In this document: positions 1 to 64,000 of the stretch, one piece after another | Numbering within the stretch: the stretch's first letter is position 1 | Layout: the number at the start of each line of letters is the position of its first letter | Source of the DNA: Candidatus Krumholzibacteriia bacterium | GTDB taxonomy: Bacteria > Krumholzibacteriota > Krumholzibacteriia > WVZY01 > JAKEHA01 | NCBI GenBank assembly: GCA_029865265.1 | Contig: JAOUHG010000002.1 | Location: 98,357 to 162,356 of the forward strand | Length of the DNA: 64,000 nt | Direction: 5' to 3' | The notes under the pieces: generated by a model | What the model was told of the DNA's origin: nothing | Databases searched by the model: none | What the model saw: only the letters and a program-made list of their open reading frames with translations | Program-made: the position numbers and the translations under genes

Positions 1-681
1 CGCAGGGTGCAGGCCGTACGCCAGCAGCCCGGGCCGCACCAGGTCCATGTGCGATTCGGCCACGCCATCCACGGCGGCGCTGTTGGCACTGTGCACCATC
101 GGTACCACCACCCCGGCCTCCCGCAGGCGCGCCACCAGCGCTCGGAAACGTTTTATCTGTCCGCGCGTGTACTCGGCATCCGTGTCCGACACCGGGAAAT
201 GCGTATAGACACCGCGCAGGTTCACCGCCGCGTTGCGCGCGATGCGCACGATTTCATCGAACGCTTCCTCTTCGGCGATTCCGGTTCGTCCCATGCCGGT
301 ATCGACCTCGACGTGCACGTCGAGCGGCCGCGCCGGCGCAAAACGCGCCACCGCGTCGGCGAAACTGGCCGAAGGCAGTGTGATGGCAAACCCGTGCCGG
401 GCAACCGGGGGGAGTTCGGTCTCCAGGATGGGGCTCAGGATGAGGATGTCGTTGCGGATGCCGGACTCCCACAACTCGACCGCTTCGTCCACCGTGGCCA
501 CGCCGAAGATGCGCACGCGCTGCGCCACCGCGGACGCCACCTGCACCGCGCCGTGACCGTAGGCGTCGGCCTTCACGGTCAGCAGGATGCCGACGTCGGC
601 GCCGACGGCGGTCTGGATGGTCTCGATGTTCCGGTCGAGCCGGTCGAGATCGATCTCGAGCCAGGTGGGAAGCCGCTTCAT
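1..681 (-). CDS. alr: Alanine racemase, partial: N-terminal 227 aa, gene runs off the window's left edge
   Basis: Reverse-strand translation from the ATG at 681-679 reads MKRLPTWLEIDLDRLDRNIETIQ...VKADAYGHG. This is the PLP-binding alanine racemase signature (AVVKANAYGHG). The ORF is missing from the track only because it lacks a stop inside the window. Confidence 0.8.
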   Translation of the reverse strand, partial: MKRLPTWLEIDLDRLDRNIETIQTAVGADVGILLTVKADAYGHGAVQVASAVAQRVRIFGVATVDEAVELWESGIRNDILILSPILETELPPVARHGFAITLPSASFADAVARFAPARPLDVHVEVDTGMGRTGIAEEEAFDEIVRIARNAAVNLRGVYTHFPVSDTDAEYTRGQIKRFRALVARLREAGVVVPMVHSANSAAVDGVAESHMDLVRPGLLAYGLHPA

Positions 682-825
682 GGCCCGGACGCTACCGCAG
701 GCCGAAAACGGCGGTCAAGCAGGGTTTGCGGAGGATGCAGCATAAGGTTCCGAACGTGAAAGAGGCGCCCCCGAGGGCGCCTCTTTCCAGGTACAGAAAC
801 GGACGGGATCGGGTTCGTCGCGCGA

Positions 826-1608
826 TCAGGTCCGGAACACCTTGTTCAAGAAGGTCACGTAGTCAACTTCCACCGTGCCGCAGACGTGATTCTTCTGCCG
901 CTTCACCCACGGTTCGGCCTCCACGAAGGTGACGCCACCGTCAAACGTGGCACCGCTGCTGGCCAGCAGGTTGAACACGATCTCGAGCGCCGGCGGCGGT
1001 TCCGCCACACGCAGCAGGGGCACCTGGCCCCGGGCGGAAGGCGTGGCACCTTCCAGCATCCAGTACTTGTCCTTGCCCTCTTCGACGCGCACCAGCTTGG
1101 CCGAGAGCTGGTACTTGCGCTCCGGCTCTTTCTCGAGGCCAACGGTGTCGTTGTATTTGAAGCGCGTCATTTCAGCGGGCGTATGATCCTCAGACGCAAA
1201 GCCGGCGGCATTGGTCATGCGCGGCAACGGAATGGAACGTCCCTGCGGAATGGGAACGGTGTCGTTGCCCGCCACCACTTCCATGCACCGGAAATGCGGC
1301 GCAGGGCTGAACTTCTTGACGACGTTGAACGTGATCGTCCCCGGATCGTAGGACTTGATCTTGTCGGCGAGACTCGCGCCGGTGATGAACGTGGAAACGT
1401 TCCCCTGGCGGACGAGCACATAGTCGCCGGCTGACTCGACGATCTCGGGTGACACCAGCTTGTACTTGAAGCCCTTGCTCAGAACGGGCGGGCCGTACAG
1501 CGCCTGGCGCAGCGAAATCTGGGCGTACGGATCTACGGGCGCCTTCTCGCCGCAGCCCGCGAGAACAAAGACACCCAGCAGGCACAACGCAACAAACTTG
1601 AATTTCAT
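826..1608 (-). CDS. Hypothetical lipoprotein, 260 aa
   Basis: Internal ATG at 1608 gives MKFKFVALCLLGVFVLAGCGE, a signal peptide with an LAGC lipobox. The upstream part of the track ORF is Arg/Gly-rich GC junk. No recognisable catalytic motif. Confidence 0.5.
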   Translation of the reverse strand: MKFKFVALCLLGVFVLAGCGEKAPVDPYAQISLRQALYGPPVLSKGFKYKLVSPEIVESAGDYVLVRQGNVSTFITGASLADKIKSYDPGTITFNVVKKFSPAPHFRCMEVVAGNDTVPIPQGRSIPLPRMTNAAGFASEDHTPAEMTRFKYNDTVGLEKEPERKYQLSAKLVRVEEGKDKYWMLEGATPSARGQVPLLRVAEPPPALEIVFNLLASSGATFDGGVTFVEAEPWVKRQKNHVCGTVEVDYVTFLNKVFRT

Positions 1609-1698
1609 CGACGAACCACTCCTTGATACCCGGCGCGCAGTGTTCCTTCCCCGTGCGTTGGGTTCTTTGCGCCGATTCGGTGCTCCGGTGGGATCATC

Positions 1699-1725
1699 AA
1701 AAATAAACCGGTAGGCCGGAACCGT
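1699..1725 (-). terminator. Possible intrinsic terminator after the 1746..3146 gene
   Basis: On the minus strand a short CCGG-stem hairpin is followed by TTTATTTTT, just downstream of the stop at 1746. Confidence 0.3.
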
Positions 1726-1745
1726 AACACCGCCCCCCGGCAGTG

Positions 1746-3146
1746 TCAACGGCCTTTTACCGCACCGGCCGGCGCCCCGCCCGGGCCATGGTCGATCCGC
1801 TTCCAGAACGCCTCCACCTCGAAGTCCGGGCTCTGGTCCTCGTTGTGGCAGTCCCGGCACAGGCTGCGTGCGTCTTCCACGCCGGGTCTGACGTCCGGGT
1901 CCCGCACGTGACCGGCCGCATTGCCGTGGCAGGACTCGCACTGCACGCCGGTGAGGTGGGGGGTGGCAACGACGTTCTCGAAGCCCCCGTTCTTATAGAA
2001 GCCCACCGAGTGGCACGGTGTGCAATCCCGGTCGAACTCGCGCGAGAGGTCGGTGAGCGTTTCCCAGGCGTGCGCGTGCCGTGTGTCCGACCACGCGGCG
2101 TGGATGTCCTCGTGGCACTCCCGGCACGCCTCCGCGCCCTGGAAACGGCTGTGGGAGAGGTTGCGCACGTTGGTGACACCGGTGGGGAGCGTCGCGCGCT
2201 CCTTGGCGGCGATGTCGAAGTCGTAGGCCTGGAACAGGCGGCCGATGGCCTCGTCGTCCGGAAAGCGCTCGTCCATGGGAACCACCGCATCCTGCATGCT
2301 GGCGACGCGCCCGTCGGGCCCCAGCGTGGCGTAGGCCACGCCCATGTACAGCCCGCGCGCCGCGAGCTCGAGCAGGTAGGCGTCGCCGAAACGGCGCAAC
2401 TGGCGCATGGGCTTCCCGTCGTGCCCGTGGAACACGGCGTCCACCCCGCGCAGCAATTCCGTGAAGCGTTGCGCCTCCCCGCGCGGCATGTGCGCCAGCA
2501 CCACCACCAGGTCCACATCGCCGCGCATCCCGTCCACCACCGGCTGCACGGCCGCCAGCGGGTCGCGAATGTCCAGCGATCCCGCCGCCACCTGCGGCGG
2601 CAGCGCAATGGCGGGGCTCATCACGCCCGCAATGCCCACGCGCAGGCCGGAGGGCAGCGTAACCACGCGCGACGCCGGAAAGATCAACGTATCCCCGACC
2701 GCGTCGTACAGATTGGCCGCCACGATGGGCAGCCGCGCGTCGCGGGAACGCCGCAGGATGAAGTCCAGTCCGAAACCGAGTTCGTCCTCGCCGATCACCA
2801 CAGCGTGATAGCCCATGAGCGCCATGGACTTGAGGGTGACGTCGGCCTTCTCGACGCCGTAGTTGATGCTCGCGCCGAAAAAATCGCCCGCATCCACCAG
2901 CAGCATGTCTCCGGTGGTGTCCGCGACGGCCTTCAGGAAGGTGGCACGTCGTCCCAACCCGCCCAGGTCGTGTTCGGAGCACCCGCAGGAGCGGATCTCG
3001 CCCCACAGGTCGTTGGAGTAGGCAATGGCGAGACGCTTCGGCGCCGTCTTTTCCTCGCCGCAACCACCCAGCGCCAGCACCGCGAGCAGCATCGCGATTG
3101 CGCCAGGGCCACGACGGCCGAGAATCTGTCCAAATGAAAGGGTCAT
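1746..3146 (-). CDS. Lipoprotein: UshA/5'-nucleotidase-like metallophosphoesterase-fold domain with non-canonical metal ligands, fused to a C-terminal tetraheme c-type cytochrome
   Basis: ATG at 3146 gives MTLSFGQ...LALGGCGEE (lipobox). The N-terminal half has calcineurin-like blocks (VDAGDFFG, LPIVAANLY), but the DxH and GNHE His/Asn ligands are replaced (AYSNDLWGE, IGEDELG). The C-terminal ~150 aa carry four CxxCH heme motifs (CRECH, CTPCH, CESCH, CRDCH), resembling the cytochrome c554/c552 family. Confidence 0.65.
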   Translation of the reverse strand: MTLSFGQILGRRGPGAIAMLLAVLALGGCGEEKTAPKRLAIAYSNDLWGEIRSCGCSEHDLGGLGRRATFLKAVADTTGDMLLVDAGDFFGASINYGVEKADVTLKSMALMGYHAVVIGEDELGFGLDFILRRSRDARLPIVAANLYDAVGDTLIFPASRVVTLPSGLRVGIAGVMSPAIALPPQVAAGSLDIRDPLAAVQPVVDGMRGDVDLVVVLAHMPRGEAQRFTELLRGVDAVFHGHDGKPMRQLRRFGDAYLLELAARGLYMGVAYATLGPDGRVASMQDAVVPMDERFPDDEAIGRLFQAYDFDIAAKERATLPTGVTNVRNLSHSRFQGAEACRECHEDIHAAWSDTRHAHAWETLTDLSREFDRDCTPCHSVGFYKNGGFENVVATPHLTGVQCESCHGNAAGHVRDPDVRPGVEDARSLCRDCHNEDQSPDFEVEAFWKRIDHGPGGAPAGAVKGR

Positions 3147-3352
3147 ACATTTACCTGTGGCGACCACGGATCTCCATGTTAAGCGAACGCCGGTGGTTTA
3201 CGCCAGCACTGCCCCCGCACAAGATGGCGCTTGACGCAACTCCGGGCACGATGCTCATTGAAAGCACGAAGCCAAATTGCTTCGCGATCCCACCCCTCGT
3301 TTCGTCACACCGGTGAGCCCCACCGACTCCGGGATGTATCCAGGAGGATGGC

Positions 3353-5833
3353 ATGAAACGAGGTTCGCTGGCGCTCGTTGCGCCGTTTCTGTTTGCAATC
3401 CCCACTGTCGCCGCGGCCCGTCACAGCTATACACCACCGGCGTCCAAGACCGGCGGTGAGCCGCAGCGTGTGTTCGTGCTCGACGGGTCCACCGTCCATA
3501 ACGTGGGCGAACTGCAGATGCACCTGGGCAACTGGGGGTTGTTCGGCTCCCTGCCCGGTGCCGGGGCCGCGTATTCCGAGGCCCCCTCGGCGCAATGGCC
3601 TGCGGGCAGCGGCACCGAGTACCTGTTCGGCGCCGGCCTGTGGGTGGGCGCGCTCAAGAACGGCATCCCCGCCGTGTCCACCACCCTGGGCTTCGATCCC
3701 AACGGCATCGTCTTCGAATTCGATCCCGGCCGCGACACCCGCGACATCATGTACCGCGCCGCGGAAGGCACCCGCGGCGGCGCCCGCGCGCCCGCCGAGG
3801 CCGACGACGACGGCGACGGCGCGGTGGATGAAGACCCGCTCAACGGCTATGACGACGACGGCGACGGCGCCATCGACGAGGACTTCGCCGCCATCTCCAA
3901 CCAGATGTTCGCCTGCCGCTATGCCGACTATTACCCGGAAACCGCGCGCGCGTTCCCGCAGCACAACCCGCTCGGGCTGGAGGTGCGGCAGCAGAGCTTC
4001 CAGTGGGAGGAAGACCGCTACGACGATTTCGTGGGCATCGAGTTTCACATCACAAACGCCGGCAGCAACGTGCTGGAAGACGTTTACGTGGGTTTCTTCG
4101 CCGACGGCGACGCCGGCCAGCGCACCACTGACCGCTACTATGAAGACGACGCCACCGGCCGCAGTTTCGTCCCGGTGGAATGCACCGACCTTGGACCCGT
4201 CTCCATGGACATCGCCTACGTCTTCGACGCCGACGGCGACGAGGGCCGCACGCTGGGTTACCTGGGCATCATGTTCCTGGGTCATACCGTGGACCCCACC
4301 GGCGAAACCGCGCCGCGGCGTGTGGGCATCAGCACCTACGCCAACTTCTCGGGCAGCGCGTCGTTCGAGGACGGCGGCGATCCCACCAACGACTTCGAGC
4401 GCTACGAACTGCTGTCATCGAAGGTGATCGAGCGCAACGCGCAGGTACCGCGCGACTACCGCATGCTGATGGCGGCCGGCCCCTTCAAGGAGCTGCTGCC
4501 CGGCAGCACGCTCGTGTTCCAGACCGCCTTCGTCATCGGCGAACGCTATGCCGGCATGGTGGCCAACGCGGCCAGCGCGCAGCTCACCTACGAGGGCGCC
4601 TGGTTCGACCAGGACAACGACGACCTCACCGGCGCCACCGGTCGCGAGACACCGGTGGTCGGCCCCGCCATGGGGGTGGCCATCGACACCTGCCGCTTCG
4701 CCCAGCAACCGCCGGTCAACGTTCCGCGCGGGCAGACGGTGTGGATCAACAACGACTGCGCGCGCGAGGAGATCTTCCGCGCCGGCTGCGGATACACGCT
4801 GGAGGACTCGCTCAAGTTCATGACCGGCGTGGACGGCCAGGAGACACACATCTACTGGCTGGTGGGAACCGCGCCGCCGCCGCCGACGCTTCGCATCGAC
4901 GCCGCCGCGCGCGACGGTGTCGCCATCTACTGGGACAACTTCAGCGAGGTCACGCCCGACGTAAAGACGCTCAGGCTGGACTTCGAGGGCTATCGTGTAT
5001 TCCGGGCGGACAACTGGACGCGGCCGACGGGAACATCCGCGCGAACCGGGCCGCCGTCCAACTTGTGGAAGCTGCTCCGTGCCATGGACGTGGTAAACGG
5101 GCTGGGGGATGATACGGGGCTCAACCCGTTCCGCTACGAACCGCTCGCCCACATCCTCGAGCCGGCCCAGAAGCGCGACATGATCGAGAGCATGAAGCAG
5201 TACCTCACCGAGTACCCCGGCGCGGACCCGCCCTGCCCGCAGGGCGTAACCCCCCAGGTGTGCGACACGCTGGAGGCGCTGGCGGCATACGAACTGGGGA
5301 TGATGGAGCGCGGCCGCCAGTACTACCGCTACATCGACCGCAGCATGCACCGTGGCCGCCCTTACTTCTACGCGGTGACCGCTTCCGATCACGGCGAAGA
5401 CGAAGACACCCGCGCCCTCACCCCGGGAAAGATGGGCGACCCCGCCGCGAACTTCGTGTTCGTCGAACCGCAACAACCCTCGCAGGCGGACTACGCCTAC
5501 CGCGACGAGGCGGTGTATGTGGTCCCCAACCCGGCCACCCGGGAGTCGATGCAGCCCTGGGCGCTCGGTCCCAACAACGACGACCCCACCGGCATCAAGG
5601 TGGAGTTCCGCAACCTCCCCGCGGACCGCGGCACGATCCGCATCTTCACCCTGGCCGGGGACCTGGTGGAGGAGATCGGGTTCGACGGGCGCGGGGGGGT
5701 GGGAACGGCCGAATGGGACCTGGTGTCGCGCAATGGCCAGGACGTCGCGAGCGGCGTCTATCTATTTTCCGTGGAGACCGATTTCAACGCCGCCTTCGCG
5801 CGCAAAGTCGGCAAGTTCGTGGTGATCCGCTAG
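3353..5833 (+). CDS. Secreted 826-aa protein with Asp-rich calcium-binding repeats (thrombospondin type-3-like), an FN3-like region and a T9SS type-A C-terminal sorting domain; paralog A
   Basis: AGGAGG SD 6 nt upstream. Signal peptide MKRGSLALVAPFLFAIPTVAAA. Repeats of the form DDDGDGAVDEDPLNGYDDDGDGAIDED. The last ~90 aa (VYVVPNPA...IRIFTLAGDLV...WDLVSRNGQDVASGVYLF...KVGKFVVIR) fit the Por_Secre_tail/FlgD-Ig-like pattern. Confidence 0.7.
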   Translation: MKRGSLALVAPFLFAIPTVAAARHSYTPPASKTGGEPQRVFVLDGSTVHNVGELQMHLGNWGLFGSLPGAGAAYSEAPSAQWPAGSGTEYLFGAGLWVGALKNGIPAVSTTLGFDPNGIVFEFDPGRDTRDIMYRAAEGTRGGARAPAEADDDGDGAVDEDPLNGYDDDGDGAIDEDFAAISNQMFACRYADYYPETARAFPQHNPLGLEVRQQSFQWEEDRYDDFVGIEFHITNAGSNVLEDVYVGFFADGDAGQRTTDRYYEDDATGRSFVPVECTDLGPVSMDIAYVFDADGDEGRTLGYLGIMFLGHTVDPTGETAPRRVGISTYANFSGSASFEDGGDPTNDFERYELLSSKVIERNAQVPRDYRMLMAAGPFKELLPGSTLVFQTAFVIGERYAGMVANAASAQLTYEGAWFDQDNDDLTGATGRETPVVGPAMGVAIDTCRFAQQPPVNVPRGQTVWINNDCAREEIFRAGCGYTLEDSLKFMTGVDGQETHIYWLVGTAPPPPTLRIDAAARDGVAIYWDNFSEVTPDVKTLRLDFEGYRVFRADNWTRPTGTSARTGPPSNLWKLLRAMDVVNGLGDDTGLNPFRYEPLAHILEPAQKRDMIESMKQYLTEYPGADPPCPQGVTPQVCDTLEALAAYELGMMERGRQYYRYIDRSMHRGRPYFYAVTASDHGEDEDTRALTPGKMGDPAANFVFVEPQQPSQADYAYRDEAVYVVPNPATRESMQPWALGPNNDDPTGIKVEFRNLPADRGTIRIFTLAGDLVEEIGFDGRGGVGTAEWDLVSRNGQDVASGVYLFSVETDFNAAFARKVGKFVVIR

Positions 5834-5858
5834 GATACCGGCCTTGCGGGTCCCGCCC

Positions 5859-5886
5859 CGGGGGGCGCGCTCCGGCGCGCCCCCCG
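5859..5886 (+). terminator. Perfect 12-bp GC hairpin (CGGGGGGCGCGC-tccg-GCGCGCCCCCCG), possible terminator between the two paralogs
   Basis: Inverted repeat read directly, 26 nt after the stop at 5833. There is no U-tract, so termination function is uncertain. Confidence 0.35.
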
Positions 5887-6078
5887 AGAGACCGCTCCCC
5901 GGCCCCGGGCCGGCCTCCCCCCCGAGCGCTGTATCCGCAATTGTGCCTTGACAGTCCGCCCGCCGCATGGCACCTTTTCCAGTGATCCCACCACTCGTAT
6001 CGGCCGTAGGCGGCCGGCCAACAGCCTGTTCCCAGTACGCATGTTACGGTCTTCCGGACTGATAGGAAGGATACCGGA

Positions 6079-8562
6079 ATGAGAAAGCGCAATGTGTGGT
6101 CCGCCGGCCTGTTCATCGTGGCCGCCGTACTTCCGTCCCTCGTGTTCGCGCGCATCGACACCCCCAGCGAGGTCACCAAGAAGGGCCAGACCGGCCCCAA
6201 CCGGATCTTTGTGCTGGATGGCTCCAACGTTCACAACGTCGGCGAGTTGCAGATGCACGTCGGCAACTGGGGACAGTTCGGCTCCTGGCCGGGCTCGGGG
6301 CTGACCTTCTCCGAGGCTCCTTCCGCGCAGTGGCCCGCGGGCAGCGGTGTCGAGTACCTGTTCGTGGCCGGCATGTGGGTGGGCGCGTTGAAGGCGGGCG
6401 TCCCGGCGGTGTCCACCGCCGCGTATGCGTTCGAATTCCGCCCGACCCAGGACCCCCTCGACATCATGTATCGCGCGGCCGAGGGTGCCCGGGGCGGCGC
6501 GCGCGCGCCATCCGACAACCGCGACGACGACAAGGACGGCGAGGTGGACGAGGACTGGCTCAACGGGCGCGACGACGACGGCGACGGTCAGATCGACGAG
6601 GACTTCGCGGCCGTCTCCAAGCAGATGTTCGTGTGCCAGTACACCGACGACCAGCCCTCCGCCACGCAGATCTATCCGCAGCACAACCCGCTGAACCTCC
6701 ACGTGCGCCAGGAGAGCTACCAGTGGGAGGAAGACCGCTTCGACGACTTTATCGGCGCCCAGTTCATCATCACCAACCAGGGCAACAACGTCCTCGAGGA
6801 CGTGTACATCGGCTTCTTCGCCGACGGTGACGCCGGTCCGCGTGACGTGGACAACTACTGGGAAGACGACGCCACCGGCCGCCGCGCCGTGCCCGTGCTG
6901 TGCACCGACCTCGGCCCGGTGTCGATGGACATCGCGTTCGTGTTCGACGCCGACGGCGACAACGGCCGCACGCTCGGCTACCTGGGGATCATGTTCCTCG
7001 ACCACACCATCGACCCCAACGGCGAGTTCGCACCGCGCCGCGTGGGCATCAGCACCTACGCCAACTTCTCGGGCAGCGCCTCGTTCGAAGACGGTGGCGA
7101 TCCCACCAACGACTTCGAGCGCTACGAGCTGCTCTCGTCGAAGATCATCGAGCGCGACGCGCAGGTGCCGCGCGACTACCGCATGCTCATGGCGGCGGGG
7201 CCGTTCAAGGAGCTGCTGCCCGGCAGCACGCTCGTGTTCCAGACCGCCTTCGTGATCGGAAACCGCCTGGACGGGATGATCGCCAACGGTGCCAACGCGC
7301 AGCTCACCTTCGAGGGCGCATGGTTCAACCTGCTCGGTGACGACCCGGTGCCGACCGGATACGCGGGGCGCGAAACGCCCGTACCGGGACCGGCCAGCGG
7401 TATCGCCGTCGATACCTGTCGCTATCAGAACGCGCCGCCCATCAACGTTCCCCGCGGCCAGACGGTCTGGATCAACAACGACTGCGCCGAAGAGCAGCTC
7501 TTCCAGACCGCCTGCGGTTACGACCCGGCCAAGGAAGACACACTCAAGTTCATGACCGGTGTCGGCGGCAACGAGACCCAGATATTCTGGATCGTGGGCA
7601 CGGCACCGCCGCCGCCGTTTCTGCGCATCGACGACACGAGCACCGACGGCGTCGCTATCTACTGGGACAACTTCAGCGAGACCAAGCCGGACATCAAGAC
7701 GCTGAAGGACGACTTCGAGGGCTACCGGCTGTTCCGCGCCGACAACTGGACGCGGCCGACCGGCACCTCGGCTTCCAACGGCCCGCCCAAGGAGTTGTGG
7801 AAATTGCTGGTGGAGATGGACCTGATCAACAACTTCGGCGAGGACACAGGGCTCGACCGCTACCGTTACGAGCCGCTGACCAGCATTCTCTCCCCGTCGG
7901 TCAAGCGGGACATGATCAACTCGATCAAGCAGTACCTGACCGAGTACCCGGGTTCCAACCCGCCGTGCCCGCAGGGCGTCACCTCGGAAGTGTGCGACAC
8001 GCTGGGTGCGCTGGCCGCGTGGGAACTGGGAATCACCGACAAGGGGCGGCAGTACTACCGCTACGTCGACCGCAGCATGCACCGCGGGCGGCCGTACTTC
8101 TACGCGGTGACCGCGGGTGACCACGCCATCGCTTCCGACGGGACCTTCTTCGAGGGACTCGTGGGTGATCCGTCATCGAACTTCGTGTTCATCGAGCCGG
8201 GCGGACCCTCGCAGGCGGATTATGCCTACAACGAAGACGATGTCTACGTGGTACCCAACCCAGCCACCACGGAGTCCATGCAGCCGTGGACGCTGGGCCC
8301 CAACAACGACGATCCCACCGGTATCAAGGTGGAGTTCCGCAACCTGCCCGCCGATCAGGGCACCATCCGCATCTTCACCCTCGCGGGTGACCTGGTGGAG
8401 GAGCTCTACTTCGACGGCCGCACCGGCAACGGTACGGTGGAGTGGGATCTCGTCAGCCGCAACGGCCAGGACATCACCAGCGGCGTTTACCTGTTCGCCA
8501 TCGACACCGATACCAACGAGGCCTACAGGCGCAAGATCGGCAAGTTCGTCGTCATTCGGTAG
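6079..8562 (+). CDS. Paralog B of the 826-aa secreted Ca-binding-repeat / T9SS-tail protein (827 aa)
   Basis: AGGAAGGA SD. Signal peptide MRKRNVWSAGLFIVAAVLPSLVFA. Same architecture as 3353..5833 with long identical peptide stretches (e.g. GISTYANFSGSASFEDGGDPTNDFERYELLSSK) and near-identical nucleotide tracts. Ends ...GKFVVIR. Confidence 0.7.
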   Translation: MRKRNVWSAGLFIVAAVLPSLVFARIDTPSEVTKKGQTGPNRIFVLDGSNVHNVGELQMHVGNWGQFGSWPGSGLTFSEAPSAQWPAGSGVEYLFVAGMWVGALKAGVPAVSTAAYAFEFRPTQDPLDIMYRAAEGARGGARAPSDNRDDDKDGEVDEDWLNGRDDDGDGQIDEDFAAVSKQMFVCQYTDDQPSATQIYPQHNPLNLHVRQESYQWEEDRFDDFIGAQFIITNQGNNVLEDVYIGFFADGDAGPRDVDNYWEDDATGRRAVPVLCTDLGPVSMDIAFVFDADGDNGRTLGYLGIMFLDHTIDPNGEFAPRRVGISTYANFSGSASFEDGGDPTNDFERYELLSSKIIERDAQVPRDYRMLMAAGPFKELLPGSTLVFQTAFVIGNRLDGMIANGANAQLTFEGAWFNLLGDDPVPTGYAGRETPVPGPASGIAVDTCRYQNAPPINVPRGQTVWINNDCAEEQLFQTACGYDPAKEDTLKFMTGVGGNETQIFWIVGTAPPPPFLRIDDTSTDGVAIYWDNFSETKPDIKTLKDDFEGYRLFRADNWTRPTGTSASNGPPKELWKLLVEMDLINNFGEDTGLDRYRYEPLTSILSPSVKRDMINSIKQYLTEYPGSNPPCPQGVTSEVCDTLGALAAWELGITDKGRQYYRYVDRSMHRGRPYFYAVTAGDHAIASDGTFFEGLVGDPSSNFVFIEPGGPSQADYAYNEDDVYVVPNPATTESMQPWTLGPNNDDPTGIKVEFRNLPADQGTIRIFTLAGDLVEELYFDGRTGNGTVEWDLVSRNGQDITSGVYLFAIDTDTNEAYRRKIGKFVVIR

Positions 8563-8590
8563 CCGTTCCTTTTCAGGATCGAACAAACCA

Positions 8591-8640
8591 GCGGGCTCGC
8601 CCATTGTGGGCGGGCCCGCGCCGTTTGCCCTCTTCTTTGC
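8591..8640 (+). terminator. Rho-independent terminator after paralog B
   Basis: GCGGGCTCGCCC-attg-GGGCGGGCCCGC (12-bp stem with one G.U pair) followed by a T-rich run CGTTTGCCCTCTTCTTTGCTTG. Confidence 0.45.
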
Positions 8641-8703
8641 TTGTCGCCCCTCGCGACGCTCGCCTAGAATGATGCCACGCTGGCGCACCCGGCGCATCCG
8701 GCC

Positions 8704-10032
8704 ATGCAAAGATCCATTGTATCCGCGCGGACACGGCCCACGTTGTTCGTGGTCTTTCTCGCCGCGTTCTCGGCCGTGCTCGTCCTGTCCAACCTGGCGC
8801 TGTACCGACGCGCGCGCGGCCACCTCGACAGCCAGCTGGGCGAACGTCTGCGCGCCATCGCCACCGCGGTGGCCCACGAGGTGGAGGACGCCGGGCCGGA
8901 TTCGCTCACCGCGGGCACCATCGACCCCGTCCTCTACGACCAGTTGCTGATCGCGCGCGACGACCACCAGCTCTCCAACATCGTCATCATCTCCGCCGCC
9001 GGAAACACCGCCATCGACCTGGCCGGTTACAGCGAGCCCGGAGACGAGAACCCCTTCATCCAGCTCGACGTGGCGGCCGTCGCCCTCGCCCGCGCCGGCG
9101 TGGCGGCGTACACAAGCCTGTACCGGACCGGCGACGTGTACCTGAAGAGCGCCTACGCGCCCGTCCACGGCGTGACCGGCACGATCATCGGCGTCGTCGG
9201 CGTGGAGGCTGGCGCGTCGTTCTTTGCACAGCTGCGCGAGCTGCGCGACCTCATCGTGCTCATCTCGCTGGGCAATGCCTCGGTGGTCATCCTGCTGGGG
9301 TTTCTCTTCTACCGCCGCACGCGTTCGCTGGAACGCGCGCGGGAGGCGATGATCGAGACGGACAACCTGGCCACGCTGGGCAGAATGGTGGCGACGATCG
9401 CGCACGAGATTCGCAACCCGTTGAGCATCATCCGGGCCTCGGCACAGCGCGTGCAACGCCGGCACGCCATCGACGATGAAGCGCTCACCTACATCGTCGA
9501 CGAGGTGGACGGGCTGGATCGTGTCCTCACCGGCTATCTCCAGTTTGCGAAGTCGCAACCCGCGGCGTTCGTCCCCCTCGAAGTCGGCCGCATCCTGCGC
9601 CGGGCCCTGCTGGCGGTCGAGAACCAGGCCAAGGCCGGGAATATCGAGGTGGGGGTGCAGGACACCGGCGCTCTGACCCTGCATGGCGATGAACGGCGCG
9701 TGCGCCAGGCGGTGCTGAACGTGCTGTTGAACGCCCTGGAGGTCACCCCGCAGGGCGGACGCATAGGCATTGACGTGGGCCACGATGCCGGGCACGTTAC
9801 TATCAGCGTGAGCGACAGCGGGCCGGGCATCGACCCCGCCATTCTCAAGGACGTCACGCGTCCCTTCTTCACCACCCGGGTCGACGGCAGTGGTCTCGGC
9901 CTGAGCGTGGTGCAGTCGGTGATGGAGGAGCACGGCGGCAGCCTGCGCATCGAGCGGGCGGACTCAGGCGGCGCGCGCATCGTGCTTTCCTTTCCGCGGG
10001 ACCCGGGCGCGGCAACTGCCGCAAAGGAGTAG
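8704..10032 (+). CDS. Sensor histidine kinase with N-terminal TM/periplasmic region, HisKA and HATPase_c
   Basis: H-box IAHEIRNPLSII. N-box LLNALEVTPQGG. G-boxes VSDSGPGI and GSGLGLSVV. N-terminal hydrophobic segment. Confidence 0.8.
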   Translation: MQRSIVSARTRPTLFVVFLAAFSAVLVLSNLALYRRARGHLDSQLGERLRAIATAVAHEVEDAGPDSLTAGTIDPVLYDQLLIARDDHQLSNIVIISAAGNTAIDLAGYSEPGDENPFIQLDVAAVALARAGVAAYTSLYRTGDVYLKSAYAPVHGVTGTIIGVVGVEAGASFFAQLRELRDLIVLISLGNASVVILLGFLFYRRTRSLERAREAMIETDNLATLGRMVATIAHEIRNPLSIIRASAQRVQRRHAIDDEALTYIVDEVDGLDRVLTGYLQFAKSQPAAFVPLEVGRILRRALLAVENQAKAGNIEVGVQDTGALTLHGDERRVRQAVLNVLLNALEVTPQGGRIGIDVGHDAGHVTISVSDSGPGIDPAILKDVTRPFFTTRVDGSGLGLSVVQSVMEEHGGSLRIERADSGGARIVLSFPRDPGAATAAKE

Positions 10033-10040
10033 GCCCCAGC

Positions 10041-11372
<1,332 letters not shown>

Positions 11373-11558
11373 CGGACTGGACCACCCGGTGCACGGGGTG
11401 CCCCTGCGCGGTCACCCGCCGCAGACGGTCCGGGCCACGCCGGCCCGCGGGTTCTTGCAACATATTGCCGCATTTTCACATACGTCACCGGCCGTCCGGG
11501 CGCGCGGCTGGCACCCGGCTTGCGGTATCCGGCCCGGGACACGGTCCCGGAGACGACC

Positions 11559-12839
11559 ATGAAAGCATTTCTCATATTCCTGTCGATCTGCGCCGCATCT
11601 CTGGTGACGGCGCCGGTACCCACCACCGCCCAGGGCAACATGGACTCGGTGCGCGGCTTCATCGAACGCAACGCCGAACTCCTCGGCGTGGCCACCGCCG
11701 TGGTGCAGGAGACCAACAGCATCCGCGCCCGCGGTCTGCTGGAGACCGCGACCACCCTGCACAAGCAGTCGGTGGGTCTGCTCGAGCAGAATTCCAACGC
11801 GCAGGCGGGACGGGTGGCGGTCCGCGCGCGCGAGGTCATTCAGCAGACCATCTCGGTGGCCAAACGCGACGCCCGCATCGAAGAACAGGCCGTGCGCACC
11901 ATGGAGCGCGCCACCACCCGCCTCGAACAGGCACGCATCGTGTTCGAAGAAGACGGGAACGACAAGATCGTCGCGCGCCGCCTCATCCTCGAATCGGCCG
12001 ACAACCTCCGGCGGGCACGCGAGCAGGTGCAGCAGCACATGTTCGAAACGTCGCTGCGCCTGGCCGAATCCTCGCTGGCCCTGTCCAACCGCGCCATCCG
12101 CATGCTACGGCGCGACGGTCTGGGCCCGGACGTGGCCGAAGAGATAGACCGCACGCAGAGCATCATCGAGCGCGCGGGCGAATCGCGCGCGTCGCACGAC
12201 CCGGCGTTGAACCGGTTGCTGGAGCAGGCGAACGAGTTGCAGCGGCGCGCGGTACGCAGCGCGGAGCGTGGCGACGCCGCCATCGCCGTGGAGCAGACCC
12301 GGGGTGCGCGCAACCTGGCCCTGCGCGCCATGCGTGCGGGCGGCGGCGCCGGCGCGTCCGACGAGGAACAGGCGGTGCGCGCGGTGGCACTCACCGACGC
12401 CGTTCTGGAGGGCGCGCGTGACGTGCTGGGTGAGTCCGCTCACGACGGTGCGACGCGCAGGGTGGAAGAAGCTGCACGCCAGCAGGACGACGCACGCCGC
12501 GCCCTCGGCGACGGCGACTACAAGCGCGCCCTTGCCCTGTCCACCAGCGCCCGCGAGGCGGTGCGTGCCGCGCTGCGCGGCATGGACGTGGCGGTGGACC
12601 CCGCGTCCGTCGAATCCGCCCTGGCGCGCACCGACGATGCCATCACAAAACTCGGCGATACCATCGCCGGCAGCGACCGTGCCACCGCGCGTGAGTTCTT
12701 CGAACGCGCGACCTCCCGCCAGCGCGAGGCGCGGGCCGCACTCGGCGACGGTGACCCCCGGCGCGCGCTCGCGCTCACCCGCGTGGCACACAACCTGGCC
12801 CGCAGCGGACTGTCCGCCATGAAAGATGCGGAGAACTGA
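11559..12839 (+). CDS. Secreted alpha-helical repeat protein of unknown function
   Basis: ATG at 11559 gives MKAFLIFLSICAASLVTAPVPTTAQG (signal peptide). Ala/Arg/Glu-rich with repeated ALGDGDxxRALAL segments. No known catalytic motif. Confidence 0.5.
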   Translation: MKAFLIFLSICAASLVTAPVPTTAQGNMDSVRGFIERNAELLGVATAVVQETNSIRARGLLETATTLHKQSVGLLEQNSNAQAGRVAVRAREVIQQTISVAKRDARIEEQAVRTMERATTRLEQARIVFEEDGNDKIVARRLILESADNLRRAREQVQQHMFETSLRLAESSLALSNRAIRMLRRDGLGPDVAEEIDRTQSIIERAGESRASHDPALNRLLEQANELQRRAVRSAERGDAAIAVEQTRGARNLALRAMRAGGGAGASDEEQAVRAVALTDAVLEGARDVLGESAHDGATRRVEEAARQQDDARRALGDGDYKRALALSTSAREAVRAALRGMDVAVDPASVESALARTDDAITKLGDTIAGSDRATAREFFERATSRQREARAALGDGDPRRALALTRVAHNLARSGLSAMKDAEN

Positions 12840-13143
12840 CCTCCTTCGCCCCGTCGCACTGGCCGCCGCCATCACGCTCTCGGCGTGCGCCGGGACGGGA
12901 ACGCCGCCGCGCGCGCCGGAGACGGCGGCGTCCGCGAACGACGCGCCGCTTCAGGACCTGCTGGCCCGCCTCGAGATCCTCATTGCCAACGACGAAGCCC
13001 ACGGATCGCTCCCCGACGCGGTCCTCGCCGAGGCGCGCGCGCTGCGCGTGGAGGCGCTGGCAGCGTTGGCCGCCGGTGACGAGCCGCTTGCGATCGACCT
13101 GCTCACCGCCGCCATCGCGCTGTTCGGGGACGGGCACGGATGA
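12826..13143 (+). CDS. Small lipoprotein, ~105 aa
   Basis: MRRTDLLRPVALAAAITLSACAG lipobox. Overlaps the upstream stop by 14 nt and its own stop overlaps the next start (ATGA), suggesting an operon. The start is uncertain. Confidence 0.4.
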   Translation: MRRTDLLRPVALAAAITLSACAGTGTPPRAPETAASANDAPLQDLLARLEILIANDEAHGSLPDAVLAEARALRVEALAALAAGDEPLAIDLLTAAIALFGDGHG

Positions 13144-14432
13144 GCGCCGGACACCGCCCCGGGATCGGCGCGCTCGCGGGGGCCGCACTCCTGCTCGGGA
13201 TCACGCAACTCTCCTCCCCGGCAACCGCCGCCGGACGTTGGCTGGGCTCGCTGGAACTGGGTTTCGACACCTACACCGAGCGCTATTCCATCTCCGAGGC
13301 CGACACGCTGAGCAGCATCAACGAAGCACGCTCGCGCCTGCGGGTGGCGTGGGTGACCGGCGCGCTGGGCCGCAACTACTCGCTGCTGGAGGGCCGGCAA
13401 TACCTGGGTGAATCCAGCTGGGAAACGGCGGTGCACGGCCTGCTCACCCGCCGCCTGGGCAGCGCCCGGTGGGTGGTGAACCTGGACGGCGAGGTCGCGC
13501 GGCGGGGCTTCCAGGAAGGAGCGGGCTACGAGTTCCCCAACGACTACACCCGCGCCTACGCGCGCGCGGGTCTGCGCGCGCGGGCGGGAACCCACCTGAC
13601 GGTCCGGCTGGACGACCGCGTCGAGAACCTGGATTACGAACGTCGCACCGAGTTCGACTACGACTACACGCGTAACGTTGCCACCGCCATGCTCGACGTG
13701 GGCCGCGACCCCTTCCGTGGCGTATCGGGCGGGATCCGCCTTACCACCATGTCCATCCCGGACAGCACGGAGATCGAGTACCACGCGCTGGGCCCGCTGC
13801 TGGAGGTGCGCATGTTCGGTGCGCCCCACGAGCGGTTGTACGTGAATGTTTCCACGGAAAAGCGCGACTATCCCGACGGCGGCACCCGCAGCTCGTTCTG
13901 GTCGGTGCTGGTCTCCGGGTTGTTCGAGTGGCCGGTGGCGGAGCACTGGAGCATTGAAATGGCGACCGATACCGAGAACTATGACTACGACGTCGCCACC
14001 GGCGCGTACGACGACTACCTGGAGTCGCGCAACTACATGGCCGTAAACTGGTACAGTGGGGGGTTCCGGTTCGGGGCGGGCCCGGCGTTCGGGTGGCTGT
14101 CCAGCACGGACGTGCCGCAGGAGGAGTACCGCGAACTGGGCGTGCGACTGGCCCTGGAGCAGATCGGCGTGAGCGGGCTCTACCTGTGGGCCTCATACGA
14201 ACCCGGCACGCGTGACTACGAGGCGTTCTCCTCCGGCACGGCAACAATCGACGACAGCGAGGTGATCTTCTCGGACTACGTCTACCACCGCGTGAATCTG
14301 TTTGTGAACGCGCGCGTGTACCGCGCGCTGTGGCTCAACGTCCTGTTTGACTGGCAGCCCGAGGACCACGACCGCGATGGCGACGACGCCACCGCGACGG
14401 TGGGCTCGGTATCCCTGATGTACCAGTTCTGA
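13140..14432 (+). CDS. Putative outer-membrane beta-barrel protein
   Basis: N-terminal signal-like segment. Alternating amphipathic strands rich in Tyr/Trp/Gly. Terminal ...VSLMYQF with a C-terminal Phe typical of OMP barrels. Confidence 0.45.
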   Translation: MSAGHRPGIGALAGAALLLGITQLSSPATAAGRWLGSLELGFDTYTERYSISEADTLSSINEARSRLRVAWVTGALGRNYSLLEGRQYLGESSWETAVHGLLTRRLGSARWVVNLDGEVARRGFQEGAGYEFPNDYTRAYARAGLRARAGTHLTVRLDDRVENLDYERRTEFDYDYTRNVATAMLDVGRDPFRGVSGGIRLTTMSIPDSTEIEYHALGPLLEVRMFGAPHERLYVNVSTEKRDYPDGGTRSSFWSVLVSGLFEWPVAEHWSIEMATDTENYDYDVATGAYDDYLESRNYMAVNWYSGGFRFGAGPAFGWLSSTDVPQEEYRELGVRLALEQIGVSGLYLWASYEPGTRDYEAFSSGTATIDDSEVIFSDYVYHRVNLFVNARVYRALWLNVLFDWQPEDHDRDGDDATATVGSVSLMYQF

Positions 14433-15413
14433 TCAGGAAGCGACGAGCTTCTTCATCTCTTCGGTGAGATGCGGAACCACGTCGAAGAGATCACCCACCA
14501 CGCCGTAATCCGCCTTCTGGAAGATGGGCGCGTTCTCGTCCTTGTTGATGGCCACGATCACCTTGGAGGTGCGCATGCCCGCCAGGTGCTGGATGGCGCC
14601 GGAGATGCCCACCGCCACGTAGAGCTTGGGGTTGACCACCTTGCCGGTCTGGCCCACCTGCATGGCGTGCGGCACGTAGCCGGCGTCCACCGCGGCGCGC
14701 GACGCGCCCACCGCGGCTCCCATCACGTCGGCGAGATCCTGCAGGATCTTGAAGTTCTCACCGCTCTTGAGCGAGCGCCCACCGGAGACGATGATCTCGG
14801 CCTCGGTGAGGTCCTTCTTGCCGCCCGAGGTCGCCGCGAATTCCGCCACCCGGCCGTGGATGGAATCGGCGCTCACCCCGGCCGCCACCTCCACGACCTC
14901 GGCGCCGGAAGCGGCCTGGGCGGGTGGGTTCACGTTGGGCCGGATGGACACGAAGCGCACCGGCGCCACCGCCTCCATCTCCGCAATCACCTTGCCCGAG
15001 TACACCGGGCGCAACACGCGCAGCGTTCCGTCGCTGAGCGTCACCCCGGTGCAGTCCGTGAAGAGCGCCGCTTCGCAGCGCGCGGCGGCGCGGGCGGAGA
15101 GATCCTTGCCCATGGCGGTGGCGCCGAAGAGCACCGTGTCCGCGCCGCACTGATCGATGATGGCCTTGAGTGCGGTGGTGTATCCCTCGCTCGAATACGC
15201 CGCAAGTTGCGCGTCGCGGGCCACGAATACCTTGCCCGCCGGAAGCGACTTCGCGTCGTTGACGGCGGCGTCGAGCCCGTCGCCGATGAGCGCGATGCTC
15301 ACCGGACCGCCGCCCGACTGCGACAGCGCGTTGGCCGCGGTCACGATCTCGCGGGCGATGGGCTTGAGCGCGCCGCCACGAATCTCACCGAATACCAGGA
15401 TTCCCTTCGACAT
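14433..15413 (-). CDS. etfA: Electron transfer flavoprotein alpha subunit
   Basis: [14 protein letters not shown]... and the FAD-binding block [16 protein letters not shown]. Confidence 0.85.
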
Positions 15414-15433
15414 GTCCTCGTCCTTTCGAGCGG

Positions 15434-16225
15434 CTAGATGACCTTGGCCTCTTCGCGCAGGAGCCGCGCGAGCTCCTTCGCCTGCTGCGCCGCATCCCCG
15501 GGGATCATCTTCACCGGCGGGCGCTCGGGCAGCGCGTGATAGCGAACCAGCTTGCTCTTCGATCCCGCCGCCCCCACCTGTCCGGCATCGAGCTTCACGT
15601 CGGCGAGACCCACCTTGCGGATTTCCTTCTTCTTGGCCTTCATGATGCCGGGCAACGACGCGTAGCGGGGCTCGTTGAGCCCCTTCTCACAGGTCACCGC
15701 GGCGGGGAGGGTGAGTTCCACCACTTCGTCGCCGCCCTCCACACGCCTGCGTGCGCTGGCTTTGTTCCCCTCGATCTTGAGTTCGGTCAGGATGAGCGCC
15801 TGCGGTATGCCGAGCAACTCCGCGATGGCCGGGATGGTCTGGGCGGCATCGTCGTCGATGCCCTGCTTGCCGCCGAGAATGAGATGGGCGCCGAGCGGGC
15901 GGATCACCTCCGCCAGCACGCGGGCGTTGGCGCCGGCGTCGCCGCCTTCGAACGCCGGGTCGCCCACGTGGATCGCGTCGTCCGCGCCCATGGCCAGCGC
16001 GGTGCGCAGCACCTCCTCCACGCGATCGGGGCCCAGCGAGACGGCGACCACGGTGGTATCGTCCTTGAGGCGCTCACGGATGCGGATGGCTTCCTCGACG
16101 GCGTACTCGTCGTAGGGGTTCATGACAAACTTGAGACCCTGGGTCTCGATGCCGGAACCGTCCGCGGTGATCTTGATCTTGGATTCGGTGTCCGGAACGC
16201 TCTTGACGAGCACGACGATCTTCAC
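15434..16225 (-). CDS. etfB: Electron transfer flavoprotein beta subunit
   Basis: MKIVVLVKSVPDTESKIKI... typical EtfB N-terminus, directly upstream of etfA. Confidence 0.85.
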   Translation of the reverse strand: MKIVVLVKSVPDTESKIKITADGSGIETQGLKFVMNPYDEYAVEEAIRIRERLKDDTTVVAVSLGPDRVEEVLRTALAMGADDAIHVGDPAFEGGDAGANARVLAEVIRPLGAHLILGGKQGIDDDAAQTIPAIAELLGIPQALILTELKIEGNKASARRRVEGGDEVVELTLPAAVTCEKGLNEPRYASLPGIMKAKKKEIRKVGLADVKLDAGQVGAAGSKSKLVRYHALPERPPVKMIPGDAAQQAKELARLLREEAKVI

Positions 16226-16259
16226 CTTGAACCTCCTCGGGCGCGGATGGCCCGGCGCG

Positions 16260-17408
16260 CTACTTCAGATTGTGCAGAACGCTGCGGGCGATCACGAGGC
16301 GCTGGATCTCACTGGTGCCCTCGTAGATCTCCGTGATGCGCGCGTCGCGCATGTAGCGTTCCACGGGAAAGTCCTCCAGGTATCCGGCGCCGCCGTGGAT
16401 CTGCACGGCTTCGCGCGCGGCCTGGTTGGCGATCTGGGACGCGAACAGTTTGGCCATGGCCGCTTCCTTGCCGTGCGGCTGCTTCTCGTCCTTGAGGCGG
16501 GCGGCATTGTAGACCAGCAGGCGTGCCGCCTCGATGTGCATCGCCATGTCCGCGATCTTCCACTGCATCGCCTGGAACTTGCCGATCTGCTGACCGAAGG
16601 CCTCGCGCTCTTCGGCGTACTTCACCGACGCGTCGAGACACGCCTGGGCGATACCGACGGCCTGCGCCGCAATACCGATGCGTCCACCGTCCAGCGTGTG
16701 CATGGCGATCTTGAACCCGCCCCCCAGGTCGCCCAGCATGTTGGCGGCGGGCACACGCAGATCCTCGAACACCAGCTGGGTGGTGCTGGAGGCGCGCAGT
16801 CCCAGCTTGTCTTCCTTCTTCCCCACCGAGAACCCCTTGGAGGCGGCTTCGATGACGAAGGCGGAGATACCGCGCGTCTTGTGGGACGGGTCGGTGCGCA
16901 CCATGGCCAGCACCACATCCGCTTCCAGACCAGTGGTGATGAAATTCTTGGTTCCGTTGAGGACGAATTCATTGCCGTCGCGCACCGCGCTGGTCACCAG
17001 CGAAGCGGCATCGCTGCCCGACCCCGGTTCGCTCAGCGCGTACGCGCCGAGAAATTCTCCACTGGCGAGTCTGGGCAGGTAGCGCTTCTTGAGGTCTTCC
17101 GAGGCCCAGTGGACGATGGGCGCGGTCACCAGCGAGCTCTGCACCGACATGGTCACGCCGGTGGACGCGCACGCCCGGTTGACCTCCTCCAACGCCAGCA
17201 CCAGGGCGAAGTTGCCGGCCGCACTGCCGCCGTACACCTCCGGCACCAGCATGCCGAGAAACCCCATGCGGCCCAGTTCCTTGACGATTTCGCGCGGAAA
17301 TCTGGCCTCTCGGTTATGCTTGTCCGCGGCGGGGGCGATGACGGTGTCGGCGAACTCGCGCGCCGTCTGCTGAATCAGGCGCTGCTCTTCGGTCAGCGTA
17401 TACTGCAC
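16260..17408 (-). CDS. Acyl-CoA dehydrogenase (short/medium chain type)
   Basis: MQYTLTEEQRLIQQTAREFA..., ACAD N/M/C domains, YAL..SEPGSGSDA, catalytic base region ...TEIYEGTSEIQRLVIAR. Confidence 0.85.
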   Translation of the reverse strand: MQYTLTEEQRLIQQTAREFADTVIAPAADKHNREARFPREIVKELGRMGFLGMLVPEVYGGSAAGNFALVLALEEVNRACASTGVTMSVQSSLVTAPIVHWASEDLKKRYLPRLASGEFLGAYALSEPGSGSDAASLVTSAVRDGNEFVLNGTKNFITTGLEADVVLAMVRTDPSHKTRGISAFVIEAASKGFSVGKKEDKLGLRASSTTQLVFEDLRVPAANMLGDLGGGFKIAMHTLDGGRIGIAAQAVGIAQACLDASVKYAEEREAFGQQIGKFQAMQWKIADMAMHIEAARLLVYNAARLKDEKQPHGKEAAMAKLFASQIANQAAREAVQIHGGAGYLEDFPVERYMRDARITEIYEGTSEIQRLVIARSVLHNLK

Positions 17409-17561
17409 GATCGCCTCTTCTTCTGAAGGGTCTGCGGGGACGCCGCCGGGGATCCCGGCGGCTTGATATTTCCGTGTATTACGGGGAGCATGCGTCGGAT
17501 TCGACGTCGGCCTGAATCGAACCTACCCCAGCCCGCAACTCGGTGTCAACGCCCTTTTGGA

Positions 17562-17597
17562 CGCGAAAACGCCCGCATCCACAAGGGGTTGCGGGCG
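17562..17597 (-). terminator. Rho-independent terminator after giant gene 1
   Basis: On the minus strand: CGCCCGCA...TGCGGGCG 8-bp stem followed by TTTTCGCG. Lies ~55 nt past the stop at 17653. Confidence 0.5.
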
Positions 17598-17652
17598 ATT
17601 CCGGACTCCCGGATGGGAACGTCTTCCTGCGGCGCGAGGGTCACCCCGCCTT

Positions 17653-18230
17653 CTATTTGACCAGCAGCATCTTGCGCGTGTCGGTGAAACCACCCGCCAC
17701 CATGCGGTAGAAGTAGACGCCGGAACTGACCGGCGCACCCGCGTCGTTGCGCCCATCCCAACGTGACTGGTAGCGGCCCGCGGCCTTGTGCTCGTTGACC
17801 AGCGTGCGCACCCGCGCACCCCGCACGTCGTAGATCACCAGACTCACCGCGTTGCGGATGCCGCCCGGCACCCAGTAGTCGATGCTCGTCACGGGGTTGA
17901 ACGGGTTGGGGTGGTTCTGGCCCAGCTTCGCGATCGTCACCGGTACCAGCACCGCCAGCGTCTCGTTGACCACACCGCCCTCTCCCTCCAGCCGGTAGAC
18001 GTAGCGCGAGCCCATCTCCACGCCCCGGTCCACCACCCGCACCTCACCGTCCATGGACAGGCCCACCGCGCTCGCCACCCGCCGGTACGGGCCAGGCGCA
18101 TCGTCCTTCAGCTCCGCCCGGCTCACGTTGAACAACCCGCCGCTCGCGCTCAGCGGAACCGTCCACACCAGTTCCATGCCCCCGCCCAGCGCCGCGTAGC
18201 GGAACGAGGCACCACCCACCGGGGTGGGAA
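17653..18230 (-). repeat. Copy 1 of a ~580-nt near-identical 3' gene segment shared by the three giant genes
   Basis: Encoded peptide PTPVGGASFRYAALGGGMELVWTVPLSASGGLFNVSRAELKD...VNETLAVLVPVTIAKLGQN.PNPFNPVT...YDVRGARVRTLV is almost invariant in all three proteins. The spurious small ORFs in the track over these regions are also near-identical, which shows nucleotide-level identity. Confidence 0.6.
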
Positions 18231-21200
18231 CCACGAAGCCGTGGGCCCCGTTGTTGTGCGCGTTGGCGTGGAAGCGCGGCCACGGCGCGGTGGCCGGGTT
18301 CCAGCTACCGGAGAAATCCCACACGTAGAGGCTCTTGTCCCAGCCCGCGGCGACGAGATCAATGTCGCCATCCTGATCCACGTCGTTGAGTTCGGGTACG
18401 CCGCGCATCGCGTCGTCGGTCTTGAGCGGGAAGCCGGCGATCAACTGGCCGCTCACGTTCCACGCGTACAGGTACTGGGTCTCGCTGCCGATCACGATGT
18501 CGGGATTCCCGTCCCCGTCGACGTCGGCGATGACCGGCGACGACTCGGTGTAGGTGGTGGTGGTGTACTGCCTGGGCCACCCCGCCAGCACGACACCATT
18601 GCTCTGCGTGCCGTAGATGTTGCCACTGCCGCGCGCCACGAAGATCTCCAGCTTGCCGTCGCCGGTGACATTGCCGATCGCGGGCGACGAGGCGAAGAAG
18701 GGGTTCCAGGGGGCATTGCTGAAGTACTGCGACATCTGCAGCGTCGCATCATGGTTGATCACGAACAGGTTACCGGCCGCCGTGTTGACCACAATTTCGA
18801 GGTCGCCGTTGTTGTCAACGTCACCAATCGCCGGACTTCCCGCCACGTCGGAAGCAAGCGCGTACGGCCACCCCGGGCTCACGGAACCGTCTTCGTTGAA
18901 TACGTAGAGCTGGTCGCCCTGCGAACCCACGATCAGCTCTTCCATGTTGTCGCCATCGATGTCCGCCATGGCTGGCGTGGAATAGTTGAATGTGCAATTG
19001 GGCATGCGGAAGAACACGCCCTGCGTGAGCGGATTGAAGTCGCCGTCGATGAATTCGCTGCCGTCGGCATTCCAGGCGTAGATCACACCCTTCTCGTCCA
19101 CCGCGATCACTTCCAGCAGATTGTCCCCGTCGAGATCGCCCGCCGCCACCCCGGCGCGGACGAAGTTCTCCGCGCTCCGGGGCCAGCCGGGCAGCAGGGC
19201 CCCCTGATGGTTGAACACGTACACCTGCTTGAGGTCGCGCGAGGCTGCGATGACCTCCAGGCCGGGCGCCGCGTCCAGGCGCGCCAGCGCCGCGTGTGCC
19301 ACAAACGATCCCCCGACCGGGGACAGCACGCCCCAGGTCTGGGCGTCGCCGTCTCCGTTGATCACTTCACTCCCGTCGCTGTTGAAGGCGTAAACCTTGT
19401 CGGCGCACACCACGATTTCGAGATCGCCGTCGCCGTCGATATCGCCCACCACCGGCGAGGAACTGGTTTCGGAGCCCAGCGGAAGGGGGAACCCGGAGAC
19501 CTGCTGCGGGTTCGTGCTGCCCGAGGCCACGGCCGACGGCGCGCTCTCGTTGCCGGAGGTATCGATGGTGGTGGCCCTGAAGTAGTACAGGGAATTGGAC
19601 GTCAGTCCCCGGTCGAGAAACACGGTGTGCGACACCGGGTCGACCGTGGACTTCACCCACGGCCCTACCGGCGTCGTGGACCGATAGACGTGGTAGGTTT
19701 CGGCATCACCGCTCACACTCGCCGACCAGAAGACCTGCAGACGGTCCGGCCCCAGACTGGGGTCGATGACCAGCCCCACAGGGGCAACCGGCGGACGCAA
19801 CTCGACGATGTCCTGGTACGAGCGCCCGTAGGTGTCGACGATCTCGACCAGCAGGCGGTGCTCGCTGGCGACACTGGTCTCGATCATCTCGAACCCGGCG
19901 GTGTTCTCCGCCTCGGCCATGGGCGCCACGGCCGCATAGCTGTCGTTAGCGCCGATCAGCGTGAAACCGGCGTCCAGATCGGTGATGGTCGCGGACCCGC
20001 CCGGAAAGGCACCGGTGCCGAAGTTCTTGACCTTGTAGAACAGGTGGAACTGCTCGCCGGCATCGACAATGCCGTCGCCGTTGCCGTTGGCCACGTCATC
20101 GATGCGCAACGTCACCTGGAACAGCCCGGGCTGGTGAACTTCCTTCTTGAATGTGTCACGCCACGCCTCGCCGCCGTCGTTCTTGATGACCAGCGTGAAG
20201 GGCACCGGGTAGGCGTCCGGGTATGCGTCGTCGAAGGTGACGCGCACGCCGCCGCCCGCAACCACCGTTGCCCCGCTGGCGATGACACCCGCCGCGGCCG
20301 TGCTGTCGTCCAGCACGACACCCGGGTCGCTGCTGCGCAGGGTAACGGTGACGTCACCGGTGGACACCGGGCCGGTGTTCTTGAGGGACAGCGCCAGGTC
20401 GACGGTTTCTCCACCCTCGATGACACCGTTGCCGTTACCGGCGGTGCCGCCCGTGTTGTCGTCGTCTACCGTCATGCCCGCAATCTGCACGTATGCTGCC
20501 GCGGCCGTCACGGTGATGGTGCCGTCGTAGCGCCGCTGATTGTGACCGGTAACCACGACGTCGATAGCGCCGGGAGACCGGGCGCGGAACGGCAGCGTGG
20601 CCTGTCCGCTCATGTCCGTGGTGGCCACCGCGTAGTCGTCGCCGCCTTTGGTCAGGCAGACGGTGGCACCCTCCACCGGATTGCCACCACTCATCACCGT
20701 GACCAGGATGTTCTGCTTGCCGGCGGACACGCTGGCGGCGTGGGTCACATCCGTCGTCGCGGGACGGTGCGTCCACATGGGCAGCTCGGGGTCGGCGAGG
20801 AGCGTGTAGATGTAGTGCGTCCACAGGTCGACGTTGTCACCGAGCAGGGCCAGCGGTGTGCGCAGCGCGCGCGAGCGGGCGAAGGTCTCGCCGATGTTCG
20901 TAACCGCCGAATCAAACGCCAGTTTGTAGTACTCGTTCATGTACGCCGACGAGGCGTTCGGGAAGGCGCTCTCGTTGGCGCCCACCACCGACACCGCGCC
21001 CCCGTTGGGATTGCGCAGGAAGTGCTCCGCCAGGCAGTAGTACGTGTACGATGCCCCGGTGCAGTTCAGAAAGTAGAGGCACGATAGACGGTTTCCGTTG
21101 ATGAGCGCGTCCGCATCGGAGTTCACGATGCTGGCGTCGGACACCGACATGTTGAAGCGATAGCCGTGCCCGATATGCACCACGTGGTTGAACCCGGTAT

Positions 21201-22611
21201 TGAGCGAGTCCAGAACCGCCGCCCGGTTCTCGTCCACCGAGCCCGGGAAGTACTCCTGCGTCTCGTACATGCGCACGACATCGAGTCCCGGGGCGGTCAG
21301 ATGGTTGTTGTAGATGGTCTCGGTGAGATCGGCACCGTTGACGGTGATCGCCTGGGGTGGCGACCAGTTCAGCGGGAAAAGCACCTCGCCCAGCAGGAGC
21401 ACGCGATGGCCGAACGAGAGGTCGGCCGGAGTCTCGTAGGCGATGACCTTGCCGGTCATCATGGCCACTTCCGCCACCGACGAGGTCGGCAAGCGGCCCA
21501 CGTACACCTCGGCGTAGAGGTCGGCTCCGTCTATCGGCGTGCCCTCCCCGAAAATGGCGTCGCCGTCCGCGTTCCACGAACCATCCAGGCAACCGAAGTA
21601 CATGTCCACCGGCAGGAAACGCCCGCCGTCGTAGAAGCCGCTCCACGCCAGGCGCGGCGCGATCTCGCCGGTGTCTCCGCCCAGCAGCAGATAGGTGATC
21701 CCCCACTTTGCATACGCGTCCTTGACGAAGTTGCGGATGGTCTCCTGCGGGTCCGAGCCGTTGCGATAGTTGGCCTCGATCCACTCCGTGGTGCGCACCA
21801 CCGTCGGGACACCCTTGCCCGTCTTGAAGTCCGCCAGCGCCTGGTAGGCGGCCGCCAGCGAATCGGGGGTTACGATTACGTAATCGACCGCGCTGCCCTC
21901 CAGCGAGGGAAAGGTCGAGGGGGCGAAGCCACCGTCCGGCGCGGGCACGTCGACGGCACCAAAGCTGTAACCCGCCGCGTCGGCGCTGTTGATCACGAGC
22001 CGCGAAAGTTCTCCCTGGATGCGCTGCATGGCACGCGGACGGCGCCGCACCATGTGGACGGGCGCCGGTTGCGCGGATGGCGTGGTCTCGATTTCGAGCG
22101 TGACGGCCGGGTAGGCAACCAGATCCTCTCCGGACAACGACAGCGGATACACCGCGAAACTGGCGATGGTGTAACCATGCAGGGTTCCCACACCAAGCAG
22201 ACGCGCGCGCTCGGCGGGAAACGCCCCGCCTGACGCCAGCGACACCAGCGCGGTCGATTGCCCCGCGACGCCGTCTTCGGTGCGCATCGCATCCGCGAGC
22301 ACCGGGCTCACGCGGGTGGCGATGACGGTGGTGCCGCGTGCATCTGCGGCGAACGACGCCAGCTCGTGCCCCTGGGGCAACAGCACGCTCACGATGCGGT
22401 ACGGCAGCGCCGGGCGCCCCTCGTCCGCGAGGGTGGAATAGCCGTCGGCGCGCACCGAGACCGCGTGCCCCGCGGCGGTACCGCGCACGTCCACGTCGGC
22501 GGGGTCGAGCACCAGTTGGTAGGAGAGGGTCGTAGCCTGCGCAGAAAGCACGCCGGCTGCGAGCAGGAGTCCGGTGGCCAGAACGGGAATTGCAACTCGG
22601 AATCGTTTCAT
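17653..22611 (-). CDS. Giant secreted protein 1 (~1652 aa): peptidase C25 (gingipain-like) domain + FN3 + FG-GAP/VCBS beta-propeller repeats + conserved pre-tail module + T9SS type-A sorting domain
   Basis: ATG at 22611 gives MKRFRVAIPVLATGLLLAAGVLSAQA (signal peptide), with a GGAGGTGA SD. C25 entry block DYVIVTPDSLAAAYQALADFKTGKGVPTVVRTTEWI. His/Cys dyad context HVVHIGHG ... YFLNCTGAS. Repeated DxDxDGxxExxxG FG-GAP blades. Ends ...KLGQNHPNPFNPVTSIDYW...IYDVRGARVRTLV...SGVYFYRMVAGGF..RKMLLVK (Por_Secre_tail). Confidence 0.8.
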   Translation of the reverse strand: MKRFRVAIPVLATGLLLAAGVLSAQATTLSYQLVLDPADVDVRGTAAGHAVSVRADGYSTLADEGRPALPYRIVSVLLPQGHELASFAADARGTTVIATRVSPVLADAMRTEDGVAGQSTALVSLASGGAFPAERARLLGVGTLHGYTIASFAVYPLSLSGEDLVAYPAVTLEIETTPSAQPAPVHMVRRRPRAMQRIQGELSRLVINSADAAGYSFGAVDVPAPDGGFAPSTFPSLEGSAVDYVIVTPDSLAAAYQALADFKTGKGVPTVVRTTEWIEANYRNGSDPQETIRNFVKDAYAKWGITYLLLGGDTGEIAPRLAWSGFYDGGRFLPVDMYFGCLDGSWNADGDAIFGEGTPIDGADLYAEVYVGRLPTSSVAEVAMMTGKVIAYETPADLSFGHRVLLLGEVLFPLNWSPPQAITVNGADLTETIYNNHLTAPGLDVVRMYETQEYFPGSVDENRAAVLDSLNTGFNHVVHIGHGYRFNMSVSDASIVNSDADALINGNRLSCLYFLNCTGASYTYYCLAEHFLRNPNGGAVSVVGANESAFPNASSAYMNEYYKLAFDSAVTNIGETFARSRALRTPLALLGDNVDLWTHYIYTLLADPELPMWTHRPATTDVTHAASVSAGKQNILVTVMSGGNPVEGATVCLTKGGDDYAVATTDMSGQATLPFRARSPGAIDVVVTGHNQRRYDGTITVTAAAAYVQIAGMTVDDDNTGGTAGNGNGVIEGGETVDLALSLKNTGPVSTGDVTVTLRSSDPGVVLDDSTAAAGVIASGATVVAGGGVRVTFDDAYPDAYPVPFTLVIKNDGGEAWRDTFKKEVHQPGLFQVTLRIDDVANGNGDGIVDAGEQFHLFYKVKNFGTGAFPGGSATITDLDAGFTLIGANDSYAAVAPMAEAENTAGFEMIETSVASEHRLLVEIVDTYGRSYQDIVELRPPVAPVGLVIDPSLGPDRLQVFWSASVSGDAETYHVYRSTTPVGPWVKSTVDPVSHTVFLDRGLTSNSLYYFRATTIDTSGNESAPSAVASGSTNPQQVSGFPLPLGSETSSSPVVGDIDGDGDLEIVVCADKVYAFNSDGSEVINGDGDAQTWGVLSPVGGSFVAHAALARLDAAPGLEVIAASRDLKQVYVFNHQGALLPGWPRSAENFVRAGVAAGDLDGDNLLEVIAVDEKGVIYAWNADGSEFIDGDFNPLTQGVFFRMPNCTFNYSTPAMADIDGDNMEELIVGSQGDQLYVFNEDGSVSPGWPYALASDVAGSPAIGDVDNNGDLEIVVNTAAGNLFVINHDATLQMSQYFSNAPWNPFFASSPAIGNVTGDGKLEIFVARGSGNIYGTQSNGVVLAGWPRQYTTTTYTESSPVIADVDGDGNPDIVIGSETQYLYAWNVSGQLIAGFPLKTDDAMRGVPELNDVDQDGDIDLVAAGWDKSLYVWDFSGSWNPATAPWPRFHANAHNNGAHGFVVPTPVGGASFRYAALGGGMELVWTVPLSASGGLFNVSRAELKDDAPGPYRRVASAVGLSMDGEVRVVDRGVEMGSRYVYRLEGEGGVVNETLAVLVPVTIAKLGQNHPNPFNPVTSIDYWVPGGIRNAVSLVIYDVRGARVRTLVNEHKAAGRYQSRWDGRNDAGAPVSSGVYFYRMVAGGFTDTRKMLLVK

Positions 22612-22655
22612 GAGACCGTCACCTCCGCGTCGGGTCGCGGTTGGGAATACGAACG

Positions 22656-23233
22656 TTATTTGAGGAGAACCATTCTGCGCGCATCCTGGAAGGAGCCCGC
22701 GGACATGCGGTAGAAATAAACTCCGGAACCGACCGGCGCACCCGCGTCGTTGCGCCCGTCCCACTGCGCCGCGTAACGGCCCGCGGCCTTCTCCCCGTCG
22801 ACCAGCGTGCGCACCCGCGCACCCCGGACGTCGTAGATCACCAGACTCACCGCATTGCGGATGCCGCCCGGAACCCAGTACTCGATTGTTGTCACCGGGT
22901 TGAACGGGTTGGGATAGTTCTGGCCCAGCTTCGCGATCGTCACCGGTACCAGCACCGCCAGCGTCTCGTTGACCACACCGCCCTCGCCCTCCAGCCGGTA
23001 GACGTAGCGCGAGCCCATCTCCACGCCCCGGTCCACCACCCGCACCTCACCGTCCATGGACAGGCCCACCGCGCTCGCCACCCGCCGGTACGGGCCAGGC
23101 ACATCGTCCTTCAGTTCCGCCCGGCTCACGTTGAACAACCCGCCGCTCGCGCTCAGGGGAACCGTCCACACCAGTTCCATGCCCCCGCCCAGCGCCGCGT
23201 AGCGGAACGAGGCGCCACCCACCGGAGTGGGCA
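22656..23233 (-). repeat. Copy 2 of the ~580-nt conserved 3' segment
   Basis: As for copy 1. Identity ends at the stop codon and the downstream flank diverges. Confidence 0.6.
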
Positions 23234-26200
23234 GGGTGAAACCCGTGCGCCCATTGTTGTGCACGTTGGCGTGGAACCGCGGCCAGGGGGCCGCATTGTC
23301 GTCCCAGCTACCGCTGAAGTCCCACACGTAGACATTCTTGTCCCAGCCCGCCGCAACCAGGTCGGTGTCTCCGTCGAGATCGACGTCGGCAAGCTGGGGC
23401 ACACCGCGCATGGAATCCTGGGTCTTGAGCGGGAACCCGTCGAGAACCACACCGTTGCGGTCCCACCCCCAGATGCTCTGCTCCTCGCTGCCGATCACCA
23501 CGTCCAGCAGGCCGTCGCCGTCCACGTCGGCAATGACCGGCGAGGATTCGGTATAGGTAAGCGTGGAGTAGTTCACCGGAAAGCCGGGGCGATCGGTGCC
23601 GGTGAAGCTGAAGCAGTAAAGCTTGCCGCTCGCAGCCGGCACGAAGGTCTCGAGCTTGCCGTCGCCATCCACGTCGGCCAGCGCTGGCGAGGGGGCAAAG
23701 AAGAGCCCGTTGGCAGTAAAGCGCGACCACAGCTCGGTGCCGTTGTTGCGGATGGCACGAATGTTTCCATTGCGGACATTGATGACGATCTCCAGGGTAC
23801 CGTTGCCGTCGACGTCACCCACCGCGGGACTCCCGGAAATGTCATCGGCGAGCGCCAATGGAAACCCGGGCAGGTTGTTGCCATACAGATCGAGCACGTG
23901 CAACTCATTGCCCTGGGTGCCGACGATGATTTCATCCCGGCTATCTGAGTTGATGTCGGCCAGCGCCGGCGTGGAATACTGGAAGGTGCAACCGGTGAGG
24001 CGTTTGAACACGCCCTGGGTTACAGGATTGGCATCACCGTCCAAGTACTCCGATCCGTCGGCGCGCCACACGTAAACGACGCCGAGTTCGTCGATGGCCA
24101 CCACTTCCCGGGGCAGTCCATCGCCGTCGACGTCACCCACCGCCGCACCCGCGCGGATGAAGTTCTCCACCGTCCGCGGCCAGCCGGCCAGCACCTCGCC
24201 GGTATGGCGAAACACATACACCTGCTTGGTCTCGCGCGAAGATGCAACGATCTCCAGCCCCGGCAGTCCATCGAGCTGGGCCAGCGCCACGTGCCCCACG
24301 AAGTTGTCGCCCTGGTCGGACAACACGCCCCATGTCACCGGACTGTTATCGCCATCCACCACTTCGTCCCCGTCCCCGTGAAACGCATAGACGCGGTTGT
24401 CGCCGACCACGATTTCCGGCAATCCGTCGCCATCGATGTCCCCCACCGCCGGAGACGACGTGGTCTCCGCGGCCATCCCGATCGGGAACCCGATCACCTG
24501 TGACGGGTTGGTGCTCCCGGAGAACGCCGCGCTTTGCGCGCTCTCGTTTCCGGATGCATCGATGGCCGTCGCCTTGAAGTAGTACTTGGTGGTTGAGCTC
24601 AGCCCCGTGTTGAGGAAGAACGTGTGCGCAACCGGGTCCACGTTGCTCTGCGCGAACGGCCCCAGTGCGGATGTCGACCGATACAGGTTGTAACGCACCG
24701 CGTCCAGGCTCGTGCTGGCCGTCCACGATACCTGCAACCGATCCGGCCCCAACCCGGGGTCGACGACCAGCGCCGATGGCGGCAGCGGCGCGCGCAGCTC
24801 GACGGTGTCGGCATAGGCACGGCCGTAGGTGTCCGTCACCAGGATGCGCAGGCGGTGTTCGCTGGCGACACTCGGCTCGATCAACGTCAGTCCGCCCACA
24901 TTCTCGGCTTCCGCCTGCGGCGCAATGGCGCCAAAGGAATCCGTGCCGTCGATGATTGTGAAGCCTGCATCGAGATCGCTGATGGTCACCGATCCGCCGG
25001 GATACGTGCCGGTCCCGAAATTCTTGGCCCGGTAGTACAGGTTGAACTGCTCCCCTGCCTCAACCACGCCGTTGCCGTTGCCGGAGGCGCTGTCGTCGAT
25101 GCGCAACCGCACCAGCGCAAGGCTGCCCAGGTGGACTTCCTTCTTGAACTCATCGCGCCACGTCTCGACGCCGTTGACGCGGACCACGACGACGAAGGGC
25201 GCCGCGTACTCGTCCGGCAGCGCGCTGTTGAAAGTGACGCGCACGCCACCGGTGGCGGTGGCCGTGGCCCCCGCGGCGAGCGTCACCAGGCTGGCAGTGC
25301 TGTCATTGATGGTAACGCCCGCGTCGTTGCTGCGCAGCCGGACCGTGAGCGTCCCGGTGGTGCTGGAGGTGCCGGTGTTCTTGAAGGCGAGTTGCAGGTC
25401 GACGCGCTCGCCAGCCTCGATGACACCGTTTCCGTTTCCGCTGGTACCGCTGAGGTTGTCGTCGTCGATGACCATCGAGGCCAGCGTCACGTAGGGCCCG
25501 GTTCCGGTCACCGTGATGGCGCCATCGTAGCGCTTGTAGTTGCGGCCGGTGGCAACCACCTTGATGGATCCGGCGCTCTCGGCGCGGAAGGAGAGCGTCA
25601 CCTGGCCGGACACGTCCGTGGTCCCCACTTCGTAGTCATCGCCGTCCTTGGACAAGCACACGACCGCGCCCTCCACGGGCGTAGCGTTGCTGGTCACGGT
25701 GACGGTGACCAGGCTGGTCCCCTTGGGGACACTGGCCGGGAAGCTGGCCGTGAGCGGCGCGACCGCCCGCGTCCACAGGGGCATCTCGGGCTCCGCGAGG
25801 TTGGTGTAGACGAAGTGCGTCCAGCGATCGGATCCGTCGCTGGCCAGCGCGAAACCGGTTCGCGGTTCGCGCGAGCGCGCAAACAGCTCGCCCTGATGGA
25901 CGACGTTCTGCATCAGCAGCAGCCGGTAGAACTCGCCCTGGTACGAGGAAGCCGTGGTCGGGAACGCGCTCTCGTTGGACCCCACCACCGACACGGCGCC
26001 GCCGTTGGGGTTGCGCAGCAGGTGCTCGGCGAGGCTCTCGTAGGTGTACGCGCACGCGGTACAGTTCAGCAGGTTGAAGTTCGACAGGCGTGTGCCGTTG
26101 GTGAAGGCGTCGGCATCCGCGTTCACAATGCTCGCGTCGCCCACCGACATGTTGAAACGAAACCCGTGGCCGATGTGTATGACGTGGTTGTAGCCGGCGT

Positions 26201-27587
26201 TGATCGAGTCCACGGACACCTGCCGGGTCTCCGGCAGGACACCCGGGTACGCCGGGTGGTTCTCGTACAGACGCGTCACGGCGAGCGCTGGATCGGTGAA
26301 GTACGACAGGCGCAGAAACTCGGTGATGCTGGCGCCGTCGAGCGAAATCGGGTCGCCGGGGTGATAGTTCGAGGGGAAGAGCACCTCGGCCAGCATCAGG
26401 CTCTTGGCGGCGTAGGACGTCTGCGAGGGCTTCTCGTACTCCATCACCTTGCCGATCATCACCGCGGCCTCCGCGTTGGAGCGCGCGGGCAACCGTCCGG
26501 TGTAGACCTCCGCGTAGAGGTCGGCGTTGTCCTGGCCGAACTCGCCGAAGATCGCGTCGTGGTCGGCGTTCCAGTCGCCGTCCAGGCAGCCGAAGTACAT
26601 GTCGACCGGCAACATGCGGCCGCCGTCGTAGAAGACGGAAAATGCGGTGCGCACCGGAACCTGATCCGAGTCGCCTGCCAGCAGGAGATAGCTGATCCCC
26701 CACTTGGCGTAGGCGTCGATGGCGAAATTCCGCACCGTCTCGGCCATGTCGGCGCCGTTGAGGTAGTTGGCCGCGATCCACTCCGTGGTGCGCACCACCG
26801 TCGGCACACCCTTCTCCGTCTTCCAGTCGGCCAGGGTCTGGAAGGTGGCGGCGAGTGAGTCGTTGGTAACGATCACGTAGTCCACTGCACTTCCCTCCAA
26901 CGACGGGAAGATGGACGGCAGGAAGCCGCCGGTCGGTTCGGGCACCACCTCACCCGCGCTGGCGTACGACGACACCTGCCCGGCGTTGAGAACCATGGCG
27001 CGCAGCCGTTCGCGTACCGACTCGTCGAGCGCGTCGCGACGGCGTTCGCGTGTTACCGGCCGATCCTCGGCCGCCCGCGTGTGCACGGTGAAGGCAACTT
27101 CGTCCACCCCGAGCAATGTGTTGTCGACGACCTCAAACGGGTAGATGGCAATACTCGCCACCGCGTACCCGTGCAACCAGCCCGAGCCCAGGAAGCGCCC
27201 GCGCGCCTCACCGGACGCGGGGAGAACCGCAGCCGGCGCATCCGCCTCGAGACCCTGGGACGTGGTGTGCGCACCGGCCACGACGGGCGAAACTCCCGAA
27301 CGGACGACACGCGTCGTGCCGGAGCGGAACGAAACCGACGCCACCGCCTCGCCGGGCGGCAGCAACACGTTGACGATCCGATAGGGCAACTCGGGATAGC
27401 CTGGCTCGCGCGACACCTGCCACCCATCGGCGGTCACGGCGACGCGGTCCCCCCCGGGGGCGGAGGTGACGGACACGTCCCCGGGTACGGGAACGCGAAA
27501 GGAGAGGTCCGACGCCACGGCGACGTGCGCGAGCATGGCGACGGCAAGCATGGTAGCGAGCGAGACACGGGCGGAAAGGCGGTTCAT
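22656..27587 (-). CDS. Giant secreted protein 2 (~1643 aa), paralog with the same C25 + FN3 + FG-GAP + T9SS-tail architecture
   Basis: ATG giving MNRLSARVSLATMLAVAMLAHVAVA with GGAGG 9 nt upstream (the track M at 27596 is a non-ATG start). C25 blocks DYVIVTNDSLAATFQTLADWKTEKGVPTVVRTTEWI, HVIHIGHG, LLNCTAC. C-terminal 230 aa near-identical to genes 1 and 3. Confidence 0.8.
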   Translation of the reverse strand: MNRLSARVSLATMLAVAMLAHVAVASDLSFRVPVPGDVSVTSAPGGDRVAVTADGWQVSREPGYPELPYRIVNVLLPPGEAVASVSFRSGTTRVVRSGVSPVVAGAHTTSQGLEADAPAAVLPASGEARGRFLGSGWLHGYAVASIAIYPFEVVDNTLLGVDEVAFTVHTRAAEDRPVTRERRRDALDESVRERLRAMVLNAGQVSSYASAGEVVPEPTGGFLPSIFPSLEGSAVDYVIVTNDSLAATFQTLADWKTEKGVPTVVRTTEWIAANYLNGADMAETVRNFAIDAYAKWGISYLLLAGDSDQVPVRTAFSVFYDGGRMLPVDMYFGCLDGDWNADHDAIFGEFGQDNADLYAEVYTGRLPARSNAEAAVMIGKVMEYEKPSQTSYAAKSLMLAEVLFPSNYHPGDPISLDGASITEFLRLSYFTDPALAVTRLYENHPAYPGVLPETRQVSVDSINAGYNHVIHIGHGFRFNMSVGDASIVNADADAFTNGTRLSNFNLLNCTACAYTYESLAEHLLRNPNGGAVSVVGSNESAFPTTASSYQGEFYRLLLMQNVVHQGELFARSREPRTGFALASDGSDRWTHFVYTNLAEPEMPLWTRAVAPLTASFPASVPKGTSLVTVTVTSNATPVEGAVVCLSKDGDDYEVGTTDVSGQVTLSFRAESAGSIKVVATGRNYKRYDGAITVTGTGPYVTLASMVIDDDNLSGTSGNGNGVIEAGERVDLQLAFKNTGTSSTTGTLTVRLRSNDAGVTINDSTASLVTLAAGATATATGGVRVTFNSALPDEYAAPFVVVVRVNGVETWRDEFKKEVHLGSLALVRLRIDDSASGNGNGVVEAGEQFNLYYRAKNFGTGTYPGGSVTISDLDAGFTIIDGTDSFGAIAPQAEAENVGGLTLIEPSVASEHRLRILVTDTYGRAYADTVELRAPLPPSALVVDPGLGPDRLQVSWTASTSLDAVRYNLYRSTSALGPFAQSNVDPVAHTFFLNTGLSSTTKYYFKATAIDASGNESAQSAAFSGSTNPSQVIGFPIGMAAETTSSPAVGDIDGDGLPEIVVGDNRVYAFHGDGDEVVDGDNSPVTWGVLSDQGDNFVGHVALAQLDGLPGLEIVASSRETKQVYVFRHTGEVLAGWPRTVENFIRAGAAVGDVDGDGLPREVVAIDELGVVYVWRADGSEYLDGDANPVTQGVFKRLTGCTFQYSTPALADINSDSRDEIIVGTQGNELHVLDLYGNNLPGFPLALADDISGSPAVGDVDGNGTLEIVINVRNGNIRAIRNNGTELWSRFTANGLFFAPSPALADVDGDGKLETFVPAASGKLYCFSFTGTDRPGFPVNYSTLTYTESSPVIADVDGDGLLDVVIGSEEQSIWGWDRNGVVLDGFPLKTQDSMRGVPQLADVDLDGDTDLVAAGWDKNVYVWDFSGSWDDNAAPWPRFHANVHNNGRTGFTLPTPVGGASFRYAALGGGMELVWTVPLSASGGLFNVSRAELKDDVPGPYRRVASAVGLSMDGEVRVVDRGVEMGSRYVYRLEGEGGVVNETLAVLVPVTIAKLGQNYPNPFNPVTTIEYWVPGGIRNAVSLVIYDVRGARVRTLVDGEKAAGRYAAQWDGRNDAGAPVGSGVYFYRMSAGSFQDARRMVLLK

Positions 27588-27842
27588 CAGAGACAACCTC
27601 CGGTACGCGCGGTCAGTCGTTCGCCGGTAGGAGCGACGGCGATCTTCGGACCATCTGCTGGTCTTGCCGCGCGTCCGTGGCGCCGCGGCTATGTCAAATC
27701 ACGGAGAAATGGAAAACCGTTGTTGGTAGCAGATCGCGTTTCGCTTGCGCTCCCGCGGTTGGTTGTTGAACCGCCCAATGATGAGTACATCATTATATCG
27801 CAACGGGATCGGCCCGTCAATGGCAGAGTCTGCGCGACGACA

Positions 27843-27893
27843 GCCATCCGGGATCTGCTGGTGTGTCGAGGAGGTATGCTCGTCCCGGATGGC
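27843..27893 (-). terminator. GC hairpin (11-bp stem GCCATCCGGGA/TCCCGGATGGC, 29-nt loop) ~30 nt downstream of the giant gene 3 stop; possible terminator
   Basis: Inverted repeat read from the sequence in the 326-nt gap between giant genes 3 and 2. No U-tract. Confidence 0.3.
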
Positions 27894-27922
27894 CTGCCGC
27901 GCAGAAATTCTTGCCCGTTTCT

Positions 27923-28500
27923 CTATTTCAGAAGGACCATCCTGCGGGTGTTCTCGAAACCACCCGCCACCATGCGGTAGAAGTAGACGCCGGAACTGAC
28001 GGGCGCACCCGCGTCGTTGCGCCCGTCCCACTGCGCCGCGTAACGGCCCGCGGCTTTCTCCCTGTCGACCAGCGTGCGCACCCGCGCACCCCGGACGTCG
28101 TAGATCACCAGGCTCACCCGGTTGCGGCTTCCGCCCGGAACCCAGTACTCGATTGTTGTCACCGGGTTGAACGGGTTGGGATAGTTCTGGCCCAGCTTCG
28201 CGATCGTCACCGGTACCAGCACCGCCAGCGTCTCGTTGACCACACCGCCCTCTCCCTCCAGCCGGTAGACGTAGCGCGAGCCCATCTCCACACCCCGGTC
28301 CACCACCCGCACCTCACCGTCCATGGACAGACCCACCGCGCTCGCCACCCGCCGGTACGGGCCCGGCTCGCCGTCCTTCAGCTCCGCCCGGCTCACGTTG
28401 AACAACCCGCCGCTCGCGCTCAGCGGAACCGTCCACACCAGCTCCATGCCACCGCCCAGCGCCGCGTAGCGGAACGAGGCGCCACCCACCGGTGTGGGCA
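27923..28500 (-). repeat. Copy 3 of the ~580-nt conserved 3' segment
   Basis: As for copy 1. Confidence 0.6.
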
Positions 28501-31500
28501 GGGGCGTGGCAACGTTGCCGTCGTTGAACAGATTGGCGTGATAGCGCGCCCACGGCGCCTTGAGGGGATTGAACATCGACGGGAAATCCCACACGTAGAC
28601 ACTCTTGTCCCACCCGGCCGCCACCAGGTCGGTATCGCCATCCTTGTCGACGTCGGCGATGAGCGGCGTGGCGCGAACCGCATCCGACAACGCCAGCGGG
28701 AAGCCGGGCATGAGCTGCCCGGAAGCGTCCCACGCGTTCAGGTACTTGTTCTCGTCTCCCAGCAGCACGTCCAGTGAACCGTCGTTGTCGATGTCCGCGA
28801 TGACCGGAGACGATTCCGTGTACAACTGGGTGGCGTAGGCCACCGGCCAGCCCGGCAGGCTGCTGCCGTTCCAGCGGATGGCGTACAGGTTGCGGTTCTT
28901 GCTCGGCAGGACAACCTCCAGCCTGCCGTCACCATCGAGGTCCCCGAGCGCGGGCGAGGGACCGAACGCCAGCTGGTTCTGGAACCACGTATTCCACAGG
29001 ATGGTGCCGTCGTGGTGAAGCGCCCACACCAGGCCGCCCCATTCGCACACGACGATCTCCAGGTCTCCGTCGTTGTCGATGTCACCCACCGCCGGGCTAC
29101 CCGAAATGTCGGTGCTGAATCCCTTCGGCCACCCCGGCACCACCGAGCCGTCTGCGTTGAGCACGTACAGGGAGTCACCCTGCGTCCCCACCACGATTTC
29201 ATTGACGTTGTCGCCGTCGATATCCGCGATGGCCGGGCAGGTGTACTGATAGACGCATCCGCCGAAGGTGCGGAACACGCCGTTGGTTGCGGGGTTGTTG
29301 TCGCCATTGCGCCATTCGCTGCCATCTGGATTCCACACGTAGAGAACGCCCTTCTCGTCGAGCGCGATGACTTCCTTCTGGCCGTCGTTGTTGATATCGC
29401 CCGCCACCACCGCGGCGCGTATCGGATTCAACACGGTCTGCGGCCAGCCGGCGATCGGGTTGCCGGTGTAGCTGAAGACAATCACCTGTTTGGTGTCGCG
29501 CGACGCGGCCAGGATTTCCATTCCCGGTACCGCGTCCATGTCGGCCAGGCCGACGTGTGCCACGTAGTTGCTTCCCAGGGTGCTGAACAGACCCCACGTC
29601 TGCGCGTTGAGGTCAGCGTCGCGTACCTCCACCCCGTTATGATGCCAGGCGTAGAGCTTGTTGTTGCCCTGTATGATTTCGAAGTCGTTGTCGCCGTCGA
29701 TATCGCCCACCACCGGAGAACACACGGTTTCCACCGCCATGGCGATGGGCCAACCCTCCGCCTGCTTCGGATTCGTGCTGCCGCTGAACTCCGGGGAAGG
29801 CGCGCTCTCGTTACCCGAGGCATCGATGGTGGTCACGCGCATGTAATAGCGGGTGGTGGGCTGGAGCCCGCCGCTGAGGAATGTCGTATGGTGCACCGGG
29901 TCGGGCGTCATCACCGAGTACGGCCCGCCCGGGAACGGCGACGATAGCACCCGGTAACCGACGGCGTCAGCGGATGCGCTCGCGTCCCAGGAAATCTTGA
30001 GACGATCCGCGCCCAGGCTCGGATCGAACTTCAGCGTGAGCGGTGGTACGGGTGCGCGCAGCTCGAAGAGCTTGGTCCACACCTGTCCGTATGCGTCGGC
30101 TACTTCCAGCTTGAGCGTGTGGGGCACCGCGACACTGTTCTCCCGCAGGAGGAATCCGTTTGTGTTCTCCGCCTCGCCGATGCTGGGCAACTCCGGGTAC
30201 GTGTCCACGCTGTCGGTGAACACGAACGCACCGCCGAGGTCGGTCAGACGAGCGGTGAGCCCGTGGGCGGCCCCGGTGCCGAAGTTCTTCACGTCGTAGT
30301 AGAGACGGAAGTCCTCGCCCGCGTCGACCACGCCGTCTCCGTTGCCGCTCGCCGAATCGTCGACACGCAGCACCACGAACTCGAGCCGCGGTGTATGCAC
30401 CAGACGCGTAAAGCGATCCGTCCACAGCGGCACCCCGTTGTCGCGCACCTCGAGCGTGAACAGCACCGGCAGTTCGTCCGGCAGCGAGGGATCGATACGG
30501 ATACGGAACGGATCGGTGGCGGCGACCGTCCCGCCCGCCGGCACGATGCCCACGGCCGCCAGGCTGTCCTCCACCACGAAACCGACGTAGGAGGTGCGCA
30601 ACGCAAGGGTGACGTTCTGCGCGGCCGACAGTCCGGTATTCCTGACCGAGGCCGTGAGTTCGAGCACTTCTCCCGCCCCGATCACGCCATCACCGTTGCC
30701 GCTGGTGGTCGCGGTGGAGTCATCCCCCACCTCGCACCCGGCGAAGCTCACGTAAGCACCCGCGCCGGGGCTGACGGGAATGGCGCCCACGTGCGTGGCG
30801 CGGTTGGGTGCGCTGGCCACCACCGAGACGTTGCCGGCCGACTCGGCGGTCATGGTGAGCGTCACCGATCCGGCGCCGTCGGTGAGACCCACTTCGTAGT
30901 CGTCGTCGTCCTTGGAGAGACACACGCGCGCACCGGCCACGGGGCCGCCAGCGTCGGAGACGGTAACCGTGATGGGCGTGGTGCCCAGCCCCAACGCACC
31001 GGTGTAGTTCACGACAAGGGGCTGCACCGGCCTCGTCCACAGCGGCATCTCGGGGTCGGCCAGCATGCAGTAGATGTAGTGCGTCCACAGCTCGCCGTTG
31101 TCACCGGTCTGCGCGACGGGTGTGCGCGGTTCGCGGGAACGCACGAAAGTCTCGCCGATGTTGGTGACACCCTGGTTGAAGAGCAGGTCGTAGTAGTCGT
31201 TCATGTACGGCTGCGAGAGCAGCGGGTAGGCGCTCTCATTGGCCCCCACCACCGACACGGCGCCGCCGTTGGGATTCACCAGGAAGTGCTCGCCGAGACA
31301 GAAATAGGTGAAGGCAACGCCGGTACAATTGAGCAGATACAGGTTGGTGAAGCGGTTGGGATTCACCATCGCGTCCGCATCCGCATTCACGATATTCCCC
31401 GCACCCACCGACATGTTGAAGCGGAAGCCGTGACCGATATGGTTCACGTGGTCGTACCCACTCTCGATGGAGTCGATGGCCGAGACCGCCGTCTCCGGCA

Positions 31501-43989: not shown

Positions 43990-44058
43990 CCGCAAAAACG
44001 CAATCTTTTGCCCCGGCCCCGCCGCCGGCACGGGCCTCGACGGCAGAGCCGGGGTCCG
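43990..44058 (-). terminator. GC-rich hairpin plus T-run (GGCAAAAGATTGCGTTTTT) after the 44070..44471 gene
   Basis: Minus strand CCCCGGC...GCCGGGG extended imperfect stem immediately after the stop, followed by a T-rich stretch. Confidence 0.35.
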
Positions 44059-44069
44059 GTGAGGATTCG

Positions 44070-44471
44070 CTAGCGCGTCTTGTGCAGCGGGCAGGAGAAG
44101 TACACGCCGGTGGCCTGGAAGTCGTTGAGGTCGAGGTCCTCGACACCGCACGCATTGGCGTACTTGCCCCCGTCCACCCCCGGCTTCAGCACGAACTCCT
44201 GCCACCGCCCGCCGTTGTAGCGGCCGTAGCCCGGCGCGGCGTCGGAGATGGCGCCGATGCCGTCGCGAAAACCGGCCGGGCTCTTATAGAGGGCGTCGAA
44301 GTTGCCCGCCCCGGGGCTCACGTTGGCGGGGGTGCCAAAGGTGTTGTACACCTCGCAACCGGCCCAGATCAGGCCGCGCTGGTCCGGCGGTGCCGCGCGG
44401 GTAACCGCCACCGCGGCGGCGATTGACAGGACGCAGCCGACTGCCAGGAATCGAATCCAGTTGGATCGCAT
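44070..44471 (-). CDS. Small secreted Cys-containing protein, 133 aa, unknown function
   Basis: ATG at 44471 gives MRSNWIRFLAVGCVLSIAAAVAVTRAAPP (signal peptide). Four Cys in the mature part. No family recognised. Confidence 0.45.
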   Translation of the reverse strand: MRSNWIRFLAVGCVLSIAAAVAVTRAAPPDQRGLIWAGCEVYNTFGTPANVSPGAGNFDALYKSPAGFRDGIGAISDAAPGYGRYNGGRWQEFVLKPGVDGGKYANACGVEDLDLNDFQATGVYFSCPLHKTR

Positions 44472-44556
44472 GAGAGTCCTCCTTCGTTTCGGTCGTGTGG
44501 GGTTTGTCCCCGATACGAAGCCGGACCATGGATTGGATGAGAGGCGTTGCGGGGCA

Positions 44557-45591
44557 TCACACCGCGATACGGATGCGCCGTTCGCGCACCGGCGCGTCGC
44601 CACGCGAACCCGCCGCGGCGGCACGCAACAGGTCGAATATCTCCGACCCCAGCACGTCGATCTCGGTGAACTTGTAGTTCTCCTCCCCGAAGCGGCGCAC
44701 GGTCTCGGTCTGGCGCGCGAGCATGCGGGCGTCCTGCCGGAAGATGCGCATGGCGAAACGGCGCAGCAGCGGGCGCACCATCCAGCCCGGCACCGGCAGC
44801 CGGTAGGAGAACATCACCGCCAGGCGCGTGCGGTAGTCGCCCAGCGGTGCCAGTGCGGCGGAGATGCACAGGCCGGACTCGCCCAGGCGATACTCCACCT
44901 GGGCCACCGACGGCAGGATGAAGCGGTCGAAGTGGACCACTTCGCCCCCGCGCGGCGCCAACAGGCGGGCGACGACGCCGGGCGGGCGCGATTCGCCGAT
45001 GTACTCGGCCTCGACGCGGTCGGGATGGCGGCGCACCACCACCTCGATTTCCCGTCGCGGGCGATCCTCGCTGCGAAAGAGTCCGCCGTGCAGAAAGGCG
45101 GTGTGCGGAACGTCGAGCGCGTTCTCCGCCACCGCGTGCAGCGAGGCGTCGACGTCGAGGGTCTCACGCGCGCTGCTCCAGCCGCGCACCCCCACATACG
45201 GAAACTGAAACGGCTCGCGCAGCGGGGGGGTGTCCTCCCTGCCGTACACCCACACGAAGCCCTGCGACTCGCGGGTTGCGTACGCCGCGGCGCGCCGCTC
45301 GCGCGCGCGCACGTCGCCCACCAGCCCCGGCACGGCGCGACACTGCCCCGCGGGGTCGAACTGCCAGCCGTGATACGCGCACTGGATGCACTCGCCCCGC
45401 ACCCGGCCCAGCGACAGGGGAACGTTGCGGTGCGGGCAGCGGTCGGCGAGCGCAGCCGCCTGCCCGCCGGCGGTGCGAAACAGCACCACGGGCACGCCGA
45501 ACAGGGACGCCGCCAGCGGTTGCGACCGCAACTGCTCGGACCGGCACAGCGGGTACCAGTCGTCGCGGACGTGTGCAATGAAACGGTGCAT
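44557..45591 (-). CDS. Rieske [2Fe-2S] non-heme iron oxygenase (PaO/KshA-like alpha subunit type)
   Basis: ATG at 45591. Rieske ligands CPHRNVPL...CAYHGW. Downstream mononuclear iron region with His-rich blocks (DVPHTAFLHG). Confidence 0.7.
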   Translation of the reverse strand: MHRFIAHVRDDWYPLCRSEQLRSQPLAASLFGVPVVLFRTAGGQAAALADRCPHRNVPLSLGRVRGECIQCAYHGWQFDPAGQCRAVPGLVGDVRARERRAAAYATRESQGFVWVYGREDTPPLREPFQFPYVGVRGWSSARETLDVDASLHAVAENALDVPHTAFLHGGLFRSEDRPRREIEVVVRRHPDRVEAEYIGESRPPGVVARLLAPRGGEVVHFDRFILPSVAQVEYRLGESGLCISAALAPLGDYRTRLAVMFSYRLPVPGWMVRPLLRRFAMRIFRQDARMLARQTETVRRFGEENYKFTEIDVLGSEIFDLLRAAAAGSRGDAPVRERRIRIAV

Positions 45592-45720
45592 GTCACGCAG
45601 TATAGCGCATGCATGGCGGGCGTGCACGACACCGCTGCGACGCGATTTCCGCAGCGCGATTTCAAATGTTTCGCGCGAGGACCATGAGCGGAGGAGCGGT
45701 GTCGTGCGCAGCCGCTGGAA

Positions 45721-45882
45721 TCAGGATGACTTCGACGACTTCGTGGTGCGGACGGCCTCGGCGAGCCCGCAGTGGTCGCACTTGCTGCCCGCGCGGCGGC
45801 GGCGCAGCCGGCCGGTGACGAGCCAGGCCACGGCGGCGATGACGGCCGCGAGTACAAGGATGGTTTGCAGCGTGTTCGACAT
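45721..45882 (-). CDS. FeoB-associated Cys-rich small membrane protein (53 aa)
   Basis: MSNTLQTILVLAAVIAAVAWLVTGRLRRRRAGSKCDHCGLAE... One TM helix, a basic stretch and a CxxC. Starts 6 nt after the feoB stop. Confidence 0.5.
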   Translation of the reverse strand: MSNTLQTILVLAAVIAAVAWLVTGRLRRRRAGSKCDHCGLAEAVRTTKSSKSS

Positions 45883-45887
45883 GCTAT

Positions 45888-48125
45888 CTATCCCAGGCCG
45901 ATGAGCCGCCCGCCCTGGAACACGGCAAAGCTCACAATCCACGCGAGCGCGTTCATCATCACCATCATGAACAGCGGCCAGCGCCACGAGTTGGTTTCGC
46001 GCCGCACCACCGCCACCGTCGACATGCACTGGCAGGCCAGCACGAAGAACACCATCAGGCTCACCGCGGTGAGGGAGGAGTAGGCGCGCGCACCCGTCTC
46101 CGCGTCCGTGGCCAGGCGCAGCTTGTCGCGCAGTGTGTGCAGGCCCGCGTCGCTCTCGCCCAGGTTGAACACCGTGGCCATGGTCGACACCATGACCTCA
46201 CGCGCCGCGAACGAGGTGATCAATCCGATGCCGATGCGCCAGTCGAACCCCAGTGGCTCGATGAGCGGCTCCAGCAGGCGCCCGCCGCGGCCCGCAAACG
46301 AGTCGCGCAGGTTCAGCCCGGCCAGTTCGTTGCGCAGTGCGTCGGCGGTGACGACGTCACCGGCCTGCGCGGCGACATCGATGCGCGCCTCCAACTCCCT
46401 GCCCTGCTCGCCCGCACCCGGGTAGGAGGCGAGGAACCACAGGATGATCGATACGGCCAGGATCACCGTGCCCGCCTTCTGCAGGAAGAGCAGGCTGCGT
46501 TCGCGCACCGTGTGCACGACCGTGCGCCACGCCGGCATGCGGTACGGCGGCAATTCCATGACGTACAGCGGTTTTCCGCCCCGCAGCGCCGTGCGCTTGA
46601 GCACCGCCGCCACCGCGATGGCGGCCACGATACCGAGGAAGTACATCGAGAACAGCGTGATACCCGGCAGGGTGAGGAAGCCGATGCGCGTGCGCGGGAT
46701 GAACGCACCGATCAGCACCGCGTACACCGGCAGCCGCGCCGAACATGACATGAAGGGCGCGATCATCATGGTGGTGATGCGGTCGCGCCGGTTGTCGATG
46801 GTGCGCGTGGCCATGATGCCCGGGATGGCGCAGGCGAACGACGACAGCAGCGGGATGAAGGAACGTCCGGAGAGGCCCACCCGCCCCATCACCCGGTCCA
46901 TGATGAATGCGGCGCGGGCCATGTAGCCCGACCCCTCCATCACGGAGAGGAAGAAGAACAGCACCGCGATCTGCGGCACGAATATCAGCGTCGCCCCCAC
47001 ACCCGCGATCACCCCGTCCACCACCAGCGAGCGCAGGGGGCCGTCGGGCAGGTGCGCCCCCACGAAACTCCCGAACATGGATACCGACGAATCGATCCAG
47101 TCCATGGCCGGCGCAGCCCACTCGAACACCGACTGGAAGATCGCTCCCATCAGCAGCACGAAGATGACGGGGCCGAAGATGCGGTGTGTCAGCACGCGAT
47201 CGATGCGCGCGCGTGTGCGCGCCTCCTTGCCCTCGCCGCGGCTGGAAACCGCCACCTCCATGATGTCGTCGATGGCTTCGTAGACGCCGCGCGCGTCGTC
47301 AACGCGCCAGTCCGGCCAGCTCTGGTCGAGGCGGCGGCGCAGCACGCGCAGGTCGTCCTGCACGTCGGGCGGCACGAAACGCGCGATGGCGTCGTCCTCG
47401 CCGTCGTCGAGCAGGATCGCGGCCGCCAGGTCGGTGCGTCCGGTGGACGAGAGTAGCCCGCGCCGCGGCAGGCGCGCGCTCAGGCTGTCCAGTACGCGCT
47501 GCACCGGTGCGGGGCGCTGCCGGAAGGTGCGCGCCGACGGCGCCACTTCGCGCTCCATCAGGCGGCGCAGGTTGCCGATGCCGATTCCCTTGGCCGCGGA
47601 TATTGACACCACCGGCACGCCGAGGCGAAGCTGCAGGGTCTCCTCGTCGATGGAAATACCTTCGGCGCGCGCAGCGTCTATCATGTTGAGCGCGAGCACC
47701 ACGGGGCGCCCGATGCTGATCAGTTGCAGTGCGAGAAACAACTGCCGCTCCAGCTGGGTGGAATCGACGACGAAGACCACCAGGTCCGGCGACGGCGTAT
47801 CGGGGGAGAGCCCGAAGAGCACGTCGCGCACGATCATCTCGTCGGGCGATCCGGGGTGGAGGCTGTAGGTGCCGGGCAGGTCGAGCACGTCCACGCGACC
47901 GCCGGACGGCAGCGCGCACCGGCCCACCTTCTTCTCCACGGTGACGCCGGCGTAGTTGCCCACCTTGGCGCGCATCCCGGTGAGCCGGTTGAAGAGGGTC
48001 GACTTCCCGGAGTTGGGATTGCCGAGGATCGCGACGACGCGCGTCTTCTCCGGGTCGCCGTCGGGGCCGCCCACGACCCGCAGGCCGCCGCGGCGCGGGC
48101 GGATCAGTTCAGACAGGCTCGACAT
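45888..48125 (-). CDS. feoB: Ferrous iron transporter B
   Basis: G-domain GNPNSGKSTLFNRLTG, then DLPGTYSL, followed by a polytopic membrane domain. 745 aa. Confidence 0.9.
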   Translation of the reverse strand: MSSLSELIRPRRGGLRVVGGPDGDPEKTRVVAILGNPNSGKSTLFNRLTGMRAKVGNYAGVTVEKKVGRCALPSGGRVDVLDLPGTYSLHPGSPDEMIVRDVLFGLSPDTPSPDLVVFVVDSTQLERQLFLALQLISIGRPVVLALNMIDAARAEGISIDEETLQLRLGVPVVSISAAKGIGIGNLRRLMEREVAPSARTFRQRPAPVQRVLDSLSARLPRRGLLSSTGRTDLAAAILLDDGEDDAIARFVPPDVQDDLRVLRRRLDQSWPDWRVDDARGVYEAIDDIMEVAVSSRGEGKEARTRARIDRVLTHRIFGPVIFVLLMGAIFQSVFEWAAPAMDWIDSSVSMFGSFVGAHLPDGPLRSLVVDGVIAGVGATLIFVPQIAVLFFFLSVMEGSGYMARAAFIMDRVMGRVGLSGRSFIPLLSSFACAIPGIMATRTIDNRRDRITTMMIAPFMSCSARLPVYAVLIGAFIPRTRIGFLTLPGITLFSMYFLGIVAAIAVAAVLKRTALRGGKPLYVMELPPYRMPAWRTVVHTVRERSLLFLQKAGTVILAVSIILWFLASYPGAGEQGRELEARIDVAAQAGDVVTADALRNELAGLNLRDSFAGRGGRLLEPLIEPLGFDWRIGIGLITSFAAREVMVSTMATVFNLGESDAGLHTLRDKLRLATDAETGARAYSSLTAVSLMVFFVLACQCMSTVAVVRRETNSWRWPLFMMVMMNALAWIVSFAVFQGGRLIGLG

Positions 48126-48342
48126 GGACCCGGGCGGCCTCCGAGCGCCGCAGCGAGAGGTGCGTTCCGCGCACGACCAGCTCCAGCGGATCCCCGAGCG
48201 GCGCGGAACGAACGTAGTGAACGGGGGTGCCGGGCACGAGCCCCAGGTCCATCAGACGGCGCACCAGCGGACCGCCACCGACGATGTCCTGGATGATGGC
48301 GCGAGCGCCCGGTGTCAGATGGTCGAGACGAACCGTCTTCAT
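48109..48342 (-). CDS. feoA: Ferrous iron transport protein A
   Basis: 77-aa SH3-like FeoA (...LMDLGLVPGTPVHYVRSAPLGDPLELVVRG...). Overlaps the feoB start. Confidence 0.8.
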   Translation of the reverse strand: MKTVRLDHLTPGARAIIQDIVGGGPLVRRLMDLGLVPGTPVHYVRSAPLGDPLELVVRGTHLSLRRSEAARVHVEPV

Positions 48343-48902
48343 CGCGTGCGCTCCGCGGCGACGCGGGGCCGGGGCAGGTCGCGCGCGATCATCTCGACCA
48401 GGCAGTGTTCTTCACAGATATCACACGCTTCCACGTCGTGGTGCGGGCACACGCGCCGCGTGCGCCGGTAGCGATCCAGAACCGGCGCGGTATCCTCTTC
48501 GCCGGAGCTGAGGATCGCGGTGAGACGCAACAGCCGCGTCATCGCCTCCTGGCTCACCAGGTGCTCGATCATACAGGCATCTTCGTTGGCCACCTCGGCG
48601 GGGACGCCGAGCACATCGCGAAAGAAGACGGTAAGCAATTCGCGGTTGCACTGGGTGCGCGCGGCGAGTTCCTTTCCGGTATCGGTGAGTTCCACGCAGC
48701 CGTAACGCTCGTGGTCCACCAGGCCACGGGCGGCCAGGGAGCGCAGCATGGAGGTAACACCGCTCTTGGAGACCCCGAGGTGGTCGGCGATGTCGCCGAC
48801 ACGCGCGAATCCCTTCTCCTTCTTGAGCGCGGCCACCGCCTGCAGGTAGTGAGCCATCGAGTGGGAGAGTTCCTTTTCCTGATAGCGCTTCCAGATTTCC
48901 AT
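48339..48902 (-). CDS. DtxR/MntR-family metal-dependent transcriptional repressor with an unusual Cys/His-rich C-terminal tail
   Basis: N-terminal wHTH plus dimerisation region (SHSMAHYLQAVAAL...ADHLGVSKSGVTSMLRSLAARGLVDHE). C-terminus VCPHHDVEACDICEEHC replaces the usual SH3-like domain. Overlaps feoA (ATGA). Confidence 0.8.
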   Translation of the reverse strand: MEIWKRYQEKELSHSMAHYLQAVAALKKEKGFARVGDIADHLGVSKSGVTSMLRSLAARGLVDHERYGCVELTDTGKELAARTQCNRELLTVFFRDVLGVPAEVANEDACMIEHLVSQEAMTRLLRLTAILSSGEEDTAPVLDRYRRTRRVCPHHDVEACDICEEHCLVEMIARDLPRPRVAAERTR

Positions 48903-48956
48903 GACTGCCCGTCCGTGTTAGGGATGACGAATAGTGTTTAGTCCACTTAATCTAAC

Positions 48957-48972
48957 AAGACAAGGTTGTCTT
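48957..48972. promoter_or_regulatory. AT-rich perfect palindrome AAGACAA-GG-TTGTCTT in the divergent dtxR-feo / yjbQ promoter region; candidate operator
   Basis: 7+7 bp perfect inverted repeat in an AT-rich island within a ~70% GC genome. It sits in the 160-nt gap between the divergent gene starts, next to a second imperfect repeat TGTTTAG-N11-CTAACA. Confidence 0.35.
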
Positions 48973-49063
48973 TTTCAAGCCCCAACTCGGGAATCTTTGC
49001 GCCAATCCCACCCCGGGACGAAACCCTCCCGGCGGGGGCGACCGATGTGCTAAGCTCATTGCC

Positions 49064-49492
49064 ATGAAATGGTTACAACGGCAAATCGACCTGGCCCCGC
49101 GGGCACGGGGCTTTCACCTGGTCACCGCGGAGATCCTGAGGGCGCTGCCCGAACTGGCCGGATTCCGCGTGGGGGTCGCCCACCTGTTCCTGCTCCACAC
49201 CTCGGCGTCGCTGTGCGTCAACGAGAATGCCGACCCCGACGTGCGCGGTGACCTGGAGCGGCATTTCAACCTGCTCGCCCCGGAGAGCGCCCCGCACTAT
49301 GAACATACCGTCGAGGGCCCGGACGACATGCCGGCGCACATCAAGGCCGCGCTCATCGGAACCGGCATCAGCATCCCCATCACCGGCGGCGCCTTCAACC
49401 TGGGCACGTGGCAGGGGATCTTTCTGTGCGAGCACCGCGACCGCGCCGGGTCGCGCAGCCTCGTGGTCACCATCCAGGGAGAAGACGGCTAG
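49064..49492 (+). CDS. YjbQ/UPF0047 family protein (secondary thiamine-phosphate synthase-like)
   Basis: MKWLQRQIDLAPRARGFHLVT...HTSASLCVNENADPDVRGDL...GTWQGIFLCEHRD matches the conserved YjbQ blocks. Confidence 0.8.
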   Translation: MKWLQRQIDLAPRARGFHLVTAEILRALPELAGFRVGVAHLFLLHTSASLCVNENADPDVRGDLERHFNLLAPESAPHYEHTVEGPDDMPAHIKAALIGTGISIPITGGAFNLGTWQGIFLCEHRDRAGSRSLVVTIQGEDG

Positions 49493-50679
49493 ACCTGCGA
49501 CGCGGCTGGCACCACTGGTTGCGTCACGCGCGTGGCGTGCAGCACCAGCCACGCCCCCACCGCCGATACGAGTGCGCACACGAACCACACCATGCGCGGA
49601 TCAAGCGCAAACAGCGCCGTGCCTCCGACAGGTCCCAGCACCGCACCGAAACCCCACGCGATCCCCCACGCACCCTGGTAGCGCCCGCGCATATCGGGTG
49701 GCGACACGTTGGCCACGTGTGCGGAGGCCATTGGAAAGTAGAGCATCTCGCCGACCGTCCAGACTACGACCGTGAGCATGAGCAGCGGGACGCTGCGCAC
49801 GAATCCCGTCATGAGAAAGCCGGCCCCGATTACCAGCATCCCCAGCGTCATCACGCGCCGCGCCGGGCGCCGCCGCGTGTACGAGGTCAGCGGCAGTTCG
49901 GTGAGACAGATGATGACGCCGTTCATCGAAATCAGGATGCCGAACATGGCGCTCGAGTGCCCGTAGGCCTCGACCTGCAGCGGGTAGCTGGAAACGAACT
50001 GCATGAAGACCGCGGAGGCGGCCAGCGTCGACGCAATGAAGAGCAGGAAAGGCGTGTCGCGCAGAATGACCGGCAACGCGCTGCGGCGTTCGTCCGTTTC
50101 GTGCTGCTCACCGACGCGGTTGGGCAGCGCAAACAGCGCGATGCCCGCGTAGATCACCGAGGTGATGGCATCACCGACGAAGAGGAGCGTGAAGGAACGC
50201 TCCGCGATGAACCCGCCCACCGCGGGGCCGACCGCGAAGCCCAGGTTGATGGCGAGACGGTACAGCGCGTAGGCGGTCACCCGCTGCGCGGGTTCGGTGA
50301 CGTCCGCGATGAGCGCCGACGCAGCCGGCCGGTACAGCTCGGCGCAGAAGCCGGCCAACGCGGCGAGAACCACCAGCAGCAGGTAGCCTTCGGCACCCAG
50401 GAAGGCGAGCATGACCGCGGCGGAAAGCAGCATCGACAGCACGATGCTGTTGCGCCGCCCGATGTGGTCCGCCAGCCACCCGCCAACGATGGACGCGCCA
50501 ATCGCACCCACGCCGTAAGCGCCCAGGGCGAAGCCCGCCTGTGGCGCGCTGAACCCTTTGCGCGTGAGGTACAGTGCCAGGAACACCAGCACGAAACTCC
50601 CGAAACGGTTGACCAGGGTCCCCGCAAACAGGACCCACACCGGCCGGGGCATGACAGCGATATCGGTTCGAAGTGACAT
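49489..50679 (-). CDS. MFS transporter
   Basis: 12 predicted TM helices. MFS motif-A-like GRRNSIV / DHIGRR after TM2. Confidence 0.8.
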   Translation of the reverse strand: MSLRTDIAVMPRPVWVLFAGTLVNRFGSFVLVFLALYLTRKGFSAPQAGFALGAYGVGAIGASIVGGWLADHIGRRNSIVLSMLLSAAVMLAFLGAEGYLLLVVLAALAGFCAELYRPAASALIADVTEPAQRVTAYALYRLAINLGFAVGPAVGGFIAERSFTLLFVGDAITSVIYAGIALFALPNRVGEQHETDERRSALPVILRDTPFLLFIASTLAASAVFMQFVSSYPLQVEAYGHSSAMFGILISMNGVIICLTELPLTSYTRRRPARRVMTLGMLVIGAGFLMTGFVRSVPLLMLTVVVWTVGEMLYFPMASAHVANVSPPDMRGRYQGAWGIAWGFGAVLGPVGGTALFALDPRMVWFVCALVSAVGAWLVLHATRVTQPVVPAASQV

Positions 50680-50933
50680 GGTTCTGGTCCGCCGAAGCGC
50701 GACAGTCTAGCGCCCGCCGGGAGCGGCTGGCAAGGGACGCGTGCTTGACGGTCTGCGACGTGCGCGGGCGGCGGGTGCGGCAACTGTGGACGGGAATGCT
50801 GGCGAGCGGGCGAACCCTGGTGCCATGGGACGGCCGCGACGACCGCGGCGTGGCGGTCCCATCGGGCGTGTACTTCCTGCGCGCCACGGCGGGCGCCGCG
50901 GCGGACGTGACCCGGGTGGTACGGGTGCGCTAG
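50673..50933 (+). pseudogene. Orphan remnant of a T9SS type-A C-terminal sorting domain (last ~60 codons of a lost cargo gene)
   Basis: The frame translates ...LTVCDVRGRRVRQLWTGMLASGRTLVPWDGRDDRGVAVPSGVYFLRATAGAAADVTRVVRVR*, matching the tail pattern (IYDVRGRxV...WDGRDxxG..V.SGVYFYR...). No upstream body or signal peptide. Wedged between the MFS start and the fabV stop. Confidence 0.4.
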
Positions 50934-52117
50934 ACCGCCTCTTCGAACGCCACCACCGGGTCGACGTCGGCGTCGTAGTCGACCCCGGCCAGACCGAAAC
51001 CGAACAGCTTCAGAAACTCCGCCCGGTAGCCATCAAAGTCGGTCAACGTGTTGAGATTCCCGGTGGTGATGGACGGCCAAACGCGGTCCACCTCCGCCTG
51101 CACGTCCTCGCGCATCTCCCAGTCGTCCAGGCGCAGGCGTCCCTTCTGGTCCACCGGCGTGTCCCCCGCGGCGTAGAGCCGCGCGAACATGCGCTGCGTC
51201 TGTTCGATGCACCCCTCGTGGGTGCCGTTCTCCTTCATGATCTTGAAGAGCAGCGAGATGTACAGCGGCACCACCGGAATGGCGGAACTCGCCTGGGTGA
51301 CGACGGCCTTCATCACCGACACGAACGCGTGGCCGCCCTTTGCCGCCAGGCGCGCATCGATCGCCTTGCCGGCACGCTCCAGGTCCTCCTTGGCGCGGCC
51401 GATGGTGCCGTCGCGATAGATGGGCCAGGTGAGCCGGGGGCCGATATACGTGTACGCCACGCTGCGGCAGCCGTCCGCGAGGAGCCCCGCGCCGTCCAGC
51501 ACGTCCACCCACATCTCCCAGTCCTCGCCGCCCATGACCTGGATGGTTTCGCGGATCTCTTCTTCGTTCGCGGGCTCGATGGTGACATCACCCACCACGG
51601 CGCGGTCGGTATCGACGGTCTTGCCGTGGTAGGTGGCGCCGATGGGCTTCAAGGTCGACTTGCTCGTCTCACCCGTCCCCGGAAGCGTGCGCTTGGGCGA
51701 GGCCAGGCTGTAGACCAGCAGGTCGATGGGGCCAATGCCGCGCAGCATTTCGATGGTGCGCGCCTTGGCCTCATCGGAGTACGCGTCGACGTTGAGGCTC
51801 CGCGCCACCAGACCCGCCGCGCGCGCTTCGCTTTCGAACGCAACCGAGTTGTACCAGCCCGCGGTGGCGGGGCGGTTGTCGGCTGGCGGCCGCTCGAGGA
51901 ACACACCCACCGTGGCCGCGCCGCACCCGAATGCGGCGTTTATGCGCGAACCCAGGCCGTAACCGGTCGACGCGCCCACCACCAGCACGCGTTTGGGACC
52001 ACCCGCAAGCGTGGGTTTGGAGCGCACGAATTCAACCTGCTCGCGCACATTGGCCGTGCAACCGGTGGGATGGGTGGTGACACACACGAATCCACGAACC
52101 TTCGGCTTGATGATCAT
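50930..52117 (-). CDS. fabV: trans-2-enoyl-CoA/ACP reductase
   Basis: MIIKPKVRGFVCVTTHPTGCTANVREQVEFV...VVGASTGYGLGSRI is the diagnostic FabV/TER N-terminus. Confidence 0.9.
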   Translation of the reverse strand: MIIKPKVRGFVCVTTHPTGCTANVREQVEFVRSKPTLAGGPKRVLVVGASTGYGLGSRINAAFGCGAATVGVFLERPPADNRPATAGWYNSVAFESEARAAGLVARSLNVDAYSDEAKARTIEMLRGIGPIDLLVYSLASPKRTLPGTGETSKSTLKPIGATYHGKTVDTDRAVVGDVTIEPANEEEIRETIQVMGGEDWEMWVDVLDGAGLLADGCRSVAYTYIGPRLTWPIYRDGTIGRAKEDLERAGKAIDARLAAKGGHAFVSVMKAVVTQASSAIPVVPLYISLLFKIMKENGTHEGCIEQTQRMFARLYAAGDTPVDQKGRLRLDDWEMREDVQAEVDRVWPSITTGNLNTLTDFDGYRAEFLKLFGFGLAGVDYDADVDPVVAFEEAV

Positions 52118-52129
52118 GGAGCTCCCTTC

Positions 52130-53167
52130 CTAGTCGATCACCGTGTCACGGCGGCGACGGTGAATCTCTTCCACAATGGCGTCGGTGACCGACCGGGTGG
52201 TGCCCGTGTGACCGAGGTCCGGCGTCAGCACCTGGGCGTGATCCCGGGTCACCGTGCGCACCGACTTGCGTATGCGCACGTACGATTCCGTGTCGCCCAG
52301 GTGGTGGCACATCATCGCTGCGGAGAGAATCATCGCGATGGGATTGGCGATGCCCTTGCCGGCGATGTCCGGCGCCGACCCGTGGATGGCCTCGAAGACC
52401 GCGCAATCCGGCCCGTAGTTCGCACCCGGCGCGAGACCCAGACCGCCGATCAGGCCGGCGGCCAGGTCGCTCACGATATCGCCGTAGAGATTCTCCAGCA
52501 ACAGCATGTCGTACTGCCCGGGGTTGGTCACCAGCTTCATGGCCAGCGCGTCGACCAGCACATCATCGAACTTGACGCGGCCTTCGTAGGGCAGCGACTC
52601 CTGGCGGGCGCACTCCAGGAACAGGCCGTCCGCTTTCTTCATGATGTTGGCCTTGTGCACCGCGGTCACGCGATGGCGCCCCCACTTGATGGCGTGCTCG
52701 AAGGCGAATTTGGCGATGCGCCGGCTGGCGGTCTCGGTGATGACCTTGATGGACGTCACCACGCCGGGCGCGACTTCGTTCTCGAGGCCGGCGTAGAGGC
52801 TCTCGGTGTTCTCGCGCACGATCACCAGGTCGGTCTTGCCGAAGGGCGTCTCCAGCCCCGGCACGGTCTTGACGGGACGAATATTGGCGTAGAGCGAGAG
52901 CTCCTTGCGCAAACGCACGTTGGCGGACACGTGCCCCTTGCCGATGGGCGTGGTGGTGGGCCCCTTGAGGGCCACGCCGCAGCGCCGGATCTCGTCCAGC
53001 ACCGCGGGCGGCAGCGTATCGCCGTGCGTCTCGAAGGCACCGGCCCCGATCTCCATGGGGATCCATTCGATCTCGGGCCCGGACGCGTCTACGACGCAGC
53101 GCGCCGCCTCCACCACCTCGGGGCCGATTCCGTCGCCCGGCAACAGGACGACCCGATGCTTTGCCAT
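52130..53167 (-). CDS. Isocitrate/isopropylmalate dehydrogenase family enzyme (likely NAD-dependent)
   Basis: VVLLPGDGIGPEV, ...NLYGDIVSDLAAGLIGGLGLAPGANYG. Confidence 0.7.
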   Translation of the reverse strand: MAKHRVVLLPGDGIGPEVVEAARCVVDASGPEIEWIPMEIGAGAFETHGDTLPPAVLDEIRRCGVALKGPTTTPIGKGHVSANVRLRKELSLYANIRPVKTVPGLETPFGKTDLVIVRENTESLYAGLENEVAPGVVTSIKVITETASRRIAKFAFEHAIKWGRHRVTAVHKANIMKKADGLFLECARQESLPYEGRVKFDDVLVDALAMKLVTNPGQYDMLLLENLYGDIVSDLAAGLIGGLGLAPGANYGPDCAVFEAIHGSAPDIAGKGIANPIAMILSAAMMCHHLGDTESYVRIRKSVRTVTRDHAQVLTPDLGHTGTTRSVTDAIVEEIHRRRRDTVID

Positions 53168-53213
53168 TCACAGTCCTCTCGATGATTGATAAGACGCGCG
53201 GAACGGGATTCAA

Positions 53214-53227
53214 CCGGTGATCACCGG
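53214..53227. promoter_or_regulatory. Perfect 14-bp palindrome CCGGTGATCACCGG ~47 nt upstream of the dehydrogenase start
   Basis: Read directly from the sequence. Possible operator. Confidence 0.25.
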
Positions 53228-53315
53228 ACGCGCGCATGGTAACACATCACGCACACGCTGTCACACGCCGGGCGGATTGTGCGCGCCGGGGCGCGCCGCC
53301 CCGGCCGCGAGGAGG

Positions 53316-54299
53316 CTAGTAGCCGGGTGGGAATTGCCGGTCTTTGGACAGGTAGCGCAGCCAGGTGCCCGCACCTTCGGCCTCGGCGAGCGTTTTCACG
53401 CGGCGGAATCCGTCGCCGTACACGTCGTCGCCGTCGCGGGTGAGACTCACGCGGAAGAACGAGCTTTCCCGGCCGGGGTACTGGGCCAGGACCAGGAACG
53501 CGGCGTAGTTGCAGCTCCCCTCCGACCACGCGCGCTCCGACTTGAACTGCCCCTGGTTGAATTGCCAGATGTGCGCCAGTTCGTGGGCGATGGTGCTGAT
53601 GATCTCCATGCGCGGCATGCCGTACAGCAGGTACATGTTCATGCGCCTGCCCCTCGAGTACCCCAGCAGGCGGAATTGCTCGCGGTAGTCGGTGAAGCCG
53701 CGCAGGCCGTCCGAATGGTGCCCGGAGAGTTTCTGCATCTTCTCGCGCCCCACCAGATGGATCTGCACACCCTCGTAGTCCACGTTCATCCCGAACGCCT
53801 TCATGTGCCCGGCGACCTCGTTGACCAGGGTCAGTATCTCGCCGACGTCGGTGATTGATTTCGGGCGGCAGACGTTGCACACGAAGCGACCGTCGTCGTA
53901 GCGCACGCCGCCACCGGTCAGTGGCTCGGAAATGAACCGCCCGCATGAGTCGCACACCGGCGCGACACCGTCGTGGTGCTGGCAGTACGAGTTGCCCCAG
54001 TAGTCCTGCAGGTACTCACCGGTGATGGTTGCATTGCACAGCGAGCAGCGCAGCGCCACGTGATCGCGGAAGCAATCGTTGTGATAGACCTTCCCCTGGT
54101 ACTCGCTGTAGGAGCCGCTGATGGCGAGGTCGCAGTGGGCGCAGCGGAAGTGGTTGGCGTGGTAGGAGAGCCCCTTGGTGGTGAAGTAGGGTCCGTCGAT
54201 GGGTTCACCGCAACTGGCGCACACGCCGGGCGACTCCTGGGCCGAGGCGGCACCCGCCAGGACGGCGAGGAGCAGGAATGCAATCAGCAGGAACCGCAT
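53316..54299 (-). CDS. Secreted protein with tandem LIM-like zinc-finger domains and a C-terminal DA1-like HExxH metallopeptidase domain
   Basis: ATG at 54299 gives MRFLLIAFLLLAVLAGAASAQE (signal peptide). CASCGEPIDGPYFTTKGLSYHANHFRCAHCDLAISG...VYHNDCF (CxxC-x16-HxxH-xx-CxxC-x16-HxxC) is followed by a second CxxC...CxxH...CxxC...CxxC module. C-terminal ...ISTIAHELAHIWQ (HExxH). Confidence 0.55.
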   Translation of the reverse strand: MRFLLIAFLLLAVLAGAASAQESPGVCASCGEPIDGPYFTTKGLSYHANHFRCAHCDLAISGSYSEYQGKVYHNDCFRDHVALRCSLCNATITGEYLQDYWGNSYCQHHDGVAPVCDSCGRFISEPLTGGGVRYDDGRFVCNVCRPKSITDVGEILTLVNEVAGHMKAFGMNVDYEGVQIHLVGREKMQKLSGHHSDGLRGFTDYREQFRLLGYSRGRRMNMYLLYGMPRMEIISTIAHELAHIWQFNQGQFKSERAWSEGSCNYAAFLVLAQYPGRESSFFRVSLTRDGDDVYGDGFRRVKTLAEAEGAGTWLRYLSKDRQFPPGY

Positions 54300-54344
54300 A
54301 CCGTGAAGATGGCGCCGCAGGCCGCGCCGGGGCAAGGAACGTCG

Positions 54345-56330
54345 CTACAGGACGCGGTCGTTTCCGCCATCCACGGGAATCTGGGCGCCGGTCGTGCGCG
54401 AGAACAGGCGGCCGCACAGGGCGACGGCGAGGGCCGCGACATCGCCCGACGCCACCTCCACGCCGAGCAGGTTGCGGCGCCGGTACGATTCCACGTCCAT
54501 TCCGTTCTCGGCCGCACGGGCTGCCAGCACCTCCGTGGTCCATATGCCGGTGTCGAACACATCGTTGGGGTGAAGCACATTCACCCGGATGCCGGCGGGG
54601 GCGAACTCCATCGCCGCCACCCGGGCCAGCTGGGTAAGACCCGCCTTGGCAACGGAATAGGCGGCGGCGCCCCGTCCCGGCGCGGGCACGTTCTTCGAGC
54701 CCACGATCACGATTGCAGGATCGATGCCCGATTCCAGGAATGGCAGCGCCTTCTGCAGGAGGCCGAGGTGGGCGTCCAGGTTCACGGCGACACTCTCGTT
54801 CCACCGTTCGCGGGGCAGTTCCGCGATGCGCGACGAGGCGGGAAAGATTCCCGCGTTGCTCACCAGACAGTCGATCCCCCCGAAACGGCGCACGCCATCG
54901 TGGATCGCGGCCTCGACCGCTTCGGGATCGGTCACGTCGCACACGCACGCGAGAACGCGGGGATCGTCCCAACGCGCTTCCACCGATTCGCTTCGATCCA
55001 GCGCCACCACGCACGCTCCCGCCGCCAGGAATGCCTCCGCACACGCGCGCCCGATCCCGCCCGCCGCACCGGTCACCAGCGCCACGCGTCCGGCAAACTC
55101 GCCACGCGCGGGGGCGCGTGAAAACTTGGCCTGTTCGAGTTCCCAGTATTCGACCTCGAAGATGTCGTCTTCCGGCAGCGCTTCCCAGCCACCGAGCATC
55201 TCCGCTCGTTCGATGGCGGGCAGCGTGTGCGCCACGATGTCCGCCGCCACCGCCGCGTCACCGTACGACGCGGCGAAGGTGACGGTGCCCCGCTCCTTCC
55301 ACAGTGCCCATCGCGGCGCCGGGTCCAGCGCCTGCAGCGAGCCGCTGGTGTTGGCGTCGAAGTACGCGCGGTACGCCTGCGCGAACGCCGCGACGGCGTC
55401 CGCCGGGTCGGCCTCACCGTCGAGTACCACCGGGGTGCGGCGGGTGCGGATCACGTGATCGGGGGTGAGCGGACCCCGCGTCGCGATGTCGGCGGCGTCC
55501 TGCCGGCTCGAGAAGGCAACGTTCGAGGCGGAGGTGTCGGCACGCGCCACCATCGGCGTGCCGGCAGCGCGCGATACCGCACGGCGGGCCCGAGCCAGTA
55601 CGCGCAGGTCCGCGGCGTTCAGTTGGTGTGGCGCCTCCCCGGCTTCCTCCCACGGCGCGTGCACGTCCAGGTAGTCCTCGGCCTCCGTCACCAGTTGGAT
55701 CATGCGCTCGTAGCTGGTGCGCGCGTCGTCCCCGAAGGTGAACACCCCGTGGTTGAGCAGGATGATGCCCTCCATCTCCGCCCAGTCCACGTCGCGCGTC
55801 ATGTCGAAGACCTCACGCGCCAGCACGAAGCCGGGCATGACGTAGGGCACGATGAAGATGCGGTTGCCGTAGATCTCGCCGATGCGCTCCACCCCGTTGG
55901 GCGAGTTGGTGATGGTGACGACGGCGTCGGCATGGGTGTGATCGACGAAGGCGAACGGAATGATGGCGTGGAGAATGGCTTCGACCGACGGTGTGGGCGC
56001 CCCCGGGTCGAGCAGCAGCGCGCGCAGCATGGTAACCATGCGCGTGTCGGTGAGGGCGGTGAGTTCCGCCATGCGGCGCACGCCCTCGAGACGCAGGGGC
56101 GCAAAGCCACCGCGTTCGATGGTGGCCAGGTCCCAGCCGCTTCCCTTCACCCAGATGGCGTCCTGCGGGTCGCCAAACACGTCCGGCGCCGCGGCCTTCA
56201 CCGAGGTATTGCCACCGCCGTGCAGAACCAGGGACGATTCGCTGCCGATCAAACGGGACGTGTAGACGCGGAGCGCGAGCGCATCATCGCCGGCGGCGGG
56301 CGCGTCGGCTTCTTCCCACTGGCTTCTCAA
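54345..56330 (-). CDS. Bifunctional class II aldolase (rhamnulose-1-phosphate aldolase-like) / short-chain dehydrogenase
   Basis: N-terminal class II aldolase/adducin domain (...LVLHGGGNTSVK..., HTHADAV). C-terminal SDR (VALVTGAAGGIGRA, YSVAKAG). A known fused architecture, 661 aa. Confidence 0.8.
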   Translation of the reverse strand: MRSQWEEADAPAAGDDALALRVYTSRLIGSESSLVLHGGGNTSVKAAAPDVFGDPQDAIWVKGSGWDLATIERGGFAPLRLEGVRRMAELTALTDTRMVTMLRALLLDPGAPTPSVEAILHAIIPFAFVDHTHADAVVTITNSPNGVERIGEIYGNRIFIVPYVMPGFVLAREVFDMTRDVDWAEMEGIILLNHGVFTFGDDARTSYERMIQLVTEAEDYLDVHAPWEEAGEAPHQLNAADLRVLARARRAVSRAAGTPMVARADTSASNVAFSSRQDAADIATRGPLTPDHVIRTRRTPVVLDGEADPADAVAAFAQAYRAYFDANTSGSLQALDPAPRWALWKERGTVTFAASYGDAAVAADIVAHTLPAIERAEMLGGWEALPEDDIFEVEYWELEQAKFSRAPARGEFAGRVALVTGAAGGIGRACAEAFLAAGACVVALDRSESVEARWDDPRVLACVCDVTDPEAVEAAIHDGVRRFGGIDCLVSNAGIFPASSRIAELPRERWNESVAVNLDAHLGLLQKALPFLESGIDPAIVIVGSKNVPAPGRGAAAYSVAKAGLTQLARVAAMEFAPAGIRVNVLHPNDVFDTGIWTTEVLAARAAENGMDVESYRRRNLLGVEVASGDVAALAVALCGRLFSRTTGAQIPVDGGNDRVL

Positions 56331-56369
56331 TGGCAGACCTCCACCGGGCGACTCTAGCCCCGTGGGCGC

Positions 56370-58133
56370 CTACTTGAGAAGCACCAACTTTCGGGTCAGA
56401 ACCTCGGCGCCGGCATCGAGGCGGCAGAAGTACACCCCCGAGCCCACCCGCTCGCCGCGCGCATCGGCGCCGTTCCAGCGCACGCGGTGTGCGCCCGCGG
56501 GCAGCGCCCCCCGCCGCAGGGTAACGACGTGCGCGCCGGATGCGTCGAAGATCGCCAGCGTCGCGTCGGCGGCCCGGGTCAGTTCGAAGCGGATTTCGGT
56601 GGCCGGATTGAAGGGGTTGGGGCTGTTCTCCAGCGACAGCAGCGCCGCGCGGGGCGCGGTCGTCACCGCGGTGGCGGGAACGTCGTTGTCGTAGAGGTAG
56701 ATCCAGTCGTCGATCTCATCCAGCCCGCTGAGGTCGAGGTCGCCGTCGTTGTCGCGGTCGTGCAGCAACGCGCACGAACCCGCGGTGCTGGCCAGCAGCG
56801 TGCGCGCATTGGCGAAGGTGGCGCCGGTGTTCTCGTACAGCGTCCACGTGCCGGCCGTGTAGTTGCTCGTCACCAGCTCGAGGTCGCCGTCGCCGTCGAT
56901 GTCGCCGGTGTCGATCGCCAGCGGGAACAACCCCACCGTCTTGTAGTACGGCGCCGCCAGCCCGCCCGCGCCGTCGCCCAGCAGCACCGCAAGCCGGCTC
57001 TGGTTGGTGTTGCAGATGGCGGCGTCGACGTTGCCGTCGCCGTTGAAGTCCCCCACCACCATCTGCCAGGGCTGCCCGCCGCCGGCGGTGGGCGTCTGCG
57101 CCGCCAGGTCGCCGTTGCCGTCGCTCAACATCACCACGATGTTGTAGGGAGACGAGAAACAGCCCACGAACACGTCCTGCAGGCCGTCGTTGTTGGCATC
57201 GGCCACCGCGATGGAGAACTCATTGGCGCCGGCCTCGCGCGCCACCGCGCTCGCGAAGGTGCCATCGCCGTTGTTGAGCAGGATGCTCACCGTGCTCGCG
57301 AAGCGGTTGGCGGTGACGATGTCGTCCCACCCGTCGCCGTTGAGATCCAGCACGCCCACACCGCGCACGCTGTTGCCGGCCGTGTAGGTCGCCGAGGCCG
57401 GGAAGTCGCCGGTTCCGTCGCCGAACATCACGCTGACCGTGCTGTTGCCGGTGTTTCCAACCACCAGATCGATCTCACCGTCGTGGTCGAAGTCGGCGCC
57501 CTCGTTGGGACTCGGAACCAGGCCGCCGGGCACGGGCCTGGCGGTGAACGACGTGTACCCGCCGGCGCCGTTATTCATGAAAACGCGCACGTCGTGGGTC
57601 TGTTCGCACGGCGCGGAGAGGTCGGTCCACCCGTCGTTGTTGAGATCGCCGGCGTACGCGCCGTAGACCTGCACCCACGACTCCCCCCCCTGGCGGCAGG
57701 GCACCCGTCCGCCGTAGGTCAAATCGAGATCGCCGGGGGCGGTCTTGATCCAGAAGTTCCACGCGTAGCCCCGGGCCATCGGTTCGCCGGACGGGTTCTC
57801 GACGCCGCGGCTCACGTTGACCGTCACCCATTCGCCCGCGAAGAACGGCACGCTGGGCGTGAATTCGATGCGGGCTCCGTTTACGGTGGTAACACCGCTG
57901 GCCGGACCCGACCAGCGCCCGTAGACGCGGAAGGAAATGCCGTCGACGGTGGCGGGATCGATGGCGCGGTCGAAATCAACGCGGATCACCGTGTTGGCGG
58001 GAACGTCCACGCGCTGGGGCACGGGGTAAACAGCGGTAACCGATGGTGGGGTGGCGAAGGCGGCTCCGGCGGCCGCAACGACCAGCAGCGCGCCCACCCA
58101 CGGGGTGCATGTCCAGCGTCTCATGTTGCTCAT
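56370..58133 (-). CDS. Secreted FG-GAP/VCBS repeat beta-propeller protein with a T9SS type-A sorting domain
   Basis: Signal peptide MSNMRRWTCTPWVGALLVVAAAGAAFA. Repeated DLNNDGWTD / DFDHDGEIDLVVG / DLNGDGWDDIV / DANNDGLQDVFVG / DIDGDGDLELV blades. Ends LENSPNPFNPATEIRF...FDASGAHVVTL...WNGADARGERVGSGVYFCRL...RKLVLLK. The start is ATGA-overlapped with the ispH stop. Confidence 0.75.
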   Translation of the reverse strand: MSNMRRWTCTPWVGALLVVAAAGAAFATPPSVTAVYPVPQRVDVPANTVIRVDFDRAIDPATVDGISFRVYGRWSGPASGVTTVNGARIEFTPSVPFFAGEWVTVNVSRGVENPSGEPMARGYAWNFWIKTAPGDLDLTYGGRVPCRQGGESWVQVYGAYAGDLNNDGWTDLSAPCEQTHDVRVFMNNGAGGYTSFTARPVPGGLVPSPNEGADFDHDGEIDLVVGNTGNSTVSVMFGDGTGDFPASATYTAGNSVRGVGVLDLNGDGWDDIVTANRFASTVSILLNNGDGTFASAVAREAGANEFSIAVADANNDGLQDVFVGCFSSPYNIVVMLSDGNGDLAAQTPTAGGGQPWQMVVGDFNGDGNVDAAICNTNQSRLAVLLGDGAGGLAAPYYKTVGLFPLAIDTGDIDGDGDLELVTSNYTAGTWTLYENTGATFANARTLLASTAGSCALLHDRDNDGDLDLSGLDEIDDWIYLYDNDVPATAVTTAPRAALLSLENSPNPFNPATEIRFELTRAADATLAIFDASGAHVVTLRRGALPAGAHRVRWNGADARGERVGSGVYFCRLDAGAEVLTRKLVLLK

Positions 58134-59377
58134 CTCCCGGTTTCGGGCACCAGCGCCGGGTAGGGCGCCAGCACGGTTTCGATATCCCGTACGTCTTCAA
58201 AAAACGAAAGCAGGCGCCGCAGCACCGCGTCCAGGATGGCGTCGGGGCACGATGCCCCGCACGTCAGCACCACGTCCAGCGGCCGCCGATCGGGCATCCA
58301 GCCGTCGGTGACGCGTTCGCTGCGCGATTCCAGCGAGAAGTGCCGCATCCGCGTGCTGGATACCAGCTCGGCCTCCCCCTGCACGAAGTACGTCGGCATC
58401 GCCTTCTGACACAGCTCGACGATGTGTGAGGTATTGGACGAGTTGTATCCACCCACCACCAGGGCGAGATCCGCGCCGTGCTCGATCAACGCGTAGGTGG
58501 CGTTCTGGTTTTCGTAGGTGGCGTAGCACAGTGTGTCGGACGTGTCGGCGAAGTGATCGGCGATGGCGTCCTCTCCGTAGCGCTCGGCCAGCGCGCGCCG
58601 CAGCTCGCGCGCGATCTCGTGCGTCTCGGTGGCGAGCATGGTGGTCTGGTTGACCACCCCCAGGCGCACCAGGTCGGTCTCCGGGTCGAAGCCCGGCGTG
58701 CACTTGTGCCCGAAGCAGCGATCGAAGTCGGCGCGGGACCGCGTTCCGCGAATCACGTCGCCCAGCAACACCGACTCGGCGTGGTCGCGTACCACCACGG
58801 TGGGCGCGGCGCGGCGGCTGTGGGAGAAGGTGGCGCGGGTTTCCTCGTGGGTATCCTTGCCGTGCACCACCACCGCGAAACGCTCTCCACCCAGCTGGGC
58901 GCTGCGCTTCCACACCTTCTCCACGAAGGGACAGGTGGTGTTGTAGCGGTACGGGTCGATGCCGAGCGCGGAGAGCTTCTCCTGCATCTCCAGGGTGGTG
59001 CCGAACGCCGGCACCACGACGATGTCGTCCGGGGTGAGCTCCTCCCACGGCACCAACTGCTCGCCCGACGGCGTAAAGAGAAAACGAACGCCTCGCTCGC
59101 GCAGGTCACCGTTCACGGTGGGGTTGTGGATCATCTCGGAGAGAAAGAACACGCGCCGGTCCCGATGCTCGGCCAGCGTGCGATACGCAATTTCCACCGC
59201 GTTCTCCACGCCGTAGCAGAAGCCGAAATGGCGCGCCAGCACCACGCGCACCGGCCCGAAATCGAGCACCGCCGGGGCAAGGTCGTGCTTGCGCGGATCC
59301 ACGTCCTGGCGCGCGTGCTTCACCCGCGTGATGATGCCACCGTGGTATGCGTCGGGCGTTTCGAAGCGGCGTGCCAT
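58130..59377 (-). CDS. ispH: 4-hydroxy-3-methylbut-2-enyl diphosphate reductase (long form)
   Basis: HFGFCYGVENAV (the GFCxGV block of the LytB family) and [4Fe-4S] Cys ligands spaced as in IspH. 415 aa with N/C extensions. Confidence 0.75.
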   Translation of the reverse strand: MARRFETPDAYHGGIITRVKHARQDVDPRKHDLAPAVLDFGPVRVVLARHFGFCYGVENAVEIAYRTLAEHRDRRVFFLSEMIHNPTVNGDLRERGVRFLFTPSGEQLVPWEELTPDDIVVVPAFGTTLEMQEKLSALGIDPYRYNTTCPFVEKVWKRSAQLGGERFAVVVHGKDTHEETRATFSHSRRAAPTVVVRDHAESVLLGDVIRGTRSRADFDRCFGHKCTPGFDPETDLVRLGVVNQTTMLATETHEIARELRRALAERYGEDAIADHFADTSDTLCYATYENQNATYALIEHGADLALVVGGYNSSNTSHIVELCQKAMPTYFVQGEAELVSSTRMRHFSLESRSERVTDGWMPDRRPLDVVLTCGASCPDAILDAVLRRLLSFFEDVRDIETVLAPYPALVPETGR

Positions 59378-59383
59378 CGGATG

Positions 59384-59989
59384 CTAGCCGGACTTGCGCG
59401 CGGCGATGAAGGTGGTGAAGTAGTCCGGCTCGTTGCCCGGCTTCCACTTGATGTTGCAGCCGATGCTGGGCCGCTGCGGTTCCGGCGCCGGCCTGCCCGC
59501 CACGACCGCGTCAATGGCGGCGCGCAGGTCCGCGCCGGTGACGGGGCGGCCGTTGGAGGGACGGCTGTCGTCCAGCTGGCCGCGGTAGCGCAGCTTCCGT
59601 TCGGCGTCGAACACGAAGAAGTCCGGCGTGCAGGCCGCGTGGTACGCACGCGCCACCGCCTGCGTCCCGTCGAGCAGGAAGGGAAACGCCCACCCGGCTT
59701 CCCGCACCAGCGCCGCCATCGCATCCGGCCCGTCCTGCGGGTAGGCGTCGACATCATTGGCGTTGATGGCGACGAAGTCGACGCCGCGCGCCGCATAGTC
59801 GTGCGCGAGGCGGGTGATCTCGTCCTTGACGTGGATCACGAAGGGACAGTGGTTGCAGATGAACATGACCACCAGCGTGGGCGCCTTGAAGTCCGCAAGG
59901 GAGCGCGTCGCGCCGGCGGCGGGCTCGGGAAGCGTGAAATCGGGCGCGGGCGTGCCCAGGGGCAACATGGTGGAGGGCGTCTGGACCAT
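59384..59989 (-). CDS. Thioredoxin-fold redoxin (AhpC/TSA-like)
   Basis: ...PAPDFTLPE...TLVVMFICNHCPFV... (a CxxC-like CNHCP motif), thioredoxin-like. Confidence 0.65.
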   Translation of the reverse strand: MVQTPSTMLPLGTPAPDFTLPEPAAGATRSLADFKAPTLVVMFICNHCPFVIHVKDEITRLAHDYAARGVDFVAINANDVDAYPQDGPDAMAALVREAGWAFPFLLDGTQAVARAYHAACTPDFFVFDAERKLRYRGQLDDSRPSNGRPVTGADLRAAIDAVVAGRPAPEPQRPSIGCNIKWKPGNEPDYFTTFIAARKSG

Positions 59990-60077
59990 CAGAACTCGCT
60001 TTCCTGGTTCTAGTTCACATTGTGCGGCGCGGCCGCTCCACGTCGCCCCTCGAAGGTAATCTCGATCCCGGGCCGAA

Positions 60078-60572
60078 TCAAGGCGCCTTGCGATCCCCCA
60101 CCGTCTCCTGCATCACGATCTCCGGCATGGTGGTTGACTGGTATGACACCAGGCGGTGCTGCCCCTGCACGGGGACGTAGACCACCACGTAACGGCTGCG
60201 CGAAATGAACGCCTTGCCCGACGAGGTCAGCTCAATGGCCTGGACACCGGTCCCCACCACCGTGGCCCCGTACACGTGGTAGGAGACAGACTCCACCTTG
60301 AACGCCACGTACTGGATGTCGCCTCGCGACAGCATTTCCATCAGGTCATCGCGCGTCTGCGCAAGACCGGTGGAGTGGATGTACGTCATGTCGTCGGCGA
60401 AGATCCCCGAAAGAACCTCCGCGTCCACCGACACCATCGCGTGCTGGCGTGCGTGCTCGAGTTCCTCCACCGCCGCAATGGCCGCCTTCCCCGAGGGAGC
60501 GTCGGCCCTCGCGGCCGGTGCGGTGGTGACGCCCATACTCAGAACCAGAAGTGCCGCCCACATCGTTCGCAT
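60078..60572 (-). CDS. Secreted SnoaL/NTF2-like (DUF4440-type) protein
   Basis: Signal peptide MRTMWAALLVLSMGVTTAPAARA. Length and pattern (...DDMTYIHSTG...GDIQY...) fit the NTF2-like fold. Low specificity. Confidence 0.45.
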   Translation of the reverse strand: MRTMWAALLVLSMGVTTAPAARADAPSGKAAIAAVEELEHARQHAMVSVDAEVLSGIFADDMTYIHSTGLAQTRDDLMEMLSRGDIQYVAFKVESVSYHVYGATVVGTGVQAIELTSSGKAFISRSRYVVVYVPVQGQHRLVSYQSTTMPEIVMQETVGDRKAP

Positions 60573-60590
60573 CGAACCGCCTCCTCGTTT

Positions 60591-61256
60591 TCAGGTTTTC
60601 GGCGCCCCGCGCAGGATCTCCGCCGAAGCACTCGCGCCGATGCGCGTCGCACCCGCATCGATCATGGCCACCGCGGCCGCGTAGTCACGAATCCCGCCCG
60701 CCGCCTTGATCCCGACTCCGTCCGGAAGCGCCCGTCGCATCAGGCGCACGTTCTCAACCGTGGCACCGGCGGCCGCGAACCCGGTCGAGGTCTTCACCAG
60801 ATCCGCGCCGCCTGCAACCGAGAGCCGGCAAGCAAGCAGGATCTCCTCCGGCGAGAGCAACGCCGTTTCGATGATCACCTTGAGCAGACATCCGCTATTA
60901 CGGTGCACCACCACCGCCACCGCCTGGATGTCCGCGCCCACCGCGCCTTCATCGCCATCCTTGAGCGCCCCGATATGCATCACCATGTCCACTTCGGATG
61001 CGCCGGCCAGCAGCGCGTCGCGCGCCTCCGCACACTTGGCCGCCGTGGTGGTGTTGCCGTGGGGAAAGCCGGCCACCGTCACCACGCCCACCGCGTCCCG
61101 CACCCGGGCCCGCGCCCGCGGCACCCACACCGGCGCCACGCAGACCCGCATGCCGAACGCGAGCGCGGTATCGCAGGCCGCGTCGATGTCCCCCGCGCCC
61201 GCGCCGGGAGCGAGGCAGGTATGATCGATCAACGCCGCAAGCGCCCGGCGGTCCAT
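60591..61256 (-). CDS. deoC: Deoxyribose-phosphate aldolase
   Basis: ATG at 61256 gives MDRRALAALIDHTCL...; ...DLVKTSTGF...GIKAAGGIR... (Schiff-base Lys region). Confidence 0.8.
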   Translation of the reverse strand: MDRRALAALIDHTCLAPGAGAGDIDAACDTALAFGMRVCVAPVWVPRARARVRDAVGVVTVAGFPHGNTTTAAKCAEARDALLAGASEVDMVMHIGALKDGDEGAVGADIQAVAVVVHRNSGCLLKVIIETALLSPEEILLACRLSVAGGADLVKTSTGFAAAGATVENVRLMRRALPDGVGIKAAGGIRDYAAAVAMIDAGATRIGASASAEILRGAPKT

Positions 61257-61263
61257 GCGCGCA

Positions 61264-62361
61264 TTATCGCCCGTTTGTGACGGGCGTGGCAACCGGCGCC
61301 AGAAACGGATTGGACAGATCCGGATTGAACAGGAAGTCCGGGTCGGTCAGGGTTTGCAGGAAGACGATCAGCGTGTCGATCTCCCCCGGCCTCATCGGTG
61401 GGCGGGTGAGCCGCGCGCGAATGAGCGGGTCAACGTCGTCCCCATCGTGGAACCCCATGTTGTAGTGGGCGATCACTTCCTCCAGGGTGGCAAAGCGGCC
61501 GTCGTGCATGTAGGGCGACGACACCTCGATGTTGCGCAGTGTGGCGGACTTGAACTTGCCGATGTCGGCGGGATCACCGGTGACGTCGTAACGGCCGTCG
61601 TCGGCCACGATGGAATCCAGCCCCGTGTTGTGGAAAGTGCTGGTGGCAAAGAACAACTCGTCGTGACAATGGAAACAGTCCCCGCGCTCGGTGCGAAAGA
61701 TGTCGTACCCCATCTGCTCGACCGGCGTGAACACGTCCTCGCCGCGGCGCACACGGTCATACTTGGAATTCGCGGAGATGAACGTCCGCTCGAACTGGGC
61801 GATGGCCTTCACCACCCGGTCCTGGCTGATGCGGCTGTCGCCGAAGGCGGCACAGAACAGGCCGGGGTACTCGGCATGGTTCTCGAGGCGCGCAATGGCG
61901 TCGGGCCAGGGCAGGTCCATCTCGATCGGATTGGGGACCGGCTCGCGCGCCTGGCCCTCCAGGCCGGCCGCGCGCCCGTCCCAGAACATCTCGGATACCC
62001 ACGCCGGATTGACGATGGTGGGCGCGTGACGGCTGCCAAATACGCCGTGAATCCCCTCGCTGAAACGGCGGGTGTCGCCAAACGCGTTCTGCTGGATGTG
62101 GCACTGCGCGCAGGCCTGACTGCTGTCGCCGGAAAGGATGGGATCGTAGAAGAGCCGCCGCCCCAGCGCGACCCCTTCTACCGTCAGCGGGTTGTCCTTC
62201 GGATTGGGCAGTTCGGGAAAGTTCGCCGGCAGATCGATGACCAGCGGCGTGGCCGGAGGGCACTCGGATTCGACCGGGGGGGTGACCCCGTCGTCGCCGC
62301 CGGTACACGATGCAATGACCAGCATCGCGCACGCCCAGATCATCAGTCGTCTATTCGTCAT
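61264..62361 (-). CDS. Di-heme cytochrome c peroxidase lipoprotein (MauG/MbnH-like)
   Basis: MTNRRLMIWACAMLVIASCTGG (lipobox). Two heme motifs CAQCH and CFHCH with CCP-family spacing. ...FDKYL-type region ANSKYDRVRRGE. Confidence 0.8.
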   Translation of the reverse strand: MTNRRLMIWACAMLVIASCTGGDDGVTPPVESECPPATPLVIDLPANFPELPNPKDNPLTVEGVALGRRLFYDPILSGDSSQACAQCHIQQNAFGDTRRFSEGIHGVFGSRHAPTIVNPAWVSEMFWDGRAAGLEGQAREPVPNPIEMDLPWPDAIARLENHAEYPGLFCAAFGDSRISQDRVVKAIAQFERTFISANSKYDRVRRGEDVFTPVEQMGYDIFRTERGDCFHCHDELFFATSTFHNTGLDSIVADDGRYDVTGDPADIGKFKSATLRNIEVSSPYMHDGRFATLEEVIAHYNMGFHDGDDVDPLIRARLTRPPMRPGEIDTLIVFLQTLTDPDFLFNPDLSNPFLAPVATPVTNGR

Positions 62362-62435
62362 GCTCCTGATTACTCCCGGAGCCGCGCTGCGGAGGCGTTT
62401 GAACCGAAAGCAACAATCCCGAAGGTGCCCTTGCG

Positions 62436-64000: not shown

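Follow-up and report, generated by a model that had tools for sequence, protein, structure and literature searches.

Does a phosphatase-like domain that has exchanged several of its canonical metal ligands, and that is joined to a multiheme cytochrome, still act as a hydrolase, or has it become a redox module? This question is raised by a gene within a 64,000-nucleotide stretch of DNA (the window) from a Candidatus Krumholzibacteriia bacterium. An earlier note on this DNA had described the gene product as a lipoprotein in which a degenerate metallophosphatase of the UshA/SoxB type, with substituted DxH and GNHE motifs, is fused to four CxxCH motifs in a c554-like arrangement. The note had proposed a redox or electron-transfer role for this repurposed and possibly non-hydrolytic fold.

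The lipoprotein gene and its family

The 466-amino acid protein is encoded by one unbroken minus-strand open reading frame that runs from an ATG at position 3146 to a stop codon at positions 1746 to 1748, exactly as the note had placed it, and the same frame reaches upstream to a GTG at 3167. All four CxxCH motifs lie within this frame and are kept in each of the 120 homologs listed, and a protein from public metagenomes (P0001) is identical. These observations rule out the possibility that the fusion is an artefact of a frameshift or of a separate reading frame. The translation carries a signal peptide and the lipobox L-G-G-C29 (MTLSFGQILGRRGPGAIAMLLAVLALGGC). The C29 residue is invariant in an alignment of 87 homologs (A1), whose amino termini share the pattern of n-region, h-region, and [AG]C. 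The protein is therefore a predicted bacterial lipoprotein, in agreement with the note, and it belongs to a clade found in Krumholzibacteria, Latescibacterota, and Chitinivibrionia. It holds 11 cysteines in total, of which one is the lipid anchor, two form a C-x-C pair, and eight are heme-binding.

Table 1. Coordinates of the gene, its domains and residues of interest, and a neighboring gene (positions in the window)
Feature	Positions	Strand	Basis or conservation
Complete gene, UshA-like C-x-C / tetraheme lipoprotein	1746..3146	-	466 codons + stop
Lipoprotein signal peptide, residues 1-29; lipobox LGGC (3060-3071)	3060..3146	-	Translation; C29 is the predicted lipidated Cys
5'-Nucleotidase (UshA/CD73)-type calcineurin-fold domain, residues 36-320, including inter-domain helix 299-318 (2193-2252)	2187..3041	-	Profile, PDB, and model matches
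Motif I remnant D46-L-W48; DxH His replaced, variable	3003..3011	-	Asp kept in 103/111
Family-defining loop G49-E-I-R-S-C54-G-C56; C54 at 2985-2987, C56 at 2979-2981	2979..3002	-	C54, G55, and C56 each 111/111
D88, bridging Asp of the GD motif, kept	2883..2885	-	101/111 homologs
E120-D121 in place of GNHE Asn-His; catalytic His lost	2784..2789	-	Glu fixed in 108/111
H219, M2 ligand (CD73 H220), kept	2490..2492	-	109/111
H242, M2 ligand (CD73 H243), kept	2421..2423	-	101/111
Cytochrome c554-like tetraheme domain, residues 334-453, in place of the UshA nucleotide-binding C-domain	1788..2147	-	Profile and PDB matches
Heme motif 1, CRECH (341-345)	2112..2126	-
Heme motif 2, CTPCH (375-379), in c554-like context DRDCTPCH..GF..GGF	2010..2024	-
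Heme motif 3, CESCH (403-407)	1926..1940	-
Heme motif 4, CRDCH (430-434)	1845..1859	-
Downstream 260-aa lipoprotein, modelled tandem OB-like fold, possible partner	826..1608	-	Co-conserved with type A and type C

The same combination of modules has a precedent. The NCBIfam model NF041198, named "UshA-like (seleno)protein", covers both halves of the protein, and thus the phosphatase-cytochrome fusion highlighted in the note is present in one reading frame but is not new. The window protein scores 270.7 bits (E = 2.2e-80) and narrowly misses the cutoff of 275, which is passed by the type A relative P0061 (275.6) and by the selenocysteine (Sec) form L027 (342.7), whereas other genuine Sec forms score 240 to 247. 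Scanned separately, the two halves match model positions 4 to 262 with 139.6 bits and 347 to 517 with 134.1 bits, and about 80 linker positions of the model are missing from the window protein. The PCGU proteins of this family have the same architecture of a UshA-like N-domain and a four-CxxCH region in one polypeptide, with a C-G-[C/U] loop in the same place, where the window protein carries S-C54-G-C56 rather than P-C-G-U and C56 lies opposite the TGA codon of the PCGU relatives. Hence, the window protein adds a new Cys-form member to a catalogued but functionally uncharacterised family. UshA-like CxU selenoproteins have been listed since 2008 without an assigned function (Zhang & Gladyshev; PMC2398784), and again in PMC9312934 and PMC13188914. 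Our literature search for metallophosphoesterase together with tetraheme returned no papers, and one for Krumholzibacteria together with cytochrome returned only metagenome and ecology surveys, which were judged without their full text. The labels currently attached to close homologs, such as 2',3'-cyclic-nucleotide 2'-phosphodiesterase in JGI or a generic "multiheme cytochrome", are misleading or uninformative.

Remodelled metal site, C-x-C loop, and heme domain

The N-terminal portion of about 320 amino acids adopts, as the note had recognized, a UshA/SoxB-type calcineurin fold. It is matched by the NCBIfam profiles for UshA (3.7e-12) and SoxB (9.3e-14) and by the PDB sequences 3ivd (1.1e-11) and CD73 (5e-11). 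Likewise, the AF2 model of the protein (pLDDT 87.7) superposes in Foldseek on the N-domains of the 5'-nucleotidases 3ive, CD73, and UshA over ~310 columns, with predicted-fold E values from 1e-20 to 2e-23, and its pTM of 0.82 suggests a defined arrangement of the two domains. The scores nevertheless fall far below the equivalog cutoffs of NCBIfam for UshA (45.8 versus 600 bits) and for SoxB (TIGR04486; 50.6 versus 550 bits). A Pfam scan of the window protein detected neither Metallophos nor the nucleotide-binding domain 5_nucleotid_C, and its C terminus is instead assigned to Cytochrome_C554.

In alignments with the canonical enzymes, the sequence SNDLWGE lies opposite the TNDxH motif and GEDELG lies opposite GNHEFD. 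Of the full dimetal set (D, the H of DxH, the D of GD, the N of GNHE, H, the H of GH, and a last H/Q), four of seven ligands are kept, namely D46, D88, H219, and H242, which correspond to CD73 D36, D85, H220, and H243. The DxH histidine is replaced by W48, the asparagine by E120, and the last M1 ligand by G244, and the catalytic histidine of GNH[ED] has become D121, where we take the division into M1 and M2 ligands from the known structures of UshA and CD73. Column counts therefore rule out both extremes, that all ligands are lost and that all are kept. The M2 set (D88, E120 in place of Asn, H219, and H242) persists in 101 to 109 of 111 close homologs and in 87 to 97 of 114 distant C-x-C relatives, and comparison of these sequences indicates that the metal site is remodelled rather than erased, having lost its M1 half-site and catalytic histidine. 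The substitutions that the note reported in DxH and GNHE are thus real, but the term degenerate is an overstatement for a site whose M2 ligands are conserved. Its suggestion of a non-hydrolytic fold can be strengthened, in that the protein is very probably non-hydrolytic. The retained M2 set of types A and C is a feature that pure thiol-disulfide chemistry does not explain.

What the note had missed is the loop that follows motif I of the N-domain, whose C54-G-C56 sequence is invariant among 111 homologs. An N-domain search recovered 2,149 clusters at 50% identity (E ≤ 1e-10, canonical nucleotidases included), and the loop is present in some three-quarters of the top 150, specifically as C-x-C or rarely C-x-x-C in 114 of these representatives (exhaustive search), with a middle residue that varies. 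Its presence covaries with the ligands. Among the 114, the DxH histidine is found in only 12, the GNHE asparagine position is occupied by E or D in 97 and never by Asn, and the catalytic position is variable (K in 44, N in 23, D in 14, among others) and never His; 18 matches without the loop resemble canonical nucleotidases. The loop is modelled with a pLDDT of ~67, which is below that of the model as a whole.

In more distant relatives, the position of C56 is occupied by selenocysteine, as judged from the genes themselves. PCG-TGA is found at the equivalent codon in L027, L028, L029, L031, L049, and L044–L047, and in full-length relatives of this kind from Acidobacteriota and Planctomycetota the reading frame runs on past the TGA through all four CxxCH motifs. 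A GC hairpin located ~22 nt downstream of the UGA is conserved in the acidobacterial loci, which we take as supportive only given its unremarkable z-scores, and no SECIS-like hairpin was found in the planctomycete loci examined. Exchange of Cys and Sec at a single position is a hallmark of redox cysteines with a catalytic role. D46, H219, and H242, all of which the window protein keeps, have been lost from the acidobacterial Sec forms, which nonetheless retain C-G-U.

The C-terminal domain matches Cytochrome_C554 (PF13435) at 1.8e-13, with 51.6 bits against a gathering cutoff of 20.8, and the PDB entry for cytochrome c554 (1bvb) at 8.6e-11 with heme motifs 1 to 3 aligned, which bears out the c554-like arrangement proposed in the note. 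At the amino acid composition of this protein, the chance of finding at least four CxxCH motifs is ~2.5e-10. Because 148 of 149 representatives scored have a heme count of either 0 or 4, the tetraheme appears to be a discrete add-on wire. The heme domain is absent from ~40 of the 114 C-x-C representatives, which argues that hemes are not intrinsic to the function of the C-x-C pair; the type C paralogs are likewise heme-less, with an identical KIRSCGC loop. For the four predicted hemes there are three conserved histidines outside of CxxCH (H357, H413, and H453), and column 453 is Cys in the Planctomycetota forms.

Relatives with additional domains provide a further view of the C-x-C module. In six proteins (P0222, P0198, P0154, P0158, P0240, and P0266), the module is joined to DsbA/thioredoxin-fold domains whose CPYC, CPHC, or CIHC motifs are intact; the partner in P0222 scores 49.4 bits for DSBA and 44.5 bits for Thioredoxin_4. 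In three others (P0165, P0208, and P0276), it is fused to AhpC-TSA/Redoxin domains resembling TlpA and ResA (50–67 bits), two of which keep a CxxC motif (CKPC in P0165, CEPC in P0276). At the C-terminal end of P0153, P0154, and P0158 there is, in addition, another C-x-C domain followed by a tetraheme. The fusion partners are of both the oxidative (DsbA-like) and the reductive (ResA-like) type and so point to no single direction of electron flow.

The genes adjacent to type A loci were also considered. These loci share σ54 HK/RR genes, 826-aa proteins, and the 260-aa lipoprotein, the last of which adjoins C-x-C genes with a fused heme domain (type A) and without one (type C) alike, although it and the HK/RR are absent from one type A subclade. 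The unrelated housekeeping genes alr, PBP1, and tyrS are equally syntenic at type A loci, which suggests that this synteny partly reflects shared ancestry. Sec-type genes have gcv/ruvX/yceG genes around them or follow an ECF σ/anti-σ pair, the stand-alone P0164 is flanked by one radical-SAM and one DUF2339 gene, and no partner recurs across phyla among the type A, Sec-type, and P0164 loci. For these reasons we dropped gene neighborhood as a functional clue. The conserved context shows no clear client for a relay. The modelled fold of the 260-aa lipoprotein has weak tandem OB-fold similarity (TM 0.2–0.26), and for the 826-aa neighbor, searches of PDB, Pfam, and NCBIfam matched nothing beyond a FlgD_ig-like tail. 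No convincing σ54 −24/−12 element was found in the divergent intergenic region (3147–3352), and the sole perfect σ54 match in the window, at 11509, is downstream of the RR gene.

Candidate function and its alternatives

Given this architecture, conservation pattern, Cys/Sec equivalence, and set of fusion partners, we consider it somewhat favored (a probability of roughly 0.55) that the protein works outside the cytoplasm, anchored to the membrane, as a thiol-disulfide oxidoreductase that uses a metallophosphatase fold as its scaffold and is wired through four c-type hemes. The redox role put forward in the note is thereby taken up, in a more specific form, as the best reading of the sequences. 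In such a protein, the C54-G-C56 pair on the loop after motif I would stand in for the M1 half-site and catalytic histidine of a UshA-type domain, and the pair (Cys-Gly-Sec in relatives) would cycle between dithiol and disulfide. The tetraheme domain, which appears to follow the same inter-domain helix as the nucleotide-binding C-domain of UshA that it replaces, would relay single electrons between the pair and a respiratory or periplasmic carrier pool. Likely clients would be thiol-redox proteins of the envelope (DsbA-like or TlpA/ResA-like) or a small sulfur or selenium substrate. We favor thiol-disulfide chemistry because the C54-G-C56 sequence is invariant, Cys and Sec exchange within it, the metal ligands covary with it, and CxxC-bearing thioredoxin-fold domains are fused to it. 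The cysteine census, in which every residue is assigned to the anchor, the C-x-C pair, or a heme, and the all-or-none heme count point in the same direction.

The conserved M2 ligands would be accommodated by a redox metalloenzyme, in which C54 and C56 (or Sec) replace the M1 ligands and, with D46 and D88, bind a metal beside that held by D88, E120, H219, and H242. The resulting thiolate or selenolate (di)metal center would convert a small inorganic substrate, for instance an oxyanion of sulfur, selenium, or arsenic, and the hemes would provide or take up the electrons. Both formate dehydrogenase and [NiFeSe] hydrogenase use Sec to bind a metal, the replacement of Asn by Glu or Asp brings a charged ligand, and the sulfur-cycle enzyme SoxB is among the better matches to characterised families, with a score for the type C protein L040 (99) above that for the window protein. 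This explanation nonetheless seems doubtful to us, since the acidobacterial Sec forms have dispensed with three of these ligands, the spacing (C-x-C versus C-x-x-C) and middle residue of the pair vary, the recurrent CxxC fusions favor dithiol exchange over small-molecule metallo-catalysis, and the conserved context includes no transporter or metal-insertion accessory genes. Catalysis could instead be centered on a heme if C54 and C56 (or Sec) were a nucleophile or the distal ligand of a five-coordinate heme 2, as in TsdA, SoxAX, and octaheme tetrathionate reductase, which would make the protein a heme-based sulfur-compound oxidoreductase. The shortfall of one histidine for four hemes, the strong c554 likeness of the heme 2 motif, whose c554 equivalent we take to be five-coordinate, and the Cys at column 453 of Planctomycetota forms are all consistent with this proposal. 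However, a C-x-C pair that occurs so often without any heme domain, including in the type C paralogs, makes it quite unlikely, and the five-coordinate heme of c554 is not known to depend on an external ligand. In favor of the proposal, Sec-containing multiheme enzymes are on record (PMC13188914).

There are two further alternatives. The protein could still be a hydrolase, a one-metal phosphoesterase or thiosulfohydrolase of the SoxB/UshA type, with a heme domain that serves an unrelated electron-transfer or sensing role. An intact fold with over half of its ligands, weak SoxB and nucleotidase profile matches, and the phosphodiesterase label of homologs speak for such an activity. It is very unlikely in view of the loss of the GNHE catalytic histidine from all 114 C-x-C proteins and of the M1 histidine from most, the lack of a C-terminal substrate-binding domain and of a Metallophos match, and the distance from the equivalog cutoffs. 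Finally, the remodelled domain could be a non-catalytic scaffold or binding module, for a metal ion or for the OB-fold lipoprotein, on an ordinary electron-transfer cytochrome. The co-conservation of the 260-aa lipoprotein fits this arrangement, but both cysteines are absolutely invariant and C56 is replaced in relatives by selenocysteine, a costly residue that usually serves in catalysis, and we regard this alternative as highly improbable.

Extending the thiol-disulfide proposal to the family as a whole is more tentative. C-x-C and C-x-U UshA-like domains could together form a large class of redox modules in the envelope that has so far gone unrecognised, with a dithiol or selenothiol standing where the dimetal center of the calcineurin fold would otherwise hold one of its metals. 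The tetraheme forms might then be heme-c-linked disulfide relays that, as an alternative to quinone-linked DsbB/VKOR or thioredoxin-linked DsbD/CcdA, oxidize or reduce DsbA-like and ResA-like proteins of the periplasm in Krumholzibacteriota/Latescibacterota, Acidobacteriota, Planctomycetota, and others. The family is large and is distributed over many little-studied phyla, with selenoproteins among its members, and has no assigned function. If its C-x-C/tetraheme members couple thiol-disulfide exchange to c-type hemes, they would constitute a new link between protein-thiol redox homeostasis in the envelope and respiration, and would show clearly how a dimetal fold for hydrolysis can evolve into a redox module. 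Our analysis singles out C54, C56, D88, E120, H219, H242, and heme 2 as residues and sites of interest, and the natural fusion proteins nominate candidate clients.

Comparison with known systems

The window protein has the N-terminal calcineurin fold in common with E. coli UshA, human CD73, and E. coli c4898 (3ivd), along with the GD motif, the GG-x-[AG]RR-AT motif, two His ligands, and the inter-domain helix. Identity to these proteins is only 15 to 23%, and it differs from them in lacking the DxH histidine, the Asn-His of GNHE, and the last M1 ligand, in carrying a tetraheme instead of a nucleotide-binding C-domain, and in its extra C-x-C loop. SoxB likewise belongs to the UshA superfamily and is among the best profile matches to a characterised family. 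It is a periplasmic enzyme that acts on cysteine-bound sulfur species and, unlike the window protein, it keeps a di-manganese site and has neither hemes nor a C-x-C loop.

For the C-terminal half, the closest known counterpart is cytochrome c554 of Nitrosomonas europaea (1bvb/1ft5; PF13435), which has four CxxCH motifs and three conserved distal histidines, as in the window protein. The likeness is strongest locally, around hemes 1 to 3, and the equivalog cutoff of NF043010 is not reached (39.6 versus 400). Moreover, c554 stands alone as a 211-amino acid electron carrier, whereas the domain in the window protein has ~130 amino acids and is joined to one that resembles an enzyme.

Functional analogues come from unrelated folds, namely DsbB/VKOR, which uses quinone, DsbD/CcdA, the C-G-C shuttle arm of Erv2, and the G-C-U-G tail of thioredoxin reductase. 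The link to a redox chain would here be made by c-type hemes rather than by quinone or flavin. By analogy, what the window protein may share with all of these systems is a close Cys-Cys or Cys-Sec pair that serves as a mobile two-electron shuttle on a one-electron or cofactor redox chain.

Architecture and metal ligands of the tetraheme lipoprotein

The 466-aa protein is encoded by a single ORF, and an identical protein, the homolog P0001, is present in public metagenome assemblies with its start called at Met19. Its N-terminus, MTLSFGQILGRRGPGAIAMLLAVLALGGC, has the charged n-region and hydrophobic core of a signal peptide, with a lipobox whose lipid-anchor residue, Cys29, does not vary among the 87 homologs aligned, which bears out an earlier note's description of a lipoprotein. 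As that note also held, four c554-like CxxCH motifs (CRECH 341, CTPCH 375, CESCH 403, and CRDCH 430) lie in one frame with the N-terminal domain. The chance expectation of CxxCH at this protein's composition is 0.009 (the probability of at least four is ~2.5e-10), and exactly four are found in 120/120 of the homologs listed. The protein has 11 cysteines, namely the lipid anchor, the eight that bind heme, C54, and C56.

In a Pfam scan of the protein, only Cytochrome_C554 was detected (residues 340–408, 1.8e-13), with no match to Metallophos. The C-terminal domain aligns with Nitrosomonas cytochrome c554 across heme motifs 1 to 3 (8.6e-11), as in DRDCTPCHSVGFYKNGGF...LTGVQCESCHG of the window protein and DKDCVGCHVDGFGQKGGY...LTGVGCESCHG of c554. 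Residues ~36 to 300 are related to UshA, CD73, SoxB, and YfkN-type nucleotidases by NCBIfam and PDB sequence searches (E 1e-9 to 1e-14). The N-terminal domain of a confident AlphaFold2 model (pLDDT 87.7, pTM 0.82, 87 sequences used) matches 5′-nucleotidase N-domains over ~310 columns (Foldseek E ~2e-23), and the UshA/SoxB-type fold proposed earlier is thus upheld. A long helix (residues 299–318) precedes the tetraheme domain, which, judging from the domain layout and from how far the Foldseek alignment reaches, probably stands where UshA has its nucleotide-binding C-domain.

With CD73 and 3ivd alignments as a guide, ligand columns were counted over 111 full-length homologs; their assignment to the two metal half-sites, M1 and M2, follows the ligand scheme of UshA-type enzymes. 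D46 (CD73 D36), D88 (D85), H219 (H220), and H242 (H243) are kept in 103, 101, 109, and 101 homologs, respectively. W48, at the position of the DxH histidine (CD73 H38), is variable, with His in 7/111, and E120 (CD73 N117) is a fixed Glu (108/111). D121, equivalent to the catalytic His (CD73 H118), is also variable, Lys being commonest, and G244, at the last M1 ligand (Q254 in UshA), is Gly in close homologs. The substitution claimed earlier is therefore partial: W48, E120, D121, and G244 depart from the canonical ligand set, and D46, D88, H219, and H242 conform to it. By this scheme, the M1 half-site is gone together with the general acid/base, and the M2 half-site survives with an Asn-to-Glu change, such that the metal site is remodelled rather than erased.

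The C-x-C loop, its selenocysteine forms, and its fusion partners

Straight after motif I comes the loop G49-E-I-R-S-C54-G-C56, in which G49, C54, G55, and C56 are each found in 111/111 homologs. The top NCBIfam match is NF041198, 'UshA-like (seleno)protein' (model UshA_like_PCGU; 270.7 bits, E 2e-80, cutoff 275). When the two halves were scanned apart, the UshA-like domain covered positions 4 to 262 of its 519 and the tetraheme region 347 to 517, so the fusion itself has been curated before as a domain architecture; the window protein is missing ~80 of the model's linker positions.

Relatives were sought in one genome per GTDB species, and their loop codons were read from DNA. In full-length relatives with 24 to 31% identity, the C56 codon is an in-frame TGA, giving P-C-G-U, and the reading frames run on through all four CxxCH motifs. 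These selenocysteine (Sec) forms occur in Acidobacteriota/Polarisedimenticolia (loci L027, L028, L029, L031, and L049), where a GC-rich hairpin ~22 nt past the UGA is common to the acidobacterial loci, and in Planctomycetota (L044–L047), where adjoining paralogs (L048 and L050) have V-C-G-C instead. Cys and Sec are equivalent at this position. The Planctomycetota tandem paralogs (L044/L047 6001–8874, PCGU, and L048/L050 4647–7356, VCGC, in locus coordinates) have Cys in the distal His453 column.

On NF041198, L027 scores 342.7 bits with TGA read as Cys, the remaining Sec forms 240 to 247 (L028 247, L047 240), and P0061, a representative of the heme-fused C-x-C proteins like the window protein (type A), 275.6. 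The cutoff thus splits both groups, leaving out genuine Sec forms as well as the majority of type A members, and it places the window protein at the family boundary. This exclusion accounts for close homologs being named merely 'multiheme c-type cytochrome' by NCBI.

An exhaustive search with residues 30 to 330, the N-domain alone, returned 8,615 clusters (50% identity) at E ≤ 1e-3, of which 2,149 reach E ≤ 1e-10, counts that take in canonical nucleotidases too. Among the best 150 representatives, 114 have a C-x-C pair aligned with C54/C56 (middle residue G in 69, N in 12, D in 9; spacing C-x-x-C in a few), and 18 without the loop have DxH and GNHE and so resemble canonical nucleotidases. A further 17 start downstream of the loop; several are ~370 to 410 aa with four hemes, as would be expected had a gene caller halted at a Sec codon. 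Of the 149 representatives scored for hemes, 148 have either none or four, with one at 1 and one at 3. Only 12 of the 114 C-x-C proteins have the DxH His, none has the GNHE Asn (Glu 63, Asp 34) or the catalytic His, and just 41 have D46, while D88 (92), H219 (87), H242 (91), and N145 (107) persist. Family-wide, acquiring the Cys pair thus goes together with losing M1 and hydrolytic catalysis.

Twenty multidomain representatives were analyzed by Pfam scan and motif inspection. Some place a DsbA/thioredoxin-fold domain C-terminal to the C-x-C domain (in P0222, DSBA 49.4 bits and Thioredoxin_4 44.5 bits, each over cutoff), with active sites CPYC (P0222, P0198), CPHC (P0154), CIHC (P0158), CPDC (P0240), or CAEC plus CPHC (P0266). 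In P0153, P0154, and P0158 (~1,200 aa), the thioredoxin-fold part is followed by a second C-x-C domain and a c554-like tetraheme. An AhpC-TSA/Redoxin (TlpA-like) domain lies N-terminal to the C-x-C domain in P0165, P0208, and P0276 (50–67 bits), with CKPC in P0165, CEPC in P0276, and no CxxC in P0208; other representatives join DUF1573 Ig-like repeats to the C-x-C domain and tetraheme. Partner domains include both DsbA-type and ResA-type. Three lines of evidence, recurrent fusion to two different classes of envelope thiol-disulfide oxidoreductase, Cys/Sec exchange, and invariance of both cysteines, thus converge on C-x-C as a probable catalytic dithiol/selenothiol redox centre.

Genomic neighbourhood

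Features in and around the tetraheme lipoprotein locus (window positions)
Feature	Position	Strand	Remarks
UshA-like tetraheme lipoprotein gene	1746–3146 (ATG at 3146, stop 1746–1748)	-	single 466-aa ORF
260-aa lipoprotein, no family assignment	826–1608	-	follows the tetraheme gene
Paralogous 826/827-aa secreted proteins	3353–5833, 6079–8562	+	divergent from the tetraheme gene, then σ54-type HK/RR pair
σ54-activator response regulator	10041–11372
TGGCACCCGGCTTGC	11509–11523	+	sole perfect σ54 -24/-12 consensus within the window; just past the response-regulator gene, before the ~430-aa ORF
~430-aa ORF	11520–12839		unannotated; no Pfam match
Three tandem giants, 1,646–1,715 aa	17653–33070	-	gingipain-like Peptidase_C25, FG-GAP repeats, FlgD_ig-like tail
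Di-heme cytochrome c peroxidase	61264–62361	-	CCP_MauG, 2e-53; the window's only further CxxCH-bearing ORF

The 260-aa lipoprotein has a confident AlphaFold2 model (pLDDT 87.4) with weak tandem OB-fold matches. Its homologs (24–29% identity) and HK/RR genes flank heme-less C-x-C paralogs (type C) in other Krumholzibacteriota, and because these homologs also follow heme-less proteins, the C-x-C domain may have the lipoprotein as its partner. Type C proteins (L032–L043 and L053; for example, L040 5923–6894) are lipoproteins of ~325 aa with an almost identical loop, SSDxLGKIRSCGC, and the M2 ligands present; encoded on either side of them are a TPR lipoprotein, a σ54 HK/RR pair, and a homolog of the OB-fold lipoprotein, and no cytochrome gene adjoins them at these loci.

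The 826/827-aa proteins, which gave no Pfam, NCBIfam, or PDB match save a FlgD_ig-like C-terminal tail, always lie divergently upstream of the tetraheme gene in type A loci and are more conserved than its product (58–85% versus 44–78% identity across loci). Since they share this tail with the giants, it may be a lineage-specific sorting signal. The ~430-aa ORF, not the cytochrome gene, may be the direct target of the response regulator.

The layout of lipoprotein, divergent pair, and HK/RR is seen in most type A loci; one subclade is without the 260-aa lipoprotein and HK/RR, and housekeeping alr, PBP1, and tyrS are syntenic to an equal degree. Acidobacterial Sec-type genes sit amid gcvTHP/ruvX/yceG, and the Planctomycetota Sec and Cys tandem pair lies directly downstream of an ECF σ/zf-HC2 anti-σ. 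Given this equal synteny, the subclade without these genes, and the unrelated Sec contexts, gene context in the loci compared points to no client or substrate.

A possible thiol-heme relay and its place among known systems

The best-supported reading, to which we assign a probability of roughly 0.55, is a membrane-anchored extracytoplasmic oxidoreductase that pairs the C54-G-C56 dithiol/disulfide with a tetraheme electron relay. C54-G-C56, carried by the β1-α1 loop of a UshA fold that has lost its M1 metal, would alternate between dithiol and disulfide, and the c554-like domain would carry electrons between it and a periplasmic or respiratory carrier pool. The sequences show the architecture, the conservation and covariation, the Cys/Sec equivalence, and the fusion partners; the relay further presumes that a disulfide forms, that the loop lies near a heme, and that electrons flow in one direction to or from a client. 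The earlier note's description is accurate, and the redox role it suggested was right in direction and incomplete, the C54-G-C56 loop having been missed.

The M2 ligand set is retained in types A and C, and the cysteines or selenocysteine might instead ligate a metal centre working on a small inorganic substrate; this is possible but unlikely, and acidobacterial Sec forms have lost D46, H219, and H242 as well. Only three conserved His lie outside the CxxCH motifs (H357, H413, and H453) versus four hemes, the same number as in c554, whose heme 2 is five-coordinate. Heme-centred catalysis with Cys/Sec at an open heme nevertheless seems improbable, and type C proteins keep the Cys pair while lacking hemes. 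Residual hydrolase activity, set beside the surviving M2 ligands and a catalytic His absent throughout the C-x-C group, is more doubtful still, and a scaffold with no catalytic role, set beside an invariant Cys pair, is the least probable of all.

Compared with what has been catalogued, the fusion is not new: the window protein belongs, as a Cys form scoring at the boundary, to the NF041198/CxU UshA-like family, which the literature lists solely as a CxU 'UshA-like' selenoprotein, without assigned function (PMC2398784; PMC9312934; PMC13188914). What is added here is the signature of M1 loss and M2 retention that accompanies the C-x-C loop, a view of how broad the C-x-C superfamily is, the thioredoxin-fold and tetraheme fusions that point toward a thiol-heme relay, and the conserved OB-fold lipoprotein as a neighbour. 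A large and poorly annotated family that includes selenoproteins thereby gains a concrete, testable proposed mechanism.

Follow-up and report, generated by a model that had tools for sequence, protein, structure and literature searches.

Two genes for large secreted proteins lie side by side in a 64-kb stretch of a Candidatus Krumholzibacteriia contig (64,000 nt; hereafter the window), followed by genes for a two-component system and for three envelope proteins, and the arrangement raises the question of whether all seven genes work as one regulated cell-surface module, as the initial annotation suggested. Every open reading frame described there was recovered, from the first secreted protein to a terminal beta-barrel, and all seven lie on one strand (+). 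The family of the first two proteins is referred to here as FAM, and its copies in the window as A and B.

Genes A (3353–5833; 826 aa) and B (6079–8562; 827 aa) are tandem paralogs, as first reported (BLASTP E = 0; about 72–73% protein identity), and B is identical to a database protein (P0005) encoded on a 1.04-Mb contig. The long identical tracts described for the pair are found in the proteins, which share a peptide of 38 aa, but are modest in the DNA, where no exact match exceeds 50 nt and overall nucleotide identity is 74.7%. A recent duplication or conversion, also put forward earlier, is contradicted by a dS of 0.79 (dN/dS 0.26), by the nucleotide identity of 75%, and by a tree in which A (73% identical) is more distant from B than is the downstream copy of another lineage (L004; 75.5%). 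Judged from sequence comparison, A and B are an old tandem duplicate under constraint, in a slowly evolving secreted family. The lack of any match to a characterised family was confirmed in Pfam, NCBIfam, and a database protein search; FAM has more than 1,200 database matches, every one labelled hypothetical, and is a widespread, undescribed family.

FAM proteins are predicted to begin with a signal peptide, followed by an N-terminal beta-supersandwich domain with an Asp-rich calcium-type loop, a Cys-rich linker, a region resembling FN3, and, at the C-terminus, a divergent T9SS-type domain. The Asp-rich repeats had been likened to calcium-binding thrombospondin type 3 repeats; the motif D-x-D-x-D-G-x-x-D-E-D is indeed present twice (about residues 151–177) and invariant in 48 homologs, but Pfam TSP_3 has no match to A or B. 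In the predicted structure (pLDDT 66.7, medium confidence, with the Asp-rich loop badly modelled), the N-terminal domain is a galactose-mutarotase-like beta-supersandwich with its best structural matches in GH15, GH94, GH65, and GH116; the fold also occurs in non-sugar-binding proteins (the YidC periplasmic domain and copper amine oxidase). Foldseek matches to tandem FN3 domains, the single and weak line of evidence for the FN3-like region, are consistent with its earlier assignment. The T9SS-type tail proposed for A and B shares its motif pattern with four other window proteins that pass TIGR04183, although its own scores fall below the curated cut-offs for TIGR04183 (16 bits vs 23) and FlgD_ig (16–18 bits vs 27).

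Many Asp, Glu, His, Trp, and Tyr positions are invariant in the FAM alignment, as might be expected if FAM were a carbohydrate-active enzyme (a hydrolase, lyase, or epimerase) with a catalytic site in the supersandwich domain. Such an activity is improbable, however; GH15, GH94, GH65, and GH116 carry the supersandwich as a non-catalytic N-terminal module, FAM lacks an (alpha/alpha)6 catalytic domain and matches no CAZy-type Pfam family in sequence, and the conserved operon that houses FAM elsewhere (see below) showed no genes for sugar utilisation.

Each paralog has its own set of expression signals. The Shine-Dalgarno sequences (GGAGG or GGAAGG) and the GC-rich, terminator-like hairpins noted earlier are present at both genes; the hairpin after A (5859–5886; z = −2.7; −45 kcal/mol over the surrounding 72 nt) has a 12-bp GC stem without a U-tract, and that after B (8591–8619; z = −4.4) has a 13-bp stem with a U-rich tract after it. 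Ahead of A is a sigma70-like promoter with a leader motif (3230–3294: CTTGACG, a 17-nt spacer ending in TG, the hexamer CTCATT, and GATCCCACC), and a similar arrangement precedes B (5947–5992: CTTGACA, a 17-nt spacer ending in TGG, the hexamer CACCTT, and GATCCCACC). The layout CTTGAC-N17-hexamer-CCCAC occurs upstream of all 13 family genes in the window and nine related loci. The initial annotation found no sigma54-type −24/−12 site before A or B, and our analysis agrees: none is present at up to two mismatches, nor at up to one mismatch upstream of FAM in five loci from close relatives that were scanned over their full length. The conserved layout suggests that A and B are each transcribed from their own sigma70-like promoter, with transcription ending at their own hairpin.

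Downstream of B are a sensor histidine kinase (8704–10032) and an NtrC-family sigma54-dependent response regulator (10041–11372). By eye, the kinase translation has two hydrophobic segments around a periplasmic region with no assigned domain; Pfam HisKA (2.7e-10) and HATPase_c (7.5e-25) domains follow. The regulator has a Response_reg domain (REC; 1.8e-26), an AAA+ Sigma54_activat domain (6.8e-71) with a visible GAFTGA motif, and a Fis-type HTH_8 (1.1e-15), in agreement with the sigma54 dependence originally assigned to this system. A scan of the window for TGGCAC-N5-TTGC, as the initial annotation had proposed for the genome, returned no site before A or B but one perfect site (TGGCACCCGGCTTGC, 11509–11523), the sole one in the 64 kb (0.23 expected over both strands), located 35 nt before the ATG of the gene that follows the regulator. 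This site had been overlooked. All nine orthologous loci carry an equivalent element between the same two genes. Because the sole perfect sigma54 site precedes this gene and is kept in nine of nine loci, the kinase/NtrC pair most likely controls the three envelope genes.

The three genes overlap (by 14 and 4 nt) and encode envelope proteins, as described initially, on the evidence of a lipobox and a barrel model. The first product is a secreted all-helical repeat protein (11559–12839; 426 aa from the ATG at 11559). The TTG at 11520, a mechanically called start for its gene, falls within the promoter and is probably not used; the protein has no Pfam match at E <= 5, and its homolog in locus L087 is 33% identical, with internal repeats. 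The second is a small lipoprotein (12826–13143; 105 aa) with the lipobox LSAC; its C-terminal helical hairpin is conserved, and five of six orthologs have a Cys where the signal peptide ends or close to it. The third is a porin-like outer-membrane beta-barrel (13140–14432) without a Pfam match, confidently modelled with 20 strands (pLDDT 88).

The nearest known counterparts of this unit are ZraSR/ZraP and AtoSC. The best NCBIfam models are AtoS and ZraS for the kinase and AtoC, NtrC, and ZraR for the regulator, whose REC, AAA+ (GAFTGA), HTH_8 architecture is the same, and a −24/−12 promoter beside the regulator gene precedes a gene for a secreted helical protein; ZraR drives zraP likewise. All kinase and regulator matches are, however, well below the equivalog cut-offs, the 426-aa helical protein matches none of the ZraP, CpxP, and Spy families, and the target operon here adds a lipoprotein and a 20-strand barrel. 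OprD/Occ substrate-specific porins and the AlgE-type export barrel have 18 strands and are 8–10% identical to the window barrel, which differs also in sharing its operon with genes for a helical periplasmic protein and a small lipoprotein.

Synteny bears directly on whether the paralogs belong to this unit. The arrangement is kept in close relatives: the order FAM, kinase, regulator, helical protein, small lipoprotein, barrel is found in all six with enough flanking sequence, and also in L086 and L088 despite a barrel identity of just 35–39%. Together with the common strand, this conservation favors a single module of paralogs, two-component system, and envelope genes in which the sigma54 regulator would control the 826-aa proteins. 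Nevertheless, that proposal has little probability: the −24/−12 element is confined to the three-gene operon and the FAM genes have conserved sigma70-like promoters, hairpins follow both paralogs, and a TPR gene separates FAM from the kinase in L002, L007, L009, and L088. The two units also occur apart. In L008, FAM is followed directly by ETF genes without the kinase-to-barrel unit, and in L087 the kinase, regulator, helical, small, and barrel genes lie in a different neighborhood without FAM, preceded by a gene for a 702-aa protein unrelated to it. FAM is linked to the kinase and regulator in five of the six loci in which it is more than 55% identical to the query, but in none of 21 at 40–55% identity and none of 25 below 40%; these more distant copies sit in a different operon, with TonB-receptor, PorV/PorQ, and GWxTD genes. 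We therefore favor, at a probability of about 0.6, two functionally separate units that are adjacent solely in one clade of uncultured Candidatus Krumholzibacteria. A looser functional tie between FAM and the kinase unit may exist in this clade, since adjacency persists down to 35% barrel identity (L086).

In these more distant relatives the FAM operon consists of a TonB-dependent receptor of roughly 1,000 aa (Pfam CarboxypepD_reg, Plug, and TonB_dep_Rec), FAM, a 300-aa PorV/PorQ-family barrel (NF033709; 182 bits vs a cut-off of 90), and a GWxTD protein (71.6 bits vs 28), often followed by ExbB-ExbD-TonB genes (identified as MotA_ExbB, ExbD, and TonB_C). When loci were sampled independently, starting from the PorV/PorQ-like gene, 65 of 68 had FAM as its immediate upstream neighbor, and 35 of 40 had GWxTD downstream. 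Two relatives of the window's clade (L169 and L170) keep the receptor operon without a FAM gene; on chromosome CP070677, receptor, PorV/Q-like, GWxTD, ExbB, ExbD, ExbD, and TonB genes occupy 24.9–43.9 kb with no FAM, and FAM followed by the kinase-to-barrel genes is found at 201.8–223.0 kb. This pattern fits a relocation of FAM out of an ancestral receptor operon.

This operon resembles the SusC/SusD-type pairs of Bacteroidota, in which a TonB-dependent transporter and a surface-exposed binding protein are encoded side by side. FAM is predicted to be extracytoplasmic, has a fold common in carbohydrate-binding modules, and in relatives has its gene directly after that of a receptor whose N-terminal domain is CarboxypepD_reg, with ExbB-ExbD-TonB genes downstream in many loci. 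There are also differences; FAM is a beta-sandwich protein ending in a T9SS-type tail, whereas SusD is a helical TPR-like lipoprotein, the receptor beside FAM has no match to SusC/RagA models, the operon is apparently single-copy, highly conserved, and free of glycoside hydrolases, and FAM in the window has no adjacent receptor gene.

A second likeness is to the T9SS attachment-complex pairs PorZ-PorQ and PorU-PorV of Porphyromonas gingivalis: FAM, too, is a secreted protein that ends in an Ig-like sorting domain and whose gene adjoins that of a PorV/PorQ-family barrel; PorU and PorZ act on the surface in an attachment complex with PorV and PorQ (PMC11285876). FAM could accordingly be a part of the secretion or attachment machinery, a PorZ/PorU-like, tail-retaining surface subunit rather than a protein for nutrient capture, that with its PorV/PorQ-family barrel would process or anchor the many T9SS-tail cargo proteins of these bacteria, the TonB-dependent-receptor-like barrel and ExbBD-TonB belonging to the same machine. 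The C-terminal domains of PorZ and PorU are the best NCBIfam matches of FAM, the position upstream of the PorV/PorQ-family gene is nearly constant, and the window itself contains genes for four or more proteins whose T9SS type-A tails score above the curated cut-off. Moreover, FAM looks near single-copy and is conserved about as well as ETF subunits across the same loci (61–78% vs 60–80%), unlike typical nutrient-specific binding proteins, a pattern that a housekeeping machine fits at least as well. On the other side, the beta-propellers of PorZ and the C25 peptidase domain of PorU are both absent from FAM, the PorZ/PorU matches span the tail only (25 bits vs a cut-off of 260), the host phylum is not Bacteroidota, and the pairing with a TonB-dependent receptor and GWxTD is without counterpart in the described complex. 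We consider a machinery role unlikely, though less so than either an enzymatic function or a single module.

Under the preferred reading of two separate units, FAM would be exported to the cell surface and held there by its tail through a PorV/PorQ-like barrel, by analogy with the retention of PorZ by PorQ, where it would serve a TonB-dependent receptor as a ligand-binding partner, the ligand probably being a glycan; A and B may still serve such a receptor in trans. Independently encoded beside them, the kinase would sense an envelope or periplasmic signal and phosphorylate the NtrC-type regulator, which would in turn switch on the genes of the helical periplasmic protein, small lipoprotein, and 20-strand porin-like barrel from the sigma54 promoter.

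The locus comprises two uncharacterized, separable envelope systems. One consists of the tandem paralogs A (3353-5833) and B (6079-8562), members of a secreted 826-aa protein family (FAM); the other, the sigma54 unit, is encoded on the + strand and runs from a sensor kinase (8704-10032) and an NtrC-type regulator (10041-11372) to a three-gene operon for a helical protein (11559-12839), a small lipoprotein (12826-13143), and a barrel (13140-14432). All seven ORFs claimed in the initial annotation are present, and the first 20 kb of the window has a G+C content of 63-73%. The proposal that these genes form one regulated cell-surface module rested on real genes but does not hold for them as a single unit. 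Window proteins were compared by tblastn with 85 loci, adjacency being counted in loci with enough flank; the kinase adjoins FAM in five of the six loci where FAM is more than 55% identical to the query, in none of 21 at 40-55% identity, and in none of 25 below 40%. Within the close clade the entire neighborhood is collinear, with common flanks that include TyrRS, PBP1, alanine racemase, cytochrome c554, and ETF; in one locus (L008) the ETF genes directly follow FAM. In a distant locus (L087) the five genes from kinase to barrel persist in another neighborhood (ECF sigma factor, thioredoxin, M48 peptidase). Adjacency within one clade was misleading in this case, and only comparison across distant relatives splits the locus into its real units.

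Several features of these neighborhoods vary or recur. The flanks of the L087 unit (1-11313), the most distant kinase-to-barrel unit, also include an anti-sigma factor and a PDZ protein, which hints at an envelope-stress or quality-control setting; a 702-aa protein ahead of the L087 kinase was considered as a distant FAM member and rejected, as BLASTP shows no similarity. A gene for a TPR protein (about 370 aa) separates FAM from the kinase in L002 (15248-16366), L007 (7762-8889), L009, and L088 (4237-5325), and is missing from the window. A multiheme cytochrome c554-like protein of 473 aa (1746-3167, - strand) is divergent from paralog A, a pairing kept in all close relatives.

The duplication that produced A and B is old. 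The two proteins (826 and 827 aa) align end to end with 72% identity (about 73% in another comparison), and the ortholog set of A (database proteins P0001-P0004) shows 76-90% identity; B is identical to a database protein (P0005) carried on a 1.04-Mb contig. A recent duplication or conversion had been suggested from shared identical tracts, and this is contradicted by several lines of evidence: nucleotide identity is 71-82% in every block (74.7% overall), dS is 0.79, exact nucleotide matches extend to 50 nt at most (identical peptides to 38 aa), and B groups in the tree with orthologs of other genomes. B is closer to the FAM protein of L001 (78.9% identity) and to the downstream copy of L004 (75.5%) than to A (73%). 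Both genes are under purifying selection (NG86 dN 0.21, dN/dS 0.26). L002 and L007 have tandem FAM pairs of their own, so duplication of the gene is recurrent in the clade; L001, L009, L086, and L088 have a single copy.

The promoters also separate the two systems. The window contains exactly one perfect TGGCAC-N5-TTGC sequence (0.23 expected over both strands), a sigma54 -24/-12 (GG-N10-GC) promoter, TGGCACCCGGCTTGC, at 11509-11523 (+), conserved in nine of nine orthologous loci. It lies inside the 186-nt gap between the regulator and helical genes, 35 nt upstream of the ATG at 11559, and a GG-N10-GC element occupies the equivalent intergenic region in all eight other loci examined, including L087, where barrel identity to the window falls to 23%. 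As the initial annotation had reported, no -24/-12 element precedes either paralog; our scan of both upstream regions found none with up to two mismatches allowed, and sigma54 control of A or B was rejected on that basis. Instead, all 13 FAM upstream regions in the window and nine related loci have one layout, consisting of CTTGAC, a 17-nt spacer (usually with TG at its end), a T-rich hexamer, and CCCAC, and strong hairpins follow both A and B. We infer that the target of the regulator is the three-gene operon and that A and B are transcribed independently. Through this conserved promoter, an orphan sigma54 two-component system would have a clean regulon of a single operon.

Other upstream elements were noted at both systems. 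Downstream of its -10-like hexamer, each FAM gene has an invariant CCCCAC motif (GATCCCACC), located at 3286-3294 and 5984-5992 in the window and at the same position in L001, L002, L004, L007, L008, L009, L086, and L088; its distance from the hexamer is 10-13 nt where the copy is single or downstream, but 25-33 nt where it is the upstream one, and the motif could be a transcription start mark or a regulator binding site. No consensus leader RNA structure was predicted upstream of the FAM genes, where only this motif is kept, and an Rfam search of the whole window gave no match. An AT-rich stretch with short palindromic pieces (e.g., TTGCAACATATTGC) is found 30-70 nt upstream of the sigma54 promoter (11440-11480), with equivalents in L001, L004, L007, L009, L086, and L088; it may serve the NtrC-type regulator as an enhancer or IHF site.

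The regulator has the features of the NtrC family: Pfam identifies REC, sigma54-interaction (AAA+), and Fis-type HTH_8 domains, GAFTGA can be read in its translation, its gene adjoins that of a HisKA/HATPase kinase, and its proposed target carries the -24/-12 promoter. Overlaps of 14 nt and 4 nt join the helical, small, and barrel genes. A signal peptide and internal repeats characterize the helical protein; the small protein contains a conserved helical hairpin, and its signal peptide ends at or close to a Cys in five of six orthologs. The barrel, a fragment of which is 100% identical to NCBI OEY69_09450 (Candidatus Krumholzibacteria bacterium), is modeled with 20 strands (pLDDT 88.3) and resembles Occ/OprD porins, AlgE, MtrB, and transporter barrels at the level of fold only; OprD/Occ porins are 18-stranded, and the window barrel, unlike them, has 20 strands and no Pfam match at E ≤ 5. 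At the same threshold nothing credible was found in Pfam for the helical and small proteins, or for the L087 homologs of all three. By analogy with the ZraSR-ZraP system, an envelope signal may switch on a channel plus its periplasmic partners.

FAM proteins are predominantly beta. An AF2 model (mean pLDDT 66.7) is good in the beta-rich N-terminal half and at residues 600-700 and poor in the Asp-rich loop; a supersandwich is followed by an FN3-like region and the tail, and the (alpha/alpha)6 catalytic domain is absent. Foldseek agrees with this reading and gives weak FN3-tandem and PorU matches besides. Membership in GH15, GH65, GH94, or GH116 was rejected on the missing (alpha/alpha)6 domain and the lack of GH Pfam matches, and searches of solved structures with the FAM profile and with the tail alone returned nothing significant. 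The thrombospondin-type-3-like Asp-rich repeats described initially are present only as a generic DxDxDGxxDxD motif, which occurs twice and is invariant in 48 homologs; TSP_3 (PF02412) gives no match in A or B at E ≤ 0.1. Together with six invariant Cys, the invariant DxDxDGxxDED pair has a sequence pattern that would suit an extracytoplasmic calcium-binding protein.

The C-terminal tail had been described as T9SS-type. The curated cut-offs for T9SS type-A sorting domains (TIGR04183/PF18962 and the related FlgD_ig, PF13860) are not reached: B scores 16.2 bits against TIGR04183 (cut-off 23; A is not among the listed matches), and the FlgD_ig scores are 18.3 and 16.0 bits (cut-off 27). Four other window proteins pass TIGR04183 at 24-31 bits, and the canonical window tails share with those of A and B a PNP motif, I-x-I-[FY]-x-[LV]-x-G-x-LV, WD...RNG...SGVY-[LF], and a basic hydrophobic end; the A and B tails have an insertion of about 15 aa relative to them. 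The AF2 model places a seven-strand unit at 747-824, and the best matches of the FAM tail are the tails of PorZ and PorU. Many FAM relatives of 520-650 aa match only over the N-terminal 400 residues or so; the two that were checked both have a FlgD_ig-type tail.

The window also encodes other predicted secreted proteins, all on the - strand. Three tandem paralogous giants (1703, 1646, and 1715 aa; 17653-33070) contain Peptidase_C25, FG-GAP repeats, and a TIGR04183-passing T9SS type-A tail; their identification as PorU was rejected, as they show only weak likeness (about 75 bits; cut-off 420). A similar gene is at the same relative position in L001. A 604-aa protein (33139-34953) has a C-terminal matrixin/M57-like zinc-peptidase motif, and a 587-aa protein (56370-58133) has Big_5, FG-GAP repeats, and a T9SS type-A tail.

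Of greater interest is a conserved operon found outside the window. FAM has 1,277 matches in a 90%-identity collection (the best 120 at 61-90% identity, the named ones all "hypothetical protein"), and an HMMER scan of 50%-identity representatives found 258 clusters at E ≤ 1e-30 and 1,099 at E ≤ 1e-10. At 29-53% identity, FAM is found in Krumholzibacteriota, Eisenbacteria, Latescibacterota, and MAGs labeled Fibrobacteraceae in a conserved order: a receptor (about 1,040 aa) comes first and FAM second, followed by a barrel (about 320 aa) and then a protein of some 500 aa. Profile searches identify CarboxypepD_reg, Plug, and TonB-dependent receptor barrel domains in the first, the PorV/PorQ family in the third (182 bits; cut-off 90), and a GWxTD domain in the fourth (71.6 bits; cut-off 28); many loci continue with ExbB, one or two copies of ExbD, TonB, a TolC-like protein, and MacAB-like genes. 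The receptor is next to FAM in 30 of 55 relatives' loci with enough flank in one sample. A second sample, independent of the first, comprised 80 metagenome loci with the PorV/PorQ-like gene as anchor; here FAM is directly upstream of that gene in 65 of 68, the full receptor-FAM-barrel order is present in 16 of 19, and GWxTD is downstream in 35 of 40. No description of such an operon was found in the literature searched, nor anything on GWxTD or on type IX secretion in Krumholzibacteriota or Latescibacteria.

In three loci of the anchored sample the receptor directly adjoins the barrel, with no FAM between them, and homologs of the barrel type from FAM-less loci are on contigs that also bear window-type FAM. 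The chromosome CP070677 encodes the receptor, PorV/Q-like barrel, GWxTD, ExbB, two ExbD, and TonB at 24.9-43.9 kb, where FAM is absent; a FAM protein 64% identical to A is encoded with the five kinase-to-barrel genes at 201.8-223.0 kb. L170 has the same FAM-less operon. No homologs of the receptor, PorV/Q-like, GWxTD, ExbBD, or TonB genes were found elsewhere in the 64-kb window. We infer that FAM originally lay in this operon and left it on the branch that led to the window. Ahead of the PorV/Q-like gene, L170 has two tandem CarboxypepD_reg proteins of about 1,000 aa (2257-8949), with a TonB-receptor barrel match recorded for the second only.

FAM also diversifies beyond the receptor operon. 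Three other Krumholzibacteria MAGs (L012/L023, L013/L021, and L024/L027) each have further FAM copies at a second locus, beside a Pfam-less protein of about 750 aa in L021 and L023 and unclustered genes in L024; L012 and L013 hold the in-operon copy, and in L027 FAM follows V-ATPase genes, with no receptor.

In the T9SS attachment complex, PorZ and PorU are retained with PorQ and PorV (PMC11285876). PorV/PorQ-family genes are present in related genomes. FAM would cross the inner membrane by Sec, reach the surface by a T9SS-type route like other tail-bearing proteins of this genome, and, by analogy with PorZ and PorU, be retained by its tail, which would bind the PorV/PorQ-family barrel; at the surface it may offer the TonB-dependent receptor a ligand that is most likely a glycan. 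We propose, tentatively and with a probability of roughly 0.3, that FAM, the receptor, the PorV/PorQ-family barrel, and GWxTD form a near-universal outer-membrane machine of four parts, so far undescribed, in Krumholzibacteriota, Eisenbacteria, Latescibacterota, and Fibrobacterota-like lineages. Its surface substrate-handling protein would not be a lipoprotein; tethered to a PorQ-like barrel by its T9SS-type tail, it would feed a TonB-powered channel. Across the same loci FAM is 61-78% conserved and the ETF subunits 60-80%, and FAM therefore appears to be part of housekeeping machinery, not of a system for niche nutrients. This degree of conservation would also suit FAM being a secretion and attachment component, a rival and less probable reading. 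Compared with SusC/SusD-type uptake pairs, in which SusD has a helical fold and an N-terminal lipobox, FAM is mostly beta, with no SusD Pfam match and no Cys in its signal peptide; the FAM-adjacent receptor of relatives matches no SusC/RagA model, and in the window no receptor adjoins FAM.

If it exists, the four-part machine would be a functional analog of SusCD made of T9SS parts, and the clade of the window would encode its surface subunit, duplicated here, in trans. The operon suggests possible uses for PorV/PorQ-type barrels outside Bacteroidota. FAM is a large family, conserved like core metabolic enzymes, yet its named copies are annotated as hypothetical; its placement in an operon offers a testable basis for outer-membrane organization in uncultured phyla of the FCB group.

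Follow-up and report, generated by a model that had tools for sequence, protein, structure and literature searches.

Probable gene conversion confined to the 3' ends of three tandem C25-peptidase genes with predicted type IX secretion tails in a Krumholzibacteria genome

Three tandem genes in the window, the 64,000-nt stretch of DNA from a Candidatus Krumholzibacteriia bacterium analysed here, encode C25-family peptidases with predicted type IX secretion (T9SS) tails, and their 3' ends very probably undergo concerted evolution by gene conversion. The bodies of the genes are old (dS ~1) and belong to three orthologue types that are shared with relatives; the tails are young (dS 0.06–0.13 in the part encoding a fibronectin type III (fn3)-like domain) and mosaic. 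The mechanism is not new: this is a well-supported, ordinary case of a known kind of gene conversion. An earlier note on this DNA had described near-identical ~580-nt 3' ends and proposed ongoing conversion or recombination; the observation proved to be real but overstated and was confirmed in part. Its reading as gene conversion is borne out by a roughly ten-fold drop in dS, an abrupt 5' edge, a mosaic of discrete patches, paralogues that are closer to each other in the tract than to their orthologues in a sister strain, and patches that switch paralogue type between the strains.

Results

A tandem array of three putative secreted peptidases

The predicted product of gene A comprises a signal peptide, a Peptidase_C25 domain, Ig-like domains, an FG-GAP propeller, an fn3-like pre-tail domain and a T9SS type A C-terminal domain, and genes B and C have the same architecture (Table 1). 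PF01364 matched A, B and C with 190.7, 171.7 and 174.3 bits, respectively (Pfam cut-off 23); FG-GAP_3 and FlgD_ig were matched as well. In an alignment with RgpB (4ief_B), H211 and C244, which we take to be the catalytic residues, correspond to the His of a GHG and the Cys of an NC motif in gene A, and the same motifs are present in B and C (HIGHGFRF, LLNCT). Both the PF01364 score and the retained His-Cys dyad place the proteins in peptidase family C25, and all three are predicted to be giant, gingipain-like cysteine peptidases, with secretion deduced from their domains. The exact protein encoded by gene B has the accession MDH4035874.1 and the title 'C25 family cysteine peptidase [Candidatus Krumholzibacteria bacterium]'. 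A PorU identity was rejected, since the PorU-type sortase model NF033707 scored 76.3 bits, far below its cut-off of 420.

The GTG start codon of gene C is preceded by GGAGG, and its counterpart as called in the sister strain L029 is likewise 1652 residues long. Genes C and B are separated by 335 nt; B and A are probably co-transcribed, because only 41 nt lie between them.

Table 1 Features of the array (positions in the window)
Feature	Position	Strand	Remarks
Gene A	17653..22614	minus	1653 aa; body orthology type 2; ORF and translation
Gene B	22656..27587	minus	1643 aa; body orthology type 3; ORF and translation
Gene C	27923..32881	minus	1652 aa from GTG at 32881; body orthology type 1
Core tract of probable conversion, copy A (fn3-like pre-tail)	17914..18228	minus	alignment, variable-site list, dS, AF2
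Core tract of probable conversion, copy B (fn3-like pre-tail)	22917..23231	minus	offset +5003 from A
Core tract of probable conversion, copy C (fn3-like pre-tail)	28184..28498	minus	offset +10270 from A
Predicted T9SS type A / FlgD_ig C-terminal domain, copy A	17656..17913	minus	mosaic
Predicted C-terminal sorting domain, copy B	22659..22916	minus	alignment
Predicted C-terminal sorting domain, copy C	27926..28183	minus	alignment
Sigma-70-like promoter match (11/12)	27792..27820	minus	in the 335-nt C-B spacer

Extent and mosaic structure of the repeat

The 3' ends of the three genes are direct repeats lying 5003 and 5267 nt apart, in agreement with the ~5-kb spacing given before, and align without gaps over 575–576 nt with 91.3% identity. 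The near-identity that had been ascribed to ~580 nt holds for a core of 315 nt, which contains 13 variable sites (pairwise 96.1–98.0% identity at the nucleotide and 98–99% at the amino acid level), but not for the part encoding the sorting tail, which is mosaic and 83.5–89.1% identical between pairs. Runs of perfect identity among the copies reach 114, 108 and 122 nt, with a 122-nt perfect match between B and C at 22864–22985. The 5' edge of the core is sharp and lies, at position 18228 of copy A, at a PTPV linker that marks a domain boundary. Upstream of it the gene bodies are 54–61% identical in amino acids and 62–67% in nucleotides, close to the ~50–60% stated in the earlier note.

From the 5' edge on, the repeat passes from a part in which all three copies are alike to one in which B equals C and A differs (17755–17913 in A coordinates), then to one in which A equals C and B differs (17686–17731), and finally to one in which all three differ (17653–17685). 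Identity does not last up to the stop codons, as had been claimed; it fades earlier, the final ~33 nt before the stop codons are diverged, and past the stop codons similarity between the copies is gone. The ~190 invariant residues, described as preceding the tail, turned out to be ~191 residues including it (a 103-residue pre-tail and a ~88-residue tail). The quoted module ELVWTVPLSASGG...YRLEGEGG was found in all three proteins.

Synonymous divergence

Between pairs of A, B and C, dS amounted to 0.89–1.01 in the bodies, 0.06–0.13 in the pre-tail domain and 0.31–0.39 in the C-terminal domain; synonymous divergence thus drops about ten-fold inside the tract. In its first 105 codons 5–10 of ~87 synonymous sites differ, compared to ~53–56% in the bodies, and the synonymous deficit in the core has a binomial P of 1e-17 to 1e-22. 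The identity is therefore at the nucleotide level, as proposed before: the pairwise nucleotide alignment of the 3' ends gave near-identity including synonymous sites, and the pattern that would have spoken against it, protein conservation with synonymous divergence, was not seen in the core. This loss of synonymous differences, together with a 5' edge that coincides abruptly with a domain boundary, is more than protein-level selection by itself can account for. GC-biased conversion is not claimed, because the difference in GC3 between tails (0.85–0.90) and bodies (0.85–0.86) is too small.

The pre-tail domain and the sorting tail

An AF2 model of pre-tail and tail (pLDDT 89.6) consists of two consecutive seven-strand sandwiches, the pre-tail domain being the one formed by residues 12–93, and the top Foldseek matches in the PDB are tandem fn3 pairs. 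A phmmer search with the pre-tail module found P0136 (E = 2e-27, 16 stretches), a protein in which Pfam recognises 18 fn3 domains. Pfam assigned no family to the pre-tail sequence of the window; its fn3 model (PF00041) did not match window positions 17920–18228 even at E = 10, and it matched distant pre-tail homologues with E = 7e-4 and 0.007, under the gathering cut-off. Fold and transitive homology both indicate fn3 membership; the direct Pfam gathering score is not reached. The module appears from model and homology to be a separately folded, divergent fn3 domain and not a new or tail-specific fold. Of the earlier suggestion of a distinct pre-tail domain, the separate folding stands, but the module also occurs elsewhere, including multi-fn3 proteins, and the idea of a new domain was dropped on the structural matches and the phmmer links. 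The same pair of fn3 and C-terminal domain makes up stand-alone, predicted secreted proteins of ~266 aa in Krumholzibacteria.

At the extreme C-terminus TIGR04183 scored 25.3–28.2 bits (gene A 25.3; cut-off 23), and PF13860 (FlgD_ig) covered the last ~85 residues with 39–41 bits (cut-off 27); the tails are predicted to be T9SS type A C-terminal sorting domains. As a control, two further C-terminal-domain sequences of the window were compared; they are only 44–51% identical to the array tails, which shows that this tail sequence is not required by the secretion system; the proteins that carry such domains elsewhere in the window lack the fn3 pre-tail.

Comparison with a sister strain

The L029 contig (1.04 Mb), assembled independently from a different sample, is colinear with the window at 97.8% identity over 23.2 kb and contains the same three genes in the same order with the same tail structure; C-terminal domain C is 100% identical to its L029 orthologue. 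In the pre-tail, A and B of the window are 98.1% identical in nucleotides, whereas A and B are each only 95.6% identical to their own counterparts in L029. Likewise, pS between the paralogues A and B in the tract (0.057) is below that between the strains in the bodies of A (0.088) and C (0.097).

Patches of the repeat differ in paralogue type between the window and L029 (A 17755–17766; B 17842–17858 in A coordinates; C 18094–18112), and of the 46 differences that separate the strains in tails A and B, 18 concern alleles that are both present in other paralogues. Because patches in the L029 tails switch paralogue type, conversion was still active around the split of the two strains; this comparison comprises two assembled strains and, via protein B alone, one further MAG, with the window tail haplotypes taken from assemblies. 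Some patches are private and have no donor inside the array (RVAS to REAG in L29_B/P0128; five private sites in L29_A), so that either not all tail change is conversion between the paralogues or donors lie outside the region seen. A diversity-generating retroelement was rejected as the origin of the clustered patch in L29_B, since its substitutions are not adenine-specific. Between the strains, pN/pS in the tails is low (0.13–0.19).

Orthologue types and homogenised tails in relatives

The three-gene array is also present in relatives. In the full-length relatives the bodies fall into three clear orthologue types, being 63–79% identical within a type and 50–61% between types; the three copies of L004, too distant and frameshifted, were left out of the typing. 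Orthologous pre-tails are only 40–67% identical in amino acids and are the least conserved part between orthologues. The window pre-tails share 40–57% of residues with those of L010, L015 and L014, compared to 63–68% for the bodies. Between orthologues dN is 0.31–0.46 in the pre-tail and 0.14–0.27 in the body, and strong constraint can therefore not explain the invariance of the pre-tail in the window. Immediately ahead of the tract, a stretch of ~63 residues in C is 85% identical to that of P0001, a protein of another organism, but 57% to A and B, and the stretch in A is 78% identical to P0008; despite these differing affinities the pre-tails of A, B and C are mutually 98–99% identical. The closest pre-tail outside belongs to P0001, a type-1 orthologue (76%); L010 and L015 are inconsistent as to the donor.

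Tail homogenisation arose independently and at different times in related genomes, where it is weaker than in the window: copies 2 and 3 have homogenised tails in L010 (84% aa, dS 0.55) and L015 (78% aa), and in L004 the last ~700 nt of copies 2 and 3 are 84–95% identical in nucleotides, compared to 60–75% upstream. It is absent from copies 1 and 2 of L014 and copy 1 of L015 and is, therefore, episodic and not constant. The genes are ordered 1-3-2 in the window and 1-2-3 in relatives, and the type-3 copy is doubled in L012 and L011; the risk of deletion or amplification raised in the earlier note is thus matched by differences in copy number and gene order. A scan of species-representative genome contigs with protein A yielded only three distant loci, none a usable relative, and exact look-ups of protein A, P0127 and P0128 found no DNA record.

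Assembly breakage at the repeat

The risk for assembly, also raised before, is real. Within the repeat, three contigs assembled from short reads of the same organism break off (L007 and L008 at window position 17715, L009 at 18021), as does the fragment from a fourth MAG, the contig of P0129, which ends within the B pre-tail. L009 is 99.9% identical to tail A and 88–89% to tails B and C. Protein B was deposited identically from two MAGs.

Discussion

In the mechanism we favour, three ancient tandem paralogues would undergo repeated short-tract, non-reciprocal homologous recombination, confined to the last ~540 nt, which encode the divergent fn3 domain and most of the presumed type IX C-terminal domain. 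The copies lie 5 kb from each other in direct orientation, and their perfect matches of 108–122 nt should suffice for RecA-type strand invasion; each conversion would re-create identity and so make the next one easier. The tract may halt at the domain boundary because extension of the heteroduplex is blocked by the divergence upstream (~35% in nucleotides), because chimeric propellers are counter-selected, or both. The same repeats could be the substrates for unequal crossing-over behind the changes in copy number and gene order.

The uniformly low dS of the core in all three pairs would also be expected if a single recent event had placed one tail cassette, by copying or import, in all three genes and only point mutation had followed. 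This is very unlikely: a mosaic with different identical pairs requires no fewer than three events that end at different points, the paralogue type of patches differs between strains that are 97.8% identical, and A and B are closer in the tract than the bodies of A or C are between the strains. That metagenome assembly exaggerated the similarity of the tails by partly collapsing or cross-polishing them is highly improbable, even though the repeat does break short-read assemblies; the independent L029 contig has the same genes, order and tail structure, copy-specific variants are kept in each tail, as seen with L009, an identical protein B came from two MAGs, and in related genomes the pattern recurs in other states of decay. 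We give next to no credence to the idea that the nucleotide identity is kept because the DNA or RNA itself has a role (as structured RNA, antisense gene or regulatory element), or by protein constraint alone. Both are effectively refuted, and nothing speaks for either beyond the trivial conservation of out-of-frame reading frames. Rfam gave no family at threshold in 17300–33300 and the 315-nt tract folds no better than shuffled sequences (z = 0.14), so that an RNA element was dropped; protein constraint cannot by itself erase synonymous differences and would act on the domain that is least constrained between orthologues.

Conversion could also be the mechanism while selection keeps the copies alike. 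The fn3 and C-terminal cassette would then serve as a lineage-specific 'address label', co-evolving with a common surface partner or with those T9SS components that recognise, shuttle or attach the proteins, and the three proteases would need the same version. The pre-tail is indeed the fastest-evolving part between genomes, yet it was homogenised repeatedly within genomes, the tract edge lies exactly at the domain boundary, and the pair also exists as stand-alone proteins. Against this, the other sorting-domain proteins of the window do without the fn3 pre-tail and have dissimilar tails, tails that differ among the three genes are tolerated in several relatives (L014, L015 copy 1), pN/pS in the tails gives no sign of adaptive change, and an edge at the domain boundary is equally expected from neutral conversion with purifying selection; we regard such selection as unlikely. 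A wider version, in which the cassette, identical in all members of the array, is a selected, lineage-specific 'handle' that both keeps the three proteases matched to a partner in secretion or attachment with which it co-evolves and provides a portable recombination site for duplicating, deleting and re-ordering the 5-kb bodies, would fit the order 1-3-2 versus 1-2-3 and the doubled type-3 copy, but is quite unlikely as well. If true, it would amount to a cassette-shuffling system for the surface-protease repertoire of an uncultivated phylum.

Gene conversion restricted to the cassette has parallels in known systems. The tuf gene pair is one case of bacterial concerted evolution. In others, such as rRNA operons, paralogues within a genome are closer than orthologues, and the process is driven by recombination, recurrent and long-lasting (PMC6053082, PMC8022953). 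In the classic cases whole genes are homogenised under strong dosage or functional constraint, whereas conversion in the array is limited to a ~540-nt 3' cassette of diverged 5-kb genes, and this cassette evolves fastest between genomes. The array is a clean natural case of domain-restricted concerted evolution, with old, functionally diverged bodies and a young, shared secretion cassette, that recurs across a lineage.

The genes rgpA, kgp and hagA of Porphyromonas gingivalis resemble the array as regards C25 cysteine peptidases with T9SS C-terminal domains and type IX secretion. Automated assemblies break at their gingipain/adhesin repeat, which both domain rearrangement and homologous recombination shuffle (PMC5266723). 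In this Bacteroidota pathogen the genes are dispersed and have haemagglutinin/cleaved-adhesin and DUF2436 domains in common, whereas in this uncultivated Krumholzibacteria lineage one fn3-like domain and the sorting domain itself are shared in a strictly tandem three-gene array; FG-GAP propellers in the array proteins stand opposite adhesin repeats in those of P. gingivalis. The parallel with the recombining gingipain/adhesin genes extends the pattern beyond the Bacteroidota. RgpB is a T9SS cargo with an IgSF domain ahead of its C-terminal domain, and in the modelled array proteins a beta-sandwich likewise directly precedes a beta-sandwich sorting domain; unlike that of RgpB, the array domain is related in sequence to fn3 repeats.

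Phylogenies based on the C-terminal portion of the array proteins will cluster by genome and not by orthologue. In MAG binning and annotation, Krumholzibacteria C25 arrays will appear fragmented or mis-joined at the tail repeats, and many database matches are contigs of 1–3 kb that end in the tail.

Architecture of the C25 peptidase array

Profile searches (Pfam and TIGR04183) revealed one common architecture for the three tandem genes A, B and C. A signal peptide is followed by Peptidase_C25 (172-191 bits, cut-off 23), by C25-type Ig and other Ig-like domains and by a large FG-GAP propeller; the C-terminus is a FlgD_ig/T9SS type A domain (PF13860, 39-41 bits; TIGR04183, 25-28 bits, cut-off 23), and ~103 residues between propeller and C-terminal domain had no Pfam match. 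In C, a mid-protein fn3 domain passes the Pfam cut-off; the match in B is sub-threshold. Alignment to gingipain RgpB places its catalytic residues His211 and Cys244 on the GHG and NC motifs of A, both of which are conserved in B and C. The array proteins did not qualify as PorU (76 bits, cut-off 420). Read from its GTG start, the product of gene C has 1652 aa, and an equal length was called in an independent assembly of a sister strain (L029). The deposited record of protein B, identical in sequence, is titled 'C25 family cysteine peptidase [Candidatus Krumholzibacteria bacterium]', and the genes around it bear the same organism name. The spacer between C and B (335 nt) contains a promoter-like match (11/12); that between B and A has 41 nt. 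Directly upstream of the array lies a gene for a 604-aa protein with an M10/M57-type metallopeptidase motif at its C-terminus; since this gene is also present in L029 and in L024, the locus is a secreted-protease cluster.

Coordinates of the array genes and associated features
Feature	Location	Strand	Remark
Gene A	window 17653-22614	-	ORF, tandem array member
Gene B	window 22656-27587	-	ORF, tandem array member
Gene C	window 27923-32881	-	ORF; start taken at GTG 32881, GGAGG before it
Array, window	17653-32881		order C-B-A
Array, L010	571-16028		
Array, L015	717-16012		
Array, L014	590-12483		
Type-3 pair, L012	1636-9309		tandem copies
Type-3 pair, L011	2-3891		tandem copies
Metallopeptidase-motif gene	window 33139-34953	-	604 aa
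Big_5/FG-GAP secreted protein	window 56370-58133	-	FlgD_ig tail
Orphan ORF	window 50673-50933	+	86 aa
Extra T9SS-tail gene	L010 16124-16402	-	convergent
Tail of B'	L029 14286-14934		REAG patch
~266-aa protein P0061	L005 6001-6801		

The 3' ends are nearly identical at the DNA level

The 3' ends of A, B and C form three direct repeats, spaced by 5003 and 5267 nt, which align without gaps over 575-576 nt with 91.3% identity and contain perfect runs of 108-122 nt. Column-by-column alignment placed a sharp 5' edge at A 18228, B 23231 and C 28498; upstream about every second base differs, and the 315 nt downstream vary at 13 sites. Past the stop codons of the three genes no alignable sequence was found. 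The repeat is a mosaic: over A coordinates 17914-18228 the three copies have 96.1-98.0% DNA identity and 98-99% protein identity, at 17755-17913 B equals C against A, at 17686-17731 A equals C against B, and the last ~33 nt differ in all three. The near-identity over ~580 nt claimed in the earlier note thus holds for the 315-nt core but was overstated for the sorting tail (83.5-89.1%), and its ~190 invariant residues plus tail shrink to ~191 residues with the tail already counted in. The body divergence was estimated correctly (54-61% protein identity).

Synonymous divergence (Nei-Gojobori) amounted to 0.89-1.01 in the gene bodies, about 1.3 in the 60 codons immediately upstream of the tract, 0.31-0.39 in the sorting domain and 0.06-0.13 in the pre-tail domain, confirming that the identity is at the nucleotide level. 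The pre-tail has 5-10 synonymous differences in ~87 sites versus a background of 0.53-0.56 (binomial P 1e-17 to 1e-22).

The paralogues are old and their tails are recurrently homogenised

A metagenome scan with end-of-propeller motifs returned 19 loci, several of which carry the same array directly upstream of acyl-CoA dehydrogenase/ETF genes, as in the window. By body identity (63-79% within, 50-61% between types) the genes fall into three orthologue types: type 1 (C of the window and the first copies of L010, L015 and L014), type 2 (A and the second copies of the same loci) and type 3 (B, the third copies of L010 and L015, L013 and the second copy of L012). Since these types are common to several genomes, the paralogues are much older than the genomes. 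Between orthologues the pre-tail is the least conserved part (40-67% aa identity; dN 0.31-0.46 versus 0.14-0.27 in the body). Inside one genome, by contrast, its copies have become alike to a varying extent: they share 98-99% in the window, 84% between copies 2 and 3 of L010 (dS 0.55) and 78% between those of L015, while copies 1 and 2 of L014 are not homogenised. In the distant, frameshift-ridden L004, copies 2 and 3 share 84-95% of their DNA over the last ~700 nt versus 60-75% upstream. Short database fragments lead to the same conclusion: in the ~63 residues that precede the tract, C shares 85% with P0001 and A 78% with P0008, and still the three pre-tails of the window are alike.

The sister strain, a 1.04-Mb contig from a different sample, matches the window colinearly along 23.2 kb, with 97.8% identity and eight single-base insertions; its array likewise runs C-B-A. 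In the pre-tail core, A and B of the window are 98.1% identical, while A with A' and B with B', their counterparts in L029, share 95.6%. Three patches switch paralogue type between the strains. At 17755-17766, five sites of A are specific to A in the window but resemble B/C in L029; at A coordinates 17842-17858, B resembles A in the window but C in L029; and at 18094-18112, C is private in the window but resembles A/B in L029. In the tails of A and B, 18 of the 46 between-strain differences involve alleles both present in other paralogues, and the A-B pS of the tract (0.057) is below the between-strain pS of the A (0.088) and C (0.097) bodies. Therefore, conversion was still occurring around the divergence of the two strains. 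Together, low tract dS, mosaic segments and patch switches bear out the gene conversion proposed in the earlier note in all essentials, and show that DNA-level homogenisation of the tails has recurred among old paralogues, through short tracts whose end points differ.

A patch of five clustered substitutions in the tail of B' (A coordinates 18000-18010) changes RVAS to REAG; none of the six tails compared is its donor. It recurs in a third MAG of the same population (P0128, residues 1503-1505) and is therefore real; its source may be an outside donor or a multi-nucleotide mutation. Besides, the body of B (window ~24000-26500) has ~4 differences to L029 in 2.5 kb versus ~2.2% elsewhere, and its pS of 0.032 versus 0.088 and 0.097 in A and C suggests recent exchange or a sweep between strains.

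Mechanism and alternatives

The homogenisation probably proceeds by RecA-type non-reciprocal recombination, with the direct repeats, spaced 5 kb, as substrates. The minimal processing segment of E. coli is shorter than the perfect runs of the repeat. The process would be self-reinforcing, because every conversion restores identity. Its arrest at the domain boundary would be due to sequence divergence upstream, which prevents the heteroduplex from extending, to selection against chimeric propellers, or to both.

A DNA or RNA element is not the reason for the identity, since the array region had no Rfam match and the tract folded no better than shuffles (z = 0.14). That homogeneity is additionally selected, for instance to match a co-evolving secretion partner, we consider unlikely. 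Elsewhere in the window, two further C-terminal-domain sequences share just 44-51% with the array tails; therefore, the secretion system does not require the array-tail sequence. One of them, used as internal control (44%), belongs to a secreted protein with Big_5 and FG-GAP repeats and without the fn3 pre-tail. The other (51%) is an orphan ORF between oppositely oriented genes, comprising the C-terminal two thirds of a FlgD_ig/T9SS sorting domain with no cargo upstream, possibly the remnant of a decayed cargo gene.

The closest analogue of the array is found in Porphyromonas gingivalis: the C25 peptidases and adhesins of the rgpA/kgp/hagA set have T9SS tails and common identical repeats, on which automated assembly fails and which recombination shuffles (PMC5266723). 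More broadly, the array is an instance of concerted evolution by gene conversion, a process documented for bacterial paralogues (PMC6053082, PMC8022953). Unlike the known cases, the array belongs to the Krumholzibacteria lineage and is strictly tandem, conversion is limited to the sorting domain and a single fn3 domain, and no other part evolves faster between genomes than the converted domain. The finding is real but of a known kind and of modest interest; its value lies mainly in a clean, recurrent, domain-restricted example of concerted evolution and in the caution it advises when these C25-peptidase genes are assembled or placed in trees.

Array order, copy number and assembly

The arrays of the window, L029, L010, L015 and L014 all adjoin the same acyl-CoA dehydrogenase gene, but their body types are ordered 1-3-2 in the window and L029 and 1-2-3 in the other three; therefore, two 5-kb genes were permuted, plausibly because genes were duplicated and deleted at the tail repeats. 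Copy number varies in the array family too: L012 and L011 have a tandem pair of type-3 genes, each member ~70% identical to the third copy of L015. Unequal crossing-over could use the same repeats, and both the differing orders and the doubled copies fit it. In L010 an extra T9SS-tail gene, absent from the window, lies between array and acyl-CoA dehydrogenase.

The predicted risk for assembly is borne out by short-read contigs of the same organism which end in the repeat (L007 and L008 at window 17715, L009 at 18021) and by the 2088-nt contig of P0129, which ends inside the pre-tail of B. Many top database matches are likewise 1-3-kb contigs that end in the tail. L009 matches tail A with 99.9% versus 88-89% for tails B and C, confirming the copy-specific variants.

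The pre-tail module is a divergent fn3 domain

An AlphaFold2 model of the last 195 residues (45-sequence alignment, mean pLDDT 89.6) showed two consecutive beta-sandwiches, residues ~12-93 and 105-193, with tandem fibronectin-III pairs (cytokine receptors, integrin beta4, fibronectin) as top Foldseek PDB matches. The window's own module had no Pfam match; distant homologues gave fn3 matches below threshold (E = 7e-4 and 0.007). A phmmer search of 1.84 billion representatives returned just 26 proteins at E <= 1e-3, the best with 16 matching stretches in a protein of 18 fn3 domains by Pfam. Module and tail also form ~266-aa secreted proteins in Krumholzibacteria MAGs. The module is therefore a separately folded, divergent fn3 domain, and the 'distinct pre-tail domain' of the earlier note stands as a folding unit. 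A new fold was rejected given the Foldseek pairs and the link to the 18-fn3 protein, as was restriction to the pre-tail position, since the module also occurs in that multi-fn3 protein. The ~266-aa proteins (P0061 and others among P0060-P0091) are built from a signal peptide, a short Gly-rich stretch, the fn3-like domain and the T9SS tail and are in effect the cassette alone.

Follow-up and report, generated by a model that had tools for sequence, protein, structure and literature searches.

Introduction

In crops, organ and seed size are under the control of DA1 peptidases, which need their LIM-like domain for activity. A gene in a 64,000-nucleotide stretch of DNA from a Candidatus Krumholzibacteriia bacterium (contig JAOUHG010000002.1; the whole stretch is referred to below as the window) raises the question what a protein of this general design would be doing behind a predicted export signal in a bacterium. 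An earlier note, prepared from the sequence alone, had described the gene product as a secreted fusion of two LIM-type double zinc fingers with a DA1-like peptidase that mirrors plant DA1.

The gene and its predicted export signal

The gene, the product of which is called the LIM-peptidase here, and the leader that it encodes occupy the following positions.

53316..54299, minus strand: complete gene of the LIM-peptidase, with an ATG start and 327 codons followed by TAG (ORF list, translation)
54240..54299, minus strand: Sec-type signal peptide, residues 1-20, MRFLLIAFLLLAVLAGAASA (predicted, read from the sequence)

Independent gene callers have called the same 327-residue product on four public contigs, and a database search returned a protein with 100% identity (P0001) that is named 'LIM domain-containing protein [Candidatus Krumholzibacteria bacterium]' at NCBI. 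The GC content of the gene (0.643) and its GC3 (0.884) are like those of the adjoining genes.

The leader, MRFLLIAFLLLAVLAGAASA, is followed by QESPG and is composed of a basic n-region, some 16-18 uncharged residues and A-S-A before Gln21; these features were judged by inspection and with simple scripts, and cleavage after ASA20 is a prediction made by eye. The proposed open reading frame was confirmed, and a signal peptide at its start is made probable by a basic n-region and a hydrophobic core in 108 of the 117 full-length close homologues among the matches listed. Small residues that fit the -3 and -1 positions of a cleavage site come after the h-region in 114 of these 117. The h-region of the homologues has a median length of 16 residues, and the mean net charge is +1.3 in the N-terminal and -0.7 in the C-terminal flank; such a charge bias, together with a 16-residue h-region, is typical of cleaved signal peptides. 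The h-region of the Krumholzibacteria protein itself reaches 18 uncharged residues. A hydrophobic leader is also found in 106 of 146 HExxH-bearing representatives of distant clusters, taken from the best 150 of the 563 clusters described below.

The LIM-peptidase has no lipobox and no RR motif, and among the 117 homologues a lipobox-like sequence occurs twice and an RR motif once. A T9SS-type C-terminal sorting domain was not matched by Pfam in the LIM-peptidase, the C-terminus of which is part of the peptidase domain and is conserved with plants to the last residues. An alternative TTG start at 54335, which would add MPRRGLRRHLHG and give the N-terminus a slightly Tat-like appearance, was rejected because the homologues start at M-R, the RR motif is restricted to that one homologue in 117, and the gene callers choose the ATG. 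Judged from these sequence features, the periplasm, reached via Sec, is the most probable location of the protein. The term 'secreted' of the earlier note is best taken to mean predicted export across the inner membrane, in all probability into the periplasm; the protein has neither a T9SS domain nor a lipobox.

The zinc-finger modules

Two cysteine- and histidine-rich modules follow the leader.

54072..54221, minus strand: canonical LIM domain, residues 27-76 (Pfam LIM, PDB matches, conserved ligands)
53868..54047, minus strand: LIM-like binuclear module, residues 85-144 (sub-threshold LIM match, Foldseek, alignment with DA1)

The first module reads C27-x2-C30-x16-H47-x2-H50-x2-C53-x2-C56-x16-H73-x2-C76 in the translation, with C27, C30, H47 and H50 as one zinc site and C53, C56, H73 and C76 as the other. 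With its x16 loops, this spacing fits the LIM consensus, which is C-x2-C-x16-23-H-x2-[CH]-x2-C-x2-C-x16-21-[CH]-x2-[CHD]. The Pfam LIM profile (PF00412) scores 45.8 bits against the whole protein (cut-off 22.9) and 43.3 bits against the first module alone (residues 21-82), and sequence matches of this module in the PDB include LIM domains of PDLIM5, PINCH and paxillin, with E values down to 1.4e-06.

The second module, C85-x2-C88-x17-C106-x2-H109-x6-C116-x2-C119-x21-C141-x2-C144, also has eight ligands, which form the sites C85, C88, C106, H109 and C116, C119, C141, C144; position 106 is Cys or His in the homologues. Tested alone, it scores 20.2 bits with the LIM profile, half of which is matched, and it therefore fails the LIM threshold, as it fails the LIM spacing with a linker of x6 rather than x2 between the zinc sites. 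Of the two double zinc fingers with a common spacing that had been proposed, the first is thus exact and the second, with x17/x6/x21, deviates; from its spacing and score the latter is better named 'LIM-like', as in DA1, than a second canonical LIM domain. A Foldseek search against the PDB aligned the N-terminal half of the predicted structure (residues 22-150) over about 134 columns to two-LIM structures with a probability of 1.00, among them PINCH1 LIM4-5, Lhx3/Isl1 and LMO4/LDB1. Tandem LIM structures were the top matches (E 2.6e-07), in agreement with a tandem treble-clef fold, which indicates that the second module has a LIM-type fold despite its spacing.

Conservation was evaluated in an alignment of 30 sequences that reaches down to 39% identity to the LIM-peptidase and has a mean column identity of 44%. 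Fifteen of the 16 finger ligands are invariant in it, including His47, His73 and His109, and position 50 is His or Cys. The invariant histidines suggest that the fingers still bind metal and have not turned into disulfide knots, and the invariant Cys and His residues together point to two zinc ions per LIM module, which we infer for both. A point against zinc-loaded modules in an exported protein is that cysteine-rich zinc sites are unusual in the oxidising periplasm.

The peptidase domain and the predicted structure

The remainder of the protein contains the catalytic features.

53319..53852, minus strand: DA1-like zincin metallopeptidase domain, residues 150-327 (Pfam PF12315, hhalign against plant DA1)
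53571..53585, minus strand: HELAH zinc-binding and catalytic motif with H239, E240 and H243 (reverse complement CAC GAA CTG GCG CAC)
53520..53522, minus strand: Glu260, predicted third ligand of the catalytic zinc in HExxH-x16-E (alignment)

The HELAH motif was correctly recognised in the earlier note; it covers residues 239-243, and H239, E240 and H243 are invariant in the 30-sequence alignment, as are E260, which lies in S-E-G-S-C-N and, as the predicted Glu ligand after HExxH, agrees with a clan MA active site, and a C-terminal Y-G-x-G-F-R motif. Cys263 (53511..53513), three residues past the predicted glutamate ligand, is nearly invariant and is kept in plant DA1 as well, where the sequence is E-E-G-I-C-Q.

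The DA1-like profile of Pfam (PF12315) matches the whole protein with 29.2 bits, narrowly over the cut-off of 25 and across profile positions 83-129 of 213 only, and the peptidase part alone with 32 bits. The LIM and DA1-like profiles that the earlier note had suggested for a check therefore both score above their cut-offs, and both also match in 30 of 30 homologues, PF12315 with a best E value of 1.6e-13. The C-terminal 176 residues gave weak, sub-threshold matches to DUF6782, SprT-like, M78 and M91 zincins; an NCBIfam search of the LIM-peptidase gave no match, and a PDB search found no solved structure related in sequence to the peptidase domain. An AlphaFold model, for which 30 homologues were used as input, has a pLDDT of 91.4 and a pTM of 0.80. 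Structure prediction, also proposed at the outset, is thereby in agreement with the domain assignment, both in its confidence and in the resemblance of the N-terminal half to tandem LIM structures. The modelled peptidase domain is of the alpha/beta type, with a strand (E219-225) ahead of the active-site helix (H230-248).

Relation to plant DA1 and other known proteins

The parallel with plant DA1 that the earlier note had drawn is supported. The resemblance extends over the whole region from the LIM domain to the C-terminus, which is collinear in the two proteins and makes up the last two thirds of DA1. With 'DA1 protein [Arabidopsis thaliana]' (P0269) as the plant reference, BLASTP aligned residues 26-324 with DA1 171-531 at 24% identity (E 2e-22), and a profile-profile comparison (hhalign), in which the bacterial alignment was set against ten DA1/DAR proteins of plants, gave 99.85% probability and an E value of 9.7e-31 over 300 columns, which begin at the first cysteine of the LIM domain and end at the terminal F-P residues. 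In these alignments HELAH pairs with HEMMH of DA1, and E260 with the second Glu of HEMMH-x15-EE, the active-site motif of DA1 (PMC5322733). The LIM-like module aligns with C232..C297 of DA1 in such a way that C119 corresponds to C274, the chs3-2d site, where a C274Y change abolishes DA1 activity (PMC5322733). Plant DA1 and DAR proteins have the same order of elements: a canonical LIM domain, an eight-ligand LIM-like module, a zincin domain with HExxH-x15/16-E, and Y-G-[DE]-G-F-R. Even the behaviour in profile searches is shared, since in Arabidopsis DA1, as in the LIM-peptidase, Pfam recognises the first LIM and misses the LIM-like region.

There are also clear differences. Plant DA1 contains N-terminal ubiquitin-interaction motifs (UIMs), as seen from a UIM_2 match, whereas no UIM was matched by Pfam in the LIM-peptidase, so that the ubiquitin-dependent activation of DA1 cannot apply to the bacterial protein. 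Furthermore, plant DA1 is cytosolic or nuclear, while the LIM-peptidase has a predicted Sec signal peptide instead, and two insertions seen in the peptidase domain of plant DA1 are lacking. By its sequence, the LIM-peptidase is to be regarded as a member of the DA1-like LIM-peptidase family, and not as a functional equivalent of ubiquitin-activated DA1.

Closer in score to the plant enzyme is a class of leaderless bacterial proteins annotated as 'protein DA1', such as MBF0263801.1 from a Gammaproteobacteria bacterium and MEO5334756.1 from Magnetococcus sp., a name that at NCBI rests on the same Pfam families. These proteins share the LIM-like and peptidase core, but they carry two to three canonical LIM domains and no leader, are presumably cytoplasmic, and reach 120-134 bits against plant DA1, as compared to 87 bits for the LIM-peptidase. 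The prokaryotic proteins reported by Burroughs, Iyer & Aravind (2011; Mol Biosyst 7:2261), among them the Roseiflexus homologues that Dong et al. (2017) cite, are similar in that bacterial LIM or LIM-like zinc modules are joined to a DA1-type metallopeptidase. PINCH1 LIM4-5, Lhx3/Isl1 and LMO4-LDB1 resemble residues 22-150 of the predicted LIM-peptidase in fold, but are intracellular adaptors without an enzyme, whereas the modules of the LIM-peptidase are fused to a protease and, as predicted, exported.

Distribution and classes of homologues

The LIM-peptidase belongs to a large bacterial family. A database search gave 166 homologues of the same architecture, with E values down to about 1e-83, which together with the invariant ligands puts the motifs far outside what chance would produce, and both Pfam families are present in 117 of the 120 matches listed, the other three being partial sequences of 236-246 residues. 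When one genome per prokaryotic species was scanned, 79 loci were found, which belong to Krumholzibacteriia/Latescibacterota, Zixibacteria, candidate division GN15, Ignavibacteriales/Melioribacteraceae, Calditrichota, Cloacimonadota, Neomarinimicrobiota, Acidobacteriota, Spirochaetes and Endozoicomonadaceae; the family also occurs in Proteobacteria (Gammaproteobacteria, Magnetococcus). When 1.84 billion cluster representatives were searched exhaustively with a profile, 563 clusters (50% identity) were obtained at E<=1e-30, a count that takes in a few multi-LIM proteins without a peptidase domain, and HExxH is present in 146 of the best 150 of them. In the candidate phyla related to Bacteroidota, most of which were sequenced after 2011, the forms with a signal peptide dominate.

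A wide taxonomic distribution was thus obtained, but the novelty implied in the earlier note was overstated, as bacterial homologues are already in the literature. A plant-genomics paper in which 249 bacterial genomes were surveyed calls the DA1 family plant-specific (PMC4007552). Dong et al. (2017; PMC5322733), citing Burroughs et al. (2011), report bacterial homologues from Roseiflexus with high similarity and four CxxC/H pairs, and term the LIM-like domain 'ancient conserved'. Since Pfam and NCBI label bacterial proteins accordingly, some of them as 'protein DA1', both the family and this very protein are already known at the level of sequence annotation, and no new family has been discovered here.

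Some homologues differ in composition or copy number. Seven spirochaete proteins (L065, L067, L069, L070, L072, L073 and L075), 241-273 residues long and leaderless, consist of the LIM-like module and the peptidase domain only, a composition that points to these two parts as the family's minimal core. The Endozoicomonadaceae proteins L074 (6253-7278), L078 (7917-8936) and L079 (7908-8936) are leaderless as well, with 339-342 residues and the order LIM, LIM-like, DA1-like; their carriers include Candidatus Endonucleobacter and Candidatus Sororendozoicomonas, and they group with the plant-containing clade in a distance tree. As these bacteria are animal-associated, their homologues could be host-directed effectors. 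In the Latescibacteria MAG MFD02242.bin.1.209 two paralogues are present, L029 (7701-8969) and L043 (7893-8915), with 68% and 37% identity to the LIM-peptidase, respectively, so the family can be multi-copy.

A neighbour-joining tree on 242 shared columns separated plants, leaderless multi-LIM bacterial proteins and Endozoicomonadaceae from the signal-peptide clade and the short spirochaete forms in 183 of 200 bootstraps, a grouping that is suggested and not more, because the tree is based on simple distances, its plant branch is long and it has no outgroup. The LIM-peptidase falls in the clade without plants.

Genomic neighbourhood

Five genes, all on the minus strand, are found across 50930..58133, and besides the LIM-peptidase gene these are the following.

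50930..52117, minus strand: FabV-type enoyl reductase
52130..53167, minus strand: isocitrate/isopropylmalate dehydrogenase family protein
54345..56330, minus strand: aldolase/short-chain dehydrogenase fusion
56370..58133, minus strand: FG-GAP/FlgD_ig protein (FG-GAP/Big_5)

Conservation of this order, with its aldolase/SDR, dehydrogenase-family, FabV and FG-GAP genes, is limited to loci of at least 65% identity within Krumholzibacteriia. Unbiased clustering of the flanking ORFs of the 79 loci gave no neighbour that is common across phyla, and with no neighbour conserved beyond Krumholzibacteriia, the surroundings do not hint at the substrate. In the spirochaete locus L069, what had looked like an aldolase/SDR neighbour was dismissed, being only a generic short-chain dehydrogenase of 274 residues. 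PADLOC gave no defence-system match. By all appearances the LIM-peptidase gene is stable and native and stands alone, without an informative operon partner; its native character is supported by a GC3 like that of its neighbours and by the synteny kept across Krumholzibacteriia.

Between the stop codon of the LIM-peptidase gene and the start of the dehydrogenase gene is a gap of 148 nt, and in it a sigma-70-like promoter match occurs at 53236..53264 on the minus strand (GTGACA-17-TACCAT, with a TG extension), so the downstream dehydrogenase gene may have its own promoter. Downstream of the stop codon, a GC-rich hairpin is no more stable than those of shuffled sequence (z 0.56), and a consensus scan detected no minus-strand terminator. 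An open frame of 814 codons at 50741..53185 on the plus strand, antisense to the FabV and dehydrogenase genes, was discarded as a gene together with other long antisense ORFs nearby, since such frames are artefacts of a GC3 near 0.88.

Two further recurrences were observed around DA1-like genes. The FG-GAP/Big_5 neighbour (56370..58133) carries at its C-terminus a FlgD_ig-type domain (about 85 residues), and in ten distant loci (L016, L019, L025, L034, L043, L053, L057, L062, L076 and L077) homologues of this domain lie no more than 8 kb from the DA1-like gene; the domain is probably nothing more than a secretion or sorting tag that is common in these phyla. A Ser/Thr protein kinase of about 870 residues lies near the DA1-like gene in eight loci (L012, L013, L021, L022, L025, L034, L035 and L077), and in L021, L022 and L025 it is divergently adjacent at a distance of about 250-400 bp.

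Proposed function and alternatives

The interpretation that we favour, and that we consider fairly probable on the sequence evidence, is that the LIM-peptidase is a native, vertically inherited, Sec-exported and zinc-loaded periplasmic peptidase that is guided by its LIM modules and performs limited proteolysis. The leader would take the unfolded chain through Sec and be cut off after Ala20, which would release a mature protein of about 307 residues into the periplasm. There its two binuclear modules would take up four structural zinc ions, and the active site a catalytic one. Extended peptides are held by eukaryotic LIM domains through beta-strand addition, and because the best structural matches are LIM-peptide complexes in which binding occurs in that way, the rod formed by the LIM and LIM-like modules is proposed to act as a peptide-binding arm. 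This arm may pick an exported or envelope protein as the substrate, which the gluzincin-type active site would then cut at a limited number of sites. By analogy with the C274Y mutation of DA1, peptidase competence probably depends on the LIM-like module too.

The most serious competitor concerns the fate of the leader. If the N-terminal segment is not cleaved, it would be a signal anchor, and the LIM-peptidase, held on the outer face of the inner membrane, would process membrane or envelope proteins there. Such an arrangement would suit the 18 uncharged residues in the h-region of this protein and the position of the first zinc ligand, only about six residues past the hydrophobic stretch, as well as the prokaryotic LIM radiations that the 2011 abstract of Burroughs et al. 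reportedly describes as partners of membrane-associated peptidases. The small residues at -3 and -1 that follow the h-region in nearly all homologues argue against it, however, as does the median h-region of 16 residues, which is short for a transmembrane helix. We regard a tethered protein as rather improbable, although most of the weight that remains after the cleaved, periplasmic form goes to this variant. A cytoplasmic protein, comparable to the leaderless class and to plant DA1, would imply that the N-terminus has been mis-called or is without export function. Leaderless relatives do occur in Spirochaetes, Endozoicomonadaceae, Gammaproteobacteria and Magnetococcus, and the cytoplasm is where zinc fingers are normally found, but the M-R-hydrophobic leader is conserved as protein across phyla, gene callers agree on the start, no in-frame start exists downstream before Cys27, and the charge bias predicts an N-terminus inside and a C-terminus outside, which makes a cytoplasmic location quite unlikely.

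It is also conceivable that the gene is a recent acquisition of eukaryote-like character, or that it encodes an effector which imitates the LIM/DA1 proteins of a eukaryotic host and is delivered to that host, given that LIM domains are overwhelmingly eukaryotic and that leaderless homologues occur in animal-associated Endozoicomonadaceae, including Candidatus Endonucleobacter. We consider this highly unlikely in view of the identity of only 24% to plant DA1, GC and GC3 values equal to those of adjoining housekeeping genes, the stable synteny within the class, the very deep bacterial radiation (563 clusters at 50% identity), the position of the LIM-peptidase in the plant-free clade of the distance tree, and the fact that the Sec signal is the only one present, a T9SS-type sorting domain being absent. 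A scaffold or binding protein without catalytic activity, in which nothing but the peptidase fold is kept, would have a parallel in plants, where DAR3 and DAR7 are described in a preprint as peptidase inhibitors and not as enzymes (bioRxiv 10.1101/2022.06.21.497003). Loss of catalysis is hard to reconcile with H239, E240, H243 and E260 being invariant in 30 sequences down to 39% identity, and very little probability should be assigned to a pseudo-enzyme.

Implications

To our knowledge, LIM zinc fingers are otherwise known only inside eukaryotic cells, and the predicted export of the LIM-peptidase raises the question how Cys/His zinc fingers survive outside the cytoplasm. At a more general level, it is possible, although we hold this view only tentatively and with more doubt than confidence, that the signal-peptide clade is an old lineage of the DA1 superfamily that works outside the cytoplasm, with zinc-holding LIM modules in the periplasm that steer a protease to specific envelope proteins, and that the leaderless sister clade is the source of plant DA1. 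If true, an origin of plant DA1 from a leaderless bacterial clade would contradict the label 'plant-specific' (PMC4007552).

The value of the present results lies in the follow-up work that they invite, both because of the oddity of exported LIM fingers and because a simple model of DA1-type enzymes might become available. The bacterial relatives are small, lack ubiquitin-dependent regulation and are confidently predicted, and a member such as the LIM-peptidase could make the structure and catalytic mechanism of the LIM-like and peptidase core easier to study. For the bacteria themselves, the LIM-peptidase stands for a predicted exported protease with a wide occurrence among the uncultured phyla of the Fibrobacterota-Chlorobiota-Bacteroidota (FCB) group.
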